Assembly: GCA_965248265.1 (NCBI GenBank)
Contig: CBDFJF010000002.1
Location: forward strand, 3,712,001 to 3,776,000
Length of the DNA: 64,000 nucleotides
Origin: Candidatus Latescibacterota bacterium
GTDB lineage: Bacteria > Latescibacterota > UBA2968 > UBA8231
Reading direction: 5' to 3'
Part shown: positions 1 through 64,000 of the stretch, in pieces
How positions within the stretch are numbered: position 1 is the first letter of the stretch
Layout of the letters: every line of letters begins with the position of its first letter
The notes under the pieces: generated by a model
What the model was told of the DNA's origin: nothing
Databases searched by the model: none
The model's input: only the letters and a program-made list of their open reading frames with translations
Made by a program: the position numbers and the translations under genes

Positions 1-766
1 CCGGATGACCTTGCTGCTGCGCCAGGCGTTTCAACGCGAAGCGGACGATGTTGATACCATCGCGTGGCGAATATTCCAGGTCCAGTTCGTGCGCTCGCTG
101 CAAGAAGTCAACTGTCAGTGTCAGCAGCTCGTCTTCGGCGAAGGGCAGATGGTAACGCAAAATCTCCATCTCCTCCTGACGCTCGGGGAATCCGATCTCC
201 AGCGTCGGCTGCAGACGTGAGAGGATATACTCCGGGACCTCGTAGGTGGATTCATCGTCATTCATGGTCACGCAGGAGCGAAAACCGGCGCCGGCCGGAA
301 TCGTGATGCCGGCGACCACCGATTCCACATAGCGACGATGATCGAGCAACGGAGCCAGTGATGCCCAGCTCTTCTCACTCATGCGGTTGCCTTCATCCAG
401 CACGCAAACACCATCCGTCAGCATCGCCGAAACCAATGGCGAGGCATGGTAGCTGATGCGGCCAGCCTCCGATAACACCGGCGTAACCAGCAGGTCTTCG
501 GGACGCGTATCACTGGTGCATTGATAAATGTACAATGGCTGACCTCGCTCCAGGGCCGCGGCCATGGCGAGCGTGGTCTTGCCGATTCCCGGTGGCCCCA
601 CAAGGCGCGGAGACAGGGGTAGATCCGTACTGTCAAGAACAAGCCAACAGGCCTGCAGACTGCGCAGTGTTTCCTGTTGGCCAATCCATTTCTGTTGGGA
701 GCGGATTGGCGAGGTCAACTGCAGTGAGACCCCCGCGACTTCGATACGTACCGGTACATCACCCAT
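1..766 (-). CDS. MoxR/CbbQ-NirQ-type AAA+ ATPase (3' end runs off window)
   Basis: Hand translation from ATG 766: [10 protein letters not shown]...GPPGIGKTT (Walker A)...CVLDEGNR (Walker B)...ILSRL. Frame is open to the window edge, with SD-like GAAGGGA upstream. Not in the ORF track because there is no stop. Confidence 0.85.
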
Positions 767-1008
767 GTCGATTCCCTTCGAATCTGCTCTTAATTCCTTC
801 TAACCCTTGCTGCAATCTCCCAGCGACAATATCTTCGCGCCCGCTTTGCCCGCCGACGAGCGTGTAGGCGATGAAGTGTTCATGAAAGCGCCCAGTCCCC
901 GGCCTGGTAGGCGCGCGAACTGTTGGTGGAATACGCCGATGGAGCGCGACGCAGCAGAACAGGATTTGTCGGCGACCGAACACGAAATACCTTTCCGTAG
1001 GGGCACTA

Positions 1009-2164
1009 GTGCTCTGTTAAAGAGTGGGCATTGAGTTTTGGACTTTGGCCAGCTTGGCGTTGTCGGTGTTCTTGTTTCGCCACCTCAGGTACTCCTGCAT
1101 GCGCTGGCCGACTTCTCGATGATCGTTGGGATCGCTGTTTTTGATGACGAAGTAATGGGCTGCCGTGAGGTGACATTCGAGCCGATTCATCCATGACGCG
1201 TTGGTGGCGGTGAAGACCGGCGAGACCCGGTTTCGTCGGCACCACTGCAAGATCGGCGGTGTCTTGTGCGTCGACAGATTATCCATGACGACATAGATCC
1301 GCTTCGCCGTGCGATAGCGGAGCCGAATGGCCTTGAGGAAATCGAGTACGACCGACGCGTGTTTCTTGGGTTTGTGATGCATCCACAGGATGTCCTCATG
1401 GACGTTATAGGCTCCAAAGAAATAGCTGACGCCGCCGTGGCGGCTATAGGTTGCCCGATGCCGGACCGGGCGCTTGTGTGGGGCCCAGGAAGCACCGGCA
1501 TGCGGCTTGATCTGGACTGGTCCCAGTTCGTCGAAACAGACTACGACCGTGTCTTTCGGCGCCCGCTTGTAGAGTCGGTTGATGCGTTTTTTTTAGAGAC
1601 AAACTCCGGGTCCTTTGATTCTTTCCAAGTGCGCGTGCGTTGATAGGTAACCTTATGTTGATCCAAGATTTTTCCGATGGTCACATGCGAAACCTCGGGA
1701 ATCATCTGCCGTCCCACCAGGCAGTCAGTCAGCTTGCGCAACGACCACTGGTTGAACGGCTGGCCGAACGCGCGAGGAGGCATCGTGGCAATTTCCACCA
1801 CCACGGATTCGTCTTCCGGCGTCAACTTCGAAGGACGCCCCGGACGTGCCCGAGTGCGCAAAACCGTCAATCCCCCTTCGTTGTACTGGCGGATCAACTG
1901 GCGAACGTACTCCTCATGCAGATGCAGTGTATCCGAGATCTCCTGGACGCGCATGCCCTGGGCGCTGAACGAGATCAACTGCCCACGGCGCATCTGCACG
2001 GCGTTGCGAGGCCGTTTCAGCCACCGTCCCAGTTCCTTAGACTCCGCCGCGTTCGGCGAACGAGCATGGAGACACATAGCATGACCCTCCTGAAGGATTC
2101 ACCATATGTATCCATGATACCACGACTTACGACAAAGTACAAGCTCGATTTCTTAACAGAGCAC
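1009..2164 (-). mobile_element. IS630-family insertion sequence, 1156 bp
   Basis: Terminal inverted repeats GTGCTCTGTTAA (1009-1020) and TTAACAGAGCAC (2153-2164), flanked by TA at 1007-1008 and 2165-2166 (CTAG context). Contains HTH orfA and DDE orfB. Confidence 0.93.
1017..2077 (-). CDS. IS630 transposase, orfA+orfB joined by -1 frameshift at A8 (1587-1594)
   Basis: orfA 1541-2077 has winged-HTH motifs (RPGRP, WSLRKL). The -1 frame gives KKRINRLY...CFDELGP...VMDNLSTHK...SWMNRLE (D,D,E). The stop TAA lies in the terminal IR. Confidence 0.9.
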
Positions 2165-2269
2165 TAGCTTATGGCTTTTTCAAAGGATACTCAAGCAAGC
2201 GTGCCCATGCTCACAGTCCGATTTCACGTCTCCTAAAACAGCACCATTAACAAGACCTGAGACCAAGTC

Positions 2270-3835
2270 ATGCTCGATCTGATTCTGAAGAACGGTACCG
2301 TGATCGATGGGACTGGCAGTGCGCGCATCCGTGCTGATGTCGCCATTGCCAAGGATCGTATCGAGGTCGTCGGCGACACCTCCCAACTCGAGGCCAGAGT
2401 CACCATCGATGTCTCGGGAAGGATGGTCGCCCCCGGATTCATCGACGTCCACAATCACACAGACGCCTGGTTGTTAAAGACACCACACCTGACAGCCAAA
2501 ACCATGCAGGGCTTCACGACAGAGGTCATCATGTCAGACGGGATCTCTTACGCTCCCGTCAGTCAGACGACGGTCCCGGAGTGGATCTACTACCTACGCT
2601 CGCTCAATGGGTTACAGCCTGAAGAGTATAAGGGTTGGCAGACGATCGCCGAATACATGGCTTGTATGGATCGGCGCAATGCGCAGAACGCGATCGCACA
2701 GATTCCCTACGCCAATGTACGCAGCATCCCCTGCGGTTTCAGCTCCCGGCGTCCCGATGACGATCAGATGGCGCACATCGTCGCACTCGTGGAGGAAAGC
2801 ATGAAAGAGGGTGCGGTTGGCATGTCCACGGGCCTCGACTACATCGCTCAATGCTTTTCCTCAACCGACGAACTCGTGGAGGCATGCGCGTCCATGTCAG
2901 CTTTCGGCGGGATCTACGCAACCCATCTGCGCTACAAGAAGGGTATCCTACCGGCATTGCGGGAAGCGGTAGAGATCGGACGTCGAGCCCAGGTCCCCGT
3001 CCATATATCACACATGAAGACTCCGGACCCAGCCACGAATGACAAGGTACTCGAATACGTCGACAAAACTGCGCGCAGCGAAGTGGATTTCTCCTTCGAC
3101 GTCTACCCCTACCTACCGGGGTCAACCATGCTGACGATCTCGCTTCCTCATGCAGTATGGGAGGATGGCCCGCTGGGCGTAATTCCACGGCTGAGGGACT
3201 CAGAGGTACGCAAGGCGTTCCAGCGCAATATCTGCATGCGAAACCTCGATAAACTTCAGATCGCGTGGCTGCCGAGCGTCGAGCACGCTCACTACATCGG
3301 CAAACCACTGACACAGTACATCGCCGATACGGGCAAGTCGATCGGTGATGCTCTGTGTGATCTGCTGATCCATGAAAATCTTGCCGTTCTCCTCGTTTTC
3401 ATGCACGGCGATGACACCCTCACCCATCCGATGCTCTCACACGACTGCTACATGATGGGAACGGACGGCATCCTCATGCCCGGCAACAGTACAGTGCATC
3501 CGCGCATGTACGGATCGTCGGCACGGCTTTTGGGGCCCTGCGTACGGAATCATCGGTTGTTCAGCCTGGAGCAGGCGGTCAGGAAACTCAGCGGTTATCC
3601 TGCCGAACGCTTCGGCCTGACGAAGCGAGGCGAGATCAAAGAAGGCTGCTTCGCTGATCTGGTTGTCTTCGATGCGGACACGGTTCAGGACACAGCCACC
3701 TACGAGGACCCCCATCAGTTCCCACTGGGAATCGACCATGTATTCGTGAATGGGGTCTGCGTGGTCAGCGATGGCAGCCCGGTTGAGGACCTTCCGGATC
3801 CGTTACCCGGACGCGCGCTGCGCTTCAAGGAATAG
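2270..3835 (+). CDS. N-acyl-D-amino-acid deacylase (D-aminoacylase, amidohydrolase family)
   Basis: LILKNGTVIDGTG, APGFIDVHNHTD, STGLDY, HPRMYG, ADLVVFD and VFVNG motifs. Confidence 0.88.
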   Translation: MLDLILKNGTVIDGTGSARIRADVAIAKDRIEVVGDTSQLEARVTIDVSGRMVAPGFIDVHNHTDAWLLKTPHLTAKTMQGFTTEVIMSDGISYAPVSQTTVPEWIYYLRSLNGLQPEEYKGWQTIAEYMACMDRRNAQNAIAQIPYANVRSIPCGFSSRRPDDDQMAHIVALVEESMKEGAVGMSTGLDYIAQCFSSTDELVEACASMSAFGGIYATHLRYKKGILPALREAVEIGRRAQVPVHISHMKTPDPATNDKVLEYVDKTARSEVDFSFDVYPYLPGSTMLTISLPHAVWEDGPLGVIPRLRDSEVRKAFQRNICMRNLDKLQIAWLPSVEHAHYIGKPLTQYIADTGKSIGDALCDLLIHENLAVLLVFMHGDDTLTHPMLSHDCYMMGTDGILMPGNSTVHPRMYGSSARLLGPCVRNHRLFSLEQAVRKLSGYPAERFGLTKRGEIKEGCFADLVVFDADTVQDTATYEDPHQFPLGIDHVFVNGVCVVSDGSPVEDLPDPLPGRALRFKE

Positions 3836-5045
3836 GCACAGGGACGCTGATCACACCCTGCGAACGCAAGGCGGAAATGGCCTCGGTATCGAGACCGAGC
3901 AGCGTCCTGAGGATATCATCAGTATGCTGGCCGAGACCGGGAGCCGGACGAGGGGATGTCCTCGGCGTTTCTGAAAAACGCAGCGGCGACGCCGGCATGG
4001 CAAGTTCGCCTGCCCCGGGCTGCTCAAGCCGCGCGATCATCTCTCGCGAGGCGATGTGTGGGTCGGCCATTACCTGGGCGATGTCCTGGATCGGGCCGCA
4101 TGGGACCCCTGCTTCGGTCAAGTCCTGCAACCAGTCGTCGACAGTACGGTGAGAGAACGCCTGGTTCAGCAGATCTTCCAGGTCCGACCGGTTTTCCGTG
4201 CGCAGTGAATTGTTGAGAAAACGGGAATCCTCTGCCAACTCCTCCACCCCCAGACGGCGACACAGCTGCCCGAACAGATTGTCGTTACCGGCCGCGACGA
4301 CGATGTAACCATCTGCTGCCTCGAAGAACTGGAAGGGCGTAATGGCCGGGTGCCGTGAGCCCAGGGGGGCTGGCACCTCGCCAGTGACGTCATACCGTGC
4401 CACCGCGTTTTCCAGCAATGCCACCTGGGTATCCAGCATCGAGATATCCAGATGCTGCCCCAGTCCGCCCTGGGCAGCGGCACGCAGAGCCGCCAGGATC
4501 CCGATCACGCCGTAGAGGGCAGCGCCCAGATCTGATATCGACGTGCCCACACGCACGGGGGGCGACTGGGGACTCCCGGTGATACTGGCCAAGCCGCTCA
4601 TCGCCTGAATGATGACGTCGTAGGCCGGCCGCTGAGCGTAGGGACCCGTCTGTCCGAAACCTGAAATCGACACGTACACGAGTCCCGGGTACGACGTGTG
4701 CAGGGTCTGGTAATCCAGCCCAAAGCGGGCCATGGTTCCGGGGCGGAAGTTCTCGATCAGGACATCACACTGGCCCGCCAGATCGCGAGCCAGATCGCGA
4801 CCCGCCTCTGTGCGCAGATCGATGCCCACACTTCGCTTGCCTCGATTAATGCTGGTGAAATAGGCGCTCTGGCCATTGACGAACGGGCCGAACCCACGGG
4901 CCTCATCCCCGGTTCGCGGCTCCTCCACCTTGATCACCTCGGCGCCCAGATCGGCCATGATCATGGAGGCGAACGGCCCCGCAAGAACGCGGGTGAAGTC
5001 GATGACGCGCACGTCGCTGAGGATTTCCGTACCGATGCCAGTCAC
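3825..5045 (-). CDS. Family III CoA-transferase (CaiB/BaiF)
   Basis: VIDFTRVLAGP, DLGAEVIKVE, NRGKRS, ENFRPG, SGFGQTGP and YD motifs. GTG start at 5045 overlaps the upstream stop (GTGA). Confidence 0.92.
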   Translation of the reverse strand: MTGIGTEILSDVRVIDFTRVLAGPFASMIMADLGAEVIKVEEPRTGDEARGFGPFVNGQSAYFTSINRGKRSVGIDLRTEAGRDLARDLAGQCDVLIENFRPGTMARFGLDYQTLHTSYPGLVYVSISGFGQTGPYAQRPAYDVIIQAMSGLASITGSPQSPPVRVGTSISDLGAALYGVIGILAALRAAAQGGLGQHLDISMLDTQVALLENAVARYDVTGEVPAPLGSRHPAITPFQFFEAADGYIVVAAGNDNLFGQLCRRLGVEELAEDSRFLNNSLRTENRSDLEDLLNQAFSHRTVDDWLQDLTEAGVPCGPIQDIAQVMADPHIASREMIARLEQPGAGELAMPASPLRFSETPRTSPRPAPGLGQHTDDILRTLLGLDTEAISALRSQGVISVPVPIP

Positions 5046-6832
5046 TTGTCTATCTCTCTGCCAGGGGACGTGAGCAAGCAAGCTCCTGCACCGGGTGAAA
5101 CCACGGATCGCGATAGTGCTGCTTTCAGACCCAGCTCCTGTTCCATGAACTCTTGTAAACGTGATCCATACTTGCCGGTAACGAAGTCCTCATGGATTAG
5201 ACCCCCGACCTGTCCTCCCCAACCAGCACCCAACCGCTGTATGGCGCCGACTTCCCGACCACCATGCTCCAGCAGGAATTCGTTGATGGCGACGCACACC
5301 CTGTCATATTCCGGCGTCATCCTGCCATATCCCCCGGGCAGGTTCGCGAGGGCCCGTGACCCCGCACCAGATCCAGTCTCAGCGCTGGCGCGTGCAACTT
5401 CAACCAGCATGCCATCGCTGACCTCCAGATCGCGATCACCGGCATGCGAGCGCCTGACAAGTTCGAAAACGCTTTCCATGTCGGGCTGCTGCAGCAGATC
5501 GAACACAGCATGGGCACGTTCCTGCTCCGTGAGACCGAATACGAAGCGCCGGCGCAGGAATATGGGATAGTCCCTGGTGATCTTCGTGAACCGACCGGTG
5601 ATTTCGTCACGCTCGAAGGCATCGTAGCGATCCGCGATACCAGCAGACGTGCAGAGTTGCCTCACCTGGTCCAGGGTGATCTCGCAAGGGATCATCCGTA
5701 TCAACTCACACAACTGGGCCGTGTCGATGCCTAGGTTTTCTGCGTTGACATCCCTGATGAGCTCAATCCGCTCCGTGCAGTCGGGGTGCAGGCTCTCCCA
5801 TCCAGGACGGCCAAGAACCTCCGGCAACACCAGGTGCTTGACCATAAAGGTGCCCAGCTCATAAGCGATGACGGTCTCTTCCTTCCGGACCTCGTCACTC
5901 ACCCTCGGCACCCCACTGTCGAAGGCGACAGCCCTGTAGCCGGTTGGAATCGACGCCCATCCCTGAGCGCTGGCGGGTAGGACACCCACCTTGACCAGGT
6001 CCCCCACCCGTCCCAGGATCATGCCGCCGTGGTCGGCGGTACCGCCACGGGTGCCGCGGATCCATTCCGAGCTACCAACCCCATCAATCAGATCGCGCTG
6101 GCTGATATCGATGCCCGGCTCCAACCCGTTTGCCCCCAGCGCCGCGTACGCCGTGGAAATCACCAGCGCCGAAGAGGAACTCATCCCTCCCGCTGGAGAG
6201 ACATTGCTCCATACGAACGCATCGAATCCTGACAACGGCGTGGGGCCACCGCGCAGGTAGCCTTCCAGGAACACCAGCTGTCCCTCGGGCAATACTTGCC
6301 AATCGTCATCAACAGCCCGGCCAGTGGACTGCTCGCGCTCGTCGCACAAGCGCCCGGCGTAGTCCATGATTCCTTCGCGCGTACCGACGTTGACACCGGC
6401 TGGCACAAGCTCCGACAGCTCCCATTCTGCCGGGTGAAAGTCAACACGTGGTTCGCCTGGAACCTGCAACACGCTTGTGATGCGCACACGATCACGACTG
6501 GATGCGACACCGGCTACCGTGATCGTATCGGCACCCCGCACGGCCATGCGCAGCGAGGATATGCCACCGTAGTCGACATGCATGCCCATCACATTCATCT
6601 GACTCGGACAGCGGGCGATGACGACCTCTCGATCTGCGCCGAAGTGTCGACTGAATTCCTCCAGGGCCTCACTGTAGTGTTGCCGCCACGCCTTGGCCTG
6701 GTCTTGCCCGTAGAAGGAGGCGATTTGTGCCGATGATGCCGAACCATCGGCCGCAAGGGCATGAAGCCAGTTCTTCAGTGGCGCGACATGGTTTGGCGAA
6801 ACAGGCATATCAGAGGAATCTTCAGAGCTCAA
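5042..6832 (-). CDS. Galactokinase-like GHMP kinase with atypical active site
   Basis: PSQMNVMGMHVDY (cf. PGRVNLIGEHTDY), PAGGMSSSSA ATP loop, GAGWGG C-terminal motif; 596 aa. Confidence 0.75.
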   Translation of the reverse strand: MSSEDSSDMPVSPNHVAPLKNWLHALAADGSASSAQIASFYGQDQAKAWRQHYSEALEEFSRHFGADREVVIARCPSQMNVMGMHVDYGGISSLRMAVRGADTITVAGVASSRDRVRITSVLQVPGEPRVDFHPAEWELSELVPAGVNVGTREGIMDYAGRLCDEREQSTGRAVDDDWQVLPEGQLVFLEGYLRGGPTPLSGFDAFVWSNVSPAGGMSSSSALVISTAYAALGANGLEPGIDISQRDLIDGVGSSEWIRGTRGGTADHGGMILGRVGDLVKVGVLPASAQGWASIPTGYRAVAFDSGVPRVSDEVRKEETVIAYELGTFMVKHLVLPEVLGRPGWESLHPDCTERIELIRDVNAENLGIDTAQLCELIRMIPCEITLDQVRQLCTSAGIADRYDAFERDEITGRFTKITRDYPIFLRRRFVFGLTEQERAHAVFDLLQQPDMESVFELVRRSHAGDRDLEVSDGMLVEVARASAETGSGAGSRALANLPGGYGRMTPEYDRVCVAINEFLLEHGGREVGAIQRLGAGWGGQVGGLIHEDFVTGKYGSRLQEFMEQELGLKAALSRSVVSPGAGACLLTSPGREIDK

Positions 6833-6847
6833 TCGTCAACCTCAGCC

Positions 6848-7372
6848 CTATGCGTTTGCAGCCGAAAGCTCGGCCACGTCATATTCAGTGCCGTCAATGG
6901 TGACGATTCCCCCCGCGGCGGGAGGAACCACAGATGGGTCGAGTGTCATGGCGACGAGAACCTCGCCCTCATTGGCGCCACTGAGCGTCAGCGTACCATC
7001 GATGGTCCAATGGGTCTCCAATATCTCGATCACGATCACTCCGGTCATGGCGGTTTGGCCATCCGGGGAATATTCCTCAAACGTCATCGTCGTGCCCTCG
7101 ACGACGACCCGGCCGCCGCCGCCGCCCTCGAGCTCTCCTCCCCCAAAAAGGAGCATGGGGACAACGTCGGACATGGCCTGGTTGAGCTCGCTGAAAAAGA
7201 CCTTGGCCGCATCATCTTCCGAATTCGAGGGTTCGCCCTCATCCCCGACAACCGGTTGCTCGTCGTCCTGAGGTCCGGTCGGTGACGAAGTGTTGTCATC
7301 GTTGCAGGCTGCAACCACCAGAGTGGCCACGAGCAGAATTACCATTGTGCAACAATGGTATGTCATGTTCAT
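6848..7372 (-). CDS. Acidic lipoprotein of unknown function
   Basis: Hydrophobic signal ending LVVAA-C (lipobox), then an acidic linker and a beta-rich domain. Start is uncertain. Confidence 0.65.
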   Translation of the reverse strand: MNMTYHCCTMVILLVATLVVAACNDDNTSSPTGPQDDEQPVVGDEGEPSNSEDDAAKVFFSELNQAMSDVVPMLLFGGGELEGGGGGRVVVEGTTMTFEEYSPDGQTAMTGVIVIEILETHWTIDGTLTLSGANEGEVLVAMTLDPSVVPPAAGGIVTIDGTEYDVAELSAANA

Positions 7373-7397
7373 TCCAATCCCCTTCTCATGCGGGGCT

Positions 7398-8462
7398 TCA
7401 GGGTATGAAGCTTGTCCTGTCATCGATACTCAGGACGAACTCCTTAAGAAGCTCCGATGTGTGTTCAAGGTCGTCCAGTGAAAGCACCTCTACTGGCGTG
7501 TGCATGTAGCGCAGGGCCACGCCCACCAGGCCCGTCGCTACCCCGGCGCGGGTAAGCTGCATCGCATTCGCATCCGTTCCCGTACCACCGGGTTCGGCAC
7601 TGACCTGGTACGGAATATTCTTGCGCTTAGCAGCCTTCACCAACTCATCGAAAACTGCTGGATTGATGTTGGCGCCACGACTGATGATCGGTCCTCCCCC
7701 AACCTTCTGGTCTCCGCTACGGCGCTTGTCCATGCCGGGATGATCGGTGGCAAAATTGACATCCAGTGCTATGCCGACAAGCGGGTCGACACCGTAGGTG
7801 CTGGTCTTGGCGCCGCGAAGGCCGACCTCCTCCTGCACAGTGGCCACCGAATAAAGACTCGCCCTCAGCTTGCGGCGGTCGGCCACCACCTTGCGCATGG
7901 TCTCGGCGACAACGAAGGCTCCCATCTTGTTGTCAAAGGCCCGCGATACCGCCAATCCTCCGCGTAAGAGTTCGAAGTTGGCGTCATATGTCACCGGATC
8001 GCCGATGGCGACGAGCTTTTTCGTCTCCTTGCCATCCTTCGCCCCGATATCGATCCACAATTCATGCTTTTCAGCGACCTTGCGTCGATCCTCAGGAGTC
8101 ATCATGTGAACGGGTTTCTTCCCAATCACCCCGAGAGCATCTCCCTTCGCCGTGTGGATCCGAACTTTGCGACCCGGCACGATCGCCATATCAAAACCTC
8201 CGACCGTATCGAAGGAGAGGTACCCCTCGTCGTCGATGTGGACGATCTGGAAACCCAGCTCGTCCATGTGTCCGGCCAGCATGATTCGCGGACTTCCCCC
8301 GCTGTTGAGCGAGGCGATAGCGTTGCCGTGCAAATCGACACTGACACTCTCGGCGAATCGCACGGTTTCCTTCTTCCATACGGAGCGCACGGGACCCTCA
8401 TACCCGGAGGGGCCGGGAGCAGCCAACAGCGATTCCAGGAATTCCATCGAAGCTTTACGCAT
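7398..8462 (-). CDS. M42 family (TET) aminopeptidase
   Basis: GPSGYE, AGHMDELG, AFDNKMG, VQEEVGLRGA, GTDA, RYMHTPVE. Confidence 0.93.
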   Translation of the reverse strand: MRKASMEFLESLLAAPGPSGYEGPVRSVWKKETVRFAESVSVDLHGNAIASLNSGGSPRIMLAGHMDELGFQIVHIDDEGYLSFDTVGGFDMAIVPGRKVRIHTAKGDALGVIGKKPVHMMTPEDRRKVAEKHELWIDIGAKDGKETKKLVAIGDPVTYDANFELLRGGLAVSRAFDNKMGAFVVAETMRKVVADRRKLRASLYSVATVQEEVGLRGAKTSTYGVDPLVGIALDVNFATDHPGMDKRRSGDQKVGGGPIISRGANINPAVFDELVKAAKRKNIPYQVSAEPGGTGTDANAMQLTRAGVATGLVGVALRYMHTPVEVLSLDDLEHTSELLKEFVLSIDDRTSFIP

Positions 8463-8484
8463 TAGGTACCCTTTGCCCGTTTTG

Positions 8485-9978
8485 TCAGAGGGACTCCCGC
8501 GATTCAGGCACCCGGCGCCAAGGCAGGGATTCCCTCGCGACCCCCACGCAACAGACGACCGTATTCACCACCAATCCCACAACACCAGCGTGAAATCCGG
8601 CTACCTTCGTGTGCCCGGCGGCCGTCAACGACAGCGCGCACACAAGACCAGCTATCATACCAATAGTAACGACGCGAGCGTTTAAGCGCCGCCAGTAGAG
8701 TCCGAGAAAAAAACACGGCACGATCTGGATCAACACCTCGAACTTCAGTTCGAGCAGGCGGATGAGTGTCTTATCCGTGCCGATGGCGATGACGACGAGG
8801 ATGGCGACGATGCCCCAGGAGCACCCCTTGCCGATCAGGGTTAGTTCAGCCTCCGAGCACTGAGGCCGCAGGTGCGCGTGGTAGATGTCCTTCGTGAACA
8901 TGGATGAGATCGACAGCAACGCCGAATCCGCCGTCGACATCAGCGCCGCCAGGGCCGCGGCAAAAACGATGACGACGAGCCAGTAGCCAAAATCCGATTG
9001 CGCCATCACCAGCGCACATAACCGGGGTAGCACCTGATCGATCTCTGAAGCGTTCAACTCGGGTAAGACCACGACACCGGTAACACCACACAGTAAGGCA
9101 ATGAGTGTCGTAGCCAACGGCATGAAAGCCATCAAAGACAGCGACCGCTTTACCGCTCTTACCGAGCGCGCGGCGTACAGGCGCTGAATCGCCTGCGGAT
9201 AAATGGCCGCCCCGAAACCCAGCAGAAATATGTAACTGACCCATGTGGCGCACGCTTCCAGCGCCGGAACCTGAACCTTCGCTGGATCGCTGCGACTGAG
9301 TTGCTCGACCACGGACCTGATGCCCCCTCCGAGATCGGGGATAATCCAGATCAGGATGGCGAAACCCACAAGCAGCACGATGCCTTGCTGCACGTCCGTC
9401 CAGGCGACGGAGCGCATCCCGCCCATGGTCTCGTAAAGGACCATGATTACGGCGAGACCGATTATTCCATATGTGGAGGGGACGCTTCCGTCCGTTAGCC
9501 CTTCCACGGCTGCACCCATCGCCTTTAGCTGTGCCAGGGTGTAATTGGCCAGTGCGTAAATCATGATCGCTGTGCTGAGCAACGTCAGAAAAGGCGACCC
9601 GAAGCGGAAGGAGATGAAGTCTCCCGGTGTAATGAAGTGACGCAGACGCGCCAGGCGCACCAGTCTCGGGGCAAAAAGAAGGTAGCCCACGATGATGGAA
9701 AACATGAACAGGATGGAGACCGTCCAGTCGAAGCCGATACGGTAGGCTTTGCCGGTGTACCCGAAGAGCGTGTTGCCGCTGTATTGGGTTGCATAGAGCG
9801 TCAGAAACAGGACGGCCAGCCCGATAGACCTGCCGCCGAGATAGAAATCAGCGAGGCTGTCGTCTACCCGACGCTTGCGGCCAAGCCACCCGAGGCCGAT
9901 CATCGACAGCAGGTATATGCCGATGACGACGAAGGCTCCGGGTCCGAACAGGACCGGGGATGTAGAAGCGCCTGTCAT
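8485..9978 (-). CDS. Sodium:solute symporter (SSS, PanF-like)
   Basis: About 13 TM segments; DFYLGGRSIG, GGMRSVAWTD, ALMSTADSALL. Confidence 0.9.
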   Translation of the reverse strand: MTGASTSPVLFGPGAFVVIGIYLLSMIGLGWLGRKRRVDDSLADFYLGGRSIGLAVLFLTLYATQYSGNTLFGYTGKAYRIGFDWTVSILFMFSIIVGYLLFAPRLVRLARLRHFITPGDFISFRFGSPFLTLLSTAIMIYALANYTLAQLKAMGAAVEGLTDGSVPSTYGIIGLAVIMVLYETMGGMRSVAWTDVQQGIVLLVGFAILIWIIPDLGGGIRSVVEQLSRSDPAKVQVPALEACATWVSYIFLLGFGAAIYPQAIQRLYAARSVRAVKRSLSLMAFMPLATTLIALLCGVTGVVVLPELNASEIDQVLPRLCALVMAQSDFGYWLVVIVFAAALAALMSTADSALLSISSMFTKDIYHAHLRPQCSEAELTLIGKGCSWGIVAILVVIAIGTDKTLIRLLELKFEVLIQIVPCFFLGLYWRRLNARVVTIGMIAGLVCALSLTAAGHTKVAGFHAGVVGLVVNTVVCCVGVARESLPWRRVPESRESL

Positions 9979-10280
9979 TCCTGGATTCCGTCGGCCTCAT
10001 CAGGATCTATCCAATACCTTGTAATGACGAAAACCGTCCAGCCAGCCAGCAGAACGATGGAGGCAATCGTCACTGTGACCCACAGCGGCAACCCGGCGAC
10101 GAGAGACCCCCGGTACGACGGTGGCCAATACCAGGGTATGGCGACGGCGAACAGGACCAGATAGACCAGCCAGACCCATCCCTTCTTGCGGGGCTCCTGC
10201 CGCAGGCCTACGAGTTCATCCCACTCTTCGACGGTCAGGGAAGTGGGCGATAGGGGAGATTCTGCGCTGTCTTCTGGCAT
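9975..10280 (-). CDS. Small 2-TM membrane protein, symporter partner (YhdT/DUF3311-like)
   Basis: Two TM helices with PWYWP and GLPLW; ATGA overlap with the symporter. Confidence 0.7.
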   Translation of the reverse strand: MPEDSAESPLSPTSLTVEEWDELVGLRQEPRKKGWVWLVYLVLFAVAIPWYWPPSYRGSLVAGLPLWVTVTIASIVLLAGWTVFVITRYWIDPDEADGIQE

Positions 10281-10323
10281 ACAATCTGTCACAGAGGATG
10301 ACAAGGGTGATACTGCGATCACG

Positions 10324-12198
10324 ATGATCCGAGAGACTCAGCTGCTACTGTACAAGGGACGGCCGGCACGCGTCAAAAAAATCCAGAGTGACGATCGTGT
10401 CGAGATCGAGACTCTGGCAGGCGAACTGAAGAAGGTACGTCCGAAGGACGTTGTCACCCTACACCCGGGTCCCGTCACCGATCTGCAGGACCTCGAGCGT
10501 CCCATCGATACGGAGGAGTTGGAGGTTGCCTGGGAGTTGCTGCAGGGTGAGAATACGGACTTGCCGGGATTAACCCAACTCCTCTTCGCATCCTACACCC
10601 CAGCCGCCGCCTGGAGTACCTGGCAGCTTGTAGCTGACGGCCTTTATTTCCGCGGAACGATTGATTCTATAACCCCACAGCCCCCGCAGATCGTCAACGA
10701 CGAACGCCAGCGTCGAGATCACAGAGAAAACTTGAAGCAGCACCGCGAGGCCTTCCTGCAGCGAATGCGCAGTGGCGCCCGGTGGGTTGCCGGGGACGAG
10801 CCCTTCATGCTCGACCTGGAGAATATGGCTTCTGGCGGCAGCAATCGCAGCAACAATCCGATTTTGAAAGACCTGGGTCGCGCGGAAAGCGCTGAGGGTG
10901 CCCACGCGCTACTGCTCGAGACTGGCTGGTGGTCGGCCACTCACGTCCCCTATCCGCGTCGTTTCGAGATCAACCTTGATACTCCGGCCGAAGCCCATGG
11001 GGACTCCGATGCAGGCTGTATCTCTGTCAGCCCGACAGCATCGCGCCGTGACCTGACGCACCTGGAGGCCTTTGCCATCGACGATGAGGGCAACACCGAC
11101 CCGGATGATGCTGTCGGAATCGAGGGCTCCCGGCTCTGGATCCATGTGGCCGACGTGACCATGTGCGTGGAAATCGACTCGCCCCTGGATCAGGAAGCCA
11201 GAAACCGGGCTTCTACCGTCTACCTTCCCCACCGTACCGTGCCGATGCTGCCTCTATCAATCACGCAAACCGTTGGCATGGGGATTGGAGAGGTGTCGCC
11301 GGCTCTGTCCTTCGGCATCGACCTCGATGACGAGGGATGCATCGAGGACTTCGAGGTCCTACCCTCCCTTGTCCGGGTCGAGCGCTTGACCTACGCGGAG
11401 GCCGAAACGCGGATGGCCTCTGAGCCGCTGCACGCACTCAAGACCATTACTGATCTAGCGCGAGAACGACGCCAGCACGCCGGAGCTGCGTTCATAGAAA
11501 TGCCTCAGACCAGGATCCGCGTTCGCGAAACGGCCGGCGTCGCCGACGTTGAGTTCGAGCCCCTGCCCCCTTTGCCCGTCCGTGACCTCGTCGCGGAGGC
11601 GATGATACTGGCCGGCGAGGCGGCCGCCCTCTACGCCTCGAGAGCAGCCCTGCCCTTTCCCTTTTCGGTCCAGCCTCCCCCGACCGAGGACGGCGATGCG
11701 GATCCCGATGGCCTGGCCGGAATGTACGCCCTGCGCCGGCGCCAGCCCCGCAGCCGGCATTCGACATCCATGGATCGACATTCGGGACTGGGACTCACCG
11801 CCTATGCCCGGGTTACGAGCCCGCTGCGGCGTTATCTCGACCTCGTCGCCCATCAACAGTTGAAGGCTCACCTTTCAGGTACAACCGTCCTTGACGAAGC
11901 TCAGCTTCTCAACCGAGTGGGGCCCGCAGAGGATCTCGCCGCTGATATCAGGAGGGTTGAACGGCTGTCGCGCAGACATTGGATATGCGTCTACCTTCTG
12001 CAGTCTCCGGGTTGGACGGGCACAGGTATCCTCGTCGACAAGCGCGGTCAATCTGGCACCCTATTGATACCGGAACTCGATCTGCAGACCCAACTTCACC
12101 TGCCGCTGGATTTCTCCCTCAACGCAGAATTGCGGTTACAACTCAAGGGCGTCGACCTCCCGCGTTTGGATCCCCATTTCAGCGTGGAAGCTTTCTAG
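10324..12198 (+). CDS. RNB-domain exoribonuclease II/R family protein
   Basis: AIDDEGNTDPDDA catalytic motif, IHVAD, TSPLRRYLD. Start placed at ATG 10324. Confidence 0.9.
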   Translation: MIRETQLLLYKGRPARVKKIQSDDRVEIETLAGELKKVRPKDVVTLHPGPVTDLQDLERPIDTEELEVAWELLQGENTDLPGLTQLLFASYTPAAAWSTWQLVADGLYFRGTIDSITPQPPQIVNDERQRRDHRENLKQHREAFLQRMRSGARWVAGDEPFMLDLENMASGGSNRSNNPILKDLGRAESAEGAHALLLETGWWSATHVPYPRRFEINLDTPAEAHGDSDAGCISVSPTASRRDLTHLEAFAIDDEGNTDPDDAVGIEGSRLWIHVADVTMCVEIDSPLDQEARNRASTVYLPHRTVPMLPLSITQTVGMGIGEVSPALSFGIDLDDEGCIEDFEVLPSLVRVERLTYAEAETRMASEPLHALKTITDLARERRQHAGAAFIEMPQTRIRVRETAGVADVEFEPLPPLPVRDLVAEAMILAGEAAALYASRAALPFPFSVQPPPTEDGDADPDGLAGMYALRRRQPRSRHSTSMDRHSGLGLTAYARVTSPLRRYLDLVAHQQLKAHLSGTTVLDEAQLLNRVGPAEDLAADIRRVERLSRRHWICVYLLQSPGWTGTGILVDKRGQSGTLLIPELDLQTQLHLPLDFSLNAELRLQLKGVDLPRLDPHFSVEAF

Positions 12199-12210
12199 CC
12201 GCTGCGCGGA

Positions 12211-13023
12211 TCAGGGATCACCGGATCGCTCGAAAGAGCGCAGCTGTTCCTGGCCAAGGTGGCGGACATGCGCATCGCTGGGGAAGTCCCCTTCCCGGAC
12301 TTCCCTGGCATAGCGGCTGATAGCGGCGATGGCACTCATCCGCATCTCCGCGTAGCGAGCGGCGTGTCTGAAAGCTGCCTCTTCCATGCCCAACAAATCC
12401 TGGACCACGAGTACCTGTCCGTCCGTATAGCGTCCGGCTCCGATGCCAATCGTGGGGATGGACAGCTGTTCACTCACGGCACGCCCGACCTCCTCCGGGA
12501 CGAGCTCGAGAACCAGGACTCCCGCACCGGCAGCTTCGAGACTCCGGGCGTCTTCCATCAGACTTCGCGCCCTTGCCGCCGTACGCGCCTGGTAGCGCTT
12601 CTTGTCATGAAGTTGAGGGTTCAGCCCCAGGTGCCCCCACACATCGATCCCACGCTCACTGAGCGTCCCGATAACCTCCGGGACCATGCCCTCGACCTTG
12701 ATGCCCTGTGCCCCCAGCGAACGCAATCGCAGGGCGTTCTCGAGCCCCTGAGCCGGCGTTTCATAGGACTGATACGGCAGGTCGACCAGTAGATAAGCCT
12801 TACGCACCCCACGTTTGACCGCTTTGAGGTGATGGATCATGTCGTCCATCGTAACCTCGTGCTCGCTCTCATAACCGAGAACATTGGTACCTACACTGTC
12901 GCCGACGAAGATCACATCGACGGCGGCCTCCTCCTCCCAGGTAGCGGTGGGAAAATCGTAACAGGTCAGCACGACGATCTTTTCGCCGCGGCATTTCATC
13001 TCTTGTAGAGTGTTTGCGTCCAT
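12211..13023 (-). CDS. panB: 3-methyl-2-oxobutanoate hydroxymethyltransferase
   Basis: LTCYD, VGDSVG, IKVEG, GHLGL, IPTIGIGAG, DGQVLV. Confidence 0.93.
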   Translation of the reverse strand: MDANTLQEMKCRGEKIVVLTCYDFPTATWEEEAAVDVIFVGDSVGTNVLGYESEHEVTMDDMIHHLKAVKRGVRKAYLLVDLPYQSYETPAQGLENALRLRSLGAQGIKVEGMVPEVIGTLSERGIDVWGHLGLNPQLHDKKRYQARTAARARSLMEDARSLEAAGAGVLVLELVPEEVGRAVSEQLSIPTIGIGAGRYTDGQVLVVQDLLGMEEAAFRHAARYAEMRMSAIAAISRYAREVREGDFPSDAHVRHLGQEQLRSFERSGDP

Positions 13024-13049
13024 GTTGGCTCTCACTCGCTCGAGATGGA

Positions 13050-14312
13050 TCAGGAGAAACGCTCTACCCGCGTCAGTTCCAGATTGACGCTCACGGGAGC
13101 ACCGGTCACCATCTCCGCAACCAGTTTACCCGTAATGGGTCCAAGCGAAAGACCGATCATCGCGTGTCCGGCAGCGATGGTCAGGTTTTCCCAGTCCCGG
13201 CAGCGGCCCAAAAAGGGCAGCCCGTCCGGTGTGCACGGGCGCAGGCCGCTCCAGATCTCGACCAGTTCCAGGTGTGCTGGGTTCAGATGAGGCAGGTACT
13301 GGGGAACAGCACTCAGGATCGCGCGCACTCGGACCTCGTCGATCGTCAGATCCATGCCGGCGAGCTCTAATGTTCCGGCAAAGCGCAGGAATTCGCCCAT
13401 GGGTGTGATGCCGACCTTGGCCTCCATCAGTGACATCGGCAACGTCGGAGCTTCCTGCGGCAGCTTGTAGGTGATGCTGTATCCTTTGGCCGGTTGGATC
13501 GCCAGATTCAGTCCCAATCCGGCAGATACAGTGGGAGACCATGAACCCGAAGCAAGCACGATCTCACTGGCCTCAAAATCTCCTCTGGTAGTTCGCACCG
13601 TCCTGATGCGCCGGCTCTTGTTCGATTCCATGCTCAGCACCTGAGTGTGTGGACGCACATCGACACCATGCTGGCTGGCGCGTTCGGCGAGCTGTTTGAC
13701 GAACCTCCACGGTACCAGGTGGCCGTCCTGCTCGAAGTAGATGCCTCCGACAGCACGCGCGTCCAAACCCGGATTCATCTCCTCGATCTGCACCGGCGTC
13801 ATCTGCTCGGCGTGCACTCCCGCGTTGCGCATCAATTCGACATTCGACATTTCCTCTTCCAAGTGAGCCATTTCCTTGAAGAGGAGGATCATGCCGCGCC
13901 GTTCCAGACTGAAGTCCATGCCATCGAGTCCCGCGAGCTCCTGGAAAAGCTCCAGGCTGGCAAGGTTTAGCTCGCGCAACAGGGGTATAGCACGACGCAC
14001 GTGGCGTCGGTTTCCACAACGCCAGAAACGCCACAGCCATGACATCAGTTCGCGATCCAGGCGCGGTTTGATGTAAAACGGGCTGGTGGAATTGAGCATC
14101 CACTTCAGTGCTTTTCGCGCAACGCCGGGGGCCGCCAGCGGAATACTGTGACTGGGCACGATGAGCCCGCCATTGCCGTGCGACGATCCTGAGCAGATCT
14201 CCCCCTTCTCAACCAGGGTGACCTCTCGGCCGGCCAACGACAGATAGTGTGCGGCACAAACACCGACGGCACCGCCACCGATTACGAGTACGTCCACTTG
14301 CTTGACAGCCAT
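13050..14312 (-). CDS. FAD-dependent D-amino acid dehydrogenase (DadA/DAO family)
   Basis: VIGGGAVG Rossmann motif, SHGNGG, PAKGYS, WSGLRPCTPDGLP, GHAMIG. Confidence 0.88.
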   Translation of the reverse strand: MAVKQVDVLVIGGGAVGVCAAHYLSLAGREVTLVEKGEICSGSSHGNGGLIVPSHSIPLAAPGVARKALKWMLNSTSPFYIKPRLDRELMSWLWRFWRCGNRRHVRRAIPLLRELNLASLELFQELAGLDGMDFSLERRGMILLFKEMAHLEEEMSNVELMRNAGVHAEQMTPVQIEEMNPGLDARAVGGIYFEQDGHLVPWRFVKQLAERASQHGVDVRPHTQVLSMESNKSRRIRTVRTTRGDFEASEIVLASGSWSPTVSAGLGLNLAIQPAKGYSITYKLPQEAPTLPMSLMEAKVGITPMGEFLRFAGTLELAGMDLTIDEVRVRAILSAVPQYLPHLNPAHLELVEIWSGLRPCTPDGLPFLGRCRDWENLTIAAGHAMIGLSLGPITGKLVAEMVTGAPVSVNLELTRVERFS

Positions 14313-14343
14313 AGAGCCCTCTGAGTTCACCTGCGGGAACGCA

Positions 14344-16389
14344 TCATCCTGTGGAGGGAGCCAAGAGGGTACGGACAACACGCTGTGCTCCGGGCTTCCT
14401 CCCGATTGAGAGCCTCAGATTTGACCCCTTGCCAGCGATTCGATACAACCTGCGCGCCCAGTCCGCGGGGAAGCCGCGACCTTTGCGAGTATGAACATAC
14501 AACCTCGTGGGAACCAGCAGCGCCAAGGCCGTGCGCACATCGCCGGCACTCCGGACACCAGGAATCAGGCAGTGTTCGGCCCAGGCCTCGTCATCGCCAA
14601 GATCGAAATCCCCCACCTCTGCGTAGATTCTGTCAATCCTGTCAACACACGAGGCAGCGAACAGGCAGAGCAAACCAGTGGAGCCAAGCCCGATCAGCGA
14701 CCTCGCGCCCACATCATCTCTGCCTTCAAGGTACGAAAGCGCTGTCAGCAGATCCTGGACCCGCCAGGCGGCAATGGACCGGTTGTAGGTAGTGAAGAAG
14801 CGCCCGGGTCCTTCATCAACGTAGGCAGACTCCTCGGACTCAGGTGCAACCTCACCGTTGAGGAACAGGTCCATGACCAGGACCTTGTGACCCCGCTCCA
14901 GCAGGGACGCCACCCAGGGCCCCGGTGTTCTCTTGCCCCGCCCCTGGAACAACCCCTCCTTGCCCTCGGGATGTACCACGATTGTGGCCGGGGCTGTCCT
15001 GCCCCCACCATCCGGTGAAAGCAGGGTCGCGGGGATACACTCTCCGCGACCTGAACCCAGCAACAGCCATTCGATCGAGAATCCATCGCGTCGCTGTCTT
15101 CCCCGGTCTTCGTATTGTACCGCGCCAGCCGTCGGATAGGTTGCCGCCAGAGCGTGGCGCAGGCTGGTGCCCATCAAGCGGCGAAACCGACTCAGCGAAC
15201 CCCCAGTCACGGGGTCCAAGGTTTGCCAGCTTTTGCGTTGACGCTTGATCAAGGCCGCGACCAGAGAAGACTCATCCAGGCGTCCGGAAGGCTTTGCCTT
15301 GCATGGCCCGAAGACCCGCAACGTCTCCGCATCCTGAACCACGAACGGCCGCTCACGAGAGGACGTCCTCAACCGTGCAGGTTGTAACCACCGTGACAGG
15401 AACCGATACACGTGCTGCCGCGATTCCCTGTTGTAATTATGAGGGGCATCTACCTGGCACGTGCTGACACGATCTGCCGCTTTCATCAGGCTGTACACGG
15501 CCCTCACGGCGGGATATTCATGCCAGGGCGTATTCACGGTCCAGTCCCCGGTGGCGGAAACAAGCAGTTGTGGACGCGGAGCCATTACCGAAGCGATCTC
15601 GGTGTTGTTGATATCCAGCCGCAGGTGCCCCTGGTTTTCGCAGTGACACCCTCCCTGCATACTCGCCGAAACCATGTTTACGCTGGCAGCAGCCCGTATA
15701 CGCTCATCAACCGCCGACAGCAGAAACGTCTGGGTACCTCCCCCTGAGGCGCCCGTACAGCCGATCCGGCCGGCATCCACATCCGGCAGCTGAGCGATGA
15801 AATCGACTGCACGGATACTGTTCCACAGCTGCACCCCCATCGTTCCGATCCCCCACAGATCCCCAAGCTCTCCACCCAGCTCCCGGTGCGGAATCTGGTC
15901 ACTGTCATTGTAGCCGGGCATGTCATAGGAGAAGGCAACGAAGCCCCGTCGTGCCAGGCCGATGCCACGCCCAGGGATCGATCCCAGCTCAGAGGACTCG
16001 AGCCGACCTGCAGGCCAGTGACCGTGGGGGCAGAGGACGGCCGGTAGATGCTTCTGACGCCCCCGCAGTGGCCGATATAGATTGCCGCACACGAGCAAAC
16101 CGGGCATACTGTGGAAGTAGACGTTTTCCACGCTGTATTCCCCGTTGACCTCAACGCGATTGGTGAATTTCACTCGCAGTGGAGTTCTTTCCGGCAGTGG
16201 CCACAGGCCGGTACTTGTGAGGATATGCTCCACGATGTAGCGGGCGCGCTCCTCCCAATCCTTGCGACTGGCATACGGTCTGAGTGTCCAGGGCGTCTCG
16301 AAGTCGCGCGTGATCATCCTGGCGTCTTGAGGCTTTGTTTCGTTCTCCTCGAAGACACAACCCGGAATCCGGGTAGTGCGATCCTTCAT
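14344..16389 (-). CDS. Acetylxylan-esterase-like tandem alpha/beta hydrolase
   Basis: CPHGHW, GASGGG nucleophile elbow, CHCE, HNY. A second domain has a degenerate elbow (GLGSTG). ATGA overlap with upstream gene. Confidence 0.8.
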   Translation of the reverse strand: MKDRTTRIPGCVFEENETKPQDARMITRDFETPWTLRPYASRKDWEERARYIVEHILTSTGLWPLPERTPLRVKFTNRVEVNGEYSVENVYFHSMPGLLVCGNLYRPLRGRQKHLPAVLCPHGHWPAGRLESSELGSIPGRGIGLARRGFVAFSYDMPGYNDSDQIPHRELGGELGDLWGIGTMGVQLWNSIRAVDFIAQLPDVDAGRIGCTGASGGGTQTFLLSAVDERIRAAASVNMVSASMQGGCHCENQGHLRLDINNTEIASVMAPRPQLLVSATGDWTVNTPWHEYPAVRAVYSLMKAADRVSTCQVDAPHNYNRESRQHVYRFLSRWLQPARLRTSSRERPFVVQDAETLRVFGPCKAKPSGRLDESSLVAALIKRQRKSWQTLDPVTGGSLSRFRRLMGTSLRHALAATYPTAGAVQYEDRGRQRRDGFSIEWLLLGSGRGECIPATLLSPDGGGRTAPATIVVHPEGKEGLFQGRGKRTPGPWVASLLERGHKVLVMDLFLNGEVAPESEESAYVDEGPGRFFTTYNRSIAAWRVQDLLTALSYLEGRDDVGARSLIGLGSTGLLCLFAASCVDRIDRIYAEVGDFDLGDDEAWAEHCLIPGVRSAGDVRTALALLVPTRLYVHTRKGRGFPADWARRLYRIAGKGSNLRLSIGRKPGAQRVVRTLLAPSTG

Positions 16390-18254
16390 GGGCATGGCAA
16401 TCTCGCTGATCTGAAAGGGACAGCGTGTTCGGTACCTGCTTCCACCAGGGTCAACTCGACCCATTTTCGAACCGAATTGATCATGAATACCCGCTGCGCC
16501 CGTTGCACATCCACCAACGACAACACGCACTCATGTAAGACGCCGGTCTCCAATAGCTGATCTCTGAAGACACCTGCAAGCAGCCCACTCGTGCGAGCCG
16601 GCGTCAGGTGACGCCCATCGACGTCAAGGACGAGGTTGCCGATGCAGCATTCCGTCACCTCCCCCGCGTCGTTGCACAGAATCACGTCCCGACAATCCGG
16701 GTAGTCGCGTAAGCGCTCATCGTACGCCCGTCGCATCGTCGTCTTGTGATACAGAAAAACGTCATCCCTGTCTATGGGCCGTTCGCAGATTTGTACCGGC
16801 CACGGATCGGCACCATCCGATTCCTCCAATGGCTGGCTCTCAATCGCCGGCACTCCCGCGGCCGTCAGGGTCAATCGCACGCGATGGTGACCAGTGGGCA
16901 GACCAGCCTGGTGAGCGAGCAATTCGGCCTCGATCGCATCCTTCGAACAAGGAAAGGCGAAGTAATCGGCGGATGACTGCAGGCGTCGCAGATGCTTTTC
17001 CAGAAGAAAGTAGCCCTCTTCCGTGCACAGCATGGTCTCCAGAAGCTCGAATGTCACTGCGGGTCTGGTGAGAAAACGCGCCTTCAGAAGGGCTTCATCA
17101 TACTCCTCTCGCGCATTCGAATAATGCGTGATGCCACCGCCAACGCCAGATTCCGCCGCTCCGGTACGACCGTCTATGCACAAGGTACGTATGGCCACAT
17201 TGAAGGATGATTCCAATCCGAGGACACCCTTGGCGGGAGCCGGGACACCACCGACAGTCCGGGGTGAAACGAATCCGATGGCACCCGTGTAAACCCCCCG
17301 CGGCGAGTCTTCCAACTCGGCGATGATCTCCATGGTGCGGATCTTCGGTGCCCCCGTCACGGAGCCGGAGGGAAACAGCGCCGCGAACAGCTGTGAAAGG
17401 GTCACTTCCGGCCTGCATCGCGACCGCACTCCGGAAGTCATCTGCCATACCGTTTCGTAGCGCTCCAACTCCCACAAGTTTTCAACGATCACGGACCCCA
17501 GCTGCGAAACGCGCCCCAGGTCATTGCGGATGAGATCGACGATCATCACGTTCTCAGCACAATCCTTGGCGGAAGCTCTGAGCGTACATGCCATCTGCTC
17601 ATCCTCCTCCACCCAGCGGCCGCGCCGGCTCGTCCCCTTCATCGGTCGCATGTGCAGCTCACCATCCTGTACGGCGAAAAACAGTTCCGGCGATGCCGAC
17701 AGTATGGCAAACTCCTCGAGCTCGATCAGCGCGCAGTAGGCGCCACGCTGGTTCAGACACATGTCGGCGTAGAGCTGATGGACGTCGCCGGCGAGCGTGC
17801 CGCGCAGCCGCTGTGTGAGGTTGACCTGGTAGCTGTCCCCAGCCAGGATGTAGTCCTGGACCCTGTCGATCGCACTTGTGTAGCGAACGAAGTCCAGTGT
17901 CGGGCGCAGAGCGCTGAGCTCGTACGCCCGTCCGTTTGCTCCTTCAGCATCGAGATTTGCCAGGGGGGCTACCTCGATGCGCCGATTGAATAGTCCGAAC
18001 CATATCAGGGGCACGGAGCCCGATCGGCTGTGAACGACGGCAGCGGGCTCGAGACCAGTGGCCGCTTCATAGGAGACATAACCAGCGGCGTGACCACCGT
18101 CGTGAGCCCAGCGTTCAATCTGATCGAGGGCGCTGACGACTTGAGCTGGATCGTCAACCCGTATTTCTCGTTGGCAATCGGCAAATACATAGGATCTGGA
18201 TCGGTTCGATCCTGGCCCAAGCGCGTCGAAGCGAACAGCAGGTTCAGAGCTCAT
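16386..18254 (-). CDS. pabB: Aminodeoxychorismate synthase component I fused to class IV aminotransferase/ADC lyase (PabB-PabC)
   Basis: GDSYQVN, SPELFF, PMKGT, ENVMIVDL, SVTGAPK, then HKTT, EVTECCIGN and SGLLAG (PabC-like). Confidence 0.88.
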   Translation of the reverse strand: MSSEPAVRFDALGPGSNRSRSYVFADCQREIRVDDPAQVVSALDQIERWAHDGGHAAGYVSYEAATGLEPAAVVHSRSGSVPLIWFGLFNRRIEVAPLANLDAEGANGRAYELSALRPTLDFVRYTSAIDRVQDYILAGDSYQVNLTQRLRGTLAGDVHQLYADMCLNQRGAYCALIELEEFAILSASPELFFAVQDGELHMRPMKGTSRRGRWVEEDEQMACTLRASAKDCAENVMIVDLIRNDLGRVSQLGSVIVENLWELERYETVWQMTSGVRSRCRPEVTLSQLFAALFPSGSVTGAPKIRTMEIIAELEDSPRGVYTGAIGFVSPRTVGGVPAPAKGVLGLESSFNVAIRTLCIDGRTGAAESGVGGGITHYSNAREEYDEALLKARFLTRPAVTFELLETMLCTEEGYFLLEKHLRRLQSSADYFAFPCSKDAIEAELLAHQAGLPTGHHRVRLTLTAAGVPAIESQPLEESDGADPWPVQICERPIDRDDVFLYHKTTMRRAYDERLRDYPDCRDVILCNDAGEVTECCIGNLVLDVDGRHLTPARTSGLLAGVFRDQLLETGVLHECVLSLVDVQRAQRVFMINSVRKWVELTLVEAGTEHAVPFRSARLPCP

Positions 18255-20157
18255 CGCTCCCCCTCCAGGGGAAATGGTAGATGGCCATCTCCGCGTAACT
18301 CTGAACGGCCCGGTCTCCGCCTCTGATGTACAGGCCGTACTTCCTGTTCGCCAGGACCGGGAGAATGAATGCCTCCACGTACCACAGCTGCTCGTCGCGG
18401 CCGACAACCTTGACCGGTTTGGCCGCGGTCACGCACATATGCAACTCGGCCGGCCTCCAATTTCCTCCTTCCACATCGACAGCCAGATACAGGGATACCT
18501 CGGATGACTGATCGGAGCGAGCGCATAGCAGCACTGCCAGACCTGGATCAGGAGAGATAAACTGGTCCTGGGAATAAAGCCGGTAACCACCGGTGGTTGA
18601 GGAATGACGTACCTCGATCGCGGGAACATCCGACAGTGCGCTCGCTGCATTGGTAATCTGCAGTTGCTGAGTACCTTGAGCCTGCCAGGTCAGGGGGTGA
18701 TCAAGCACGCGCGTTCCTTTTCCTCGCAGCGCGAATAGCGACTTGGTTCCCGCCGCAAACACCTCTTCAAAACTATTCCTGGGCAGGACGAGGTCTAATC
18801 GGTTTCCCGTGGTTTCGGCACTCAACTGATAGCTATCCAGGCCAAACCGGGCGTCCACCTTATCAGTGGCGAACACGACGCGATCCAGCCGGCCGTTGAT
18901 TGCAGCCGTGACCAGCCCGTTCTGTATAGCTTCCTTTGCGTAGTACCACAACTCGAGGTCCATGATGTATGGAGTTACGACCACCTCATTCTGCTGCCGG
19001 CCACCAGTGAGCTCGTTCCCGAGGGCGCGACAGCCTTCCGAAACCGTTCCCCAGCCGCTGCCCAGCCCTCCACCAAGGACCTGCCCGGCCACAATGGCCA
19101 CCATAGCACCCACTCGTAGGGACCGACTGGCCAATTGACTGACCGAGTACGAGCCGAACAGAATTACGACGGGTAGAAGGAAGACGAAACCCCGGGCCTG
19201 CGGAGCGGTGCCGTAGATAAAGCTGATGGCAAAAGGAAGGAGAAGAATTAACATCAACAACAGTGGCAATCGTCCGAGTCCTCCATCATGCCCTTTCGCC
19301 ATCATCATCATCCCGCCACCCACAGCCGCCAACCCCAGCGCCACGCCTGGCCATCCACCCGTCACCAATGCCATTGTCTGGGAAACCAGGCTCACGAGAG
19401 CCAAAGGGGTTGCGGTGAGATCGACGCCCCACTGAGCGCCAGCCTTTGATAGCTCGGCACGTATGGGCCAGAGGGCAGCCACCAGACCGATGGAGGCGAT
19501 GCCAGAACTGAGCAGTAGCGGAACCAGACGCTGAGTGCTCCCTTCAACTCCATGACGCAGACTATCCACCAGGGCCCAGGCGACGACAGCTATCACGAAT
19601 AGTGCCGAACTGGGAACCGTGTAGACGATCAAAAAGGCACTCGTGGACCAACCGACCCACCACAGCTGATGAAAACGTCCGGATCGATTCTGAGCCGCCA
19701 TAGCATACCACAGGAAGAGCAATGCCAGCATCGACAACAGAACCATGATGGAGTAACCACGGGCACTCGCCGAATACCGGACATGCATCGGTGCCAGCGC
19801 CAGAATCCAGGCCGCAGCGACTCCAGCCGTCGATGATCGCAGCAGCATCCGCGCCAGGGCCCACATGGTGGGAATCGACAGCAGTCCGGCAACGAACGCC
19901 GGAGTGCGCAGGGCTGTCTCTGACTGGCCAAAAAGCAGTGATGCCAGGCGCACGAGTATGGAGTGAAAAATGTGGTTGTTTGGAACTGGATAGTAGGTGA
20001 CGATGGTGGCAAACGGCTTGGAAGCGAATGCTTCCCAGGTGTGCACCTCATCGTGATTGAGAGCGTCCCCAAGGCCTTGCACCCGGACAACCGTGCCGGC
20101 TGCGAGGGCGAGCAGCATCAACCCAGCATGCCCTTTTGAATCCATCAGAAAAGCCAA
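18244..20157 (-). CDS. GT-C fold membrane glycosyltransferase (GT39/ArnT-PMT-like)
   Basis: N-terminal TM followed by DE motif (HDEVHT), NNH, RTPA, ARGYS; many TM helices plus a soluble C-terminal domain. Confidence 0.75.
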   Translation of the reverse strand: MAFLMDSKGHAGLMLLALAAGTVVRVQGLGDALNHDEVHTWEAFASKPFATIVTYYPVPNNHIFHSILVRLASLLFGQSETALRTPAFVAGLLSIPTMWALARMLLRSSTAGVAAAWILALAPMHVRYSASARGYSIMVLLSMLALLFLWYAMAAQNRSGRFHQLWWVGWSTSAFLIVYTVPSSALFVIAVVAWALVDSLRHGVEGSTQRLVPLLLSSGIASIGLVAALWPIRAELSKAGAQWGVDLTATPLALVSLVSQTMALVTGGWPGVALGLAAVGGGMMMMAKGHDGGLGRLPLLLMLILLLPFAISFIYGTAPQARGFVFLLPVVILFGSYSVSQLASRSLRVGAMVAIVAGQVLGGGLGSGWGTVSEGCRALGNELTGGRQQNEVVVTPYIMDLELWYYAKEAIQNGLVTAAINGRLDRVVFATDKVDARFGLDSYQLSAETTGNRLDLVLPRNSFEEVFAAGTKSLFALRGKGTRVLDHPLTWQAQGTQQLQITNAASALSDVPAIEVRHSSTTGGYRLYSQDQFISPDPGLAVLLCARSDQSSEVSLYLAVDVEGGNWRPAELHMCVTAAKPVKVVGRDEQLWYVEAFILPVLANRKYGLYIRGGDRAVQSYAEMAIYHFPWRGSDEL

Positions 20158-20207
20158 GCGAGGTACTCTCTTGGAGTGCGAAGGTTGATGATGTCAGTCG
20201 TATACGC

Positions 20208-20236
20208 TTGTCCGCCCATGCGGAGGGCGATAATAT
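20208..20236 (+). promoter_or_regulatory. Putative sigma70 promoter for the acyl-CoA synthetase
   Basis: TTGTCC-17 bp-TAATAT about 95 bp upstream of ATG 20331. Confidence 0.4.
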
Positions 20237-20330
20237 AGCACCGCACCTGTCATGAGGTCACTGCCGGCCCTGCGTCACTGGATCCGAAACTGAAACGCCC
20301 CCCCGACACCACCGGCCAGAGAGTGCACGC

Positions 20331-22304
20331 ATGTCTAACAGCACCACCCCGAGGGAAGAAGTGGTATGGCGGCCATCGCCTGAATACATCGAGCGCAGTC
20401 ATCTGAAGGCGTTCATGGACCGACATGACCTGGGCTCCGTGGATGATCTCATCTCCCGTTCGTCGAGCGATGTAGTCTGGTTTACTACCGCATTGCTCGA
20501 TTACCTCGACATCCAGTTTCATCACCCGTATTCACAGGTCGTCAACCTCGACAACGGCATCCAATTCCCCACCTGGTGCGTGGGTGGTGGACTCAACATC
20601 GTCGCCAATTGCCTGGACAAATGGCTCTTGGACCCCGTAAGCGCGGCGCGTCCCGCACTCATATCTGAACTTGAGGAGGGCACAGTCCAGAGCCTGACTT
20701 ATCTCGAGTTGTCTGTGGAAGTCAATCGCTGTACCAACGCCCTGCGGGCCCTCGGCTTTACCAAGGGAGACGTCGTCGGGCTCTTCCTGCCCATGACCGC
20801 CCACGTTGTCGTTTCCCTGCTCGCACTGGCGCGAATTGGCGCCATCGCCCTGCCCCTGTTTTCCGGTTTCGGGGCCGGGGCCATCGCCTCGAGATTGAAT
20901 GATGCAGGTGCCGTCGGACTGGTTACCGCCGATGCCCAACACCGACGGGGATCCGTTGTACCGATGAAGGCAATGGCTGATGAGGCCCTGCACTCAGTCC
21001 CCTCCGTCCACACCGTGATCGTTTGCCGCAGGGTGAGCGATGATGCCCCCATGCAGCCGGGACGTGATCATTGGTGGCACGATGTCGTGCCGGCACAGGA
21101 ACCCACAGCGGCATGCGAGGCGACGTCGGCTGAAGATCAGCTCATGATCATCTATACCTCAGGAACAACGGGAGCCCCCAAGGGGGCCGTGCACACACAC
21201 TGCGGTTTTCCAGTCAAGGCCGCTCAGGATATGGCATTCGGTACAGATGTGCACGCTGGCGATCTCATCCATTGGATGACGGATATGGGGTGGATGATGG
21301 GGCCCTGGCTGGTCTTTGGGTCGCTGCTGCTGGGTGCCACCTGCGTTATCTATGATGGGGCCCCGGTCTACCCCGGGCCGGATCGGCTCTGGCGCCTCAT
21401 CGAGCGCCACGGTATCCACGTTCTGGGACTGTCTCCGACGCTGGTGCGCTCGCTGATCGCGCATGGTGAGGAGCCATTCACCTCGTGCGATCTCTCCTCA
21501 CTGCGCCTGTTCGCCTCCACCGGTGAGCCATGGAACCCTGATCCATGGCGCTGGCTGTTTGAACGCGTGGGGGGAGGAAAACTGCCCATCATCAATTATT
21601 CGGGCGGTACAGAAATCAGCGGAGGCATTGTCATGGGTAACCCGCTCCAACCCCTCAAGCCGACCGCTTTCGCCGGGCCCTGTCCGGGTATTGCGGCCGA
21701 CGTCGTCGACGAGGGTGGAGCTTCCTTACTCGGGGCAGGCCGTGTTGGCGAACTGGTGATCAGGGCTCCCTGGATCGGCATGACGCGCGGGTTTTGGAAG
21801 GATCGAGACCGCTACCTGCGAACCTATTGGTCGCGCTGGGACGGGCTCTGGGTCCATGGAGATTGGGCTGCCGTCGACGAAGATGGAATGTGGTATTTGC
21901 TCGGACGATCGGACGACACCATAAATGTGGCTGGCAAACGCATCGGTCCGACCGAGTTCGAGTCAGCCCTGGTGAGTCACGACTCTGTAGTGGAAGCGGG
22001 CGCGATCGGCGTGCCCGACGAGATCAAGGGAACCAGGGTAGTTTGCTTCTGCGTTCTCTACGAGGGCATAGCAGGCACTGAGATCCTTCTCAGCGAACTG
22101 ATGGAGCTTGTCTCGGCTGAACTCGGCAAACCAATGAAGCCGAGCGCGATTTTTTTCGTTGCGGATCTCCCAAAGACTCGAAACGCCAAGATCATGCGCC
22201 GGATAATCCGAAGTGCGTATCTCGGCGAGCCGCCAGGAGACACATCCAGCCTCGTCAACCTGGAAGCACTGGAGGACATCGCTGCAGCACGCGACGCACG
22301 TTGA
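20331..22304 (+). CDS. Acetate/short-chain acyl-CoA ligase (AMP-forming)
   Basis: YTSGTTGAPKG, GEPWNP, GRSDD, LPKTRNAKIMRR. Confidence 0.9.
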   Translation: MSNSTTPREEVVWRPSPEYIERSHLKAFMDRHDLGSVDDLISRSSSDVVWFTTALLDYLDIQFHHPYSQVVNLDNGIQFPTWCVGGGLNIVANCLDKWLLDPVSAARPALISELEEGTVQSLTYLELSVEVNRCTNALRALGFTKGDVVGLFLPMTAHVVVSLLALARIGAIALPLFSGFGAGAIASRLNDAGAVGLVTADAQHRRGSVVPMKAMADEALHSVPSVHTVIVCRRVSDDAPMQPGRDHWWHDVVPAQEPTAACEATSAEDQLMIIYTSGTTGAPKGAVHTHCGFPVKAAQDMAFGTDVHAGDLIHWMTDMGWMMGPWLVFGSLLLGATCVIYDGAPVYPGPDRLWRLIERHGIHVLGLSPTLVRSLIAHGEEPFTSCDLSSLRLFASTGEPWNPDPWRWLFERVGGGKLPIINYSGGTEISGGIVMGNPLQPLKPTAFAGPCPGIAADVVDEGGASLLGAGRVGELVIRAPWIGMTRGFWKDRDRYLRTYWSRWDGLWVHGDWAAVDEDGMWYLLGRSDDTINVAGKRIGPTEFESALVSHDSVVEAGAIGVPDEIKGTRVVCFCVLYEGIAGTEILLSELMELVSAELGKPMKPSAIFFVADLPKTRNAKIMRRIIRSAYLGEPPGDTSSLVNLEALEDIAAARDAR

Positions 22305-22340
22305 ACCAAGTGCGACTATCCACCGTGCCTTTGGCCGCAG

Positions 22341-23306
22341 TCAGCCGACGTCAGCGGCGGTAATGGTTGTCAGCTGCTTTACCGTCGGCATCTCGCTGCG
22401 TTCCCACACACGCTGCACGACCCCGTCGCGGACAAAGGCCATCCGCGGCCACCCGTGACGCCAGGTCAGTCTCTTCCAGTCTGAGCTCGAAATCGTCGCA
22501 ATCTCGAACCGCGGACGCATCGAATCCCGAAACGACTTCAGGGCTTCTGATTCCTGACCAAAACTGTTCAATCCCAACACCGCGGGCAGTTCGGGTGCGT
22601 CGGCCCACTCGTTGAGTCTGGGGACGGCTCTCTTGCAGTGCGAACACCGGGGGCTGAAAAGAACGATCAGGTAGTCCCCCTCACCCAGGTCCAGCTCGGA
22701 TCCGGTCAGACCCACTCCAGTAAGCCGCACACCACCGGCCAGGTCCGAGTTCTCAACCCTGTCGACCTCCGGATAGAAACGCACGCCTGTGAGGAGAAGC
22801 GCGGCAACGGCGATAACTCCCACCCATCGTGTCATGCCCGGCAACGCCCGAGCTATCCCCCACTTCCAGGCGAATAGCAGCGCCCCCATCATGACGACAT
22901 CCTCCACAAGCGCTTCTCCTGGAGTGCGATCGACCAGAGCACCAAAGCAACCACAGTTCATGTCCGCTTCCTGGTACCAGGCATACCCGGTCAGTCCGAT
23001 GAACAAGAGCATGAGACCAAGGCCAGTCGGCAGCGCCAGATCCGGGCGCCAATTGAGAATCAGCGCCACGCCGACCACGCACTCGATCGGCCCCAGCACC
23101 AGGGTCGGCCTGGCGAAGCTGGCCCAATTCTCGAAACTGACACCTAACAGCTCCCAGTAGGACACGGCTTCCCAATAGAAGAGTACAGGATCCCAGGATT
23201 TGGCTGCTCCAGCAATCAGGAAGACCAGACCCATCACGACACGGACATAGGGGCCAATTCGGCTCATGTTGATTTTTGCAGCTTCATTCATCTCACTCTC
23301 ACTCAC
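22341..23306 (-). CDS. MauE/DoxX membrane protein fused to thioredoxin-like CxxC domain
   Basis: TM region with CGCFG, then CSHC and a GWP cis-Pro-like loop. Confidence 0.75.
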   Translation of the reverse strand: MSESEMNEAAKINMSRIGPYVRVVMGLVFLIAGAAKSWDPVLFYWEAVSYWELLGVSFENWASFARPTLVLGPIECVVGVALILNWRPDLALPTGLGLMLLFIGLTGYAWYQEADMNCGCFGALVDRTPGEALVEDVVMMGALLFAWKWGIARALPGMTRWVGVIAVAALLLTGVRFYPEVDRVENSDLAGGVRLTGVGLTGSELDLGEGDYLIVLFSPRCSHCKRAVPRLNEWADAPELPAVLGLNSFGQESEALKSFRDSMRPRFEIATISSSDWKRLTWRHGWPRMAFVRDGVVQRVWERSEMPTVKQLTTITAADVG

Positions 23307-23310
23307 TCGC

Positions 23311-26746
<3,436 letters not shown>

Positions 26747-27936
26747 TCAGTGCTCGTCCCTCGTCGACCCTATGGCGGTCGCGTTGCGTTCGATCTCGGC
26801 ATATTGCTTGTTGACATACACCATGAAAAACCCCAGGAGCACGAACACGATGGCGGATTGACTCAACTGCAAAGCCGCGTTGAACCCGGTGGATTCTTCG
26901 AGAGCGAGAGCCGACAGGCCGAGCCAGACCGTCACCACGTAAATGACGAGGACGGCGCCGCGGCGACCGATACGCAGATCTTCGAGACGGTGATGGATGT
27001 GGTCGCGGCCGGTGAACTCCAACCAGGAACGCACGCTGCGAACCTGACCGCTCTTGACGCGCATCCAGGTCGTGAACGTCATGTCGAAGATCGGCACGCC
27101 CAGAATGAGTACGGGAACCGCCAGGCGCACGGCATGGTCGCTTGCCCATTCACCCATCACCGCGATTCCGGCCACCATGAAACCGAGGAAGGTGCTGCCC
27201 CCGTCGCCGAGAAAGATGGATGCTGAACGCCTCAAAGGAAAATTGAAGACCAGAAAACCCAGGCAGGCCCCGACCAGCGGCAGCGCCAGAAACCCCATGT
27301 CGGCCTGTTGATTGAACAGGGCGACGAGTCCGAAAAACACAAGGTTGATGCAACACGACCCAGCGGCGAGCCCATCCATCCCATCGAGGAAGTTAATCGC
27401 ATTGGTAATGCCGATGACCCACACCGCCGTCAACACCCATTCCCCGACCATGCCCCATGGCCCCTCTGGGAGAAAACTGATCACGACGCCGTAGTGAATC
27501 AAAATAACCACCGCCATGATCTGCGAGAGCAGCTTGATTGGAGCCCGCAGATCAAACACATCGTCGATTACGCCGACGATGAGCATGAGGGTTCCACCAA
27601 GAGCCACACCTTTCAAGGGGTCGGTGAATTCAAAATTACGCAGCACGGTAACGGCAAACGCGATGTGATGGCAACGCCACCCAGCAACGCCGTCGCCTTT
27701 CCGTGAGCCTTGCGTCCCCGGGGCACGTCCAGAATATCCAGGCGATGCGCCGCCCAATGGGCGATCGGCGTAACGACATAACCGATTCCAACCGACAACA
27801 GCAGCAGGTATGCCCAGCGCAAGCCCGAGGCATTCAACAGGACCCTGGCCTCGTTGCTGAGCATGAACAGGACGAACAGAAACACGACAGCCCGGTCGAC
27901 GTTCAGGATGGGAGGTCCAGTCCTATCAGGCGTCAT
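26747..27936 (-). pseudogene. WecA/TagO-like undecaprenyl-P GlcNAc-1-P transferase split by a 1-bp frameshift near 27666
   Basis: 5' ORF 27613-27936 ends ...RKAHGKATALLGGVAI. 3' ORF carries IAFAV...GVIDD...NAINFLDGMDGLA...FLGDGG...DHIHHRL. Real pseudogene or sequence error. Confidence 0.85.
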
Positions 27937-29015
27937 GAGGCCGCTCCCCGACTCAGCATGACGGCTTGTTGAACCCCCTCGATGACCCGTTTCGCTGCGC
28001 CGTCGTCAAGCGTCGGGTAAAGGGGCAACGATACATCCGCCTCATAGGCTCTGGTGGTCTCGGGAAACGCGGCATCATTCAGGCCGAGCTCTCGGTGCAA
28101 AGGAGAGTTCACAGGAGGTCGAGCCTGGATACCTCGGTCCTCGAGCGCTGCGATGAGTTCTGATCCCGTTTTCTCTCCAGCATCAATGACATAGCGGTAG
28201 TAGATGTGACCGGTTTCCGTCGGCGGAGTCTGTACTGAGGCATCCAGTGCGCGAGAATAACGACTCGCCAGATTTCGGCGACGCTGGATGAAATCTGGGA
28301 GCTGCCGCAACTGGACACGGCCGATCGTCGCGGCCAACTCTGTCATTTTACAGTTGTATCGCACGCCATTGGCGGGCAATCCATCATATTCGCGCATACC
28401 TCGCAGCCGCGCCGCCATACCATCATCGTCCGTGAGAACCATACCTCCTTCTCCTCCCGAAGAGATCACCTTCGTGGCGTAGAACGAACAGACAGCAAGC
28501 TCGCCGAGGGCTCCCGCCGATATGCTACCACAATGACTCCCCAACGACATTGCACAATCCTCGATGATCGGCAATCCCAGGGCAGCGAACGCCTTCACAT
28601 CCTGTGTGAGGCCAAACATATGCGGTATGACGATGGCCCTCGAGTTTGGTGTCAGACAACGTTTGACGCGAGAGGGTTCGATGTTGCGGGTACGAGAATC
28701 GATGTCGCAGACCACCGGTATGGCGCCAGCCGCTCTTGCCGCATGCAACAACGCCCCGCACACATAGCTGGGGACGATGACCTCATCGCCAGGGCCGGCT
28801 CCAAGAGCAAGTATTGCCAACTGCAAGGCGCAGGTACCCGATGAGACGGCAATGCCGTGACGTTTGCCGACCACCGCTGCCACCTCCACCTCGAATGCCG
28901 CTACCTCGTCTCCTTGAGCCAGCTGCCCGGACATCAGCACGCGGGTGGCTGCTTCGACTTCAAGCTCGCCGAAGCTCGGCTTGGAGTGGGGTATGGGTCC
29001 CCCCCCACCCTTCAT
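27933..29015 (-). CDS. DegT/DnrJ/EryC1/StrS sugar aminotransferase
   Basis: SSGT, IEDCA, SFYATK (PLP Lys), GEGG, SLPLYP. Confidence 0.92.
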   Translation of the reverse strand: MKGGGGPIPHSKPSFGELEVEAATRVLMSGQLAQGDEVAAFEVEVAAVVGKRHGIAVSSGTCALQLAILALGAGPGDEVIVPSYVCGALLHAARAAGAIPVVCDIDSRTRNIEPSRVKRCLTPNSRAIVIPHMFGLTQDVKAFAALGLPIIEDCAMSLGSHCGSISAGALGELAVCSFYATKVISSGGEGGMVLTDDDGMAARLRGMREYDGLPANGVRYNCKMTELAATIGRVQLRQLPDFIQRRRNLASRYSRALDASVQTPPTETGHIYYRYVIDAGEKTGSELIAALEDRGIQARPPVNSPLHRELGLNDAAFPETTRAYEADVSLPLYPTLDDGAAKRVIEGVQQAVMLSRGAAS

Positions 29016-30154
29016 CGATAGAACCCGTGTACCTGCTCGACTACGTGATCGATCTGGTCGACCTCGAGTTCGGGATACATCGGCAATGAAAGGATCTCAT
29101 CGCAGATCGCCTCGCACCGTGGGAAACTCCCCGGTCCATGGCCCAGGAATCGATAGGCTGGTGTTAGATGAAGGGCATTCGGGTAATGGACCGCCGTCTG
29201 GATCCCCGCCTGCGACAATGCAGCCGCAAGCTCATCGCGTCTGGGCGCCCTGATCACATAGAGGTGGTAGACATGGTGGGCGTAGTCCGCCTCGACAGGC
29301 AAGATCAGCATGTCGAGATCAACCAACCCCTCCCTGTACTGGGCGGCGGCGGCCCTTCGCCCATTATTCCAGTCATCCAGGTGCCGGAGCTTGACCTCGA
29401 GAATGGCTCCTTGTAATCCGTCCATCCTGTGGTTGTAACCCAGTTCGTCGTAGACGAATTTTGCCCCAGGTGTCATGCCGTGATTGCGCAGTCTCCGGAG
29501 TCGTGCATTCAGCCCGTCGTCGTTGCTCGTTATGCCTCCCGCATCACCGTAGGCCCCCAGATTCTTGCCTGGGTAGAAGCTGAAACAACCCAGGTTTCCC
29601 ATCGAACCGGCCCGCCTGCCATTGTAGCTGGCACCCTGGGCCTGCGCGGCATCCTCGACGACGGCAAACCCATGCTTTGCTGAGAGGGCGAGTATCGGAT
29701 CCATGTCAGCAGTCTGCCCGTACATGTGAACGGGGATGACTGCCCGCGTCCGCGCGGTCACACAATCACCTACGTGCTCCACATCCAGGGTGTAATGCTC
29801 TTCATCGATATCGACGAACACGGGACGGGCTCCAACCTCGCAGATGGCCTCTATCGTGGCCCCAAAGGTGTGTGGAGTGGTTATCACCTCATCCCCTGCC
29901 CCGATATCGAGCGCCTTCAGCGCCAGGGATAGGGCATCTGTACCATTGCTAACTCCGATGCAATGCGAAACGCCGCAGTACTGTGCGAAGCTGGCCTCGA
30001 AGGCGGCAACGGATGGACCGAGGATGAACGCACACGAATCGATGACGCCGCTGATGGCGCTGTCGATCTCCTGTTTGATCATACCATACTGCACCTTCAA
30101 ATCCGTGATCGGCACTTCCAACGACCGAGGCTTTTCTACCATGGTCTCGTTCAT
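29012..30154 (-). CDS. DegT/DnrJ/EryC1/StrS sugar aminotransferase
   Basis: SNGTDAL, PVHMYG, EDAAQA, SFYPGKNLGAYGDAG, HVYHLY. Confidence 0.94.
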   Translation of the reverse strand: MNETMVEKPRSLEVPITDLKVQYGMIKQEIDSAISGVIDSCAFILGPSVAAFEASFAQYCGVSHCIGVSNGTDALSLALKALDIGAGDEVITTPHTFGATIEAICEVGARPVFVDIDEEHYTLDVEHVGDCVTARTRAVIPVHMYGQTADMDPILALSAKHGFAVVEDAAQAQGASYNGRRAGSMGNLGCFSFYPGKNLGAYGDAGGITSNDDGLNARLRRLRNHGMTPGAKFVYDELGYNHRMDGLQGAILEVKLRHLDDWNNGRRAAAAQYREGLVDLDMLILPVEADYAHHVYHLYVIRAPRRDELAAALSQAGIQTAVHYPNALHLTPAYRFLGHGPGSFPRCEAICDEILSLPMYPELEVDQIDHVVEQVHGFYR

Positions 30155-30795
30155 ACGTCCTCTCCCTCCTCATCCAGAAACATCATAAAATGGCGCATGG
30201 CGACGAAGCCCTCAGCATAGGTAACTCTGCCCTGAATGCCGCGAAAATTCGCCGCGGATTGGGCTATGTCCACGATCGTCATGCTCTCGATATTCGTCTT
30301 GCTGACCTGCGATGAATGCGCCTGCAGAGCGGCCAGCTTCTGATGTATGACGGGGCCGATGTTGGCGAAAACAGTCGGGTTGAAATCGCGAGATGAGAGG
30401 CCCTCGAAAAATAGCAGGTTGGCCACAGAGCGCGCGGCGACAACCACGGCGCGGGCAATCTCCCGATGATCCTGATGGGTGTCTTCACCGTAGTGGGTGT
30501 AGACTGAATCCGCCTTCGTCTGTATTACGATCTCCTCGATCTTCATGATCGACTCACGGTTGCATTCGAATCGGGTGTCTGAGTACCCGAGAAAGAACAC
30601 GTCCTCCGCTCCGATTATCTTGGCCGCTGCCAGCTGCTCCTCTCTCCTGAGAGAGCCGTCGCCGCCTTCACTCCCGTCGGTGACCACGGCGAGAAACACC
30701 TGATCCCCTCGCTGAACGTGCTTGATCAGTGTTCCGGCACAACCGTACTCCAGATCGTCCGGATGAGCTCCGATCGCCAGAATCCTCACTGCCAT
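30151..30795 (-). CDS. PIG-L family N-deacetylase
   Basis: GAHPDDLE, HQDH. Confidence 0.9.
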   Translation of the reverse strand: MAVRILAIGAHPDDLEYGCAGTLIKHVQRGDQVFLAVVTDGSEGGDGSLRREEQLAAAKIIGAEDVFFLGYSDTRFECNRESIMKIEEIVIQTKADSVYTHYGEDTHQDHREIARAVVVAARSVANLLFFEGLSSRDFNPTVFANIGPVIHQKLAALQAHSSQVSKTNIESMTIVDIAQSAANFRGIQGRVTYAEGFVAMRHFMMFLDEEGEDV

Positions 30796-30823
30796 GTCTC
30801 CCTGAGTTTCCCCGTGTATCGCT

Positions 30824-31522
30824 TCATGACGGTACGTCTCGGCGGCCCTGTCGCAGAATCTCGAGACTGCGGGGGCCGCAGTTCAGGGCAAGGTCAAGGG
30901 CCGAGAGGTGCGACTCGAATGTGCCGAATAGTTGGTCGTACGAAGGGTGCTCGTATTCCTGAAAAATAACTTTGATACGCGCGCGAGCAAAACGCTCAAC
31001 ATCCATGTAGTTACGACCATCCGCGCCCGCCAGATAGACGTCAGCCCCGACCGCGCGACACAGATCGATCAGACGCTGGGTGGGCTCATCCTCAGCATCC
31101 AACTCGGAGGCCCAACGCATCGGAGTCGCGATGCCGAATGCCCCGCGCAGCCACTCGATGGAAGCGCGATTGACATCAGAGAGGCGCTCCCATTCGCCGT
31201 CATACAGCGCTCGCACGTTGCCTTCGTGCTCTTTCCAGAATGCCGCCTTCGCATAGTTCGTGATCAATGCCTGCCAGTGCTTGTTGCGCCAGTTGGCGCT
31301 GTCGGTGACGCGAACCTCTTCAATGCGGGCAGGAAATTGGTAGGTCACCGGGACCGTCAGCCACTGAGCTCCCTGCGCAGTCTTTATGCGATTGCGGTTC
31401 TGCCACTCGTTTTTCTTGTACTGAACGGTATCCAGCAGAATGAAGCAATCAGCAGAGTCCATCTTGTCGAGATAGCCCAGCCAGGGCATGAACTGAGGCT
31501 GATGAATGGCGACCGTCGTCAT
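30824..31522 (-). CDS. WbqC-family protein (putative aminoacyl transferase for sugar)
   Basis: IHQPQFMPWLGY, NRNRI, WLTVPV, LSALDL. Confidence 0.9.
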   Translation of the reverse strand: MTTVAIHQPQFMPWLGYLDKMDSADCFILLDTVQYKKNEWQNRNRIKTAQGAQWLTVPVTYQFPARIEEVRVTDSANWRNKHWQALITNYAKAAFWKEHEGNVRALYDGEWERLSDVNRASIEWLRGAFGIATPMRWASELDAEDEPTQRLIDLCRAVGADVYLAGADGRNYMDVERFARARIKVIFQEYEHPSYDQLFGTFESHLSALDLALNCGPRSLEILRQGRRDVPS

Positions 31523-32997
31523 CAACCGCTGACAAAGATGGGATTGGCGGTCAGCCGCGATCCGCGACTGGCCGCCATCAGGCGGTAGTAAAGACGCTCG
31601 CCAGCGTCGACCTGCGCGTCCACGTGCTCGAACTCCAATGGTGTAATCCCTTCCACCTGCGCAACCACCTGCGTGTGCCCATCACCGTCCCCTCGAATCA
31701 AGCGCACGTGGACCCGATCCTCGCCACCATCGAAGCGCCCGATCTCCACCGCAATCCTGGCCACACCAGCAGACAACAAACGCTCTCCCATGACCGCCGT
31801 GCCCGTGTTCGTCACCGCCTCGAACCGGAGTAACTGCAGGGCCTCATCACCGCCACGAACAGCATACATCCTGCCCTCCCGCATGGCGTCGAGGACCGCC
31901 GACCGAGTGCGCTCGCGAACCAGGAAAACCGTCAGGATGTCGTGGATGTACCCGCCTGGTTCCTGGACGTGGTAATCGATGTCACCGGTTCCCCAGATCG
32001 GCCGTTGCCGTTGGCCGCTCAGGTATTGGCTCAGCGCCTGGTCCCACTCCCGACCCGGATCGGTAGCTGTGATCTGATCCGCGTACAGCGCAGCAAATCC
32101 AGTATATCCCGATGTCTCAACAAGATCTTCCGCGTGGGACGAAGTTTCGCTGGCCACGCTGATCAACCCACCGAAAAATGAGCGTGGCTCAATCGTCGAC
32201 CTCGCCTCGGGATGAGGCCAGAACACCATACCACCCCGCTGTTCGACATGATCGATGTAATTCTGATAGGGCGCGCTGCCCAGGTCCCCGCTATAGGCAT
32301 CCATCACCGCAACCTTTAGCGGCTGGCCGCTGAAGACATCGGCCAGGCACAGTAATGATACGGCCCCGATACCGACACGGAGCCGCCGTCCGCTACCCAA
32401 CACCAAGGCATAGGCCAACCCGGCCAGTGGCCACAGCGACAGCCACCCCTGCCACTGGTCGATCCATGCGGCGTCACTGCCGAGTACGGGCAACGAGGCG
32501 TATTCTTCGGCACTCTGCAAACCGATAGCGATCAAGTGCTTGTTCCAGTTCACGAAACGCCACGAGAGCGAGGCCAGTTCAATATCCCAAAAGTAGAATG
32601 GAGCAGACTCGACCCCATCAATGAGGATCAAGGACTCGTGCTCGGCGTTCAGACGATCGATCTCTGTCAGGTATGCATCGATTGTCTCGTCCGTCAGTAG
32701 GGCTTTTCTGGTCTCGGAATAACCAATCAAGTTTCGAAGAAAAGGCAACCCATAGCTGACTTGCAGCACGTCATCATCCGTGAGTACCAGTACTTCGACA
32801 CCGTGGTCGAGCGCGCGTCGAGCAATCGTGTCCAGGCTTTCCTCGCCCGTACTGAACTCCGAGTGGATGTGCATGGCACCGCGCAGCTGAATGAAGCCGT
32901 CATCGTGGGACCCGGCCTCCCCCCCTTTTGCCGTCGATACCGTCACCAGGAAAACGGCGGCACAAGCAACCGTCACGCTGTGCGTCGTCACAGACAT
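31522..32997 (-). CDS. Exported, membrane-anchored PHP-like metallohydrolase
   Basis: Signal-like N-terminus, MHIHSEFS, LTDDD, GVE, KHL, internal TM pair, WPHP, DIDYH. Confidence 0.65.
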   Translation of the reverse strand: MSVTTHSVTVACAAVFLVTVSTAKGGEAGSHDDGFIQLRGAMHIHSEFSTGEESLDTIARRALDHGVEVLVLTDDDVLQVSYGLPFLRNLIGYSETRKALLTDETIDAYLTEIDRLNAEHESLILIDGVESAPFYFWDIELASLSWRFVNWNKHLIAIGLQSAEEYASLPVLGSDAAWIDQWQGWLSLWPLAGLAYALVLGSGRRLRVGIGAVSLLCLADVFSGQPLKVAVMDAYSGDLGSAPYQNYIDHVEQRGGMVFWPHPEARSTIEPRSFFGGLISVASETSSHAEDLVETSGYTGFAALYADQITATDPGREWDQALSQYLSGQRQRPIWGTGDIDYHVQEPGGYIHDILTVFLVRERTRSAVLDAMREGRMYAVRGGDEALQLLRFEAVTNTGTAVMGERLLSAGVARIAVEIGRFDGGEDRVHVRLIRGDGDGHTQVVAQVEGITPLEFEHVDAQVDAGERLYYRLMAASRGSRLTANPIFVSG

Positions 32998-33006
32998 CCT
33001 ACACCG

Positions 33007-34176
33007 TCAGGCAGCATTGTCGACCAGCTCATCGTAAAGCAGCTCTATCTGCTCTACCATACTGTCGGCACTGTAGGCTTGCGCCCGCTTGTTTGCGGTT
33101 GCTGCGAACCGGGATCTCTCTGCGTCGTGATTCAACATACGCAGAACACCATCCGCCAGCTCTTGAGGCGCAGCCGGGGGCACCAGCAACCCCTCCTGCT
33201 CATTGCGGATCAGCTCCGGAATACCTCCCACGTTCGTGGCCACACAGGGCACCCCCGCGTACATCGCCTCCACCAGCGCCTTGCCCATGCCTTCGTTGAT
33301 AGACGGAAAGACGAAGACGTCCATGCCACCCAGAACCTCGGCTATGTCATCTCGCCACCCGGCGAAGACTGTATAGTTCTCAACCCTCAACTCCCGGGCC
33401 AGAGTTTCGAGTGCAATACGCTCCTCGCCATCGCCGACGAGCAACAGCCAGGCGTTGCCGAACCGGGTTCGTACCATGGCAAAGGACTCAAGTAGAACCC
33501 GGTGGCCCTTGATCGCCGTGAGTCGACCCAGGGAACCGATCACGATGCCATCAGGATCGATTCCAAGGTCGCCACGGATGGCGGTGCGGTCGCGCTTTGT
33601 GGCCCCGTTCTCGAAGGCAGAGAAATCGATTCCGCTGTGGATGACGCAAAAACGCTCGCGTGGCGCGATCCCAAAGCGAAGATGGTCCTCGAGGTCCGCC
33701 TGTGTCAGTGCGATGACGCGGTCTGTAAAGCCAGCCACCCAGCGTTCAAGCCAGACGAACAGCTGCGTTATCACGGCGCCGTAATAGCCGTAGAACACAT
33801 GTCCGTGCGGCGTGTGGAGGATGCGCGGGACCCCCTCAAACCTCGCTGCCAGGCGACCCAGTATACCCGCCTTGGAGGTGTGTGTGTGAACGATGTCGTA
33901 GGTGTTGCTTTGCATGATTCGGCGTAGAGAGCGCAAGGCTCGCCAATCCGCCAGCGGGGCAACGGCACGTACCAGTTCGGGGATCTCGAAGAGAGCGACT
34001 CCAGACGCACGCGCCTCATCGAGGGTGGGTCCCGGATCACCCGCCGTCATCCCCACAGCCAGGTGGACTTCGAAGCGGCTCTTGTCGAGCCGAGCCACGG
34101 TCAACAGCGTGTTTTCTGCCGAGCCACCAGGATCCAGCCGAGTGATTACGTGCAAGACCCGAACGGGCACATTCAT
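33007..34176 (-). CDS. GT4 family glycosyltransferase
   Basis: GGSAE, HTHTSKAG, GRL..IKG, EGMGKALVEAM. Confidence 0.92.
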   Translation of the reverse strand: MNVPVRVLHVITRLDPGGSAENTLLTVARLDKSRFEVHLAVGMTAGDPGPTLDEARASGVALFEIPELVRAVAPLADWRALRSLRRIMQSNTYDIVHTHTSKAGILGRLAARFEGVPRILHTPHGHVFYGYYGAVITQLFVWLERWVAGFTDRVIALTQADLEDHLRFGIAPRERFCVIHSGIDFSAFENGATKRDRTAIRGDLGIDPDGIVIGSLGRLTAIKGHRVLLESFAMVRTRFGNAWLLLVGDGEERIALETLARELRVENYTVFAGWRDDIAEVLGGMDVFVFPSINEGMGKALVEAMYAGVPCVATNVGGIPELIRNEQEGLLVPPAAPQELADGVLRMLNHDAERSRFAATANKRAQAYSADSMVEQIELLYDELVDNAA

Positions 34177-35702
34177 GGAGCCGCCTTCGCCTTCTCCGAT
34201 TCGGAGTCCTCCATGTCGTCTGCGCCGCCGACAACCTCAGCCTCCTCAGCCCGCATGATGCCGGAGGCGCATACCACCAATCCAACAGCCAGCCAGAATG
34301 GCTCCATGATGCGGACGATGATGAAGGTGTTGGCGCCGACTGCATGGACCAACAGACCGACGGTTCCGGCCAGCAACCCGGCGGCAAGCCCTTTGAAGAG
34401 CGGATCCTTGGCCCGTTCGAACACATTGCGGGCCTCCCGAAAAACGCCTACAACCAAGGCACCGAAAGCCACCACTCCGAGCAATCCGGTTTCGGCCAGG
34501 ACCCGTGGGTACTGTGCATCCAGAAACTTGTAACCGGTTACTCCGTATCCCCAAATCGGGCTGTAGAGGGCGTCCGCAAAGGCACCCTGCCAGCTTTCCA
34601 GGCGCTGGGATGTCGAGGTGTCCAAACGAACGTCACCGACTTGGACCTGCGTAAGGTGGCTCTGCCTGCTCTGCCCCCAGGTATGGCTGATTCGATCTTT
34701 GACGGTTTGCGGCATAACGGCCACCCCGAGCGCGCTAATCGCAAAGAGGGCGATGATCATGACCAAACGTGTCCGCAAACTTTTGTTGAGCACGATGAAG
34801 GCTGCGTACACGAACGGGGCAGCCAGGTACGAGCCTCTCGATAGGGTTGCCAGGAAAGGCACAATGATCAACGTAAGCAACCCGATCAACCATATCCGCT
34901 GGGACCGTGTCCGCAGCTGCATGATAAGGCCCCCTGCCAGTGCCGCGATGAAAAGCAGATAGCCGCCAAGGGTATTCGGTTCGCCCTGTTCCCCCTCGAA
35001 AGGTGCGGCGACACGTTGCCCGGTCGGAATCTGCGCAATCGCGACGAAACACACGATCACGGCCGTCAGCAACATGGCCACCGTGAACCGTTTGATCTGT
35101 TCTCTGGTATGGATGTTGTTGGCGACGACGAAATAGATGACGAAGTACTCGATGTACTTCAGGACGAAGAAGAAAGCGGTAACGCCGGTTACACTGCCGA
35201 AGATCATGCCGAGGCTCGTCGCCAGAATGCATGCAGCCGTGTAATAACCGATGGGCCGGTTCAGGGCCGTACTGCGCACCAAGCCCAACTCCTTGTGCAC
35301 CGCCATGCGGGTGAGCCAGGCGAACGCCATGACGACAAGGAGCAGGTCTTCCGTGCGCAGGGTGACCCCTCGGCCAGCCGTGGTTCTGTTGGGATCGGAC
35401 AATCCCCCCACACCGAACTCCGGTGACAGCAGCATCGAGAACACGAGGACGTAGAGGCTGACTTCGGTATTGATAAAGCAGAGGATGAAAACGACGATTG
35501 CGATGACGAGTCCGGCCCCGATCTCGAACGGTAGTCCGGCCAGTGCGGCCGCAAGCACCAGGCACGCCACAAAGATGACAGCCAGCAGCGGCCCATGAGC
35601 CAGGTTCAGGCCATGGTTACCAGAGGAGGGGTGTTGCGGTGGCACGTTCGAGATGGCGTTCTCCTTCGATATACTGTCGCCGGGGTCATCGTCCGGCGTC
35701 AT
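34173..35702 (-). CDS. O-antigen ligase / Wzy_C family membrane protein
   Basis: About 12 TM helices, EPNTLGGY, TLSRG, periplasmic loop, SPIWGYG, ETGLLG. Confidence 0.85.
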   Translation of the reverse strand: MTPDDDPGDSISKENAISNVPPQHPSSGNHGLNLAHGPLLAVIFVACLVLAAALAGLPFEIGAGLVIAIVVFILCFINTEVSLYVLVFSMLLSPEFGVGGLSDPNRTTAGRGVTLRTEDLLLVVMAFAWLTRMAVHKELGLVRSTALNRPIGYYTAACILATSLGMIFGSVTGVTAFFFVLKYIEYFVIYFVVANNIHTREQIKRFTVAMLLTAVIVCFVAIAQIPTGQRVAAPFEGEQGEPNTLGGYLLFIAALAGGLIMQLRTRSQRIWLIGLLTLIIVPFLATLSRGSYLAAPFVYAAFIVLNKSLRTRLVMIIALFAISALGVAVMPQTVKDRISHTWGQSRQSHLTQVQVGDVRLDTSTSQRLESWQGAFADALYSPIWGYGVTGYKFLDAQYPRVLAETGLLGVVAFGALVVGVFREARNVFERAKDPLFKGLAAGLLAGTVGLLVHAVGANTFIIVRIMEPFWLAVGLVVCASGIMRAEEAEVVGGADDMEDSESEKAKAAP

Positions 35703-35939
35703 TCAGTCACACACATATCCTGTGCCAGGCGCAGGAACTATGGAGGACACGCGCCTCTGGGGTCTACATCCAGGGGGGGAAGGACAGAGTTTCGAGGTTC
35801 AGCGCAAGCGAAAGTGAGGTCAGCGCCGGACTGGCGCGACAGATCGAGCCAATCCGCTAGCCGTCCGTCCTCTGCACACCTGTGTGAGCATCAGATATCT
35901 ATCAGTAAATATATGTATTTGGATGTTTTTTCGTTTGTG

Positions 35940-38900
35940 CTATATGTCGACGGAGGCGTTCTGAACCTCGATGACATCGGCGATATAGTGACGGGCTTCA
36001 GCAGCGGTCTCGAAAGCTCCAACCTGGAGAGAGATTGCGGCGTCTGTTGTTCGCATGTGTGCCGCATGGGTCAGGTCACCCAGGTGTTCGAGAACCTTGT
36101 TGGCGTGCTCACGGTGCCCGTACCGCGCCAGTTCCACTGAATACGGCAATCGCAAAACCGAGAACTGATCGACAATCTCTCTGTGCTGCAAATCGCTGGC
36201 ATGGCGGAAGGCGTCATCCCAGCTGGCGAAACGTCCGATGATGAGACGTTCGAATAGCTTCCCTTTTATTCTCTTCTGAGCCAGGAAGGCGCTTTCGCCT
36301 CCCTGCCGGAGCTCATCCACGGCTTGTGCCGACCACTCACTCCCAGGCGCATATGAAGCAACCCTAATCACGTACGGCTCCGCGTCTTCGACCACAATGC
36401 GGACACTGTTTACGTGAGCAGTCTGGTCTGGAACGACTGAATTCAGCGTATGGTTACCCCTTAGGTTGTGTGAGGTAACCGATTCTTCCATAGTGATATC
36501 GAGACTTCCCATTTCCGCTGCCTGAAGCGATGGGGCCGAATCAGGGACTCCGGTAGCTTCGACGTAGTAGCTGCCAGACTGTCTGCTCATGTCTGTTGCG
36601 GCGGCGACGATCCCGGGAGCGATCCCCGGAGCGGTCCCCAGAGCGTCCTCGACATCGTCCTCGACCGCCGGAGATACGGAGCCAAAGAGCACCGGAAGCA
36701 ACCCGAGCGGTTTCTTCAGGTAGCCGCTCTGCCATAGCAACCCCAGTCCCGTCACAACAATGGCCAGGTAAGCAAGAATCCTCTTTACTGTACTTCGGGG
36801 CGAAGACTGGGACATATCACCCAATCGAACTGGGGCCGTTGTCCGATTCTGGCGTCCTCCCTCTCCGCCCAGGTCGACCGCCGGTTCGTCGGCCTCCACA
36901 TCCAGACCGAATTTTTTCTTCCACCGTCGGGTTGTATCCTGGACTCGTTGCGCGAAAGGCCTCTCTGGAGCCGTGACCTCGCTGCCATAAGCATAGTAGG
37001 CGTTGTACCCCATATCGTGGAAGTCGGAGCTCATTTCGGCGCGGATACCGTTGAGGACAACTCCGAGTAGTTCGATCTCAACGCTGCGCAGCAGACTCGT
37101 CGAGCGCTTGAGCGAAGTCCGAGCAACTTCCCCAGCCTTGTACACCACCAGCGTGCCATCCACCTTTTTGCCGAGGATTGCCGCGTCCGTCACGTGCAGG
37201 ACGGGGGGTGAATCGATCAGGACGACATCGTATTCCTCTTTGATTTCGTCGATGAATTCAGCCATGGCCCTCGAATTGAGCAGTTCTGTCGGATTCGGAG
37301 GTATGGAGCCGCTGGTGATGATGTGAAGATTACCGATGCCCTGAGTCTGGAGTATGTCCTCCATTCCCATGCCACCAGTGACGATATCGGTCACCGTACG
37401 AATCACATCTCGCCAGGCATGATTGCCGACTATGACCTCCGTTACGCCAGGTTCCTTGTTGAGGCCAAACACGCGGGCGATGGATGGTTTGCGTAAATCG
37501 CAATCAACGAGCAACGTGCGTTTACCCAGTTGAGCCATTGTCATTGACAGATTTGAGATCGTCGTGCTCTTGCCTTCAAAGTGCATGGAACTGGTCACCA
37601 TCAGGCACTTGGCACCCTTCTCGACCGTGACGAATTCGATATTCGTGCGGAGCGTCCGGTAGGTCTCCGCCAGTGTGGATTGTGGGTCAAAATAGGTGAC
37701 CAGCTGGGCCTTGCGTTGCATCAACCGATCATCGGATACGTCGACATCGCGCCGCATCAACGATGCCCGCACATCATCCACATTGATGAAGGGGACGATT
37801 CCGACAACCTGCATGCCGGTGTATTCCTGGACGTCCTCGATCGTGCCGATGGAGGTATCCAGCGTCTCTGCCACGACGGCAAACACGACCCCGAGGATCA
37901 ACCCCAGCAACAAGCCCATGATCGCGCGTTTGAGCGGATGGTGGGGATTGATCGGACGTGTCGGCGTGGTTGCCCATTCGAGGACGGTTACTTCCTCCAC
38001 CTTGTCAGCCTCACGGATCAACGCCTCCTGGTAGCCCTCTTCCAGGGCCGTAACCACTTGTTGGCGCATCGCCACTTCCCGCTCAAGCCGGGACAATTCC
38101 AATCCCATCGAGGGCAGCTGGCTGTAGGAACCCCGCAACGAGGACAGCAGCTTACGTTCGGCAGCCAGGTCTTTCTGTAGCGCCTGCTTGCGTTGTTTCA
38201 ACTCGCCCAGAAGACTTTCGCCAATCTGGTCGATTTGTACCTGGAGTTGAAGTATCGTCGGATGATCTTCGGTGTATTGGACGAGCAGTCCATCGCGTTG
38301 CAGCTTCAGACTGTTCAGCTGTCGACTCATGGAGACGAACGCCTCGCCGACCCTGATCCGGGACACCCCCTGCAGGGTTTTCTCGGATAGGCCGTTTTGA
38401 CCTTCCATCTCAGCGGCCATGTCACTGATGATGCCCAGATCCTGCTGCAGCCGTTGGCTGTCGCGTTCAGCACCAGTGATCTGTTGTAGATTGACGCTGG
38501 CCTGCGACTCCAGCGAGATCAAATCGGTTTTCTCGCGATATGCACGCACAGCGTCTTCAGCCTCTGCCAGCGCTGAGCGGGCACTGCCGCGTTGTCCCTC
38601 CACGAACTCGCGGTGCGTAACCGCCTGGTGATTCTTTAAATCGTGATCGTAGTCGCGATAGACCCCCGCAATCGTGTTGGCCAGATCACGAGCGCGTGGG
38701 GGACTCAGATCCGTAGTCTCGATGGAGATGATGTTGGTGAATCCCTCTTGCGAGGTGTTGATGCGGGTATACAACCCGAGCAGGACAAGCGCAGAATCAT
38801 CTGCAGTGGTCGCTTGAGTGAACAGCCCGAGCTTGCTGCCGGTGCGCTTGAGAACGGGATGGCTGGTGATGATGGCACGTTGGGTCTCGATCTCATCGCC

Positions 38901-39116
38901 CGAGTTGTAGGCGATAGTCTGCAGATAGAGGCCCGTCAGATTCTGACGAAGGCTGATCTGTACTTTGGCGACAGCGTTGTAGAGGGGGTCAGGCTGCCAG
39001 ACAGAAGCGATCAGAAAACTGAAGAAGCACAGTAGAACGCCCGTGAAGAATACGATACCCTTGCGGCGGCGCAGGATGCGCCAGTAGTCCCTCAGGGTAA
39101 CTTCGTACTGTGCCAT
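35940..39116 (-). CDS. wzc: Wzc-type polysaccharide co-polymerase/tyrosine autokinase with extra TM and SPOR-like C-terminus
   Basis: TM1, coiled coil, TM2, ETYRTLRTN, EGKST (Walker A), VDCDLRKP, LIDSPP, YNAYYAY Tyr cluster, then TM3 and two SPOR-like repeats. Confidence 0.88.
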   Translation of the reverse strand: MAQYEVTLRDYWRILRRRKGIVFFTGVLLCFFSFLIASVWQPDPLYNAVAKVQISLRQNLTGLYLQTIAYNSGDEIETQRAIITSHPVLKRTGSKLGLFTQATTADDSALVLLGLYTRINTSQEGFTNIISIETTDLSPPRARDLANTIAGVYRDYDHDLKNHQAVTHREFVEGQRGSARSALAEAEDAVRAYREKTDLISLESQASVNLQQITGAERDSQRLQQDLGIISDMAAEMEGQNGLSEKTLQGVSRIRVGEAFVSMSRQLNSLKLQRDGLLVQYTEDHPTILQLQVQIDQIGESLLGELKQRKQALQKDLAAERKLLSSLRGSYSQLPSMGLELSRLEREVAMRQQVVTALEEGYQEALIREADKVEEVTVLEWATTPTRPINPHHPLKRAIMGLLLGLILGVVFAVVAETLDTSIGTIEDVQEYTGMQVVGIVPFINVDDVRASLMRRDVDVSDDRLMQRKAQLVTYFDPQSTLAETYRTLRTNIEFVTVEKGAKCLMVTSSMHFEGKSTTISNLSMTMAQLGKRTLLVDCDLRKPSIARVFGLNKEPGVTEVIVGNHAWRDVIRTVTDIVTGGMGMEDILQTQGIGNLHIITSGSIPPNPTELLNSRAMAEFIDEIKEEYDVVLIDSPPVLHVTDAAILGKKVDGTLVVYKAGEVARTSLKRSTSLLRSVEIELLGVVLNGIRAEMSSDFHDMGYNAYYAYGSEVTAPERPFAQRVQDTTRRWKKKFGLDVEADEPAVDLGGEGGRQNRTTAPVRLGDMSQSSPRSTVKRILAYLAIVVTGLGLLWQSGYLKKPLGLLPVLFGSVSPAVEDDVEDALGTAPGIAPGIVAAATDMSRQSGSYYVEATGVPDSAPSLQAAEMGSLDITMEESVTSHNLRGNHTLNSVVPDQTAHVNSVRIVVEDAEPYVIRVASYAPGSEWSAQAVDELRQGGESAFLAQKRIKGKLFERLIIGRFASWDDAFRHASDLQHREIVDQFSVLRLPYSVELARYGHREHANKVLEHLGDLTHAAHMRTTDAAISLQVGAFETAAEARHYIADVIEVQNASVDI
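36608..36643. repeat. 3 x 12-bp imperfect tandem repeat in the wzc linker
   Basis: cgatcccgggag cgatccccggag cggtccccagag; encodes LGTAPGIAPGI. Confidence 0.75.
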
Positions 39117-39128
39117 GATCGGGTCTGA

Positions 39129-39824
39129 TCAGCTGCGTCGTCCGGTAGCCCTTCGAGGCCGCCGTCCGTATGCGGGCGGCTCGGGCCGGTCCGAATCATC
39201 CTCCGCGGCCGATTTGGGCGATGCAGTCTTCGGGGAACCAAGGGGCGGTGTCTGAGACTCAGCGCGATCAGGACCGGCCTCTCGGAGACCGTGTACCTGT
39301 CCGACGAACTCCGACGGAATCTCGCGCGTGAGCACGACTTCGCCACGAGCGAAAAACTCGATATCCCCGTCATCATAGGCCTTTTTTGCCAGGATCTCAG
39401 CTACACACGGGGTACCAACCTCCCGGCTTCTGGACTTCGCCGAGTCGAAATCCATCGACAGATGCAGGTACGAGCGATCGACCGGATGGATGCCGTTTGC
39501 CTCCATCCGGCTGCCGGCCTTGGCCGTCGTCCCCATGTAGAGCTTCTCTGGAGGATCCATCGGATCGCCATCCATTTCGACAAAAAAACTATGCCCGTAC
39601 AGGGCGCGAATTCTCTCGTCCACAATTTCGAACCGGTGTTGGCTGGTGTCAGCCACGAGATCTCGCACGGCCTCGTCCGTGGCTTCGTCATAGCGCTCCT
39701 GCACAACCTCGACGACCTCATCGAGAGGTATGAAGCCGAACTCATCGATGTTGAGCCCGAATTCATCGGGTCGATGACGTAGAATCAGCGACAGTAGCTT
39801 TGATATGCGGCTGCGATCAACCAA
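39129..39824 (-). CDS. kptA: RNA 2'-phosphotransferase (Tpt1/KptA)
   Basis: SKLLSLILRH, RFE, IRALYGHS, R..LHLS. Confidence 0.85.
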   Translation of the reverse strand: MVDRSRISKLLSLILRHRPDEFGLNIDEFGFIPLDEVVEVVQERYDEATDEAVRDLVADTSQHRFEIVDERIRALYGHSFFVEMDGDPMDPPEKLYMGTTAKAGSRMEANGIHPVDRSYLHLSMDFDSAKSRSREVGTPCVAEILAKKAYDDGDIEFFARGEVVLTREIPSEFVGQVHGLREAGPDRAESQTPPLGSPKTASPKSAAEDDSDRPEPPAYGRRPRRATGRRS

Positions 39825-39844
39825 CGGAGTTCTCCCTTGTTAAA

Positions 39845-39922
39845 ACGACTCGCTACGACTTGAAGCAAGCAATACTGACACGACTCGCACAGCGAGTCGC
39901 TACGACTTGCAACGCAAGTCGT
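39845..39922. repeat. Tandem palindromic repeats between purE and kptA
   Basis: CGACTCGC-aca-GCGAGTCG (39881-39899) and ACGACTTGC-aac-GCAAGTCGT (39902-39922), plus half-site copies at 39845-39862. Confidence 0.85.
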
Positions 39923-39925
39923 CCT

Positions 39926-40378
39926 TCACTTCCATTTCTGCCGGTACTTGTCGATGGCCTCACCGATTGCGGAATCCGACAGGGCCAGTATCTGCGCGGC
40001 CAGCATGGCGGCATTACGCGCGTTATCGATACCAACTGTCGCCACCGGAATCCCGGGTGGCATTTGGACGATGCTGTAGAGCGAATCAGCTCCGCCCAGA
40101 CTGGAGGCCGCAATCGGCACGCCGATTACGGGAAGCGTCGTATGAGCGGCCAGCACCCCCGGCAACGCAGCAGCCAAACCAGCTCCGGCGATCAACACCT
40201 TGAGCCCCCGTTTGGCGGCACCGGTTGCGTACTCGGCCGTGCGCTGTGGATTGCGGTGGGCGGAGCATACCTGGGTCTCGAACCCAACGCCCAACTCATC
40301 GAGTACCCCTTCGGCCTTCTTCATGACGGCCTCATCCGAGGAACTGCCCATGATGATTCCGACCTCAACTCCTGCCAA
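39926..40378 (-). CDS. purE: N5-carboxyaminoimidazole ribonucleotide mutase
   Basis: [39 protein letters not shown]. Confidence 0.95.
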
Positions 40379-40438
40379 ATCCCACCTCCATCTCTATTGT
40401 CATCTACCGACCTCTGTCGGGGCCACTGGATAAGTAGA

Positions 40439-41587
40439 CTAAGCCATTTTCTTGCGCAAGATCGCCGGATATTCGAGGTATTCCCGAGGCATCACGCCCG
40501 TCTCCTCCTCTTCCTGCACAATCACCGGCTCCTCTATCTCGCCGCGGGTGCGAGCTGTGCGCGAGCGCACCGATACCCTCGACGGCTGGGCAGCCGGCTG
40601 TTCGTCCGTGGCCTCGTAGCGGCCTTCCTTGTTCATGTAAAAACCCGTAGCGATGACCGTGACCCGCATCTCATCCACCAGCGACTCATCGATGACGGTA
40701 CCAAAAATGATATTGGCCTCGTCGCCAGCAGCGCTCTGGATGACTGAAGCCGCTTCATTGGCCTCGAACAGCGTCAAATTCGATCCCGCCGATATATTGA
40801 TCAACGCGCCCTTGGCCCCCTCGATGGAAATATCTTCGAGCAGCGGGCTCTTGATCGCCTTTTTCGCCGCTTCGATAGAGCGATTCTCGCCTCGATGAGA
40901 GCCCATGCCGATGATGGCATCGCCGCCCTCCGTGATCACCGTCTTCACGTCATTAAAATCCAGGTTGATCATACCCGGCACCGTGATCAGATCGGCGATT
41001 CCGCGAGTCGCCTGCAGGAGCACATCGTCCGCCTTGGCGAAGGCCTCCTCCAGCGTCGTGTCACGTGAGCATACCGACAGCAAGCGCTGGTTTTTGATTA
41101 CAATCAGCGTATCGACATGGTCCTGCAACTCGGCGATACCGGCCTGGGCATTGCGCATACGTGGGAACCCCTCAAACTGGAAAGGCTCGGTTGCGATACC
41201 GACGGTGAGAGCCCCTTGATCCCTGGCGATCTCAGCCACCACCGGAGCGGCCCCCGTGCCGGTGCCACCTCCCATGCCAGCCGTGATGAACACGAGGTCC
41301 GTGTCCACCAGCTGCTCGGATACCTTGTCCCGATCCTCTTCTATGGCTTGCCTGGCGATTTCCGGCTTGGCACCGGCTCCCAACCCGCGCGTGATGCTCT
41401 CACCGATGCATATACCGACACCGGCAGACGACACCTCCAAATCCTGGTTGTCCGTGTTCACGGCGATGAAGTCCACCCCGTGCATTCCCGAGGCCACCAT
41501 GCGGTTTATCGCATTGCCGCCCGCACCGCCTACTCCGATTACCTTGATGCTCGCTTTTTGCTCAAAGTCTATGATCTTGAAAGTCAT
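40439..41587 (-). CDS. ftsZ: Cell division protein FtsZ
   Basis: GVGGAGGNA, GMGGGTGTG, INLDFND; SD AGGAGG before ATG 41587. Confidence 0.97.
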   Translation of the reverse strand: MTFKIIDFEQKASIKVIGVGGAGGNAINRMVASGMHGVDFIAVNTDNQDLEVSSAGVGICIGESITRGLGAGAKPEIARQAIEEDRDKVSEQLVDTDLVFITAGMGGGTGTGAAPVVAEIARDQGALTVGIATEPFQFEGFPRMRNAQAGIAELQDHVDTLIVIKNQRLLSVCSRDTTLEEAFAKADDVLLQATRGIADLITVPGMINLDFNDVKTVITEGGDAIIGMGSHRGENRSIEAAKKAIKSPLLEDISIEGAKGALINISAGSNLTLFEANEAASVIQSAAGDEANIIFGTVIDESLVDEMRVTVIATGFYMNKEGRYEATDEQPAAQPSRVSVRSRTARTRGEIEEPVIVQEEEETGVMPREYLEYPAILRKKMA

Positions 41588-41626
41588 TTCGCACAACCTC
41601 CTGGCTAGTCTGCAACGTCTCTGCCG

Positions 41627-42901
41627 TTACATCAGTGTGTTAAACCACTCCTTCATGCGTCCTGTTACGGTCTCCAAACGACTATCCGACATCGCCAATC
41701 GCGAACTCCTGCGAACGGCGAAGGGTGCTCCATTCCCGGCCTCATCGGGCTCGAGAGAATCAGCAGCCAGATGCACCAACCCGACAGCTGTACAGAACTC
41801 GGGACTTACTACCTTTTCGCTTAGTCCCACGACTCCCTCCCCCGGACCACCAACGCGCACGGGCACTCCCAGTGCGCGTTCGGCCAGCTCCGCGCAACCG
41901 GGCATCTGAGCTCCGCCGCCTGTGAGAACGACGCCAGCCCCCAAGGCTGTGCTCCCGCCGCTGGCCTGTATGTGATTGTCTACCTGCAGGAAAATCTCCT
42001 CCATCCGCGCTTCAATGATCTCGGCGACTTCTCTCTGGAAAACGTGCTCCGGTTCGCGGCCAGCGATGCTCGGCACAGCCAATGTAGCTTCCGCATCGAC
42101 CAACTCGGCAAGCGCGCCGCCGTAGGCGTGCTTGATCTGCTCGGCGGTCGGCCATGAAGTACGCAGGCAAATTGCCATGTCGTTGGTTATGCTCTGTCCC
42201 CCCATGCCAACTACGGCAGTACGACGCACACTTCCTTTTGAGAACAGGGCGACATCGGTCGTGCTGCCGCCGATGTTGACGACGCAGACCCCGAGCTCAC
42301 TCTCCTCGGGATCGAGCGCTGCACGGGCACAGGCCAGTGATTCCAGCATGACGTGATTCACCTCAATCCCGGCGCGCTGAACGCTGCGACATATGTTCTG
42401 CACCGATGTGACGGCAGCAGTTACGATGTGAACGCTGGCTTCGAGGCGAACGCCGCTCATACCAACGGGGTCCCGGATCCCCTCCAATTCATCGACGGCG
42501 AATTCTTGCGGAGTTACGTGGAGCACTTCGCGGTCGAAGGGAATCGCCACCGTTCGCGCCGCAACCACGACGCGCTCCAGGTCCGCTGACGTGATCTCCT
42601 GCTCCAGTCCTCCGACAGCGATGGCACCACGACTGTCAAGGCTGCGTATGTGGTCACCGGCGACCCCGGTGCAGACGGAGCGAATTTGGAATCCGGACAT
42701 CACAGCCGCCTCTTCAACTGCGGTCGTGATCGATTGCACCGTACGCTCTACATCCACGACGACACCTTTGCGCAGACCGCCCGATGGGGATACTCCGACA
42801 CCGATGATCTTGAGCAGTCCGGCCCGCTCCCGCTGTGCGACGATGGCACGACTCTTGGTCGTACCCAAATCCAACCCGACGACGACATCTGCTTCAACCA
42901 C
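41627..42901 (-). CDS. ftsA: Cell division protein FtsA
   Basis: GLDLGTTK, GLRKGVV, IGGSTTD, LTGGG; SD GAGGAG before GTG 42901. Confidence 0.95.
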   Translation of the reverse strand: MVEADVVVGLDLGTTKSRAIVAQRERAGLLKIIGVGVSPSGGLRKGVVVDVERTVQSITTAVEEAAVMSGFQIRSVCTGVAGDHIRSLDSRGAIAVGGLEQEITSADLERVVVAARTVAIPFDREVLHVTPQEFAVDELEGIRDPVGMSGVRLEASVHIVTAAVTSVQNICRSVQRAGIEVNHVMLESLACARAALDPEESELGVCVVNIGGSTTDVALFSKGSVRRTAVVGMGGQSITNDMAICLRTSWPTAEQIKHAYGGALAELVDAEATLAVPSIAGREPEHVFQREVAEIIEARMEEIFLQVDNHIQASGGSTALGAGVVLTGGGAQMPGCAELAERALGVPVRVGGPGEGVVGLSEKVVSPEFCTAVGLVHLAADSLEPDEAGNGAPFAVRRSSRLAMSDSRLETVTGRMKEWFNTLM

Positions 42902-43952
42902 GATGGTCTCCTCGCGCGCTCGCGGAAACGGCCTGAGTTGGCCTGGCCGACTGCTCACCCCGCACCACAGGTGCGTCGCGCACCGCAGGTGCGTCGTGCA
43001 CCGCAGGTGCGCCCTGAACCTGACGTGGGCTCGACTGATGATGGAGCGTGCCGACAATCAGCTGGTTGACAAATCGCAGATCGACATATGCCGGGTTAGC
43101 GACATCTCTGTAAACGGTTGGCAGTACTCGGGTCAATACGTGCAGCTGCTCGCCCAGGTCCTGCCCCTGAATCGGCAAGCGAATTTCCAGATCATCACCT
43201 CCAAGAACCACACTCAACGCGTCCTTTCCGAATGGCCGTAACTCAGAAATCTGACTGCTGAAGCCCGCGTTCTCCTGACGAGCCAGACCCCACCAGCCGA
43301 GAATAGCACCAAGCGTCGAGTCCCCTACCGCTTCCCCGGCCATCATCGTCTGAGCTACGTCTGCCTGCGTCTTCTTCCATTTTTCGAGTTGAAGATCCTT
43401 GATTACCGGAAGATCCAGGTCGGTGGACGTCTCCGAAGACAGCGCCTGCTCGGGTAGCAACACGCCGTGCTCATCCACGCCAAATATCCTGTCGCCGATC
43501 TCAACCCAGGCGTGCCGCCGGCGCTCGTCTACCCAAACCACCAGCCTGTCCGGCGGCTTGCGCTCCACGCGAACTGACCGCACCCATACCAGACTCTCCT
43601 CCAAACGCACGGCCACGGAATCCAGATCGACAGCGAAGATATTGTCTCCGACGGAGAGCCCACTGGCCCTGAGCACCTCATCGCCACCGAGCATCCGGAT
43701 ACCGCGTACTTCAAGAGCGACAAGGGCGAAACGCTCAGCGCTCTTCATCTGCGACATTGTTTCGACCCAACCTGCGTAGACCAGGGCCGCGACGAACACG
43801 AACAGACATGCCATGTAGGTCCGCCTGCTGCTGTCGCCAACCGGAGCAGGCATGGCAGCTGCGTCTCTATCGACCTGTCGTGCCCTCGGCCGCGGCCGTC
43901 CGCCAGCGACGGTTTTTCGGCGCAGCACAATATTGAGCAGGCCCGATATCAA
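42894..43952 (-). CDS. ftsQ: Cell division protein FtsQ/DivIB
   Basis: Single TM, POTRA-like region, YVDLRF motif; position between murC and ftsA. Confidence 0.85.
   Translation of the reverse strand: MISGLLNIVLRRKTVAGGRPRPRARQVDRDAAAMPAPVGDSSRRTYMACLFVFVAALVYAGWVETMSQMKSAERFALVALEVRGIRMLGGDEVLRASGLSVGDNIFAVDLDSVAVRLEESLVWVRSVRVERKPPDRLVVWVDERRRHAWVEIGDRIFGVDEHGVLLPEQALSSETSTDLDLPVIKDLQLEKWKKTQADVAQTMMAGEAVGDSTLGAILGWWGLARQENAGFSSQISELRPFGKDALSVVLGGDDLEIRLPIQGQDLGEQLHVLTRVLPTVYRDVANPAYVDLRFVNQLIVGTLHHQSSPRQVQGAPAVHDAPAVRDAPVVRGEQSARPTQAVSASARGDHRG
42961..43014. repeat. 3 x 18-bp tandem repeat, each unit palindromic, in the ftsQ 3' end
   Basis: cgcaccacaggtgcgtcg cgcaccgcaggtgcgtcg tgcaccgcaggtgcgccc. 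Confidence 0.85.
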
Positions 43953-45430
43953 CTCGACCTGCCCATACCCATAAAATCGTCGGCTAGTGAGCCGATATCA
44001 CCCGCACCCATCGTGAGCACGAGATCACCGGAACGGCTGACCTGGGACATACGCGAGAGCAGGTCAGCCCGCTCGGCAACGAACTCAACAGCGTCGAAGC
44101 CGCCGGCCCGCATCGACTCCTCTATGACGTGCGAGTCGAGGCCATCGGCCAAGGTCTCACGGGAACCGTAGACGGGTGCCAACAACACGATGTCGCTGGC
44201 TCGCAGAGCGTCTGCGAACGCTTCGTGAAAATCGCGGGTACGCGAATACAGATGCGGCTGAAACACGGCCACGATGCGGCGCCCGAGTGCGGCGACCGAT
44301 TCGAGCGCTGCCCGGATTTCGGTAGGGTGATGAGCGTAATCGTCCATCACCAGCACACCTCCGACCTCACCTTTTATTTGCAATCTGCGATCCACACCAT
44401 TGAACTGACTGAGGCCCCGGCGGATGGCCTCGAATGGCGTATCGATGGAATCTGCTGTCGCCGCCACGCCTGTGGCATTCATAACATTGTGTAGACCAGG
44501 CACGCTGAGGACAAGGGTACCCAAGCTCTCCCGCTCACGACGCAGGACGAACGTCGACCCGCTCGCGTGCAAATCGATCGCGTCGGCCCAGTAGTCATTG
44601 TGCTCACGACATCCAAAGCGCAAAGCCTTCACCTCGGAGGCCGATGATGCAACGATGCGCTCAACTCCGGGATCATCTCCGTTGACGACGACGTGGCGGG
44701 CTGTGTTCGCGATGAATTGACCGAACGCGGCATCGAGCGAATCGACGTCGGCATAGGTATCGAGATGCTCGGGCTCGACGTTGTTCACCAGGGCCACCTC
44801 GGGCTTGATGTGTAGAAAGCTTCGGTCAAATTCATCCGCCTCGGTGACAAAAAACCGGCCCGATCCCAATCGCGCCTGTATCCGCCCCGCGATCGCTCCT
44901 CCGATAAGCATGGAGGGATTGCTACCCCCCTCGGTCAGCACGGCAGCCAGCATGCTGGCTGAGGTCGTCTTGCCGTGTGTTCCGGCGATGGCGATGGCGG
45001 CGAACCCCCGTAGCAGGCTTCCCACCGCCTGAGCCCGACCCATGCATTCGACACCCAATCGTCCAGCCTCAATTCGTTCATCGTTTTTCTCCGGAATCGC
45101 AGCCGAGTAGATGACCAGGTCGGTGCCATGGACGTTTGCCGCCGAGTGCCCACACCGTGCCACGATCCCTTCCCTTCTCAAGGCCTCCAGAACCACCGAG
45201 TCGTCGCGATCCGACCCCGAGACTGTGCATCCCAGCTGGAGCAGAATGCGCGCCAACCCCTCCATGCCGGCCCCACCGATACCGACCATGTGTACTCGGC
45301 TGTACCGACTGAAAAACTCGACCCCCGCCTCCCGGCGGGACCCCGCCTTGGCGGATCCCGCTGTGACGGACCCTGTTCGATCGGACTCGTCCCCTGCTCT
45401 GCTCCCTGCCATCGGAGACGCAGACGTCAC
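43949..45430 (-). CDS. murC: UDP-N-acetylmuramate--L-alanine ligase
   Basis: GIGGAGM, GTHGKTT, EADEFD, DDYAHHPTE, FQPHLYSRT. Confidence 0.95.
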   Translation of the reverse strand: MTSASPMAGSRAGDESDRTGSVTAGSAKAGSRREAGVEFFSRYSRVHMVGIGGAGMEGLARILLQLGCTVSGSDRDDSVVLEALRREGIVARCGHSAANVHGTDLVIYSAAIPEKNDERIEAGRLGVECMGRAQAVGSLLRGFAAIAIAGTHGKTTSASMLAAVLTEGGSNPSMLIGGAIAGRIQARLGSGRFFVTEADEFDRSFLHIKPEVALVNNVEPEHLDTYADVDSLDAAFGQFIANTARHVVVNGDDPGVERIVASSASEVKALRFGCREHNDYWADAIDLHASGSTFVLRRERESLGTLVLSVPGLHNVMNATGVAATADSIDTPFEAIRRGLSQFNGVDRRLQIKGEVGGVLVMDDYAHHPTEIRAALESVAALGRRIVAVFQPHLYSRTRDFHEAFADALRASDIVLLAPVYGSRETLADGLDSHVIEESMRAGGFDAVEFVAERADLLSRMSQVSRSGDLVLTMGAGDIGSLADDFMGMGRSS

Positions 45431-46648
45431 TCAACTCTGCTGCCGTCGCCACCGGGCCGCAGGTGCAGTCACATGAACCAGATTCGCTGTCGCGCCGGGG
45501 CTCCGGACTGGTTGATTGGAACGGGAGCTCTGCCTGGCCACAGCGGCGAGAATGCCAATCCCGCACAGATTCCACACCAGCGACGATCCGCCGTAACTGA
45601 CGAATGGCAGCGGCAAACCGGTCGTCGGCAGCATGCCCGTGGCCACACCGATGTTCAGGACTGCATAGATGGAAATCATGAAGGTCATTCCGGCCGCCAC
45701 CAGGAATCCGAAATGCGTCGTCGCACCCCGAGCGATCCGATATCCATGGATGGCCAGCGCCACGAACAAACCGATGATGCTGAGGCAACCCGCGAGTCCC
45801 AGTTCCTCACCCACGAAGGCAAAGACAAAATCAGTATGGGCCTCGGGGAGAAAGTGCTTTTGGACGCTGCTGCCCAGACCGACACCGAACAACCCGCCAC
45901 TACCCAAAGCCGTCAAAGACTGGGTTATTTGATACCCAGCGCCTCGTGGGTCGGCGCCCACAAAAAAGCTGACTACGCGCTGCATCTGATAGGGTGAGCT
46001 GTACACGGACGCGGCGACAACTGGTGCCGCTAGTGCGATCGTCGCGATCAAATGGACGGTGCGTGCCCCGCCAATCCATAACATGGCACCAGCGATGATG
46101 CTGACGGCCAAACAGGTTCCCAGGTCTGGCTGCAGCAAAATGAGCACCTGCACTCCGCCGATGACGAGAATTCGCGGCATGACCCCTTGCCACCAATGCC
46201 CCATGTCCCGCTCCTTGCGAACCAGCACGTCAGCCAAGTACAGAACCAGCACCAGCTTCACGAACTCGGACGGTTGAAAAGAAACGGAGGACATAAACGA
46301 GGGCATGGGAAACGGCAACCAACGCTGGGCACTGCGACCATGACCCATGCCCAAAACCATTACCAGAAAAGTGATACCAACGACGAGAAGAGGAAGAGCG
46401 GCTCGCTGCCAGAAATCGAGAGGCAAGCGTGACAGTACGAGCATGATCACGACGCCGAATGCGGCGCGAACTAGCTGGCGCTCGAGGAAGAATCCGCTGT
46501 CGTCGAAATGTGTATCCGCGAACGCCGAGCTGGAGCTGTACACCATGACGACCCCGAGGCCGACGAGGATCGAGGCGATCAGCAACACCTGACGGGCATC
46601 ACCCTGTGCCTGCTCCGATGGAGACGTCGATGGAGACAATGTTCGCAT
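45431..46648 (-). CDS. ftsW: SEDS peptidoglycan polymerase FtsW
   Basis: MVYSSS, FQPSEF, QPDLG, PEAHTDF, LPFVSYGGS. Start placed at ATG 46648. Confidence 0.93.
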   Translation of the reverse strand: MRTLSPSTSPSEQAQGDARQVLLIASILVGLGVVMVYSSSSAFADTHFDDSGFFLERQLVRAAFGVVIMLVLSRLPLDFWQRAALPLLVVGITFLVMVLGMGHGRSAQRWLPFPMPSFMSSVSFQPSEFVKLVLVLYLADVLVRKERDMGHWWQGVMPRILVIGGVQVLILLQPDLGTCLAVSIIAGAMLWIGGARTVHLIATIALAAPVVAASVYSSPYQMQRVVSFFVGADPRGAGYQITQSLTALGSGGLFGVGLGSSVQKHFLPEAHTDFVFAFVGEELGLAGCLSIIGLFVALAIHGYRIARGATTHFGFLVAAGMTFMISIYAVLNIGVATGMLPTTGLPLPFVSYGGSSLVWNLCGIGILAAVARQSSRSNQPVRSPGATANLVHVTAPAARWRRQQS

Positions 46649-46672
46649 GTTTATACCGAAGTTTATACCGAA
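46649..46672. repeat. Perfect 12-bp tandem duplication abutting the ftsW start
   Basis: gtttataccgaa x2. Confidence 0.85.
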
Positions 46673-46839
46673 TCGATGGATCCGCTCCGTCGTGAACTCG
46701 CCCCATAGGTCAGGGTCGAAACCCTTGGCGACTCTTTCGACTGCGCAAATAGGGGTGAAACGGGAGAGGAAAAGAGGGCTTGACGAACGAGCAACACCGG
46801 ACCTGACCGGGGGCAGTCGGGATCGGTGAAATACCCTCA

Positions 46840-46869
46840 ACGGAAGCCATTACCTTGAGCGGCCTCCGT
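46840..46869 (-). terminator. Stem-loop just after the murF stop (no U-tract; possible pause or stabiliser)
   Basis: mRNA ACGGAGGCC-12 nt-GGCUUCCGU with one G-U pair. Confidence 0.35.
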
Positions 46870-46872
46870 GAT

Positions 46873-48285
46873 TTACAGGACGCGGTCTACAATCTCCTCC
46901 AGCTCGACACCTCGAGATCCCTTTATCAAGACGATATCACCACGCTTTGTGAATGATTCCATGAAGTCACCCAGCGGTGCCTTGTCTTCAAAATGCAAGA
47001 CTCGATCCGCATCGAACCCGTCCGCGATGGCACCTGCGACTGTGTGCTTTCCCAAAGGGCCAAGAACCACGAGTTGATCGACCCGGCTTGAGGCGATCAA
47101 CCGGCCGATCTCCGCGTGCAATTGAGGCGCTTGTTCGCCGAGCTCCAACATGTCTCCGAGCACGGCAATCCTGCGCCCTTCGACCTCGATTGTGGCCAAA
47201 ACGTCCAACGCCGCCCGCACAGACGCCGGGTTGGCATTATAACAATCATTGATAACACAAATACCGTTTTTTCGCAAGATTTCGGAGCGCATATCGACGG
47301 CTCTGAAATCACTCAGCGACGCGCAAATCTCGCCAACGGACACACCGCAGGAAAAACCGGCGGCAGCGGCGGCGAGCGCGTTGTAGACGTTGTGTTTACC
47401 CGGGAGCTTCAGATGAACTGGATGATGCTGTAGAGAGAAGTGGCCGCAGCCCTCCTGGTCGAGAGCAAGCCCCTCCCCACTGATGTGACTCCCACGTTCG
47501 AGACCGAAGCCAAGGAGTCTCCCCTTTGTCCTCATTGCCTCCTTGGCTACGACACAGTCATCGACGTTTACGAGAGCCACCGAAGACTCACCCCCGACAT
47601 AATCCAGGAGCTCCCCTTTGGCTTTGGCCACTCTCTCTACAGATTCAAAGAACTCGAGGTGGGCGGTGCCTACGTTCAGGAACAGCCCGATGGTCGGTCG
47701 CGCAATCTCGCACAGATAGCGAATATCGCCCATCCTACGCGCCGCCATTTCGACGACGGCCACCTCATGCTGCGCCGTCAGTCTCAGTAACGCTTTAGGA
47801 ACACCGATTTCGTTGTTCTCGGTGCCTTCCGTCTTGAGCACCTTGTATCGCGTGCTCAAAACGGCCGCGGTCATTTCCTTCGTCGTCGTCTTTCCCGCAC
47901 TGCCTACTATGGCAATGATCGGAATATCAAACTGCTGCCGATATCCACCGGCCAGATCACCGAAAGCCCGCAGGGTGTCGTCGACGAGCAACAGCGATCT
48001 CTGATCCCATTGACTACCGACCTGGCTGGAGCCCCAGTTTCGCTCTACAACGGCGGCTATGGCTCCACGCTGGAAGGCCTCATCGACGAAATCATGACCA
48101 TCGAAGGTTGCCCCGTCTCTGGGAACATCGCCCCCGCCACCAGGGCCGAGAGCAACAAACACCGCCCCCGACTTGATCGATCGTGTGTCGGTCGAGATCT
48201 CCTCGACCACGTTCGGTTCATATCCCTCACCCCTCCAAACCCCACCTGACCAGTGCTCGAGTTGCTCGAGCGTCATTCCATGCAC
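46873..48285 (-). CDS. murF: UDP-MurNAc-tripeptide--D-Ala-D-Ala ligase
   Basis: DTR, FDGH, GSAGKTTTKE, NNEIG, NDCYNANP, GDMLELG, KGSRG. Confidence 0.95.
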   Translation of the reverse strand: MHGMTLEQLEHWSGGVWRGEGYEPNVVEEISTDTRSIKSGAVFVALGPGGGGDVPRDGATFDGHDFVDEAFQRGAIAAVVERNWGSSQVGSQWDQRSLLLVDDTLRAFGDLAGGYRQQFDIPIIAIVGSAGKTTTKEMTAAVLSTRYKVLKTEGTENNEIGVPKALLRLTAQHEVAVVEMAARRMGDIRYLCEIARPTIGLFLNVGTAHLEFFESVERVAKAKGELLDYVGGESSVALVNVDDCVVAKEAMRTKGRLLGFGLERGSHISGEGLALDQEGCGHFSLQHHPVHLKLPGKHNVYNALAAAAAGFSCGVSVGEICASLSDFRAVDMRSEILRKNGICVINDCYNANPASVRAALDVLATIEVEGRRIAVLGDMLELGEQAPQLHAEIGRLIASSRVDQLVVLGPLGKHTVAGAIADGFDADRVLHFEDKAPLGDFMESFTKRGDIVLIKGSRGVELEEIVDRVL

Positions 48286-48320
48286 GTATCCGATTCCCTG
48301 TGCGCGTGCCGCAGCACCAA

Positions 48321-49814
48321 CTACCGTGTCTCCGCTATCTCGCGCAAGGTCTCGCGAGCCACAACCCGGTCGTCAAAGTCGATGACCTCGTCAGCCAGGA
48401 TCTGATACTCTTCATCCCCTTTTCCGGCCAGCACCACAACATCACCATCCTCCGCAGCTCGCAGCGCCTGTGCGATCGCCATACGGCGATCTGCCTGTAT
48501 CTCGACGCCGGCCGAACTCGCCATTCCGGCTACTATGTCTTCTATGATCTTTTCGGGTAGTTCACTTCGCGGATTGTCCGAAGTGATGAACACGAGGTCG
48601 GCGAGATTCTCAGCCGCCTGCCCCATCAGCGCCCGCTTGCCGCGATCGCGATCGCCACCGCAACCGAACAAGCAGATGAGCCTTTTCTTCGACAACTCCC
48701 GGGCCGAATGAAGAATATTCTCAAGGCCCACGGGAGTATGAGCGTAGTCGACGATCACCTCGAACGACTGTCCTTCGTCGACCCGTTCGAATCGCCCCGG
48801 CACCCCGGCCACAGCCGCTATCCCTTGAACGATAGCTTCTTCCTCCACATCAAGCGCCAGTCCACACGCTACAGCTGCCATTACATTAGAGCAATTGAAT
48901 CGCCCCGTCAACCGGGAATGGACCGCCAATGGACCCCGTGGAGTGTCGAATTGGAGGGTACTGTTCTTGGCTCCAATTTCACCTCCGACCCAGGCAACAT
49001 CGGCATCCGTCACGGAGCCATAGGTCAACGCCTGCCCTCCCAAACGTTCGGCCAACACGCGTCCCGCCACATCGTCAATGTTGATCGCGCATGCCGGCCT
49101 GTCCGAATCCCTCACCTGCTCAAAAAGACGGGCTTTGCTTTTAAAATAGGCCTCTTCCGTTCCATGAAAATCTAGATGATCTCGGGTTAAGTTAGTGAAA
49201 ACAGCGGCATCGAATTCGATTCCCACCACGCGATTCAACGCCAGCGCATGGGAGGAGACTTCCATGACGACGGCATCGCCGCCGTTGGCGTCGATGCTGT
49301 GCAGGTGCCGATGCAGATCACTGGCTTCAGGTGTCGTGTTGGACATTTCAATCCATTGCCCATGTTGATCCTGAGCGCCCAAGGTGCCAAGATACCCACA
49401 GAAGCGCCCAGCTGCCTGCAGAATCTCACGCACAAGAAGGGCTGTCGTGGTCTTTCCGTTCGTGCCGGTCAATCCGACCATGCTCAGAGCGTTTGCAGGA
49501 TAGCCGTAAAACCTGGCGGCGAGTCGGGCCAACGCGATTCGACAGTCACCAACCACCACGCGAGCGGCCGTCCGCGTCTGCACGGATTCGTCCTCGATCA
49601 CGACGGCTCGCGCACCGCGCACCTCGGCGTCCGAGACAAACTGGTGTCTGTCGGCTTCTTCACCCCCCCGTATGGCGACGAACAGGTCCCCTTCGCCCAC
49701 TCTGCGCGAGTCACACTCTATTCCTGACACAATTTGGTCCTCGCTGCCGTAGACGACAGCTTCCGGCAAATCTACCAGCAATTTCCGCAAAGACATATCG
49801 GACGTCTTATCCAC
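48321..49814 (-). CDS. murE: UDP-MurNAc-L-Ala-D-Glu--meso-DAP ligase
   Basis: GTNGKTT, MEVSSH, DHLDFH, DYAHT, DNPR (DAP-type). Start at 49814 or 49796. Confidence 0.95.
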   Translation of the reverse strand: MDKTSDMSLRKLLVDLPEAVVYGSEDQIVSGIECDSRRVGEGDLFVAIRGGEEADRHQFVSDAEVRGARAVVIEDESVQTRTAARVVVGDCRIALARLAARFYGYPANALSMVGLTGTNGKTTTALLVREILQAAGRFCGYLGTLGAQDQHGQWIEMSNTTPEASDLHRHLHSIDANGGDAVVMEVSSHALALNRVVGIEFDAAVFTNLTRDHLDFHGTEEAYFKSKARLFEQVRDSDRPACAINIDDVAGRVLAERLGGQALTYGSVTDADVAWVGGEIGAKNSTLQFDTPRGPLAVHSRLTGRFNCSNVMAAVACGLALDVEEEAIVQGIAAVAGVPGRFERVDEGQSFEVIVDYAHTPVGLENILHSARELSKKRLICLFGCGGDRDRGKRALMGQAAENLADLVFITSDNPRSELPEKIIEDIVAGMASSAGVEIQADRRMAIAQALRAAEDGDVVVLAGKGDEEYQILADEVIDFDDRVVARETLREIAETR

Positions 49815-49826
49815 GAGCCTTCGAGA

Positions 49827-51857
49827 TCAATGCAACGCGGCCAGCATTGGCCGTCTCAGCTTCCGCAAGAGAACCGCCTGCCTCAACGGCGTCGGCAGGA
49901 CCCCCGACAGAGCTACATTCTCGGCGGAGCCGAGCTGGCAATGAACAGCACCTTCGGCGCTGTTAACGCGATCCCCAGGTAACGGAACCTGATCGACGAC
50001 GAGCCCTCCCGACCCTGAAAACTGCACTCGGAGACCGCGCAAGCGTCCGCAATTCACGGCCGCCAATGGGCTCATGCCACGAAAATCGGGAGCCGCGGAA
50101 CCAGATTGTCCTGCTCCGTCAACCGCCACGGATGCGGATCCGATTGTATGATGGACTGGCCGCAACGGCGAATCTGTCAGTGCGGCCAGCCGCTCCATGA
50201 CGCGCTTGAACACCGGCGCCGCCACCTCACCTCCCCACTTTACTCCGCTCGGATTCTCGACGACGATGGCGCACAGAAGAACAGGTTTGTCAGCCGGTGC
50301 AAACCCAATGAAGGAGGCTATATTTTCGTCGGCGGCGTAACCGCTACCGTCGGCACGAGCGCGCTGGGCAGTCCCTGTCTTGCCAGCAACGTCCAGCCCG
50401 AACAAAGCGGCTTTCTTACCCGTACCTGCCCGTACTGCCGCGGCCAGGATCGACCTCATCTGGGCCGACGTTTGCTCAGAAATAACACGGCGAACAACCA
50501 GCGGTTCGTCGGCGACGCCCCGCTTCTCGATGTTCGGTGTCATCAGCAGGCCGCCGTTGGCGATGGCACCGAAGGCCTGCGCCATCTGCAGCAACGTGAC
50601 GGACAGCTCCTGACCGATCGCCAGCGTCTCGAGTGATCGCTCCGACCAGGTGCTGGTGCCGCGCAGCAGTCCGGTGCTCTCGGCCGGCAGGCCGATTCCC
50701 GTTCGCGTACCGAATCCGAATCGTCGGATGTACTCATAAAAGTCGCGCTTCTCCATTCGCCGCACGAGCTTGATTGCTCCGATATTGCTCGACTTCTCTA
50801 CCACCTCGGCCATCGTCAGGATGCCGTGGGGCGACACGTCCCTGATGGTGTCGTTGTTGACGAGAACCAGCGCCCCATTCTCACAGAAGACGGGGGTCTG
50901 CGCCTTGGCCAACCCTTCCTCCATGACAGCCGCCAGGGAGACCGCTTTGAACGTGGAGCCTGGTTCGAATGAGTCGGTTACCGGGCGATTTCGTCGCATG
51001 GCCGCCGGAGCCATGCCGGGATTGTTCGGATCGAACAACGGCACACTTGCCATGGCCAGGATATCCCCGGTGCGCGGGTCTGAGACGATTCCCAACCCAC
51101 TCTCAGCTCCCGTGCGCTTGATGGCGGCGACCAATTCCTCTTCCAGGACTCCCTGGTACATCGCATCAATCGTGAGCTGGAGATCTCCTCCGTCCTCAGC
51201 CTTGGCCTGCTCCGCGGTACGGTGTGGCAACGGAGCGCCATGTGCGTCGACGAACACGTGTGATTTTCCTCGGCGACCCTTCAACAGCGAGTCGTAGGCC
51301 TGTTCGACGCCTTCCCTACCGCGATTGTCGACATTGGTGAACCCAAGGAGTTGGCCCGCGAGGTGCCGCAGGGGGTAGTAGCGTGCGGTCTCCTCTTGCT
51401 CGCGCACCCCCTTAAATCCCCGCTTCCGAATCTGGGCGGCAGCGTCGTCTTCTACCTGTCGAGCCAAGTACACGAACGACCGCGACGAGTCCTCCAGACG
51501 CTGTTGCAGAGACGATGCATCGCGGCCATCCAATCGGGAGAAAAAGGCAGCGACCTCGCGCGGTCGCGCCAAGGTTGCCGGCCGGCAGTAGTACGATGTG
51601 GACGGCACATCCAGCGACAGCTCGCGGCCGGTACGATCCAGTACTCGGCCACGCCTGGCGCCGATCTCGATGACTTGCTCCTGTTGTTCCTTGGCTCGCG
51701 ACGCGTAAAACTCGTGCTGCACACCCTGCACCTGCACCAGACGACCGACGAGAGCCAGCCACACCACGGCACCCATCAGTGCAGCCACACGCAATCGACC
51801 TTGCCTGCGGCCTGCATTGTCCTGAGCTGCTTTCTGTGGCGTCCGCTTAACCATCAT
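49827..51857 (-). CDS. ftsI: Class B PBP, septal transpeptidase with C-terminal PASTA-like domain
   Basis: RG...DR, STFK (SxxK), SSN, KTGT. Confidence 0.93.
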   Translation of the reverse strand: MMVKRTPQKAAQDNAGRRQGRLRVAALMGAVVWLALVGRLVQVQGVQHEFYASRAKEQQEQVIEIGARRGRVLDRTGRELSLDVPSTSYYCRPATLARPREVAAFFSRLDGRDASSLQQRLEDSSRSFVYLARQVEDDAAAQIRKRGFKGVREQEETARYYPLRHLAGQLLGFTNVDNRGREGVEQAYDSLLKGRRGKSHVFVDAHGAPLPHRTAEQAKAEDGGDLQLTIDAMYQGVLEEELVAAIKRTGAESGLGIVSDPRTGDILAMASVPLFDPNNPGMAPAAMRRNRPVTDSFEPGSTFKAVSLAAVMEEGLAKAQTPVFCENGALVLVNNDTIRDVSPHGILTMAEVVEKSSNIGAIKLVRRMEKRDFYEYIRRFGFGTRTGIGLPAESTGLLRGTSTWSERSLETLAIGQELSVTLLQMAQAFGAIANGGLLMTPNIEKRGVADEPLVVRRVISEQTSAQMRSILAAAVRAGTGKKAALFGLDVAGKTGTAQRARADGSGYAADENIASFIGFAPADKPVLLCAIVVENPSGVKWGGEVAAPVFKRVMERLAALTDSPLRPVHHTIGSASVAVDGAGQSGSAAPDFRGMSPLAAVNCGRLRGLRVQFSGSGGLVVDQVPLPGDRVNSAEGAVHCQLGSAENVALSGVLPTPLRQAVLLRKLRRPMLAALH

Positions 51858-52153
51858 GGACTCACTCTTGTGGGCTCATTTCCCACCGTCAGTACGCGGT
51901 GCTGGGAACGATTCATCATCAGTTTGTTCTCGGCGATACTCCGGATGATCCCTGGCGTGCTTTTCTGCATGACCCTCGCCCGCAACTTCGATTGGTCTTC
52001 CATCAGGTGCTCGATTCGCCGCTGCGCTTCACTCGCACGCCTCGAAGCGTCCTCGAACTGCACCTTGCTCCAGACAAAAAGGGTCGTACTGCCGATGGCC
52101 ACCACCACCAGAGCAAGTTGACGAGCGAACGAGATACCGGACGCGCCCATCAA
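51854..52153 (-). CDS. ftsL: Cell division protein FtsL
   Basis: One TM plus coiled coil; canonical position between rsmH and ftsI. Confidence 0.8.
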   Translation of the reverse strand: MMGASGISFARQLALVVVAIGSTTLFVWSKVQFEDASRRASEAQRRIEHLMEDQSKLRARVMQKSTPGIIRSIAENKLMMNRSQHRVLTVGNEPTRVSP

Positions 52154-53094
52154 TCCAGCTTCTCGTACACTCGAAGGCGCGCGCTGCGTCCACGACTATT
52201 GCGTGCGACTTCGGACTCGTCAGCCCGAATAGGCTTGCGTGACAGCGATCTGAATTGCGGCCTTCGCCCGCAGGCGCAGATGGTCAGGCGCGGTGGACAG
52301 ATGCATCCCTTCATGAGCTCTCCCAATTTCACCTTTACCAGGCGATCTTCCAACGAGTGGTAGGATATCACAGCCAACCTGCCACCAGGTGCCAGCGCCG
52401 AAATGACCCCGTCGAGACCATCGCTCAACCGCTGCAGCTCCCCGTTCACGGCGATACGCACTGCCTGAAACACGCGGGCAAGGGTTTTGGTAAGATGCTT
52501 GGGACCTGTGGCGGCGACGGCCCCTCGTAGCTGCCCTGTCGTTTCCATGCCATCGCCGGCGTCTCGGCGCCGGCAGATTGATCGAGCAATACGTCGGGCC
52601 GATCTCTCCTCGCCGTATTGCTTTATCAAACCCACCAGGTCGGCCTCCGATACGCGCGCCAACAATTGGTCTGCAGGCACCCCAGAGCTGCAGTCCATGC
52701 GCATATCAAGAGGTCCGTCCTGGTGGTAACTGAAACCCCGCTCAGCCGTATCGATCTGATGTGACGAGACACCCAGGTCGAACAACGCCCCGGCCAATGG
52801 GCGTTCCCCCTCCCGCTCAGACAGGATCTGACCGATATCCGCGAAATCGCCATGTACTATCTCCACGCGATCGCCGAACGACTGGCGCAACGGACCCAGG
52901 TGAACGACGGCGTCGGAATCCTTGTCCAGCGCAATTACCCGCCCATCCTCTGCAAGTTCGTCCAGTATGGCGCGAACATGCCCTCCTCCGCCAGCGGTGG
53001 CATCGAGGAACAGGCCGGATGGGTCACCAACCAGATTGGCGACCACCGGTTCGACCATGACTGGGTCGTGGTAAGAGGTCTTATCACTACACAC
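52150..53094 (-). CDS. rsmH: 16S rRNA m4C1402 methyltransferase
   Basis: HDPVM, DAT.GGGGH, DLGVSS, PLDMRM, SYHSLEDR, RSARLR. Confidence 0.95.
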   Translation of the reverse strand: MCSDKTSYHDPVMVEPVVANLVGDPSGLFLDATAGGGGHVRAILDELAEDGRVIALDKDSDAVVHLGPLRQSFGDRVEIVHGDFADIGQILSEREGERPLAGALFDLGVSSHQIDTAERGFSYHQDGPLDMRMDCSSGVPADQLLARVSEADLVGLIKQYGEERSARRIARSICRRRDAGDGMETTGQLRGAVAATGPKHLTKTLARVFQAVRIAVNGELQRLSDGLDGVISALAPGGRLAVISYHSLEDRLVKVKLGELMKGCICPPRLTICACGRRPQFRSLSRKPIRADESEVARNSRGRSARLRVYEKLD

Positions 53095-53539
53095 TGTTCC
53101 CGAAATCCAACGTCTCGGCCACTTCTTCCAGGGTCTGCTCGGCTTGCTGCATGTAGGTGTGCCAGGTGTCCGGATCCCAGAATTCCAGTTTGTCCAGGGC
53201 ACCGATTATGATCATGCGATCAGATATCCCGGCCCGTTCCAGCAGTTTGCGCGTCAATGCTGCCCGCCCCTGCTTGTCGAGCTTGACCTTCGCCGCCTGT
53301 GAAAGCATCCCGCGGTAATACAGTCGCACCCGCTGCTCGGTTTGAGGCATCTGCATCATGCGCTCGGCAATCCCACCCCAGATTCGTTGGGGATACGCCG
53401 TCAGACACCCATCGAGGCCACGAACGACTACCACGGTGTCACCGTCTTCCGGCAGCAACTCCCGCCGCAATTCAGCGGGTATGAATACCCTGCCCTTGTC
53501 ATCAACGGGGACTTCAAACTCCCCCAGGAACTGCGACAT
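53087..53539 (-). CDS. mraZ: Transcriptional regulator MraZ
   Basis: Two DxKGR/DKQGR repeats, LEFWD; first gene of dcw. Confidence 0.95.
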   Translation of the reverse strand: MSQFLGEFEVPVDDKGRVFIPAELRRELLPEDGDTVVVVRGLDGCLTAYPQRIWGGIAERMMQMPQTEQRVRLYYRGMLSQAAKVKLDKQGRAALTRKLLERAGISDRMIIIGALDKLEFWDPDTWHTYMQQAEQTLEEVAETLDFGNSV

Positions 53540-53570
53540 ATGAGCTCACATCTCGTCGGTGAGTGGATCT

Positions 53571-53653
53571 TCCACCAGAGTCCCATCTTTGTACACCAAT
53601 ACACACCCTTTTCCACCACCACAAAGTATAGTCCCACCACTTCGGGGAGTCAA
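53571..53653 (-). promoter_or_regulatory. dcw sigma70 promoter with MraZ-box array
   Basis: TTGACT (53653-53648)-17 bp-TATACT (53630-53625), followed by GGTGG/GGTGT/GGTGT/GATGG/GGTGG at about 10-bp period. Confidence 0.8.
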
Positions 53654-53804
53654 GAGAAAAATCTCGACTGACGACCCACTTGGATCAATTAATGTAAGAA
53701 GTTGTTTATTTTACACTTACGAGAAACAGAAGACAATCTAGCGGGCCCGAAGGGTGACAGAAATGAACTGGTGGCTCTGCAGTGAGAATACTGCTTGGAG
53801 CGCG

Positions 53805-54416
53805 TCAGGACAGAGGTTTCTTCTCCATCACCCGGCGGTTGATTTGCTTGCCTTTGGCAAGAAACTTGTCCTCGTAATTGGTGCGGACCCCTTCCCACGC
53901 CATCTCGGTTTTGGCCAGGCCATCCTCCCTTTCCAGGGTCTCAACCATAACCTCAAAATAGTCGTCGTGATCGGTGGCCAAGCGCAGCAGCCCTCCCACA
54001 CGCAGAGTTCGAGTGATTTCGCGCACGAAACCATCATCGAACAAACGGCGCTTGTGATGACGCTTCTTGGGCCAGGGATCGGGGAAGTAGAGATGGAACG
54101 CCTGCACTGAGTCGGCGGGAAGAAAGAATTCGACAAACTCTCGTGCATCAGCCCGTACCAGGCGCACGTTGGTCAAGCCTCGCTTGTCGCAGCGCGCCAG
54201 GGCCAGACGCAGGTATTTCCGTGCCCACTCGATGCCGAAGAAATTCACCTGTGGTTGGCGCTGTGCCTGATCGATCAGAAAACGGCCCTTGCCGATCCCG
54301 AGTTCCACTTCGACCGGGTTGCCATTCCCGAATACATCGGCACAACAGAGAACGGGATCATCCTCGCCGCGATCCTCCAACGTCAACAGCAGTTCGCTCG
54401 ATGTCTCGTCTTGCAC
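53805..54416 (-). CDS. trmB: tRNA (guanine46-N7)-methyltransferase
   Basis: VELGIGKG, FPDPWPKKRHHKRR, ATD, TNYE. Confidence 0.93.
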   Translation of the reverse strand: MQDETSSELLLTLEDRGEDDPVLCCADVFGNGNPVEVELGIGKGRFLIDQAQRQPQVNFFGIEWARKYLRLALARCDKRGLTNVRLVRADAREFVEFFLPADSVQAFHLYFPDPWPKKRHHKRRLFDDGFVREITRTLRVGGLLRLATDHDDYFEVMVETLEREDGLAKTEMAWEGVRTNYEDKFLAKGKQINRRVMEKKPLS

Positions 54417-54483
54417 CGTTCGTTGACCTGAAGACGCCGCACCTCAGGCCGGCACGACCAACTAATCGTGGATACAGAAGCCG

Positions 54484-55749
54484 CTACCCGGCCGCCTCGT
54501 TGTGTTGAGAAGGTAGACCGCAGAACTGATCGTAATCGATCAACTCGGTCACCGATGGACTGTCACCGCACGCCGGACACTCCGGGTCACGGCGCAGCTT
54601 CAGTTCGCGGAATTTCATGTCCAACGCATCGTAGAGAACCATGCGGCCGACCAGGCTTGCCCCTTGTCCCAACACCAGCTTGACGACTTCGGTCGCCTGA
54701 ATCACACCGATGATGCCGGGCAGAACACCCAGGACCCCCCCTTCCGCGCAGCTGGGGACTTCCCCGGGAGGAGGAGGCTCGGGGTACAGGCACCGATAGC
54801 ATGGCCCGCCTTCAGCGGGATGGTATACCGTCGCCTGTCCCTCAAAACGGAAAATGCTACCATCGACAACAGGCTTGCCCGTCAGCACGGCCGCGTCGTT
54901 GACGAGGTAGCGTGTGGGGAAATTGTCGCAACCGTTGACGATAATGTCGTAGTCCTTCATGACATCCATGGCATTGTACGAGGTCAGCAATTCAAAGTGC
55001 GTGTTGATCCTCACACCTGGATTGAGATCCAACAGGCGTTCCTTGGCAGCTTCTACTTTCGGCTGGCCTACACTGCCTTCGCCGAAGAGCACCTGGCGTT
55101 GTAGATTGCTCTTGTCGACGACGTCGGCATCGACCAATCCGATGGTACCGATGCCGGCGGCTGCGAGATAGAGCGCCGTCGGACAACCCAAGCCGCCCGC
55201 TCCAACCAGCAACACCTTCCCCTTCAACAATTGCTGCTGACCACTTTCTCCGACTTCCGGCAAGAGGATGTGGCGTGAGTACCGCTGTAGATCTTCGTCC
55301 GATAGCAGGCCGTCCTGCTCGAGGCCGAAGCCGGCCTCCTTCCACCCCTTGACGCCCCCGATCATCGATGCGACATCGGTGTATCCCATGGACTCCAAGT
55401 CACGGGCCGCCAGGGCTGAGCGACTGCCACCAGCGCAGTAGACGACGATCGGCGCATCTCGGTCCATGGTCACATCTTCCTCGACGTTTAGTTCGAGGAA
55501 ACCGCGTGGAATCAACGAGGCCCCGGCTATGTAACCGTCCATGACTTCGTCACGTTCACGTATGTCCACCAGATGCTTGATCGCACCTGACTCCAGTCCG
55601 CGCTGGGTCTCTGCGGGAGTGATCTCCGTTATCTCAGCTTTCACACGATCGAGCAGCTGGCTCGATGTAAGACTCATCGTCGATTGCCCTCCATCTCTTC
55701 CATTGGTGTTTACAGTTGGTGATTCAGTGACTGACGCCTTCGACTTCAT
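54484..55749 (-). CDS. moeB: Rhodanese-MoeB/ThiF fusion (MoeZ-type sulfur-carrier adenylyltransferase)
   Basis: N-terminal rhodanese CAGGSRS; RYSRH, GAGGLG, SNLQRQ, CYRC, CPAC. Confidence 0.9.
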   Translation of the reverse strand: MKSKASVTESPTVNTNGRDGGQSTMSLTSSQLLDRVKAEITEITPAETQRGLESGAIKHLVDIRERDEVMDGYIAGASLIPRGFLELNVEEDVTMDRDAPIVVYCAGGSRSALAARDLESMGYTDVASMIGGVKGWKEAGFGLEQDGLLSDEDLQRYSRHILLPEVGESGQQQLLKGKVLLVGAGGLGCPTALYLAAAGIGTIGLVDADVVDKSNLQRQVLFGEGSVGQPKVEAAKERLLDLNPGVRINTHFELLTSYNAMDVMKDYDIIVNGCDNFPTRYLVNDAAVLTGKPVVDGSIFRFEGQATVYHPAEGGPCYRCLYPEPPPPGEVPSCAEGGVLGVLPGIIGVIQATEVVKLVLGQGASLVGRMVLYDALDMKFRELKLRRDPECPACGDSPSVTELIDYDQFCGLPSQHNEAAG

Positions 55750-56959
55750 GAACGGGATGCTGGCGCCCCATTTCCTCTACCACTCGTTCGATAGCACCCT
55801 CGACCTCATGACGTGTGGTGAAACGCCCCAGGCCGAAGCGCACCGAGGAGAACGCCTCGGAATCGGTGACGCCGATCGCGCGCAATACATGCGATGGCTC
55901 CGACGTGCCGGAGGCACAGGCTGAACCGGACGAGAGGGCGATGTGTTCGCGCAGTCCGACGAGCAATTGCGCGCCGTCCACTTCACCCAAGCGCAGATTC
56001 AAGCACCCTGGTAATCGGTACTCCGGGTGTCCGTTTAAATGTACATCCCGCAAGCGTCGCGCAAGGCCTTCGTGCAAATTATCTCGCAATTCCGTGATGC
56101 GGGCAGCTTCCGTTCCCATCTCCGCCGTCGCCAGAGCGCACGCGGCACCCAGGCCAACAATCCCGGGAACGTTGAGCGTACCCGATCGCAGCGCCCGTTC
56201 CTGTCCCCCGCCCTCGATCTGCGCCCGCAAACGCACCCGCGGGTTCCGCCCGCGCACGAACAAAGCCCCCTGTCCCTTCGGCCCGTACATCTTGTGGGCT
56301 GATATCGACATCAAGTCCACCCCCAACGCCTCGACATCCAACAGGATCTTGCCCACAGCCTGCGCCGCGTCACAATGGACGAGAGCCCCGCGTTCCTTGG
56401 CGAGCGAGGCGATCTCCCGTATCGGTTGTATGGTACCGATCTCGTTATTGGCCGCCATGATGCTGACGAGGATGGTGCCATCATCGAGGACATCGCGCAA
56501 TTCGTCGAGCTCGATACGACCGTGGCGATCCACGGCGAGGCGCGTGACCTCGAAGCCCTCCGACTCCAGCGCTGTGCAACAATCCAGCACGGCGGGATGC
56601 TCGGTTGCGCAGGTGACTATGTGTTTTCCTCGTTCGCGATGGAAGGCGGCAACACCCTTGATCGCCAGGTTGTTGGCCTCCGTCGCTCCACTCGTAAATA
56701 CGATTTCCCGCTCAGCGGCACCGATGAGTTCAGCCACCTGCTGTCGAGCCAGGTCGACGGCCGCAGCAGCCGACCATCCAAAGGAATGGCTCTTGCTCGA
56801 GGCATTGCCGAAGTGGGTGGTGAAATACGGCAACATCGCCTCGAGCACCCGAGCATCGACGGGTGTCGTCGCTAGATTATCTAGATAGAGTGGGAGGTCC
56901 GGAGCCTGAGTGGACTCAGAAACTGAAGGACTCGCCGCAGCCACAGGTTGTGCGAGCAT
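55724..56959 (-). CDS. iscS: Cysteine desulfurase (IscS/NifS type I)
   Basis: YLDNLATT, SGATEANN, SAHKMYGPKG, RSGTLN, SGSACASG. Start is uncertain (overlaps iscA). Confidence 0.93.
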   Translation of the reverse strand: MLAQPVAAASPSVSESTQAPDLPLYLDNLATTPVDARVLEAMLPYFTTHFGNASSKSHSFGWSAAAAVDLARQQVAELIGAAEREIVFTSGATEANNLAIKGVAAFHRERGKHIVTCATEHPAVLDCCTALESEGFEVTRLAVDRHGRIELDELRDVLDDGTILVSIMAANNEIGTIQPIREIASLAKERGALVHCDAAQAVGKILLDVEALGVDLMSISAHKMYGPKGQGALFVRGRNPRVRLRAQIEGGGQERALRSGTLNVPGIVGLGAACALATAEMGTEAARITELRDNLHEGLARRLRDVHLNGHPEYRLPGCLNLRLGEVDGAQLLVGLREHIALSSGSACASGTSEPSHVLRAIGVTDSEAFSSVRFGLGRFTTRHEVEGAIERVVEEMGRQHPVHEVEGVSH

Positions 56960-57239
56960 TCGGATTTTCGACCTGGAACCCTGACCCCATCAGCCCGTCG
57001 TCGAAATTTAATGTGACGCCGCTGAGGTAGAGACTACTCTTGGGATCGATGAATACTTTGACACCATTGGACTCGATAACCTGATCGAGTTCGCCCGGTG
57101 TACCTGCAAACTCCAGCTTGTACTGAAAACCGGAACATCCGCCGCCGGTGACAGCCAAGCGCAAGCCTGCCTTCTCGCCGCCTTCAGCGTCCAGTAGGGA
57201 TCGAATTTTTGCCGCTGCCGTATCCGTTACCTTTATCAT
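56916..57239 (-). CDS. iscA: A-type Fe-S carrier (IscA/ErpA/HesB)
   Basis: GGCSG, NPNA, CGCGESF. Confidence 0.93.
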   Translation of the reverse strand: MIKVTDTAAAKIRSLLDAEGGEKAGLRLAVTGGGCSGFQYKLEFAGTPGELDQVIESNGVKVFIDPKSSLYLSGVTLNFDDGLMGSGFQVENPNARTTCGCGESFSF

Positions 57240-57282
57240 CGTATCTACTCCATCCTTACCCGCTCTTGTTCAACCCTGCTGT

Positions 57283-57768
57283 TCAACCATCATAAATCGC
57301 GCATTGAATCAGGTCGGGCACGTCCTCCTGCTTCTGGTACACATCACAAGAGCTGCAATTGCGTTCGAACACCTTCTCCTGGCAACAGAGGCAATCCCTC
57401 AAGACCTCTATCCCTCTCGTCGCCCGCTCCCTCATATCCCTGTAGTGAGAGATGCGGTCATCAATCTCCTGCTGCTGGCTTTCCAACAACCCAATCATGG
57501 CACGTGCCAGGTCGGACCCGGTTTCGACGCTGTCACGCAGACAGAACAACTCGCGAATACGCTCGAGCTCGAACCCCAGGGCCTTGAGGCTCTGGATAAT
57601 CTCGAGACGACGAAGCTGATCCTCTCCGTAGCGCCGAAAACCGCCGTTCGAACGCTCCTGGGGAACGATCATCCCCAGCTCTTCATAGTATCGAACCGTG
57701 CGCGTCGAGACCCCGGCCCGGGCCGCCAAATCGCCGATCTGTATCATTCGAAAGTTAAGCATTGACAA
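57283..57768 (-). CDS. MerR-family regulator with Cys-rich C-terminus
   Basis: IGDLA..GVSTRTVRYYE..G, R.NGGFRRY, LGF.L; C-terminus CLCC-x8-CSSC-x13-C. Confidence 0.88.
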   Translation of the reverse strand: MSMLNFRMIQIGDLAARAGVSTRTVRYYEELGMIVPQERSNGGFRRYGEDQLRRLEIIQSLKALGFELERIRELFCLRDSVETGSDLARAMIGLLESQQQEIDDRISHYRDMRERATRGIEVLRDCLCCQEKVFERNCSSCDVYQKQEDVPDLIQCAIYDG

Positions 57769-57801
57769 GGGGTTCTGCTATTTTGCAGTCTGGATTGGTT
57801 G

Positions 57802-57830
57802 AATATACACATCCACTTTTGGAGTGTCAA
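57802..57830 (-). promoter_or_regulatory. sigma70 promoter of the merR-iscA-iscS operon with an internal inverted repeat
   Basis: TTGACA-17 bp-TATATT; overlapping imperfect palindrome ACAcTCCA-aaag-TGGAtgTGT. Confidence 0.75.
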
Positions 57831-58029
57831 CGAAGCTACTCCTCCCTGGAGCGCGTACCTTTGCAAGGTGTTTTAGACCATGCGAGGGCGCTAGCGGTAG
57901 CAGCCGGTGCTGGCGCTGAATCTGACTAAACGACCTGGCGTGCAACTTTCGCCCACTCTTTGACGTCTAAGATGAACCTGTTTGGAAGGATGAAAGCTCC
58001 CATCAACTAATGGATATCGCTCTCCGTAT

Positions 58030-58692
58030 ATGCTGACGACCATCTGCAAGGCCGCCACACGCCTCACTTTGAGCTGCGTCCGCCGTCGCGTCACACCTCT
58101 GCTGACGATCGCCATCACCCTGCTCGCAGGCCTTACCGAGGCCACGACAGTCGCCCGTCTCAGTCTGGCGGATCTTTCCGATAACGCGGCGTGCATCTTC
58201 GTCGGCACCTGTGAGCAGGTCAAAGTGGTCAGCATCGAGGGACGGATCTATTCGCGATATCAGTTCTCTGTAAACGAAATCGTCAAAGGTGAGGACCCCG
58301 GACAAGCTCAGATAGAGGTCTCCCTACCCGGAGGTGAACTGGAGGGGCGCATCCAACGCCTCGCCGGCATGCCGGATTTTACACCTGGCGAGGAGACCGT
58401 TCTCTTCCTGACGAGCCACAACGCTTCCGGCCACGCCTGGCCTGTCGGACTGAGCCAGGGTGCATTCGCCGTACACGGTGACCGCGGCCGAGGCGAAGCC
58501 AGGGTCTTCCGACGGCTCTCGGGAATCAGACTATTGAACACGGATGGAGCCAGTGCCGCCAAGAGCACAATGCCGGCAGCGGCGGCATTGGATCCGCTGG
58601 ATGGCGGCATCGCTCTGGAAGATTTCCTATCCCAGGTGCGCGCAATCCTGAATCCGGATCCAGACTCGCTCGGTCAACCGAAGGTTCGGTGA
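58030..58692 (+). CDS. Secreted hypothetical protein upstream of matrixin
   Basis: Signal-like TM ending TEA-TT, LSLADL..A..IFVG, LPGG...GMP.F..GE..VLFL. Confidence 0.7.
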   Translation: MLTTICKAATRLTLSCVRRRVTPLLTIAITLLAGLTEATTVARLSLADLSDNAACIFVGTCEQVKVVSIEGRIYSRYQFSVNEIVKGEDPGQAQIEVSLPGGELEGRIQRLAGMPDFTPGEETVLFLTSHNASGHAWPVGLSQGAFAVHGDRGRGEARVFRRLSGIRLLNTDGASAAKSTMPAAAALDPLDGGIALEDFLSQVRAILNPDPDSLGQPKVR

Positions 58693-58704
58693 GTCAGCGC
58701 GATT

Positions 58705-61317
58705 ATGAATAGTTCGACATCAATTAGTTCGACATCAATGAAGTCTTCCAGAATGGTCGTGGTGCTGATGATGATTCTCGGTCTCCATACCGCGGCGGAC
58801 GCTTTCCTGGCGCAGACCTACCAGACCCGCTCTGGCGGAGTAGTCAGGCTGCGCTGGGCAAGCGATGAGGTGACCTACCTGATCGATGAAACGGGATCAG
58901 ACGACATTCCGGCCGCAACCGCCATCTCCATCCTGCAGGAGAGTTTCGAAGTCTGGACGGAAGTCAACTCCTCATCGCTCCGGCTGATTGACGGCGGCAT
59001 CTCCAGCGGAAGTTCGCCGGTCTCGTCAGACCGCCGCAACCTGGTGATTTTCGATGAACTCGGCACCTGGCTGGATCCACCACCGGGTTCAGGGGTCATC
59101 GCCGTCACTCGCATCGAGTCCAACTCGGATGGATTCATTACCGACGCCGACATCATCTTCAACGGTCGCGACTTCGCATTCACGAGCGGAGTCGGCGGCC
59201 GGGCCATCAACCTCAAGGATGTCGCCGTACACGAAGTTGGCCATTTGATTGGCCTCGACCACACTCCGCTTCAGGGATCGGCTGCGACCAGGCCGACGAT
59301 GAACCCGTTTTACAATGGAGATGGCCCGGGAGAAGCGAGCTCGTTGGAACCCGATGACCTTGCGGGAACCAGTTACCTCTACCCCGGCCCGGGTTTTTCC
59401 CTGGCCACCGGGATCATAGCCGGCTCCGTGTTCGATGGCGGTGGCGATGCCGTCTTCGGTGCCCATGTCACGGCCGAAAACGTCGCGACCGGAGAGCTCT
59501 TCAGTACGCTCAGCGGCGCCTATCCCGACCTGAGCGATCCCGGAAGCTACTTCCTCTTCGGTCTTACCCCGGGTAGTTATCGATTGCAGCTGGCTGCGGT
59601 TGGAGGCGGTATCACCGATGAAAACTTCGCGGGCGTATTCGAAGATTTCACCACCGGTTTCCCCCTGGAGTACTACGACAATGCGTTGCTGTCCTCCCTC
59701 GCTGTTCTCGTCGACGTGCAATCGGGACAACAGACCTCCGGTGTGGATTTTGTCACTGGTTTCGAAGTCATCGAGGGTTCGATCGTGCCCCTTGCCATCC
59801 CCAACAGTACACCCGACACCGCTGGACCGTACCGGGTTGAGGTGATGGCCACTCAGGCTCAAGAGGTGTTGCTGACGTACAGGATAGAAGGGGCCCCGGG
59901 TGATGGTGAGCGCACCCTGCGGATGCAATCGATGGATGACGGCTCCGTGTACACCACTGAGATCCCCGGCCAATCGATCGACAGCCGCGTGCTCTACCGA
60001 ATCTCGGCGACCAATGAAGACGGAACGATGGTTTCCTACCCGACTTCCGCCGACCGGTGGCTCAGGTTTGACGTGCTCTCTCTTTCAGGGTTGCCGCTCG
60101 CCTTCACGGTACTGCGCGACGACGGCGTCGTCGGCGTGTTCGACACCGGCAGCGAACTCGAACTCGCCCGCATCCCCGTCGGCAGTGAGCCCATTCAGAT
60201 CCTGCGCAGCTTCGACGGCCGCTTGTTGTTTGTTTCCAATCTCGCTTCGAACGACATCACCGTTCTGGAGACCGCCACGTTCCAGACCTCAGCCAGGATC
60301 GATGTGTCCGCGCAGCCCCTCGACCTGGCACAGGCGCCCGATGGGAGCGTCGTCTACATCGCCAATTCCGACGCCTCCGTTCTGACAACCCTCGATGTCC
60401 AGACACTGCAAACACGGGAAATCGTTGTTCCCGATCTGGAAGACGGCCCCTTCGGCGTGGCCGCGACATCTGAGAGGGTTTTTGTGTCCGACATGGGCAC
60501 GAACGAAATCATCTCGCTCGATCTCGATGGCGGCGTCATCGCCCGCGTGCCGGGTCCAGACTCGCCCCGCTCTCTGGCCGTAAGCCCGGACGAGCGCACC
60601 CTGTATTCGACCAGTTTCACGACACCACAGCTCGCCGTCTTCGACACCCAGAGCATGCAGCTGACAGGCTTGCTGGACCTGCCTCTCACCGGCAGCTTTG
60701 CCATCGGTGTAACCCCCGACGGCCGCAAGCTGTACGTGACCGGGCATCTCGACAACGCGGTCGTCGTAGTCGATGCCGTCGAGCTCGGAATCCTTACCAG
60801 CATAACCATCGGAGACAACCCGCGAGGCGTCTCGTTCTCCCCCGATGGCACAACCATGATGGTGACGAGTGCCGAATCGGACCAGATTCACCTCGTCGAC
60901 ACAGCGTTGGACGAGATCATCGGATCCTACAAGATCAGTGGACAACCCCGTGGGATTGCCATCATCGACCCGCCCAGCTTCGAAGAAGACCTGCCCACCG
61001 CAGTCCTGGAACCACCGCTACCGAGTGACTTTTCACTGATCCAGCCGTTCCCCAATCCCTTCAACTCCGCGATCCAGATACCGTTCACGATCCCCGAGCA
61101 GACGGCAGGATCCGGTGAACCAGCGTCCATGCTCGTCTACGACATGCTCGGACAGCGGGTGAAGACGCTCGTTAGCGGATTGGTCCAGCCGGGTCCACAC
61201 AAGGTGGTCTGGGATGGCAAGGATGACGGCGATAACACGGTGGCTTCCGGGACCTACATACTTCTGTTGCGTGCAGCCCATGCACGCGCCACTGCAAAAA
61301 TCATGTACGTGAGGTGA
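58705..61317 (+). CDS. Secreted matrixin-like (M10) metalloprotease with YVTN beta-propeller and C-terminal FlgD-Ig/T9SS-like sorting domain
   Basis: HEVGHLIGLDH plus Met-turn PTMNP, xPDG-LYV repeats, PFPNPFNS...VYDMLGQRV...WDGKD...ASGTY. Start may be 58738. Confidence 0.88.
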   Translation: MNSSTSISSTSMKSSRMVVVLMMILGLHTAADAFLAQTYQTRSGGVVRLRWASDEVTYLIDETGSDDIPAATAISILQESFEVWTEVNSSSLRLIDGGISSGSSPVSSDRRNLVIFDELGTWLDPPPGSGVIAVTRIESNSDGFITDADIIFNGRDFAFTSGVGGRAINLKDVAVHEVGHLIGLDHTPLQGSAATRPTMNPFYNGDGPGEASSLEPDDLAGTSYLYPGPGFSLATGIIAGSVFDGGGDAVFGAHVTAENVATGELFSTLSGAYPDLSDPGSYFLFGLTPGSYRLQLAAVGGGITDENFAGVFEDFTTGFPLEYYDNALLSSLAVLVDVQSGQQTSGVDFVTGFEVIEGSIVPLAIPNSTPDTAGPYRVEVMATQAQEVLLTYRIEGAPGDGERTLRMQSMDDGSVYTTEIPGQSIDSRVLYRISATNEDGTMVSYPTSADRWLRFDVLSLSGLPLAFTVLRDDGVVGVFDTGSELELARIPVGSEPIQILRSFDGRLLFVSNLASNDITVLETATFQTSARIDVSAQPLDLAQAPDGSVVYIANSDASVLTTLDVQTLQTREIVVPDLEDGPFGVAATSERVFVSDMGTNEIISLDLDGGVIARVPGPDSPRSLAVSPDERTLYSTSFTTPQLAVFDTQSMQLTGLLDLPLTGSFAIGVTPDGRKLYVTGHLDNAVVVVDAVELGILTSITIGDNPRGVSFSPDGTTMMVTSAESDQIHLVDTALDEIIGSYKISGQPRGIAIIDPPSFEEDLPTAVLEPPLPSDFSLIQPFPNPFNSAIQIPFTIPEQTAGSGEPASMLVYDMLGQRVKTLVSGLVQPGPHKVVWDGKDDGDNTVASGTYILLLRAAHARATAKIMYVR
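58710..58739. repeat. Perfect 15-bp tandem duplication at the matrixin start
   Basis: tagttcgacatcaat x2. Confidence 0.85.
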
Positions 61318-61343
61318 TTGACTGACTGCAGGATGCAGTCAGC

Positions 61344-62285
61344 TTAGGACGCCAGGCCGTCAACGCTGAAATAGCGAAAACCGGTATCGCAGAGAACAGT
61401 CACCAAACACGCATCGGCGGCCAAGGCCTCACCGATCCTCAGTGAGGCCACCATGTTCGCCCCGGACGAAGGGCCCAGCAACAGACCTTCCTCACGAGCG
61501 AGTCGCCGTGTGCATTCGAAGGCTTCCTCGTCTTCGACCGTCACGATCTCATCGATCACCTCAGTCTCCAACACCTCAGGAACGAAGCCAGCACCGATGC
61601 CCTGGATGCCGTGCAACCCGGGCTCACCTCCTGACAGCACCGGCGAGCGCGCCGGCTCCACCGCGACGATGCGAATACCGGTCACTTCCTGCTTGAGCAC
61701 GCCACCCACGCCCGTGATGGTACCTCCTGTACCCACACCCGCGACAAAGGCGTCGACTCGTCCGTCCGTCGCCTGGAGGATTTCGCGAGCCGTCGTTTCT
61801 CGATGGACCTGAGGATTGGAAGTATTGCGAAATTGCTGTGGCATGAAGGTGCCCGCCGGATCCGCGTCCTTGATCTGCTGTGCCTGGCTGATCGCCCCCG
61901 CCATGTCATCGACTCCCGGGGTCAGGATGATGCGGGCACCATAGGCCGCCATCACTGAAATGCGCTCGGCGCTCATGCTGTCTGGCATCGTCAGCACCAG
62001 CTCATAACCGAGCGCGGCGGCGGCCATGGCCAGCGCGATGCCTGTATTGCCGCTGGTTGGCTCGACGATGACCATGCCGGGCTTGAGCGCACCCATGCTC
62101 TCGGCGGAGCGGATCATGCTGATGCCGACCCGGTCCTTGACGCTACCCGCGGGGTTGAGCGCCTCCAGCTTACCCAGAATCGAACACCCGCTGGCTGGCA
62201 GCATCCGCGTAAAACGCACCATCGGCGTATGGCCGATGGTACCCAGAATCGAATCGACGGTCAGTGAATGCTGGGCCTCCGTCAA
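61344..62285 (-). CDS. cysK: Cysteine synthase A
   Basis: NPAGSVKDR, TSGNTG, GVGTGGT, IQGIGAGF. Confidence 0.93.
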   Translation of the reverse strand: MTEAQHSLTVDSILGTIGHTPMVRFTRMLPASGCSILGKLEALNPAGSVKDRVGISMIRSAESMGALKPGMVIVEPTSGNTGIALAMAAAALGYELVLTMPDSMSAERISVMAAYGARIILTPGVDDMAGAISQAQQIKDADPAGTFMPQQFRNTSNPQVHRETTAREILQATDGRVDAFVAGVGTGGTITGVGGVLKQEVTGIRIVAVEPARSPVLSGGEPGLHGIQGIGAGFVPEVLETEVIDEIVTVEDEEAFECTRRLAREEGLLLGPSSGANMVASLRIGEALAADACLVTVLCDTGFRYFSVDGLAS

Positions 62286-63445
62286 TCGGACCCTCCGTCA
62301 GCGTCCCCATCTTCTGACGAACCCTCCTCCGTCGTTTTTCCAGCTGTCCCTGGAAGAGTGCGAATGAAGTCGCCCGATCCCGTCGCTTCGCCGGTATCCA
62401 GGCGCAGACCACCACCTGTCGTGTAGAGATCCCGGTAGGTCGCCGGCAGCAACAGTATGCCCAGCAGGGGCTCGATCTTGGTGATCACATCGTTGACGTC
62501 TCCGATGAAGCTGCGCGGCACGTATACGATATCGTCGTTCCGCAGGGCGATATTCTGTTCGAAGTCGCCGCGTCCGACCAGTCTGGCCAGATCCATTCGG
62601 TACATCTTGGTCACGCCGTCATCCACGCGTATCAGCCGCACGTCATCCCGCAGGGCGTTCGGCGTCAATCCCCCTGCCTGACTGACGGCCTCGAGAATAC
62701 GCGCATTCTCCGGAAACATGTAGACGTTGGGCCGCTCCACCTCGCCCAGTATCACCACCTTCTTGCTGCGCAGATTCGTGCCGCGCACGATGAGGATGTC
62801 ATCGCCCTGGAGAACGACGTTGTGTTCTTTGTTTCCCGTGTTCAGGACCTTTTGGATGTCCAATTCATACGTGCGGCCTCCGCGTATCAGCTGGACCTCG
62901 TTCAGCTGGGCCTCGGGACTGCTACCTCCAGCCACAAGAATCAAATCGAGAACGGTCGTCTTCGTCTTGAGCGAATAGCGTCCCTGACCGGACTGCTTCA
63001 CACCACGATCCAAGGTCTGAACCGCGCCCAGCAAGGAGACGATCTTGCTTTTGTGCTCGAGGACGTCCACGTCGATTTTTGGATTCCGCAGAAAACGACT
63101 CAACTCACGGCTCAGCAGATCGTCCAGTTCCGTTGGTGTCAGACCGGCTGCTTGAACGTTCTCGACCAATCCAAAAGAGACATTGCCGTCTGGACGAACA
63201 GTCACGGTTTCACTGGTCACGTCTATGTCGCGGAGCGTAATCTCCAATTCATCTCCCGGGCCCATGACGTATTCGGGAAAACCGGAGCGCTCTGTATAGG
63301 ATTGTCGTTGCGGATCTTCCGGTGGAGTCTCAAAGAGTCTCGGCACCGTCGGCGGCGGCGCCTGTGCTGTGGTCACCGACGGCAATGACGAGCCACAGGC
63401 ACTGAGGAACAGTCCGATTGCCGCTACAATAGTCGAATGCCACAT
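62282..63445 (-). CDS. Wza-like polysaccharide export lipoprotein with SLBB repeats
   Basis: Lipobox FLSA-C, YVMGPGDEL, VRPDG, GEVERP, DIVYVP. Confidence 0.88.
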   Translation of the reverse strand: MWHSTIVAAIGLFLSACGSSLPSVTTAQAPPPTVPRLFETPPEDPQRQSYTERSGFPEYVMGPGDELEITLRDIDVTSETVTVRPDGNVSFGLVENVQAAGLTPTELDDLLSRELSRFLRNPKIDVDVLEHKSKIVSLLGAVQTLDRGVKQSGQGRYSLKTKTTVLDLILVAGGSSPEAQLNEVQLIRGGRTYELDIQKVLNTGNKEHNVVLQGDDILIVRGTNLRSKKVVILGEVERPNVYMFPENARILEAVSQAGGLTPNALRDDVRLIRVDDGVTKMYRMDLARLVGRGDFEQNIALRNDDIVYVPRSFIGDVNDVITKIEPLLGILLLPATYRDLYTTGGGLRLDTGEATGSGDFIRTLPGTAGKTTEEGSSEDGDADGGSD

Positions 63446-63464
63446 AGGTCTCACGTTGGGTGCA

Positions 63465-64000
63465 TTAACCTGACTTTGCCAGCATGCCCAGCTGCCGAGA
63501 ACCGCGCAGCAGCAGCTGAAGAGCCCGCAGTCCGTAAGCCAAAGGTATGAGTACACGGGGAATGCGGGGGAAAACCTGCATCAGGACGTCCGGTCTGGGA
63601 AACAGAAACTCCCAGAGGAACGACGCCTTGGCCGCCATGCCATCGCAACTGAACGACCAGAGGATTTCACCCCACTCCGATTCGGGCCGGGTGGCTGACA
63701 GACGCCCAAGCAGGAAGCTCTCCGCCAACCCAAGCCTCGGAAGATCAGCCGTTGTCGGCGCTCCAGACACGGGGTGCGACAGGTGGTCCTCGAGGTAATG
63801 AAGGCAATAGTGAATGGACTTCGTCGAGTTGCACTGCAATGCCTTACGCTCGACCGCCTGCCAGTCGGGCCGGGCTTTCATGAGCAGGTGAAAATCGACA
63901 AACCAGGTGAGTCGCCGAAAGCTGTGCCGCAGGGAATGCAGGGCTGTGTAGAGGATCGCCTCTTCCACACCCAATACCAGGGCAGTGAATCCCGGCGCCG
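63465..64000 (-). CDS. Uncharacterised nucleotidyltransferase family protein (NTP_transf_5-like), C-terminal part
   Basis: LHSLRH...LTWFVD...DW motif. The frame is open to the window edge. Confidence 0.55.
   Translation of the reverse strand, partial: APGFTALVLGVEEAILYTALHSLRHSFRRLTWFVDFHLLMKARPDWQAVERKALQCNSTKSIHYCLHYLEDHLSHPVSGAPTTADLPRLGLAESFLLGRLSATRPESEWGEILWSFSCDGMAAKASFLWEFLFPRPDVLMQVFPRIPRVLIPLAYGLRALQLLLRGSRQLGMLAKSG

Follow-up and report, generated by a model that had tools for sequence, protein, structure and literature searches.

A Wzc-type co-polymerase/tyrosine kinase with a predicted third transmembrane helix and tandem SPOR-fold domains in a Latescibacterota bacterium

Wzc and Wza make up the textbook capsule/exopolysaccharide export machine of Gram-negative bacteria. 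Wzc is oligomeric, with an octamer seen in the solved E. coli structures. In S. pneumoniae, CpsC/CpsD form a BY-kinase system that is linked with the division site; they are of the PCP-2b type and take part in septal capsule synthesis. Septal location is also reported for SPOR domains: according to 10.1101/2022.07.01.498525, all characterised members bind denuded glycan and are located at the septum, and binding by E. coli SPOR domains is in the range of 1–10 µM.

Here we describe a gene in which a Wzc-type co-polymerase/BY-kinase is continued, in the same open frame, by a third predicted transmembrane (TM) helix and a tandem SPOR tail. The DNA analysed, referred to throughout as the window, is a stretch of 64,000 nt from a Candidatus Latescibacterota bacterium (assembly GCA_965248265.1, contig CBDFJF010000002.1, forward-strand positions 3,712,001–3,776,000). 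Feature positions are counted within the window and all of the features described are on the (−) strand.

The Wzc-type part of the protein

The gene occupies 35940–39116 and its ORF of 1058 aa encodes, in order, TM1, a Wzz/GNVR part, TM2, a BY-kinase, a YNAYYAY tyrosine cluster, TM3, a linker and two SPOR units (the Wzc-SPOR protein). The start, MAQYEVTLRDYW, is common to 13 of the 15 aligned homologues, the other two (P0015 and P0016) showing a one-residue difference. The 1058-aa ORF is a real single gene.

The first hydrophobic segment, TM1 (aa 21–39; 39000–39056), has a Kyte-Doolittle peak of 2.56 and lies behind a basic N-terminus with six K/R residues within aa 1–20. The second, TM2 (aa 398–416; 37869–37925), has a peak of 2.83. 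Between them lies the periplasmic co-polymerase (PCP) domain (aa 40–397; 37926–38999), which was assigned from the Pfam profiles Wzz and GNVR and from the chain-length determinant profile TIGR03007 (115.7 bits on the Wzc-SPOR protein). The earlier note, made from the sequence of the window, had proposed a Pfam search; this placed GNVR (aa 343–415) above its cut-off (35.1 against 27.7 bits) and Wzz (aa 5–94) slightly below (23.4 against 25.5 bits), and gave 51 bits to the AAA_31 match of the kinase domain. The PCP-2a feature, i.e. a Wzz/GNVR co-polymerase domain flanked by TM1 and TM2, is present.

The BY-kinase domain (aa 440–700; 37017–37799), predicted to be cytoplasmic, was defined from AAA_31, from TIGR01007 (182.4 bits on the Wzc-SPOR protein against a cut-off of 108) and from alignment to the solved kinases Wzc, CapB, Etk, BceF and VpsO. 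Its motifs are Walker A (FEGKST, 513–518), Walker A′ (LLVDCDLRKP, 535–544) and Walker B (YDVVLIDSPP, 629–638). The solved Wzc chains matched the Wzc-SPOR protein with E values of 1e-38 to 1.7e-44, and in these alignments the three Walker motifs and the Tyr cluster are all in register. The equivalog profile of E. coli Wzc, NF008568, gave 198.8 bits and its cut-off of 1068 was not reached. These matches identify the N-terminal 715 aa as a Wzc-type PCP-2a BY-kinase.

The C-terminal extension and its SPOR units

Seven solved full-length Wzc sequences aligned only up to aa 705–714 of the query, corresponding to residues 711–719 of chains that are 720–738 residues long. Because these chains stop aligning at this point, canonical Wzc can be said to end at the Tyr cluster. 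In the Wzc-SPOR protein the cluster, YNAYYAY (aa 704–710; 36987–37007), is internal rather than C-terminal. It follows the kinase domain and aligns with the solved Wzc tail, and Y707 and Y708 are nearly invariant in 15 full-length homologues, yet there is no free C-terminal end: a further 344 residues lie beyond it. The ORF thus runs past the Tyr cluster as the earlier note had claimed, and the strings quoted there could all be placed, with YNAYYAY at the position just given, the TM string at aa 780–795 (36732–36779) and the two SPOR-like strings at aa 915–969 (36210–36374) and aa 992–1041 (35994–36143).

The homologue alignment revealed a conserved basic segment, PERPFAQRVQDTTRRWKKKFG (aa 717–737; 36906–36968), and a similar PER...RRW..K.G segment occurs in a kinase-less form, G005. 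TM3 follows (aa 776–796; 36729–36791). Its Kyte-Doolittle peak of 1.70 is the weakest of the three hydropathy peaks of the protein, and AlphaFold gave a helix at model residues 7–27 (block pLDDT 95 and 85). Hydropathy and AlphaFold therefore both recovered, as a hydrophobic helix, the third TM segment previously placed after the Tyr cluster. At the predicted outer end of TM3 is a conserved motif, WQSGYLKKPLGLLPVL (aa 795–810; 36687–36734), which was seen in 15 homologues and in column counts over 26 modules. Across the 15 full-length homologues, W795, S797 and G798 of its WQSG motif are invariant and Q796 is nearly so, as is Y922 further along the chain. Next comes a variable, disordered linker of about 96 aa (aa 811–906; 36399–36686), with a pLDDT of 40–54 and no secondary structure; it is rich in S, A, V and G, and both its sequence and its length differ between homologues.

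The remainder of the chain consists of SPOR-fold unit 1 (aa 907–989; 36150–36398) and SPOR-fold unit 2 (aa 992–1055; 35952–36143), each assigned from Pfam SPOR, AlphaFold and structural matches. A conserved LRLPY (aa 988–992) joins the two, which form a fixed pair in the AlphaFold model. Pfam SPOR (PF05036, cut-off 21) scored 30.9 bits, in two stretches, on the C-terminal 178 aa and 24.2 bits on the whole protein. Each unit alone was below the cut-off (17.5 bits for unit 1 and 18.6 bits for unit 2), and a PF05036 search of the whole genome at E ≤ 0.001 did not pick up the Wzc-SPOR gene. Relatives scored 38–45 bits, and Pfam SPOR was found, with up to 221 bits, in 20 of the 24 tail-query matches that were scanned (out of 48 matches in all). 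Against solved chains, phmmer with the C-terminal 178 aa gave nothing meaningful (best E 0.99) and a profile of unit 1 only (13 rows) matched none significantly (best E 1.3; FtsN 1.9). The family profile matched CwlC with unit 2 (8.6e-7) and DedD with unit 1 (4.6e-5).

AlphaFold gave both SPOR units a pLDDT above 93 in the tail model; for unit 2 modelled alone the mean was 79. Both have an RNP-like beta-alpha-beta-beta-alpha-beta fold that is closest to solved SPOR domains. The unit 2 models lack a fourth strand of three or more residues, and some orthologues have a truncated unit 2. When 48,161 chains were searched, the five best structural matches of each unit included four SPOR domains. For unit 1 these were the RlpA SPOR domain (6i0n; Z 9.2, 76 aligned, rmsd 2.6), CwlC (7.6), DedD (7.2) and DamX (5.8), and for unit 2 the RlpA SPOR domain (Z 9.6, 68 aligned, rmsd 1.9), CwlC (7.3), DedD (6.6) and DamX (6.5). 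On these models, the C-terminus is two SPOR-fold domains; the two SPOR-like units noticed from the sequence are each predicted to have the SPOR fold, with SPOR domains as the nearest solved structures.

Foldseek placed the tandem ACT domains of aspartokinase at the top for the 289-aa tail model, but with TM scores of 0.14–0.34 and an rmsd of 10–12. This candidate was rejected, and we read the match as the general resemblance between pairs of ferredoxin-like units. SPOR domains ranked first in the search of 48,161 chains, which does not depend on Foldseek.

The ligand site of SPOR domains is known from a structure of RlpA with glycan. According to PMC6895207, a highly conserved Gln contacts NAM and NAG, and its FtsN equivalent (Q251) is among five residues whose mutation lowers septal localisation. 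The contacts between RlpA and glycan are made mostly via main-chain atoms. In simulation, an N-deacetylated glycan leaves RlpA and the Gln hydrogen bond is lost (PMC6895207), which suggests that the Gln position tunes glycan choice.

The Gln site lies in strand 1 (RlpA Q270, FtsN Q251, profile position 8) and was located in the Wzc-SPOR protein via Pfam coordinates and alignment to DedD and CwlC, which have Gln there. The conserved Gln is absent from both units, where the site is R918 (unit 1) and E995 (unit 2). Over 26 modules, the residues at this site were R 13, H 4, Q 3, K 1, L 1 and gap 4 for unit 1, and E 15, D 4, Q 2, K 2, V 1, A 1 and gap 1 for unit 2. A single Amidase_3 gene occurs in the same genome, together with two further SPOR proteins, whose first SPOR domains keep the Gln. 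The strand-3 residue R957 of unit 1 is conserved as Arg in 25 of the 26 family members and aligns with the DedD Arg; its alignment with the FtsN Arg is weak (E 1.9). The corresponding position of unit 2 is Ser in the window's protein; of 26 relatives, 17 have Arg there. The residues of the basic patch on the sheet, RlpA R309 and FtsN R285, are given in the numbering of PMC6895207. Judged by R957, the SPOR ligand site in unit 1 appears to be kept in part. The Gln is replaced in both units and canonical glycan binding is therefore uncertain.

Conservation, membrane topology and gene neighbourhood

Eight relatives have open frames of 1013–1089 aa with no stop within the match. Of 168 surveyed genomes from the phylum, 43 had the TM3-SPOR module, and 31 of the 44 match rows were in open frames of at least 900 aa. 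The earlier note had allowed for a chance fusion of two genes, to be checked in relatives; these read through the Tyr cluster without a stop, and the same architecture is present in other genomes. When the SPOR region from a more canonical relative, P0049, served as query in a word-index search, the sole match was P0049 itself, which is uninformative on fusions elsewhere. A literature search with matches judged by title found no paper on a SPOR-tailed Wzc kinase.

In one genome (G024) the frame is broken just ahead of the Tyr cluster. We considered this to be a natural split, giving a Wzc and a separate TM-SPOR gene, and dropped the idea when three-frame reading gave a one-base frame shift. 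In the second frame, the Tyr cluster runs straight into TM3 and SPOR. The frame is also broken in G162.

Kinase-less forms (G005, G010, G009 and P0011) have kept the PCP, TM2, a short loop, TM3, WQSG and SPOR. These variants show that the predicted PCP-TM3-SPOR core is evolutionarily independent of the kinase. They also bear on topology. Two Lys residues follow TM3 and the positive-inside rule therefore leaves the direction of TM3 undecided. In the kinase-less forms, a short loop links TM2 to TM3 as a hairpin, and because of this connection the SPOR tail is predicted to be in the periplasm. An arrangement with the kinase inside and SPOR outside would match these natural variants. The topology predicted before, in which the kinase is cytoplasmic and TM3 returns SPOR to the periplasm, is thus in agreement with the TM2-TM3 hairpins.

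Upstream of the Wzc-SPOR gene lie kptA (39129–39824), purE (39926–40378) and ftsZ (40439–41596), which is at the end of the dcw cluster. Downstream, at 26747–35702, are polysaccharide genes: Wzy_C, GT4, a PHP/CehA-like ORF (a weak match, 18.9 bits), WbqC, PIG-L, two DegT and a WecA-like gene. The likely outer-membrane partner, wza (Poly_export + SLBB; 62282–63556), is about 23 kb upstream, beyond the dcw cluster. The gene order given by the earlier note, from ftsZ through purE, kptA and the Wzc-SPOR gene to the Wzy_C-GT4-PHP-WbqC-PIG-L-DegT-WecA block, is as stated.

The adjacency to ftsZ, which the same note had pointed out, holds only within one family of the phylum, f1. In this family the gene follows ftsA-ftsZ-(purE)-kptA in 15 of 16 contig loci, and also in G008, G010 and G120, and wza and wzc bracket the dcw cluster in 5/5 genomes. 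It does not hold for six loci from other families of the phylum, where ftsZ is not nearby and where, in five, wza is directly upstream of wzc. The ftsZ neighbourhood is limited to one family and may therefore be a single inherited rearrangement. The comparison of loci indicates that the fusion is older than the ftsZ placement.

Readings of the SPOR tail and comparison with known systems

We interpret the Wzc-SPOR protein as a peptidoglycan-tethered PCP-2a co-polymerase/tyrosine autokinase with a periplasmic SPOR pair on a flexible tether, and put the probability of this reading at ∼50%. After the Tyr cluster, the chain would re-cross the inner membrane through TM3 and would end in the periplasm as two rigidly joined SPOR-fold domains. 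The flexible tether of about 96 aa would be long enough to reach the wall layer. A Wzc ring would carry several tethered SPOR pairs, and these may bind peptidoglycan glycan strands, holding the Wzc-Wza export machine to the sacculus.

A plain wall tether seems to us more likely than strict septal targeting, in which the SPOR pair would be specific for amidase-denuded septal glycans and the co-polymerase would gather at the division site, coupling polysaccharide assembly to septation. We regard such targeting as possible but less likely than not. The SPOR domains characterised so far all bind denuded glycan and are septal (10.1101/2022.07.01.498525), and both units have the predicted SPOR fold. 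The strand-3 Arg kept in unit 1, the Amidase_3 gene of the genome, the place of the f1 gene behind ftsA-ftsZ-(purE)-kptA and the bracketing of the dcw cluster by wza and wzc are likewise consistent with it. However, both units have another residue in place of the conserved Gln that contacts the ligand. The ftsZ neighbourhood is also restricted to one family, the fusion appears to be older, and wza adjoins wzc in five of the six other-family loci.

We are slightly more doubtful of a further step, in which polysaccharide export would be mechanically coupled to division. Here, a ring of SPOR pairs would dock Wzc-Wza on freshly denuded septal glycans and coat the new poles. The bracketing of dcw by wza and wzc-SPOR in f1 would mirror this coupling, and the kinase-less forms would mean that the wall-docking co-polymerase, and not the kinase, is the conserved core.

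It is unlikely that the SPOR pair has a changed ligand, either the exported polymer or a modified wall glycan, and serves to retain chains, control their length or pass them on to Wza. Such a change could account for the family-wide replacement of the Gln, while other SPOR proteins of the genome retain it. The RlpA simulation in PMC6895207 suggests that the Gln position tunes glycan choice, but the same paper stresses that main-chain atoms make most RlpA contacts, so side-chain changes may be tolerated. The persistence of the PCP-TM3-SPOR core without the kinase would tie the tail to the periplasmic co-polymerase function. The exported polymer would be an amino-sugar polysaccharide, to judge from the DegT, WbqC, PIG-L and WecA-like genes. 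Against a changed ligand, pairing of an Arg with the lactyl carboxylate would still be feasible, and we know of no SPOR domain with a non-peptidoglycan ligand.

Very improbable is a tail that serves as a putative protein-docking module, without glycan binding, for a partner such as the wall synthases or Wza, although the invariant WQSG beside TM3 suggests a conserved contact. An artefact, in which faulty assembly or sequencing had merged two genes or the frame past the Tyr cluster was open by chance, could appeal to the broken frame of G024 but is already refuted by the relatives, as that break is a one-base frame shift with TM3 and SPOR continuing behind it, the uninterrupted frame is present in dozens of independent assemblies, and the extension is conserved and folds confidently in AlphaFold.

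The wall-tethered co-polymerase that we favour touches on the question of how the Wzc-Wza machine crosses the peptidoglycan layer and how it is positioned there. A predicted wall-binding module is built into the co-polymerase via an extra membrane pass and is kept in some species despite loss of the kinase, which suggests that, in at least one phylum, attachment to the wall belongs to the workings of the export machine. The replaced Gln provides a natural test case for the determinants of SPOR ligand specificity, and the 150-aa tandem domain is a simple, testable handle.

Compared with E. coli Wzc (7NHR, 9R62, 9EXO), the Wzc-SPOR protein has the same two TM helices around a periplasmic Wzz/GNVR domain and the same cytoplasmic P-loop kinase, in which Walker A, A′ and B precede a Tyr cluster. 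As in the E. coli system, wza and a Wzy_C-family gene are found in the Latescibacterota genome. Whereas E. coli Wzc stops a few residues past the Tyr cluster, the Wzc-SPOR protein adds TM3, WQSG, the linker and two SPOR units; a further difference is the 23 kb between its gene and wza. With FtsN, DamX, DedD, RlpA and CwlC (B. subtilis), units 1 and 2 have the beta-alpha-beta-beta-alpha-beta fold in common. In those proteins the SPOR domain lies outside the cytoplasm and is preceded by a membrane anchor and a long, flexible linker; the same is predicted here. In contrast to the Wzc-SPOR protein, none of them belongs to a polysaccharide export machine, their highly conserved Gln is Arg (unit 1) and Glu (unit 2) here, and the fixed, LRLPY-joined pair also sets the Wzc-SPOR protein apart from them. 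CpsC/CpsD of S. pneumoniae, the analogy drawn in the earlier note, likewise include a BY-kinase; there, the co-polymerase and the kinase are separate proteins without SPOR, and their placement is thought to come about via protein partners.

A co-polymerase and kinase continued by two SPOR-fold units

The wzc-SPOR gene is a single open frame of 1058 codons at 35940–39116 on the − strand. Its start is sound, since the N-terminus MAQYEVTLRDYW is common to 13 of 15 aligned homologues. Scans with Pfam and NCBIfam placed Wzz at aa 5–94 (score just below cut-off) and GNVR at aa 343–415 (above cut-off), by which the front part of the protein is a predicted co-polymerase. A P-loop kinase domain lies at ∼aa 506–714 (AAA_31, 51 bits), with Walker A, A′ and B motifs at aa 513–518, 535–544 and 629–638. 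The BY-kinase subfamily model TIGR01007 scored 182.4 bits (cut-off 108), and solved chains of Wzc, CapB, Etk, BceF and VpsO matched the protein. YNAYYAY, the Tyr cluster, occupies aa 704–710 (nt 36987–37007).

A 19-residue hydropathy scan gave three peaks, at residues 21–39 (2.56), 398–416 (2.83) and 776–794 (1.70). The tail (aa 770–1058) was modelled with AlphaFold from 26 aligned sequences; the model has a helix at aa 776–796 (TM3; block pLDDT 95 and 85), an unstructured stretch from ∼aa 811 to 906 (pLDDT 40–54) and two beta-alpha-beta-beta-alpha-beta units (pLDDT >93). Across 15 full-length homologues, the WQSG motif, which marks the outer end of TM3, has W795, S797 and G798 invariant, and the basic stretch directly after the Tyr cluster and the unit pair with its LRLPY junction are conserved; the linker between TM3 and the units varies in length and sequence. 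In one subclade (L015, L026 and P0012–P0014) unit 2 is shortened, having neither the first helix nor the second strand, which makes unit 1 the constant part of the tail.

Both units are predicted to be SPOR domains by fold, and the tandem SPOR-like units proposed in the earlier note, whose quoted sequence strings were all found in place, are upheld by four lines that agree: Pfam, relatives, profile matches and structural comparison. Over the last 178 aa, Pfam SPOR scored 30.9 bits (cut-off 21); the single units scored 17.5 and 18.6 bits, both below the cut-off. When 1.84 billion representatives were searched exhaustively with aa 770–1058, just 48 clusters came up at E ≤ 0.001; Pfam SPOR was present in 20 of the 24 scanned (up to 221 bits) and was not found in P0019, P0022, P0023 and P0029. 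The family profile matched the solved SPOR chains of CwlC (8.6e-7, unit 2) and DedD (4.6e-5, unit 1) and, weakly, FtsN (0.094). Each unit was also compared with 48,161 chains by a method independent of Foldseek. The nearest structures to unit 1 were 6ozd_B (Z 9.6) and RlpA SPOR (Z 9.2; 76 residues, rmsd 2.6), with further matches to CwlC (7.6), DedD (7.2) and DamX (5.8). For unit 2, modelled alone (mean pLDDT 79), they were RlpA SPOR (Z 9.6; 68 residues, rmsd 1.9) and 6ozd_B (Z 8.8), followed by CwlC (7.3), DedD (6.6) and DamX (6.5). Against this identity, Foldseek ranked tandem ACT domains first, yet with TM 0.14–0.34; a plain phmmer search with the tail gave no meaningful match, and a genome-wide PF05036 search of the window's genome did not recover wzc-SPOR.

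Topology and forms without the kinase

The N-terminus is basic (6 K/R within 20 residues); because the kinase must be cytoplasmic and a third membrane pass follows it, the tail would be periplasmic. The charge rule alone is indecisive for the direction of TM3, as two Lys residues follow it.

Better support for this topology comes from homologues in which the kinase is absent: those of genomes G005 (731 aa), G010 (703 aa) and G009 (715 aa), and P0011 (683 aa). The G010 protein matches query aa 1–419 and 786–1058 with ∼45 residues in between, a pattern implying a TM2–loop–TM3 hairpin that carries WQSG and two SPOR units as in the query. The kinase-less forms at L015:2531–4726 (− strand, 731 aa) and L012:9355–11466 (+ strand, 703 aa) and P0011 retain the co-polymerase and, after it, TM2, a short loop, TM3, WQSG and the SPOR pair, and they occupy the same position after ftsZ. 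The conserved core would therefore be co-polymerase, TM3 and SPOR, with both ends in one compartment, and the kinase appears to be a cytoplasmic insert dispensable to it. In genomes with these forms no dedicated separate BY-kinase gene was matched, only ParA/MinD-like sequences at 26–28% identity. P0043 (520 aa) has no co-polymerase part; it combines a kinase-like P-loop domain, whose Walker A is intact, with one TM and a pair of SPOR units, and it may be a truncated protein or a separate-kinase form.

Ligand site and genomic setting

In the report on the RlpA SPOR–glycan complex (PMC6895207), the one side chain named as highly conserved is a Gln at profile position 8, which bonds the NAM lactyl group and the NAG N-acetyl; RlpA SPOR also has a basic patch, and FtsN mutagenesis cited there names Q251, S254, W283, R285 and I313 as residues reducing septal localisation. 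By Pfam coordinates and alignments to the DedD and CwlC Gln, unit 1 has R918 and unit 2 has E995 at this position. Among 26 aligned modules it is R in 13, H in four, Q in three, K and L in one each and a gap in four for unit 1; for unit 2 it is E in 15, D in four, Q and K in two each, V and A in one each and a gap in one. Replacement of the Gln is a trait of the whole family. Two further proteins encoded by the window's genome retain the Gln in their first SPOR domains. The strand-3 Arg of unit 1 is retained (R957; Arg in 25 of 26 modules); in unit 2 the window's protein has Ser at this position, where 17 of 26 modules have Arg. With the Gln replaced in both units, and unit 2 truncated in some orthologues, canonical binding of denuded glycan is uncertain, although the fold is SPOR.

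The most likely reading, to which we give a probability of 0.5, is that glycan binding by the tail anchors the Wzc ring to peptidoglycan; the linker would be long enough to span the distance to the wall.

Strict septal targeting by the SPOR tail, as the earlier note proposed, is doubtful. The gene order that it described was confirmed: in the window the dcw cluster (mraW to ftsZ) is followed by purE, kptA and wzc-SPOR, and then by Wzy_C, GT4, a PHP/CehA-like ORF, WbqC, PIG-L, two DegT and a WecA-like gene. We fetched 16 further loci from public genome records (eight titled Candidatus Latescibacterota; two duplicating G001 and G005), and the order ftsA–ftsZ–(purE)–kptA–wzc was found in all except L028, as well as in genomes G008, G010 and G120. 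All loci with this order belong to f1, the family of the window's genome among those numbered f1 to f14 by the survey tool. In f1, wza lies 19–24 kb upstream of wzc on the same strand in five of five genomes checked (62282–63556, −, in the window), so that wza and wzc-SPOR bracket the entire dcw cluster. Six loci from families outside f1 (G020, G024, G039, G040, G068 and G091) had no ftsZ within the fetched stretch, indicating that the fusion predates the ftsZ neighbourhood; wza is directly upstream of wzc in five of these, with no wza match in G068. The ftsZ neighbourhood may be one inherited rearrangement; as a pointer to septal function it is suggestive but falls short of evidence.

Within this neighbourhood, kptA (RNA 2′-phosphotransferase, Tpt1 family; 39129–39824, −) is immediately upstream of wzc-SPOR in all f1 loci checked, an odd neighbour without evident tie to polysaccharide export or division. 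The 491-aa PHP/CehA-like ORF (31522–32997, −; PHP weak at 18.9 bits, CehA/McbA metallohydrolase 52 bits, below cut-off) is conserved in the cluster, immediately follows wzc-SPOR in G001 and could be a phosphatase partner of the kinase. The window also holds an 870-aa ORF (58705–61317, +) with a matrixin-type peptidase, beta-propeller repeats and an FlgD Ig-like domain, and a 728-aa ORF (14344–16530, −) with only weak esterase or alpha/beta-hydrolase matches.

It is unlikely that the tail has a changed ligand, e.g. the exported polymer itself. Use of the tail for protein docking is more improbable still.

Spread in the phylum and comparison with known Wzc

That wzc-SPOR is an artefact is scarcely credible: the earlier note had looked to a stop after the Tyr cluster in relatives as the sign of a chance fusion, and eight relatives have stop-free frames of 1013–1089 aa. 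The tail module was found in 43 of 168 genomes of the phylum (E ≤ 1e-10), in nine of 14 families, and 31 of the 44 match rows of this survey are in frames of at least 900 aa. G024 was dropped as a split gene: a one-base frame shift lies just before the Tyr cluster (L013:9300–9560, −), and the second frame continues through TM3 to one SPOR domain, in which the canonical Gln is present. Either a sequencing error or a pseudogene could account for this break.

The proteins carry generic source names ('capsular exopolysaccharide synthesis family protein', 'P-loop NTPase', 'hypothetical protein'), and our searches of the literature outside subscription journals turned up none that describes SPOR on a Wzc or other co-polymerase. 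Alignments to seven solved full-length Wzc chains stop at query aa 705–714, corresponding to residues 711–719 of chains 720–738 long. Known Wzc therefore ends at the Tyr cluster, whereas the window's protein, as the earlier note had observed of its ORF, continues past it, for a further 344 residues.
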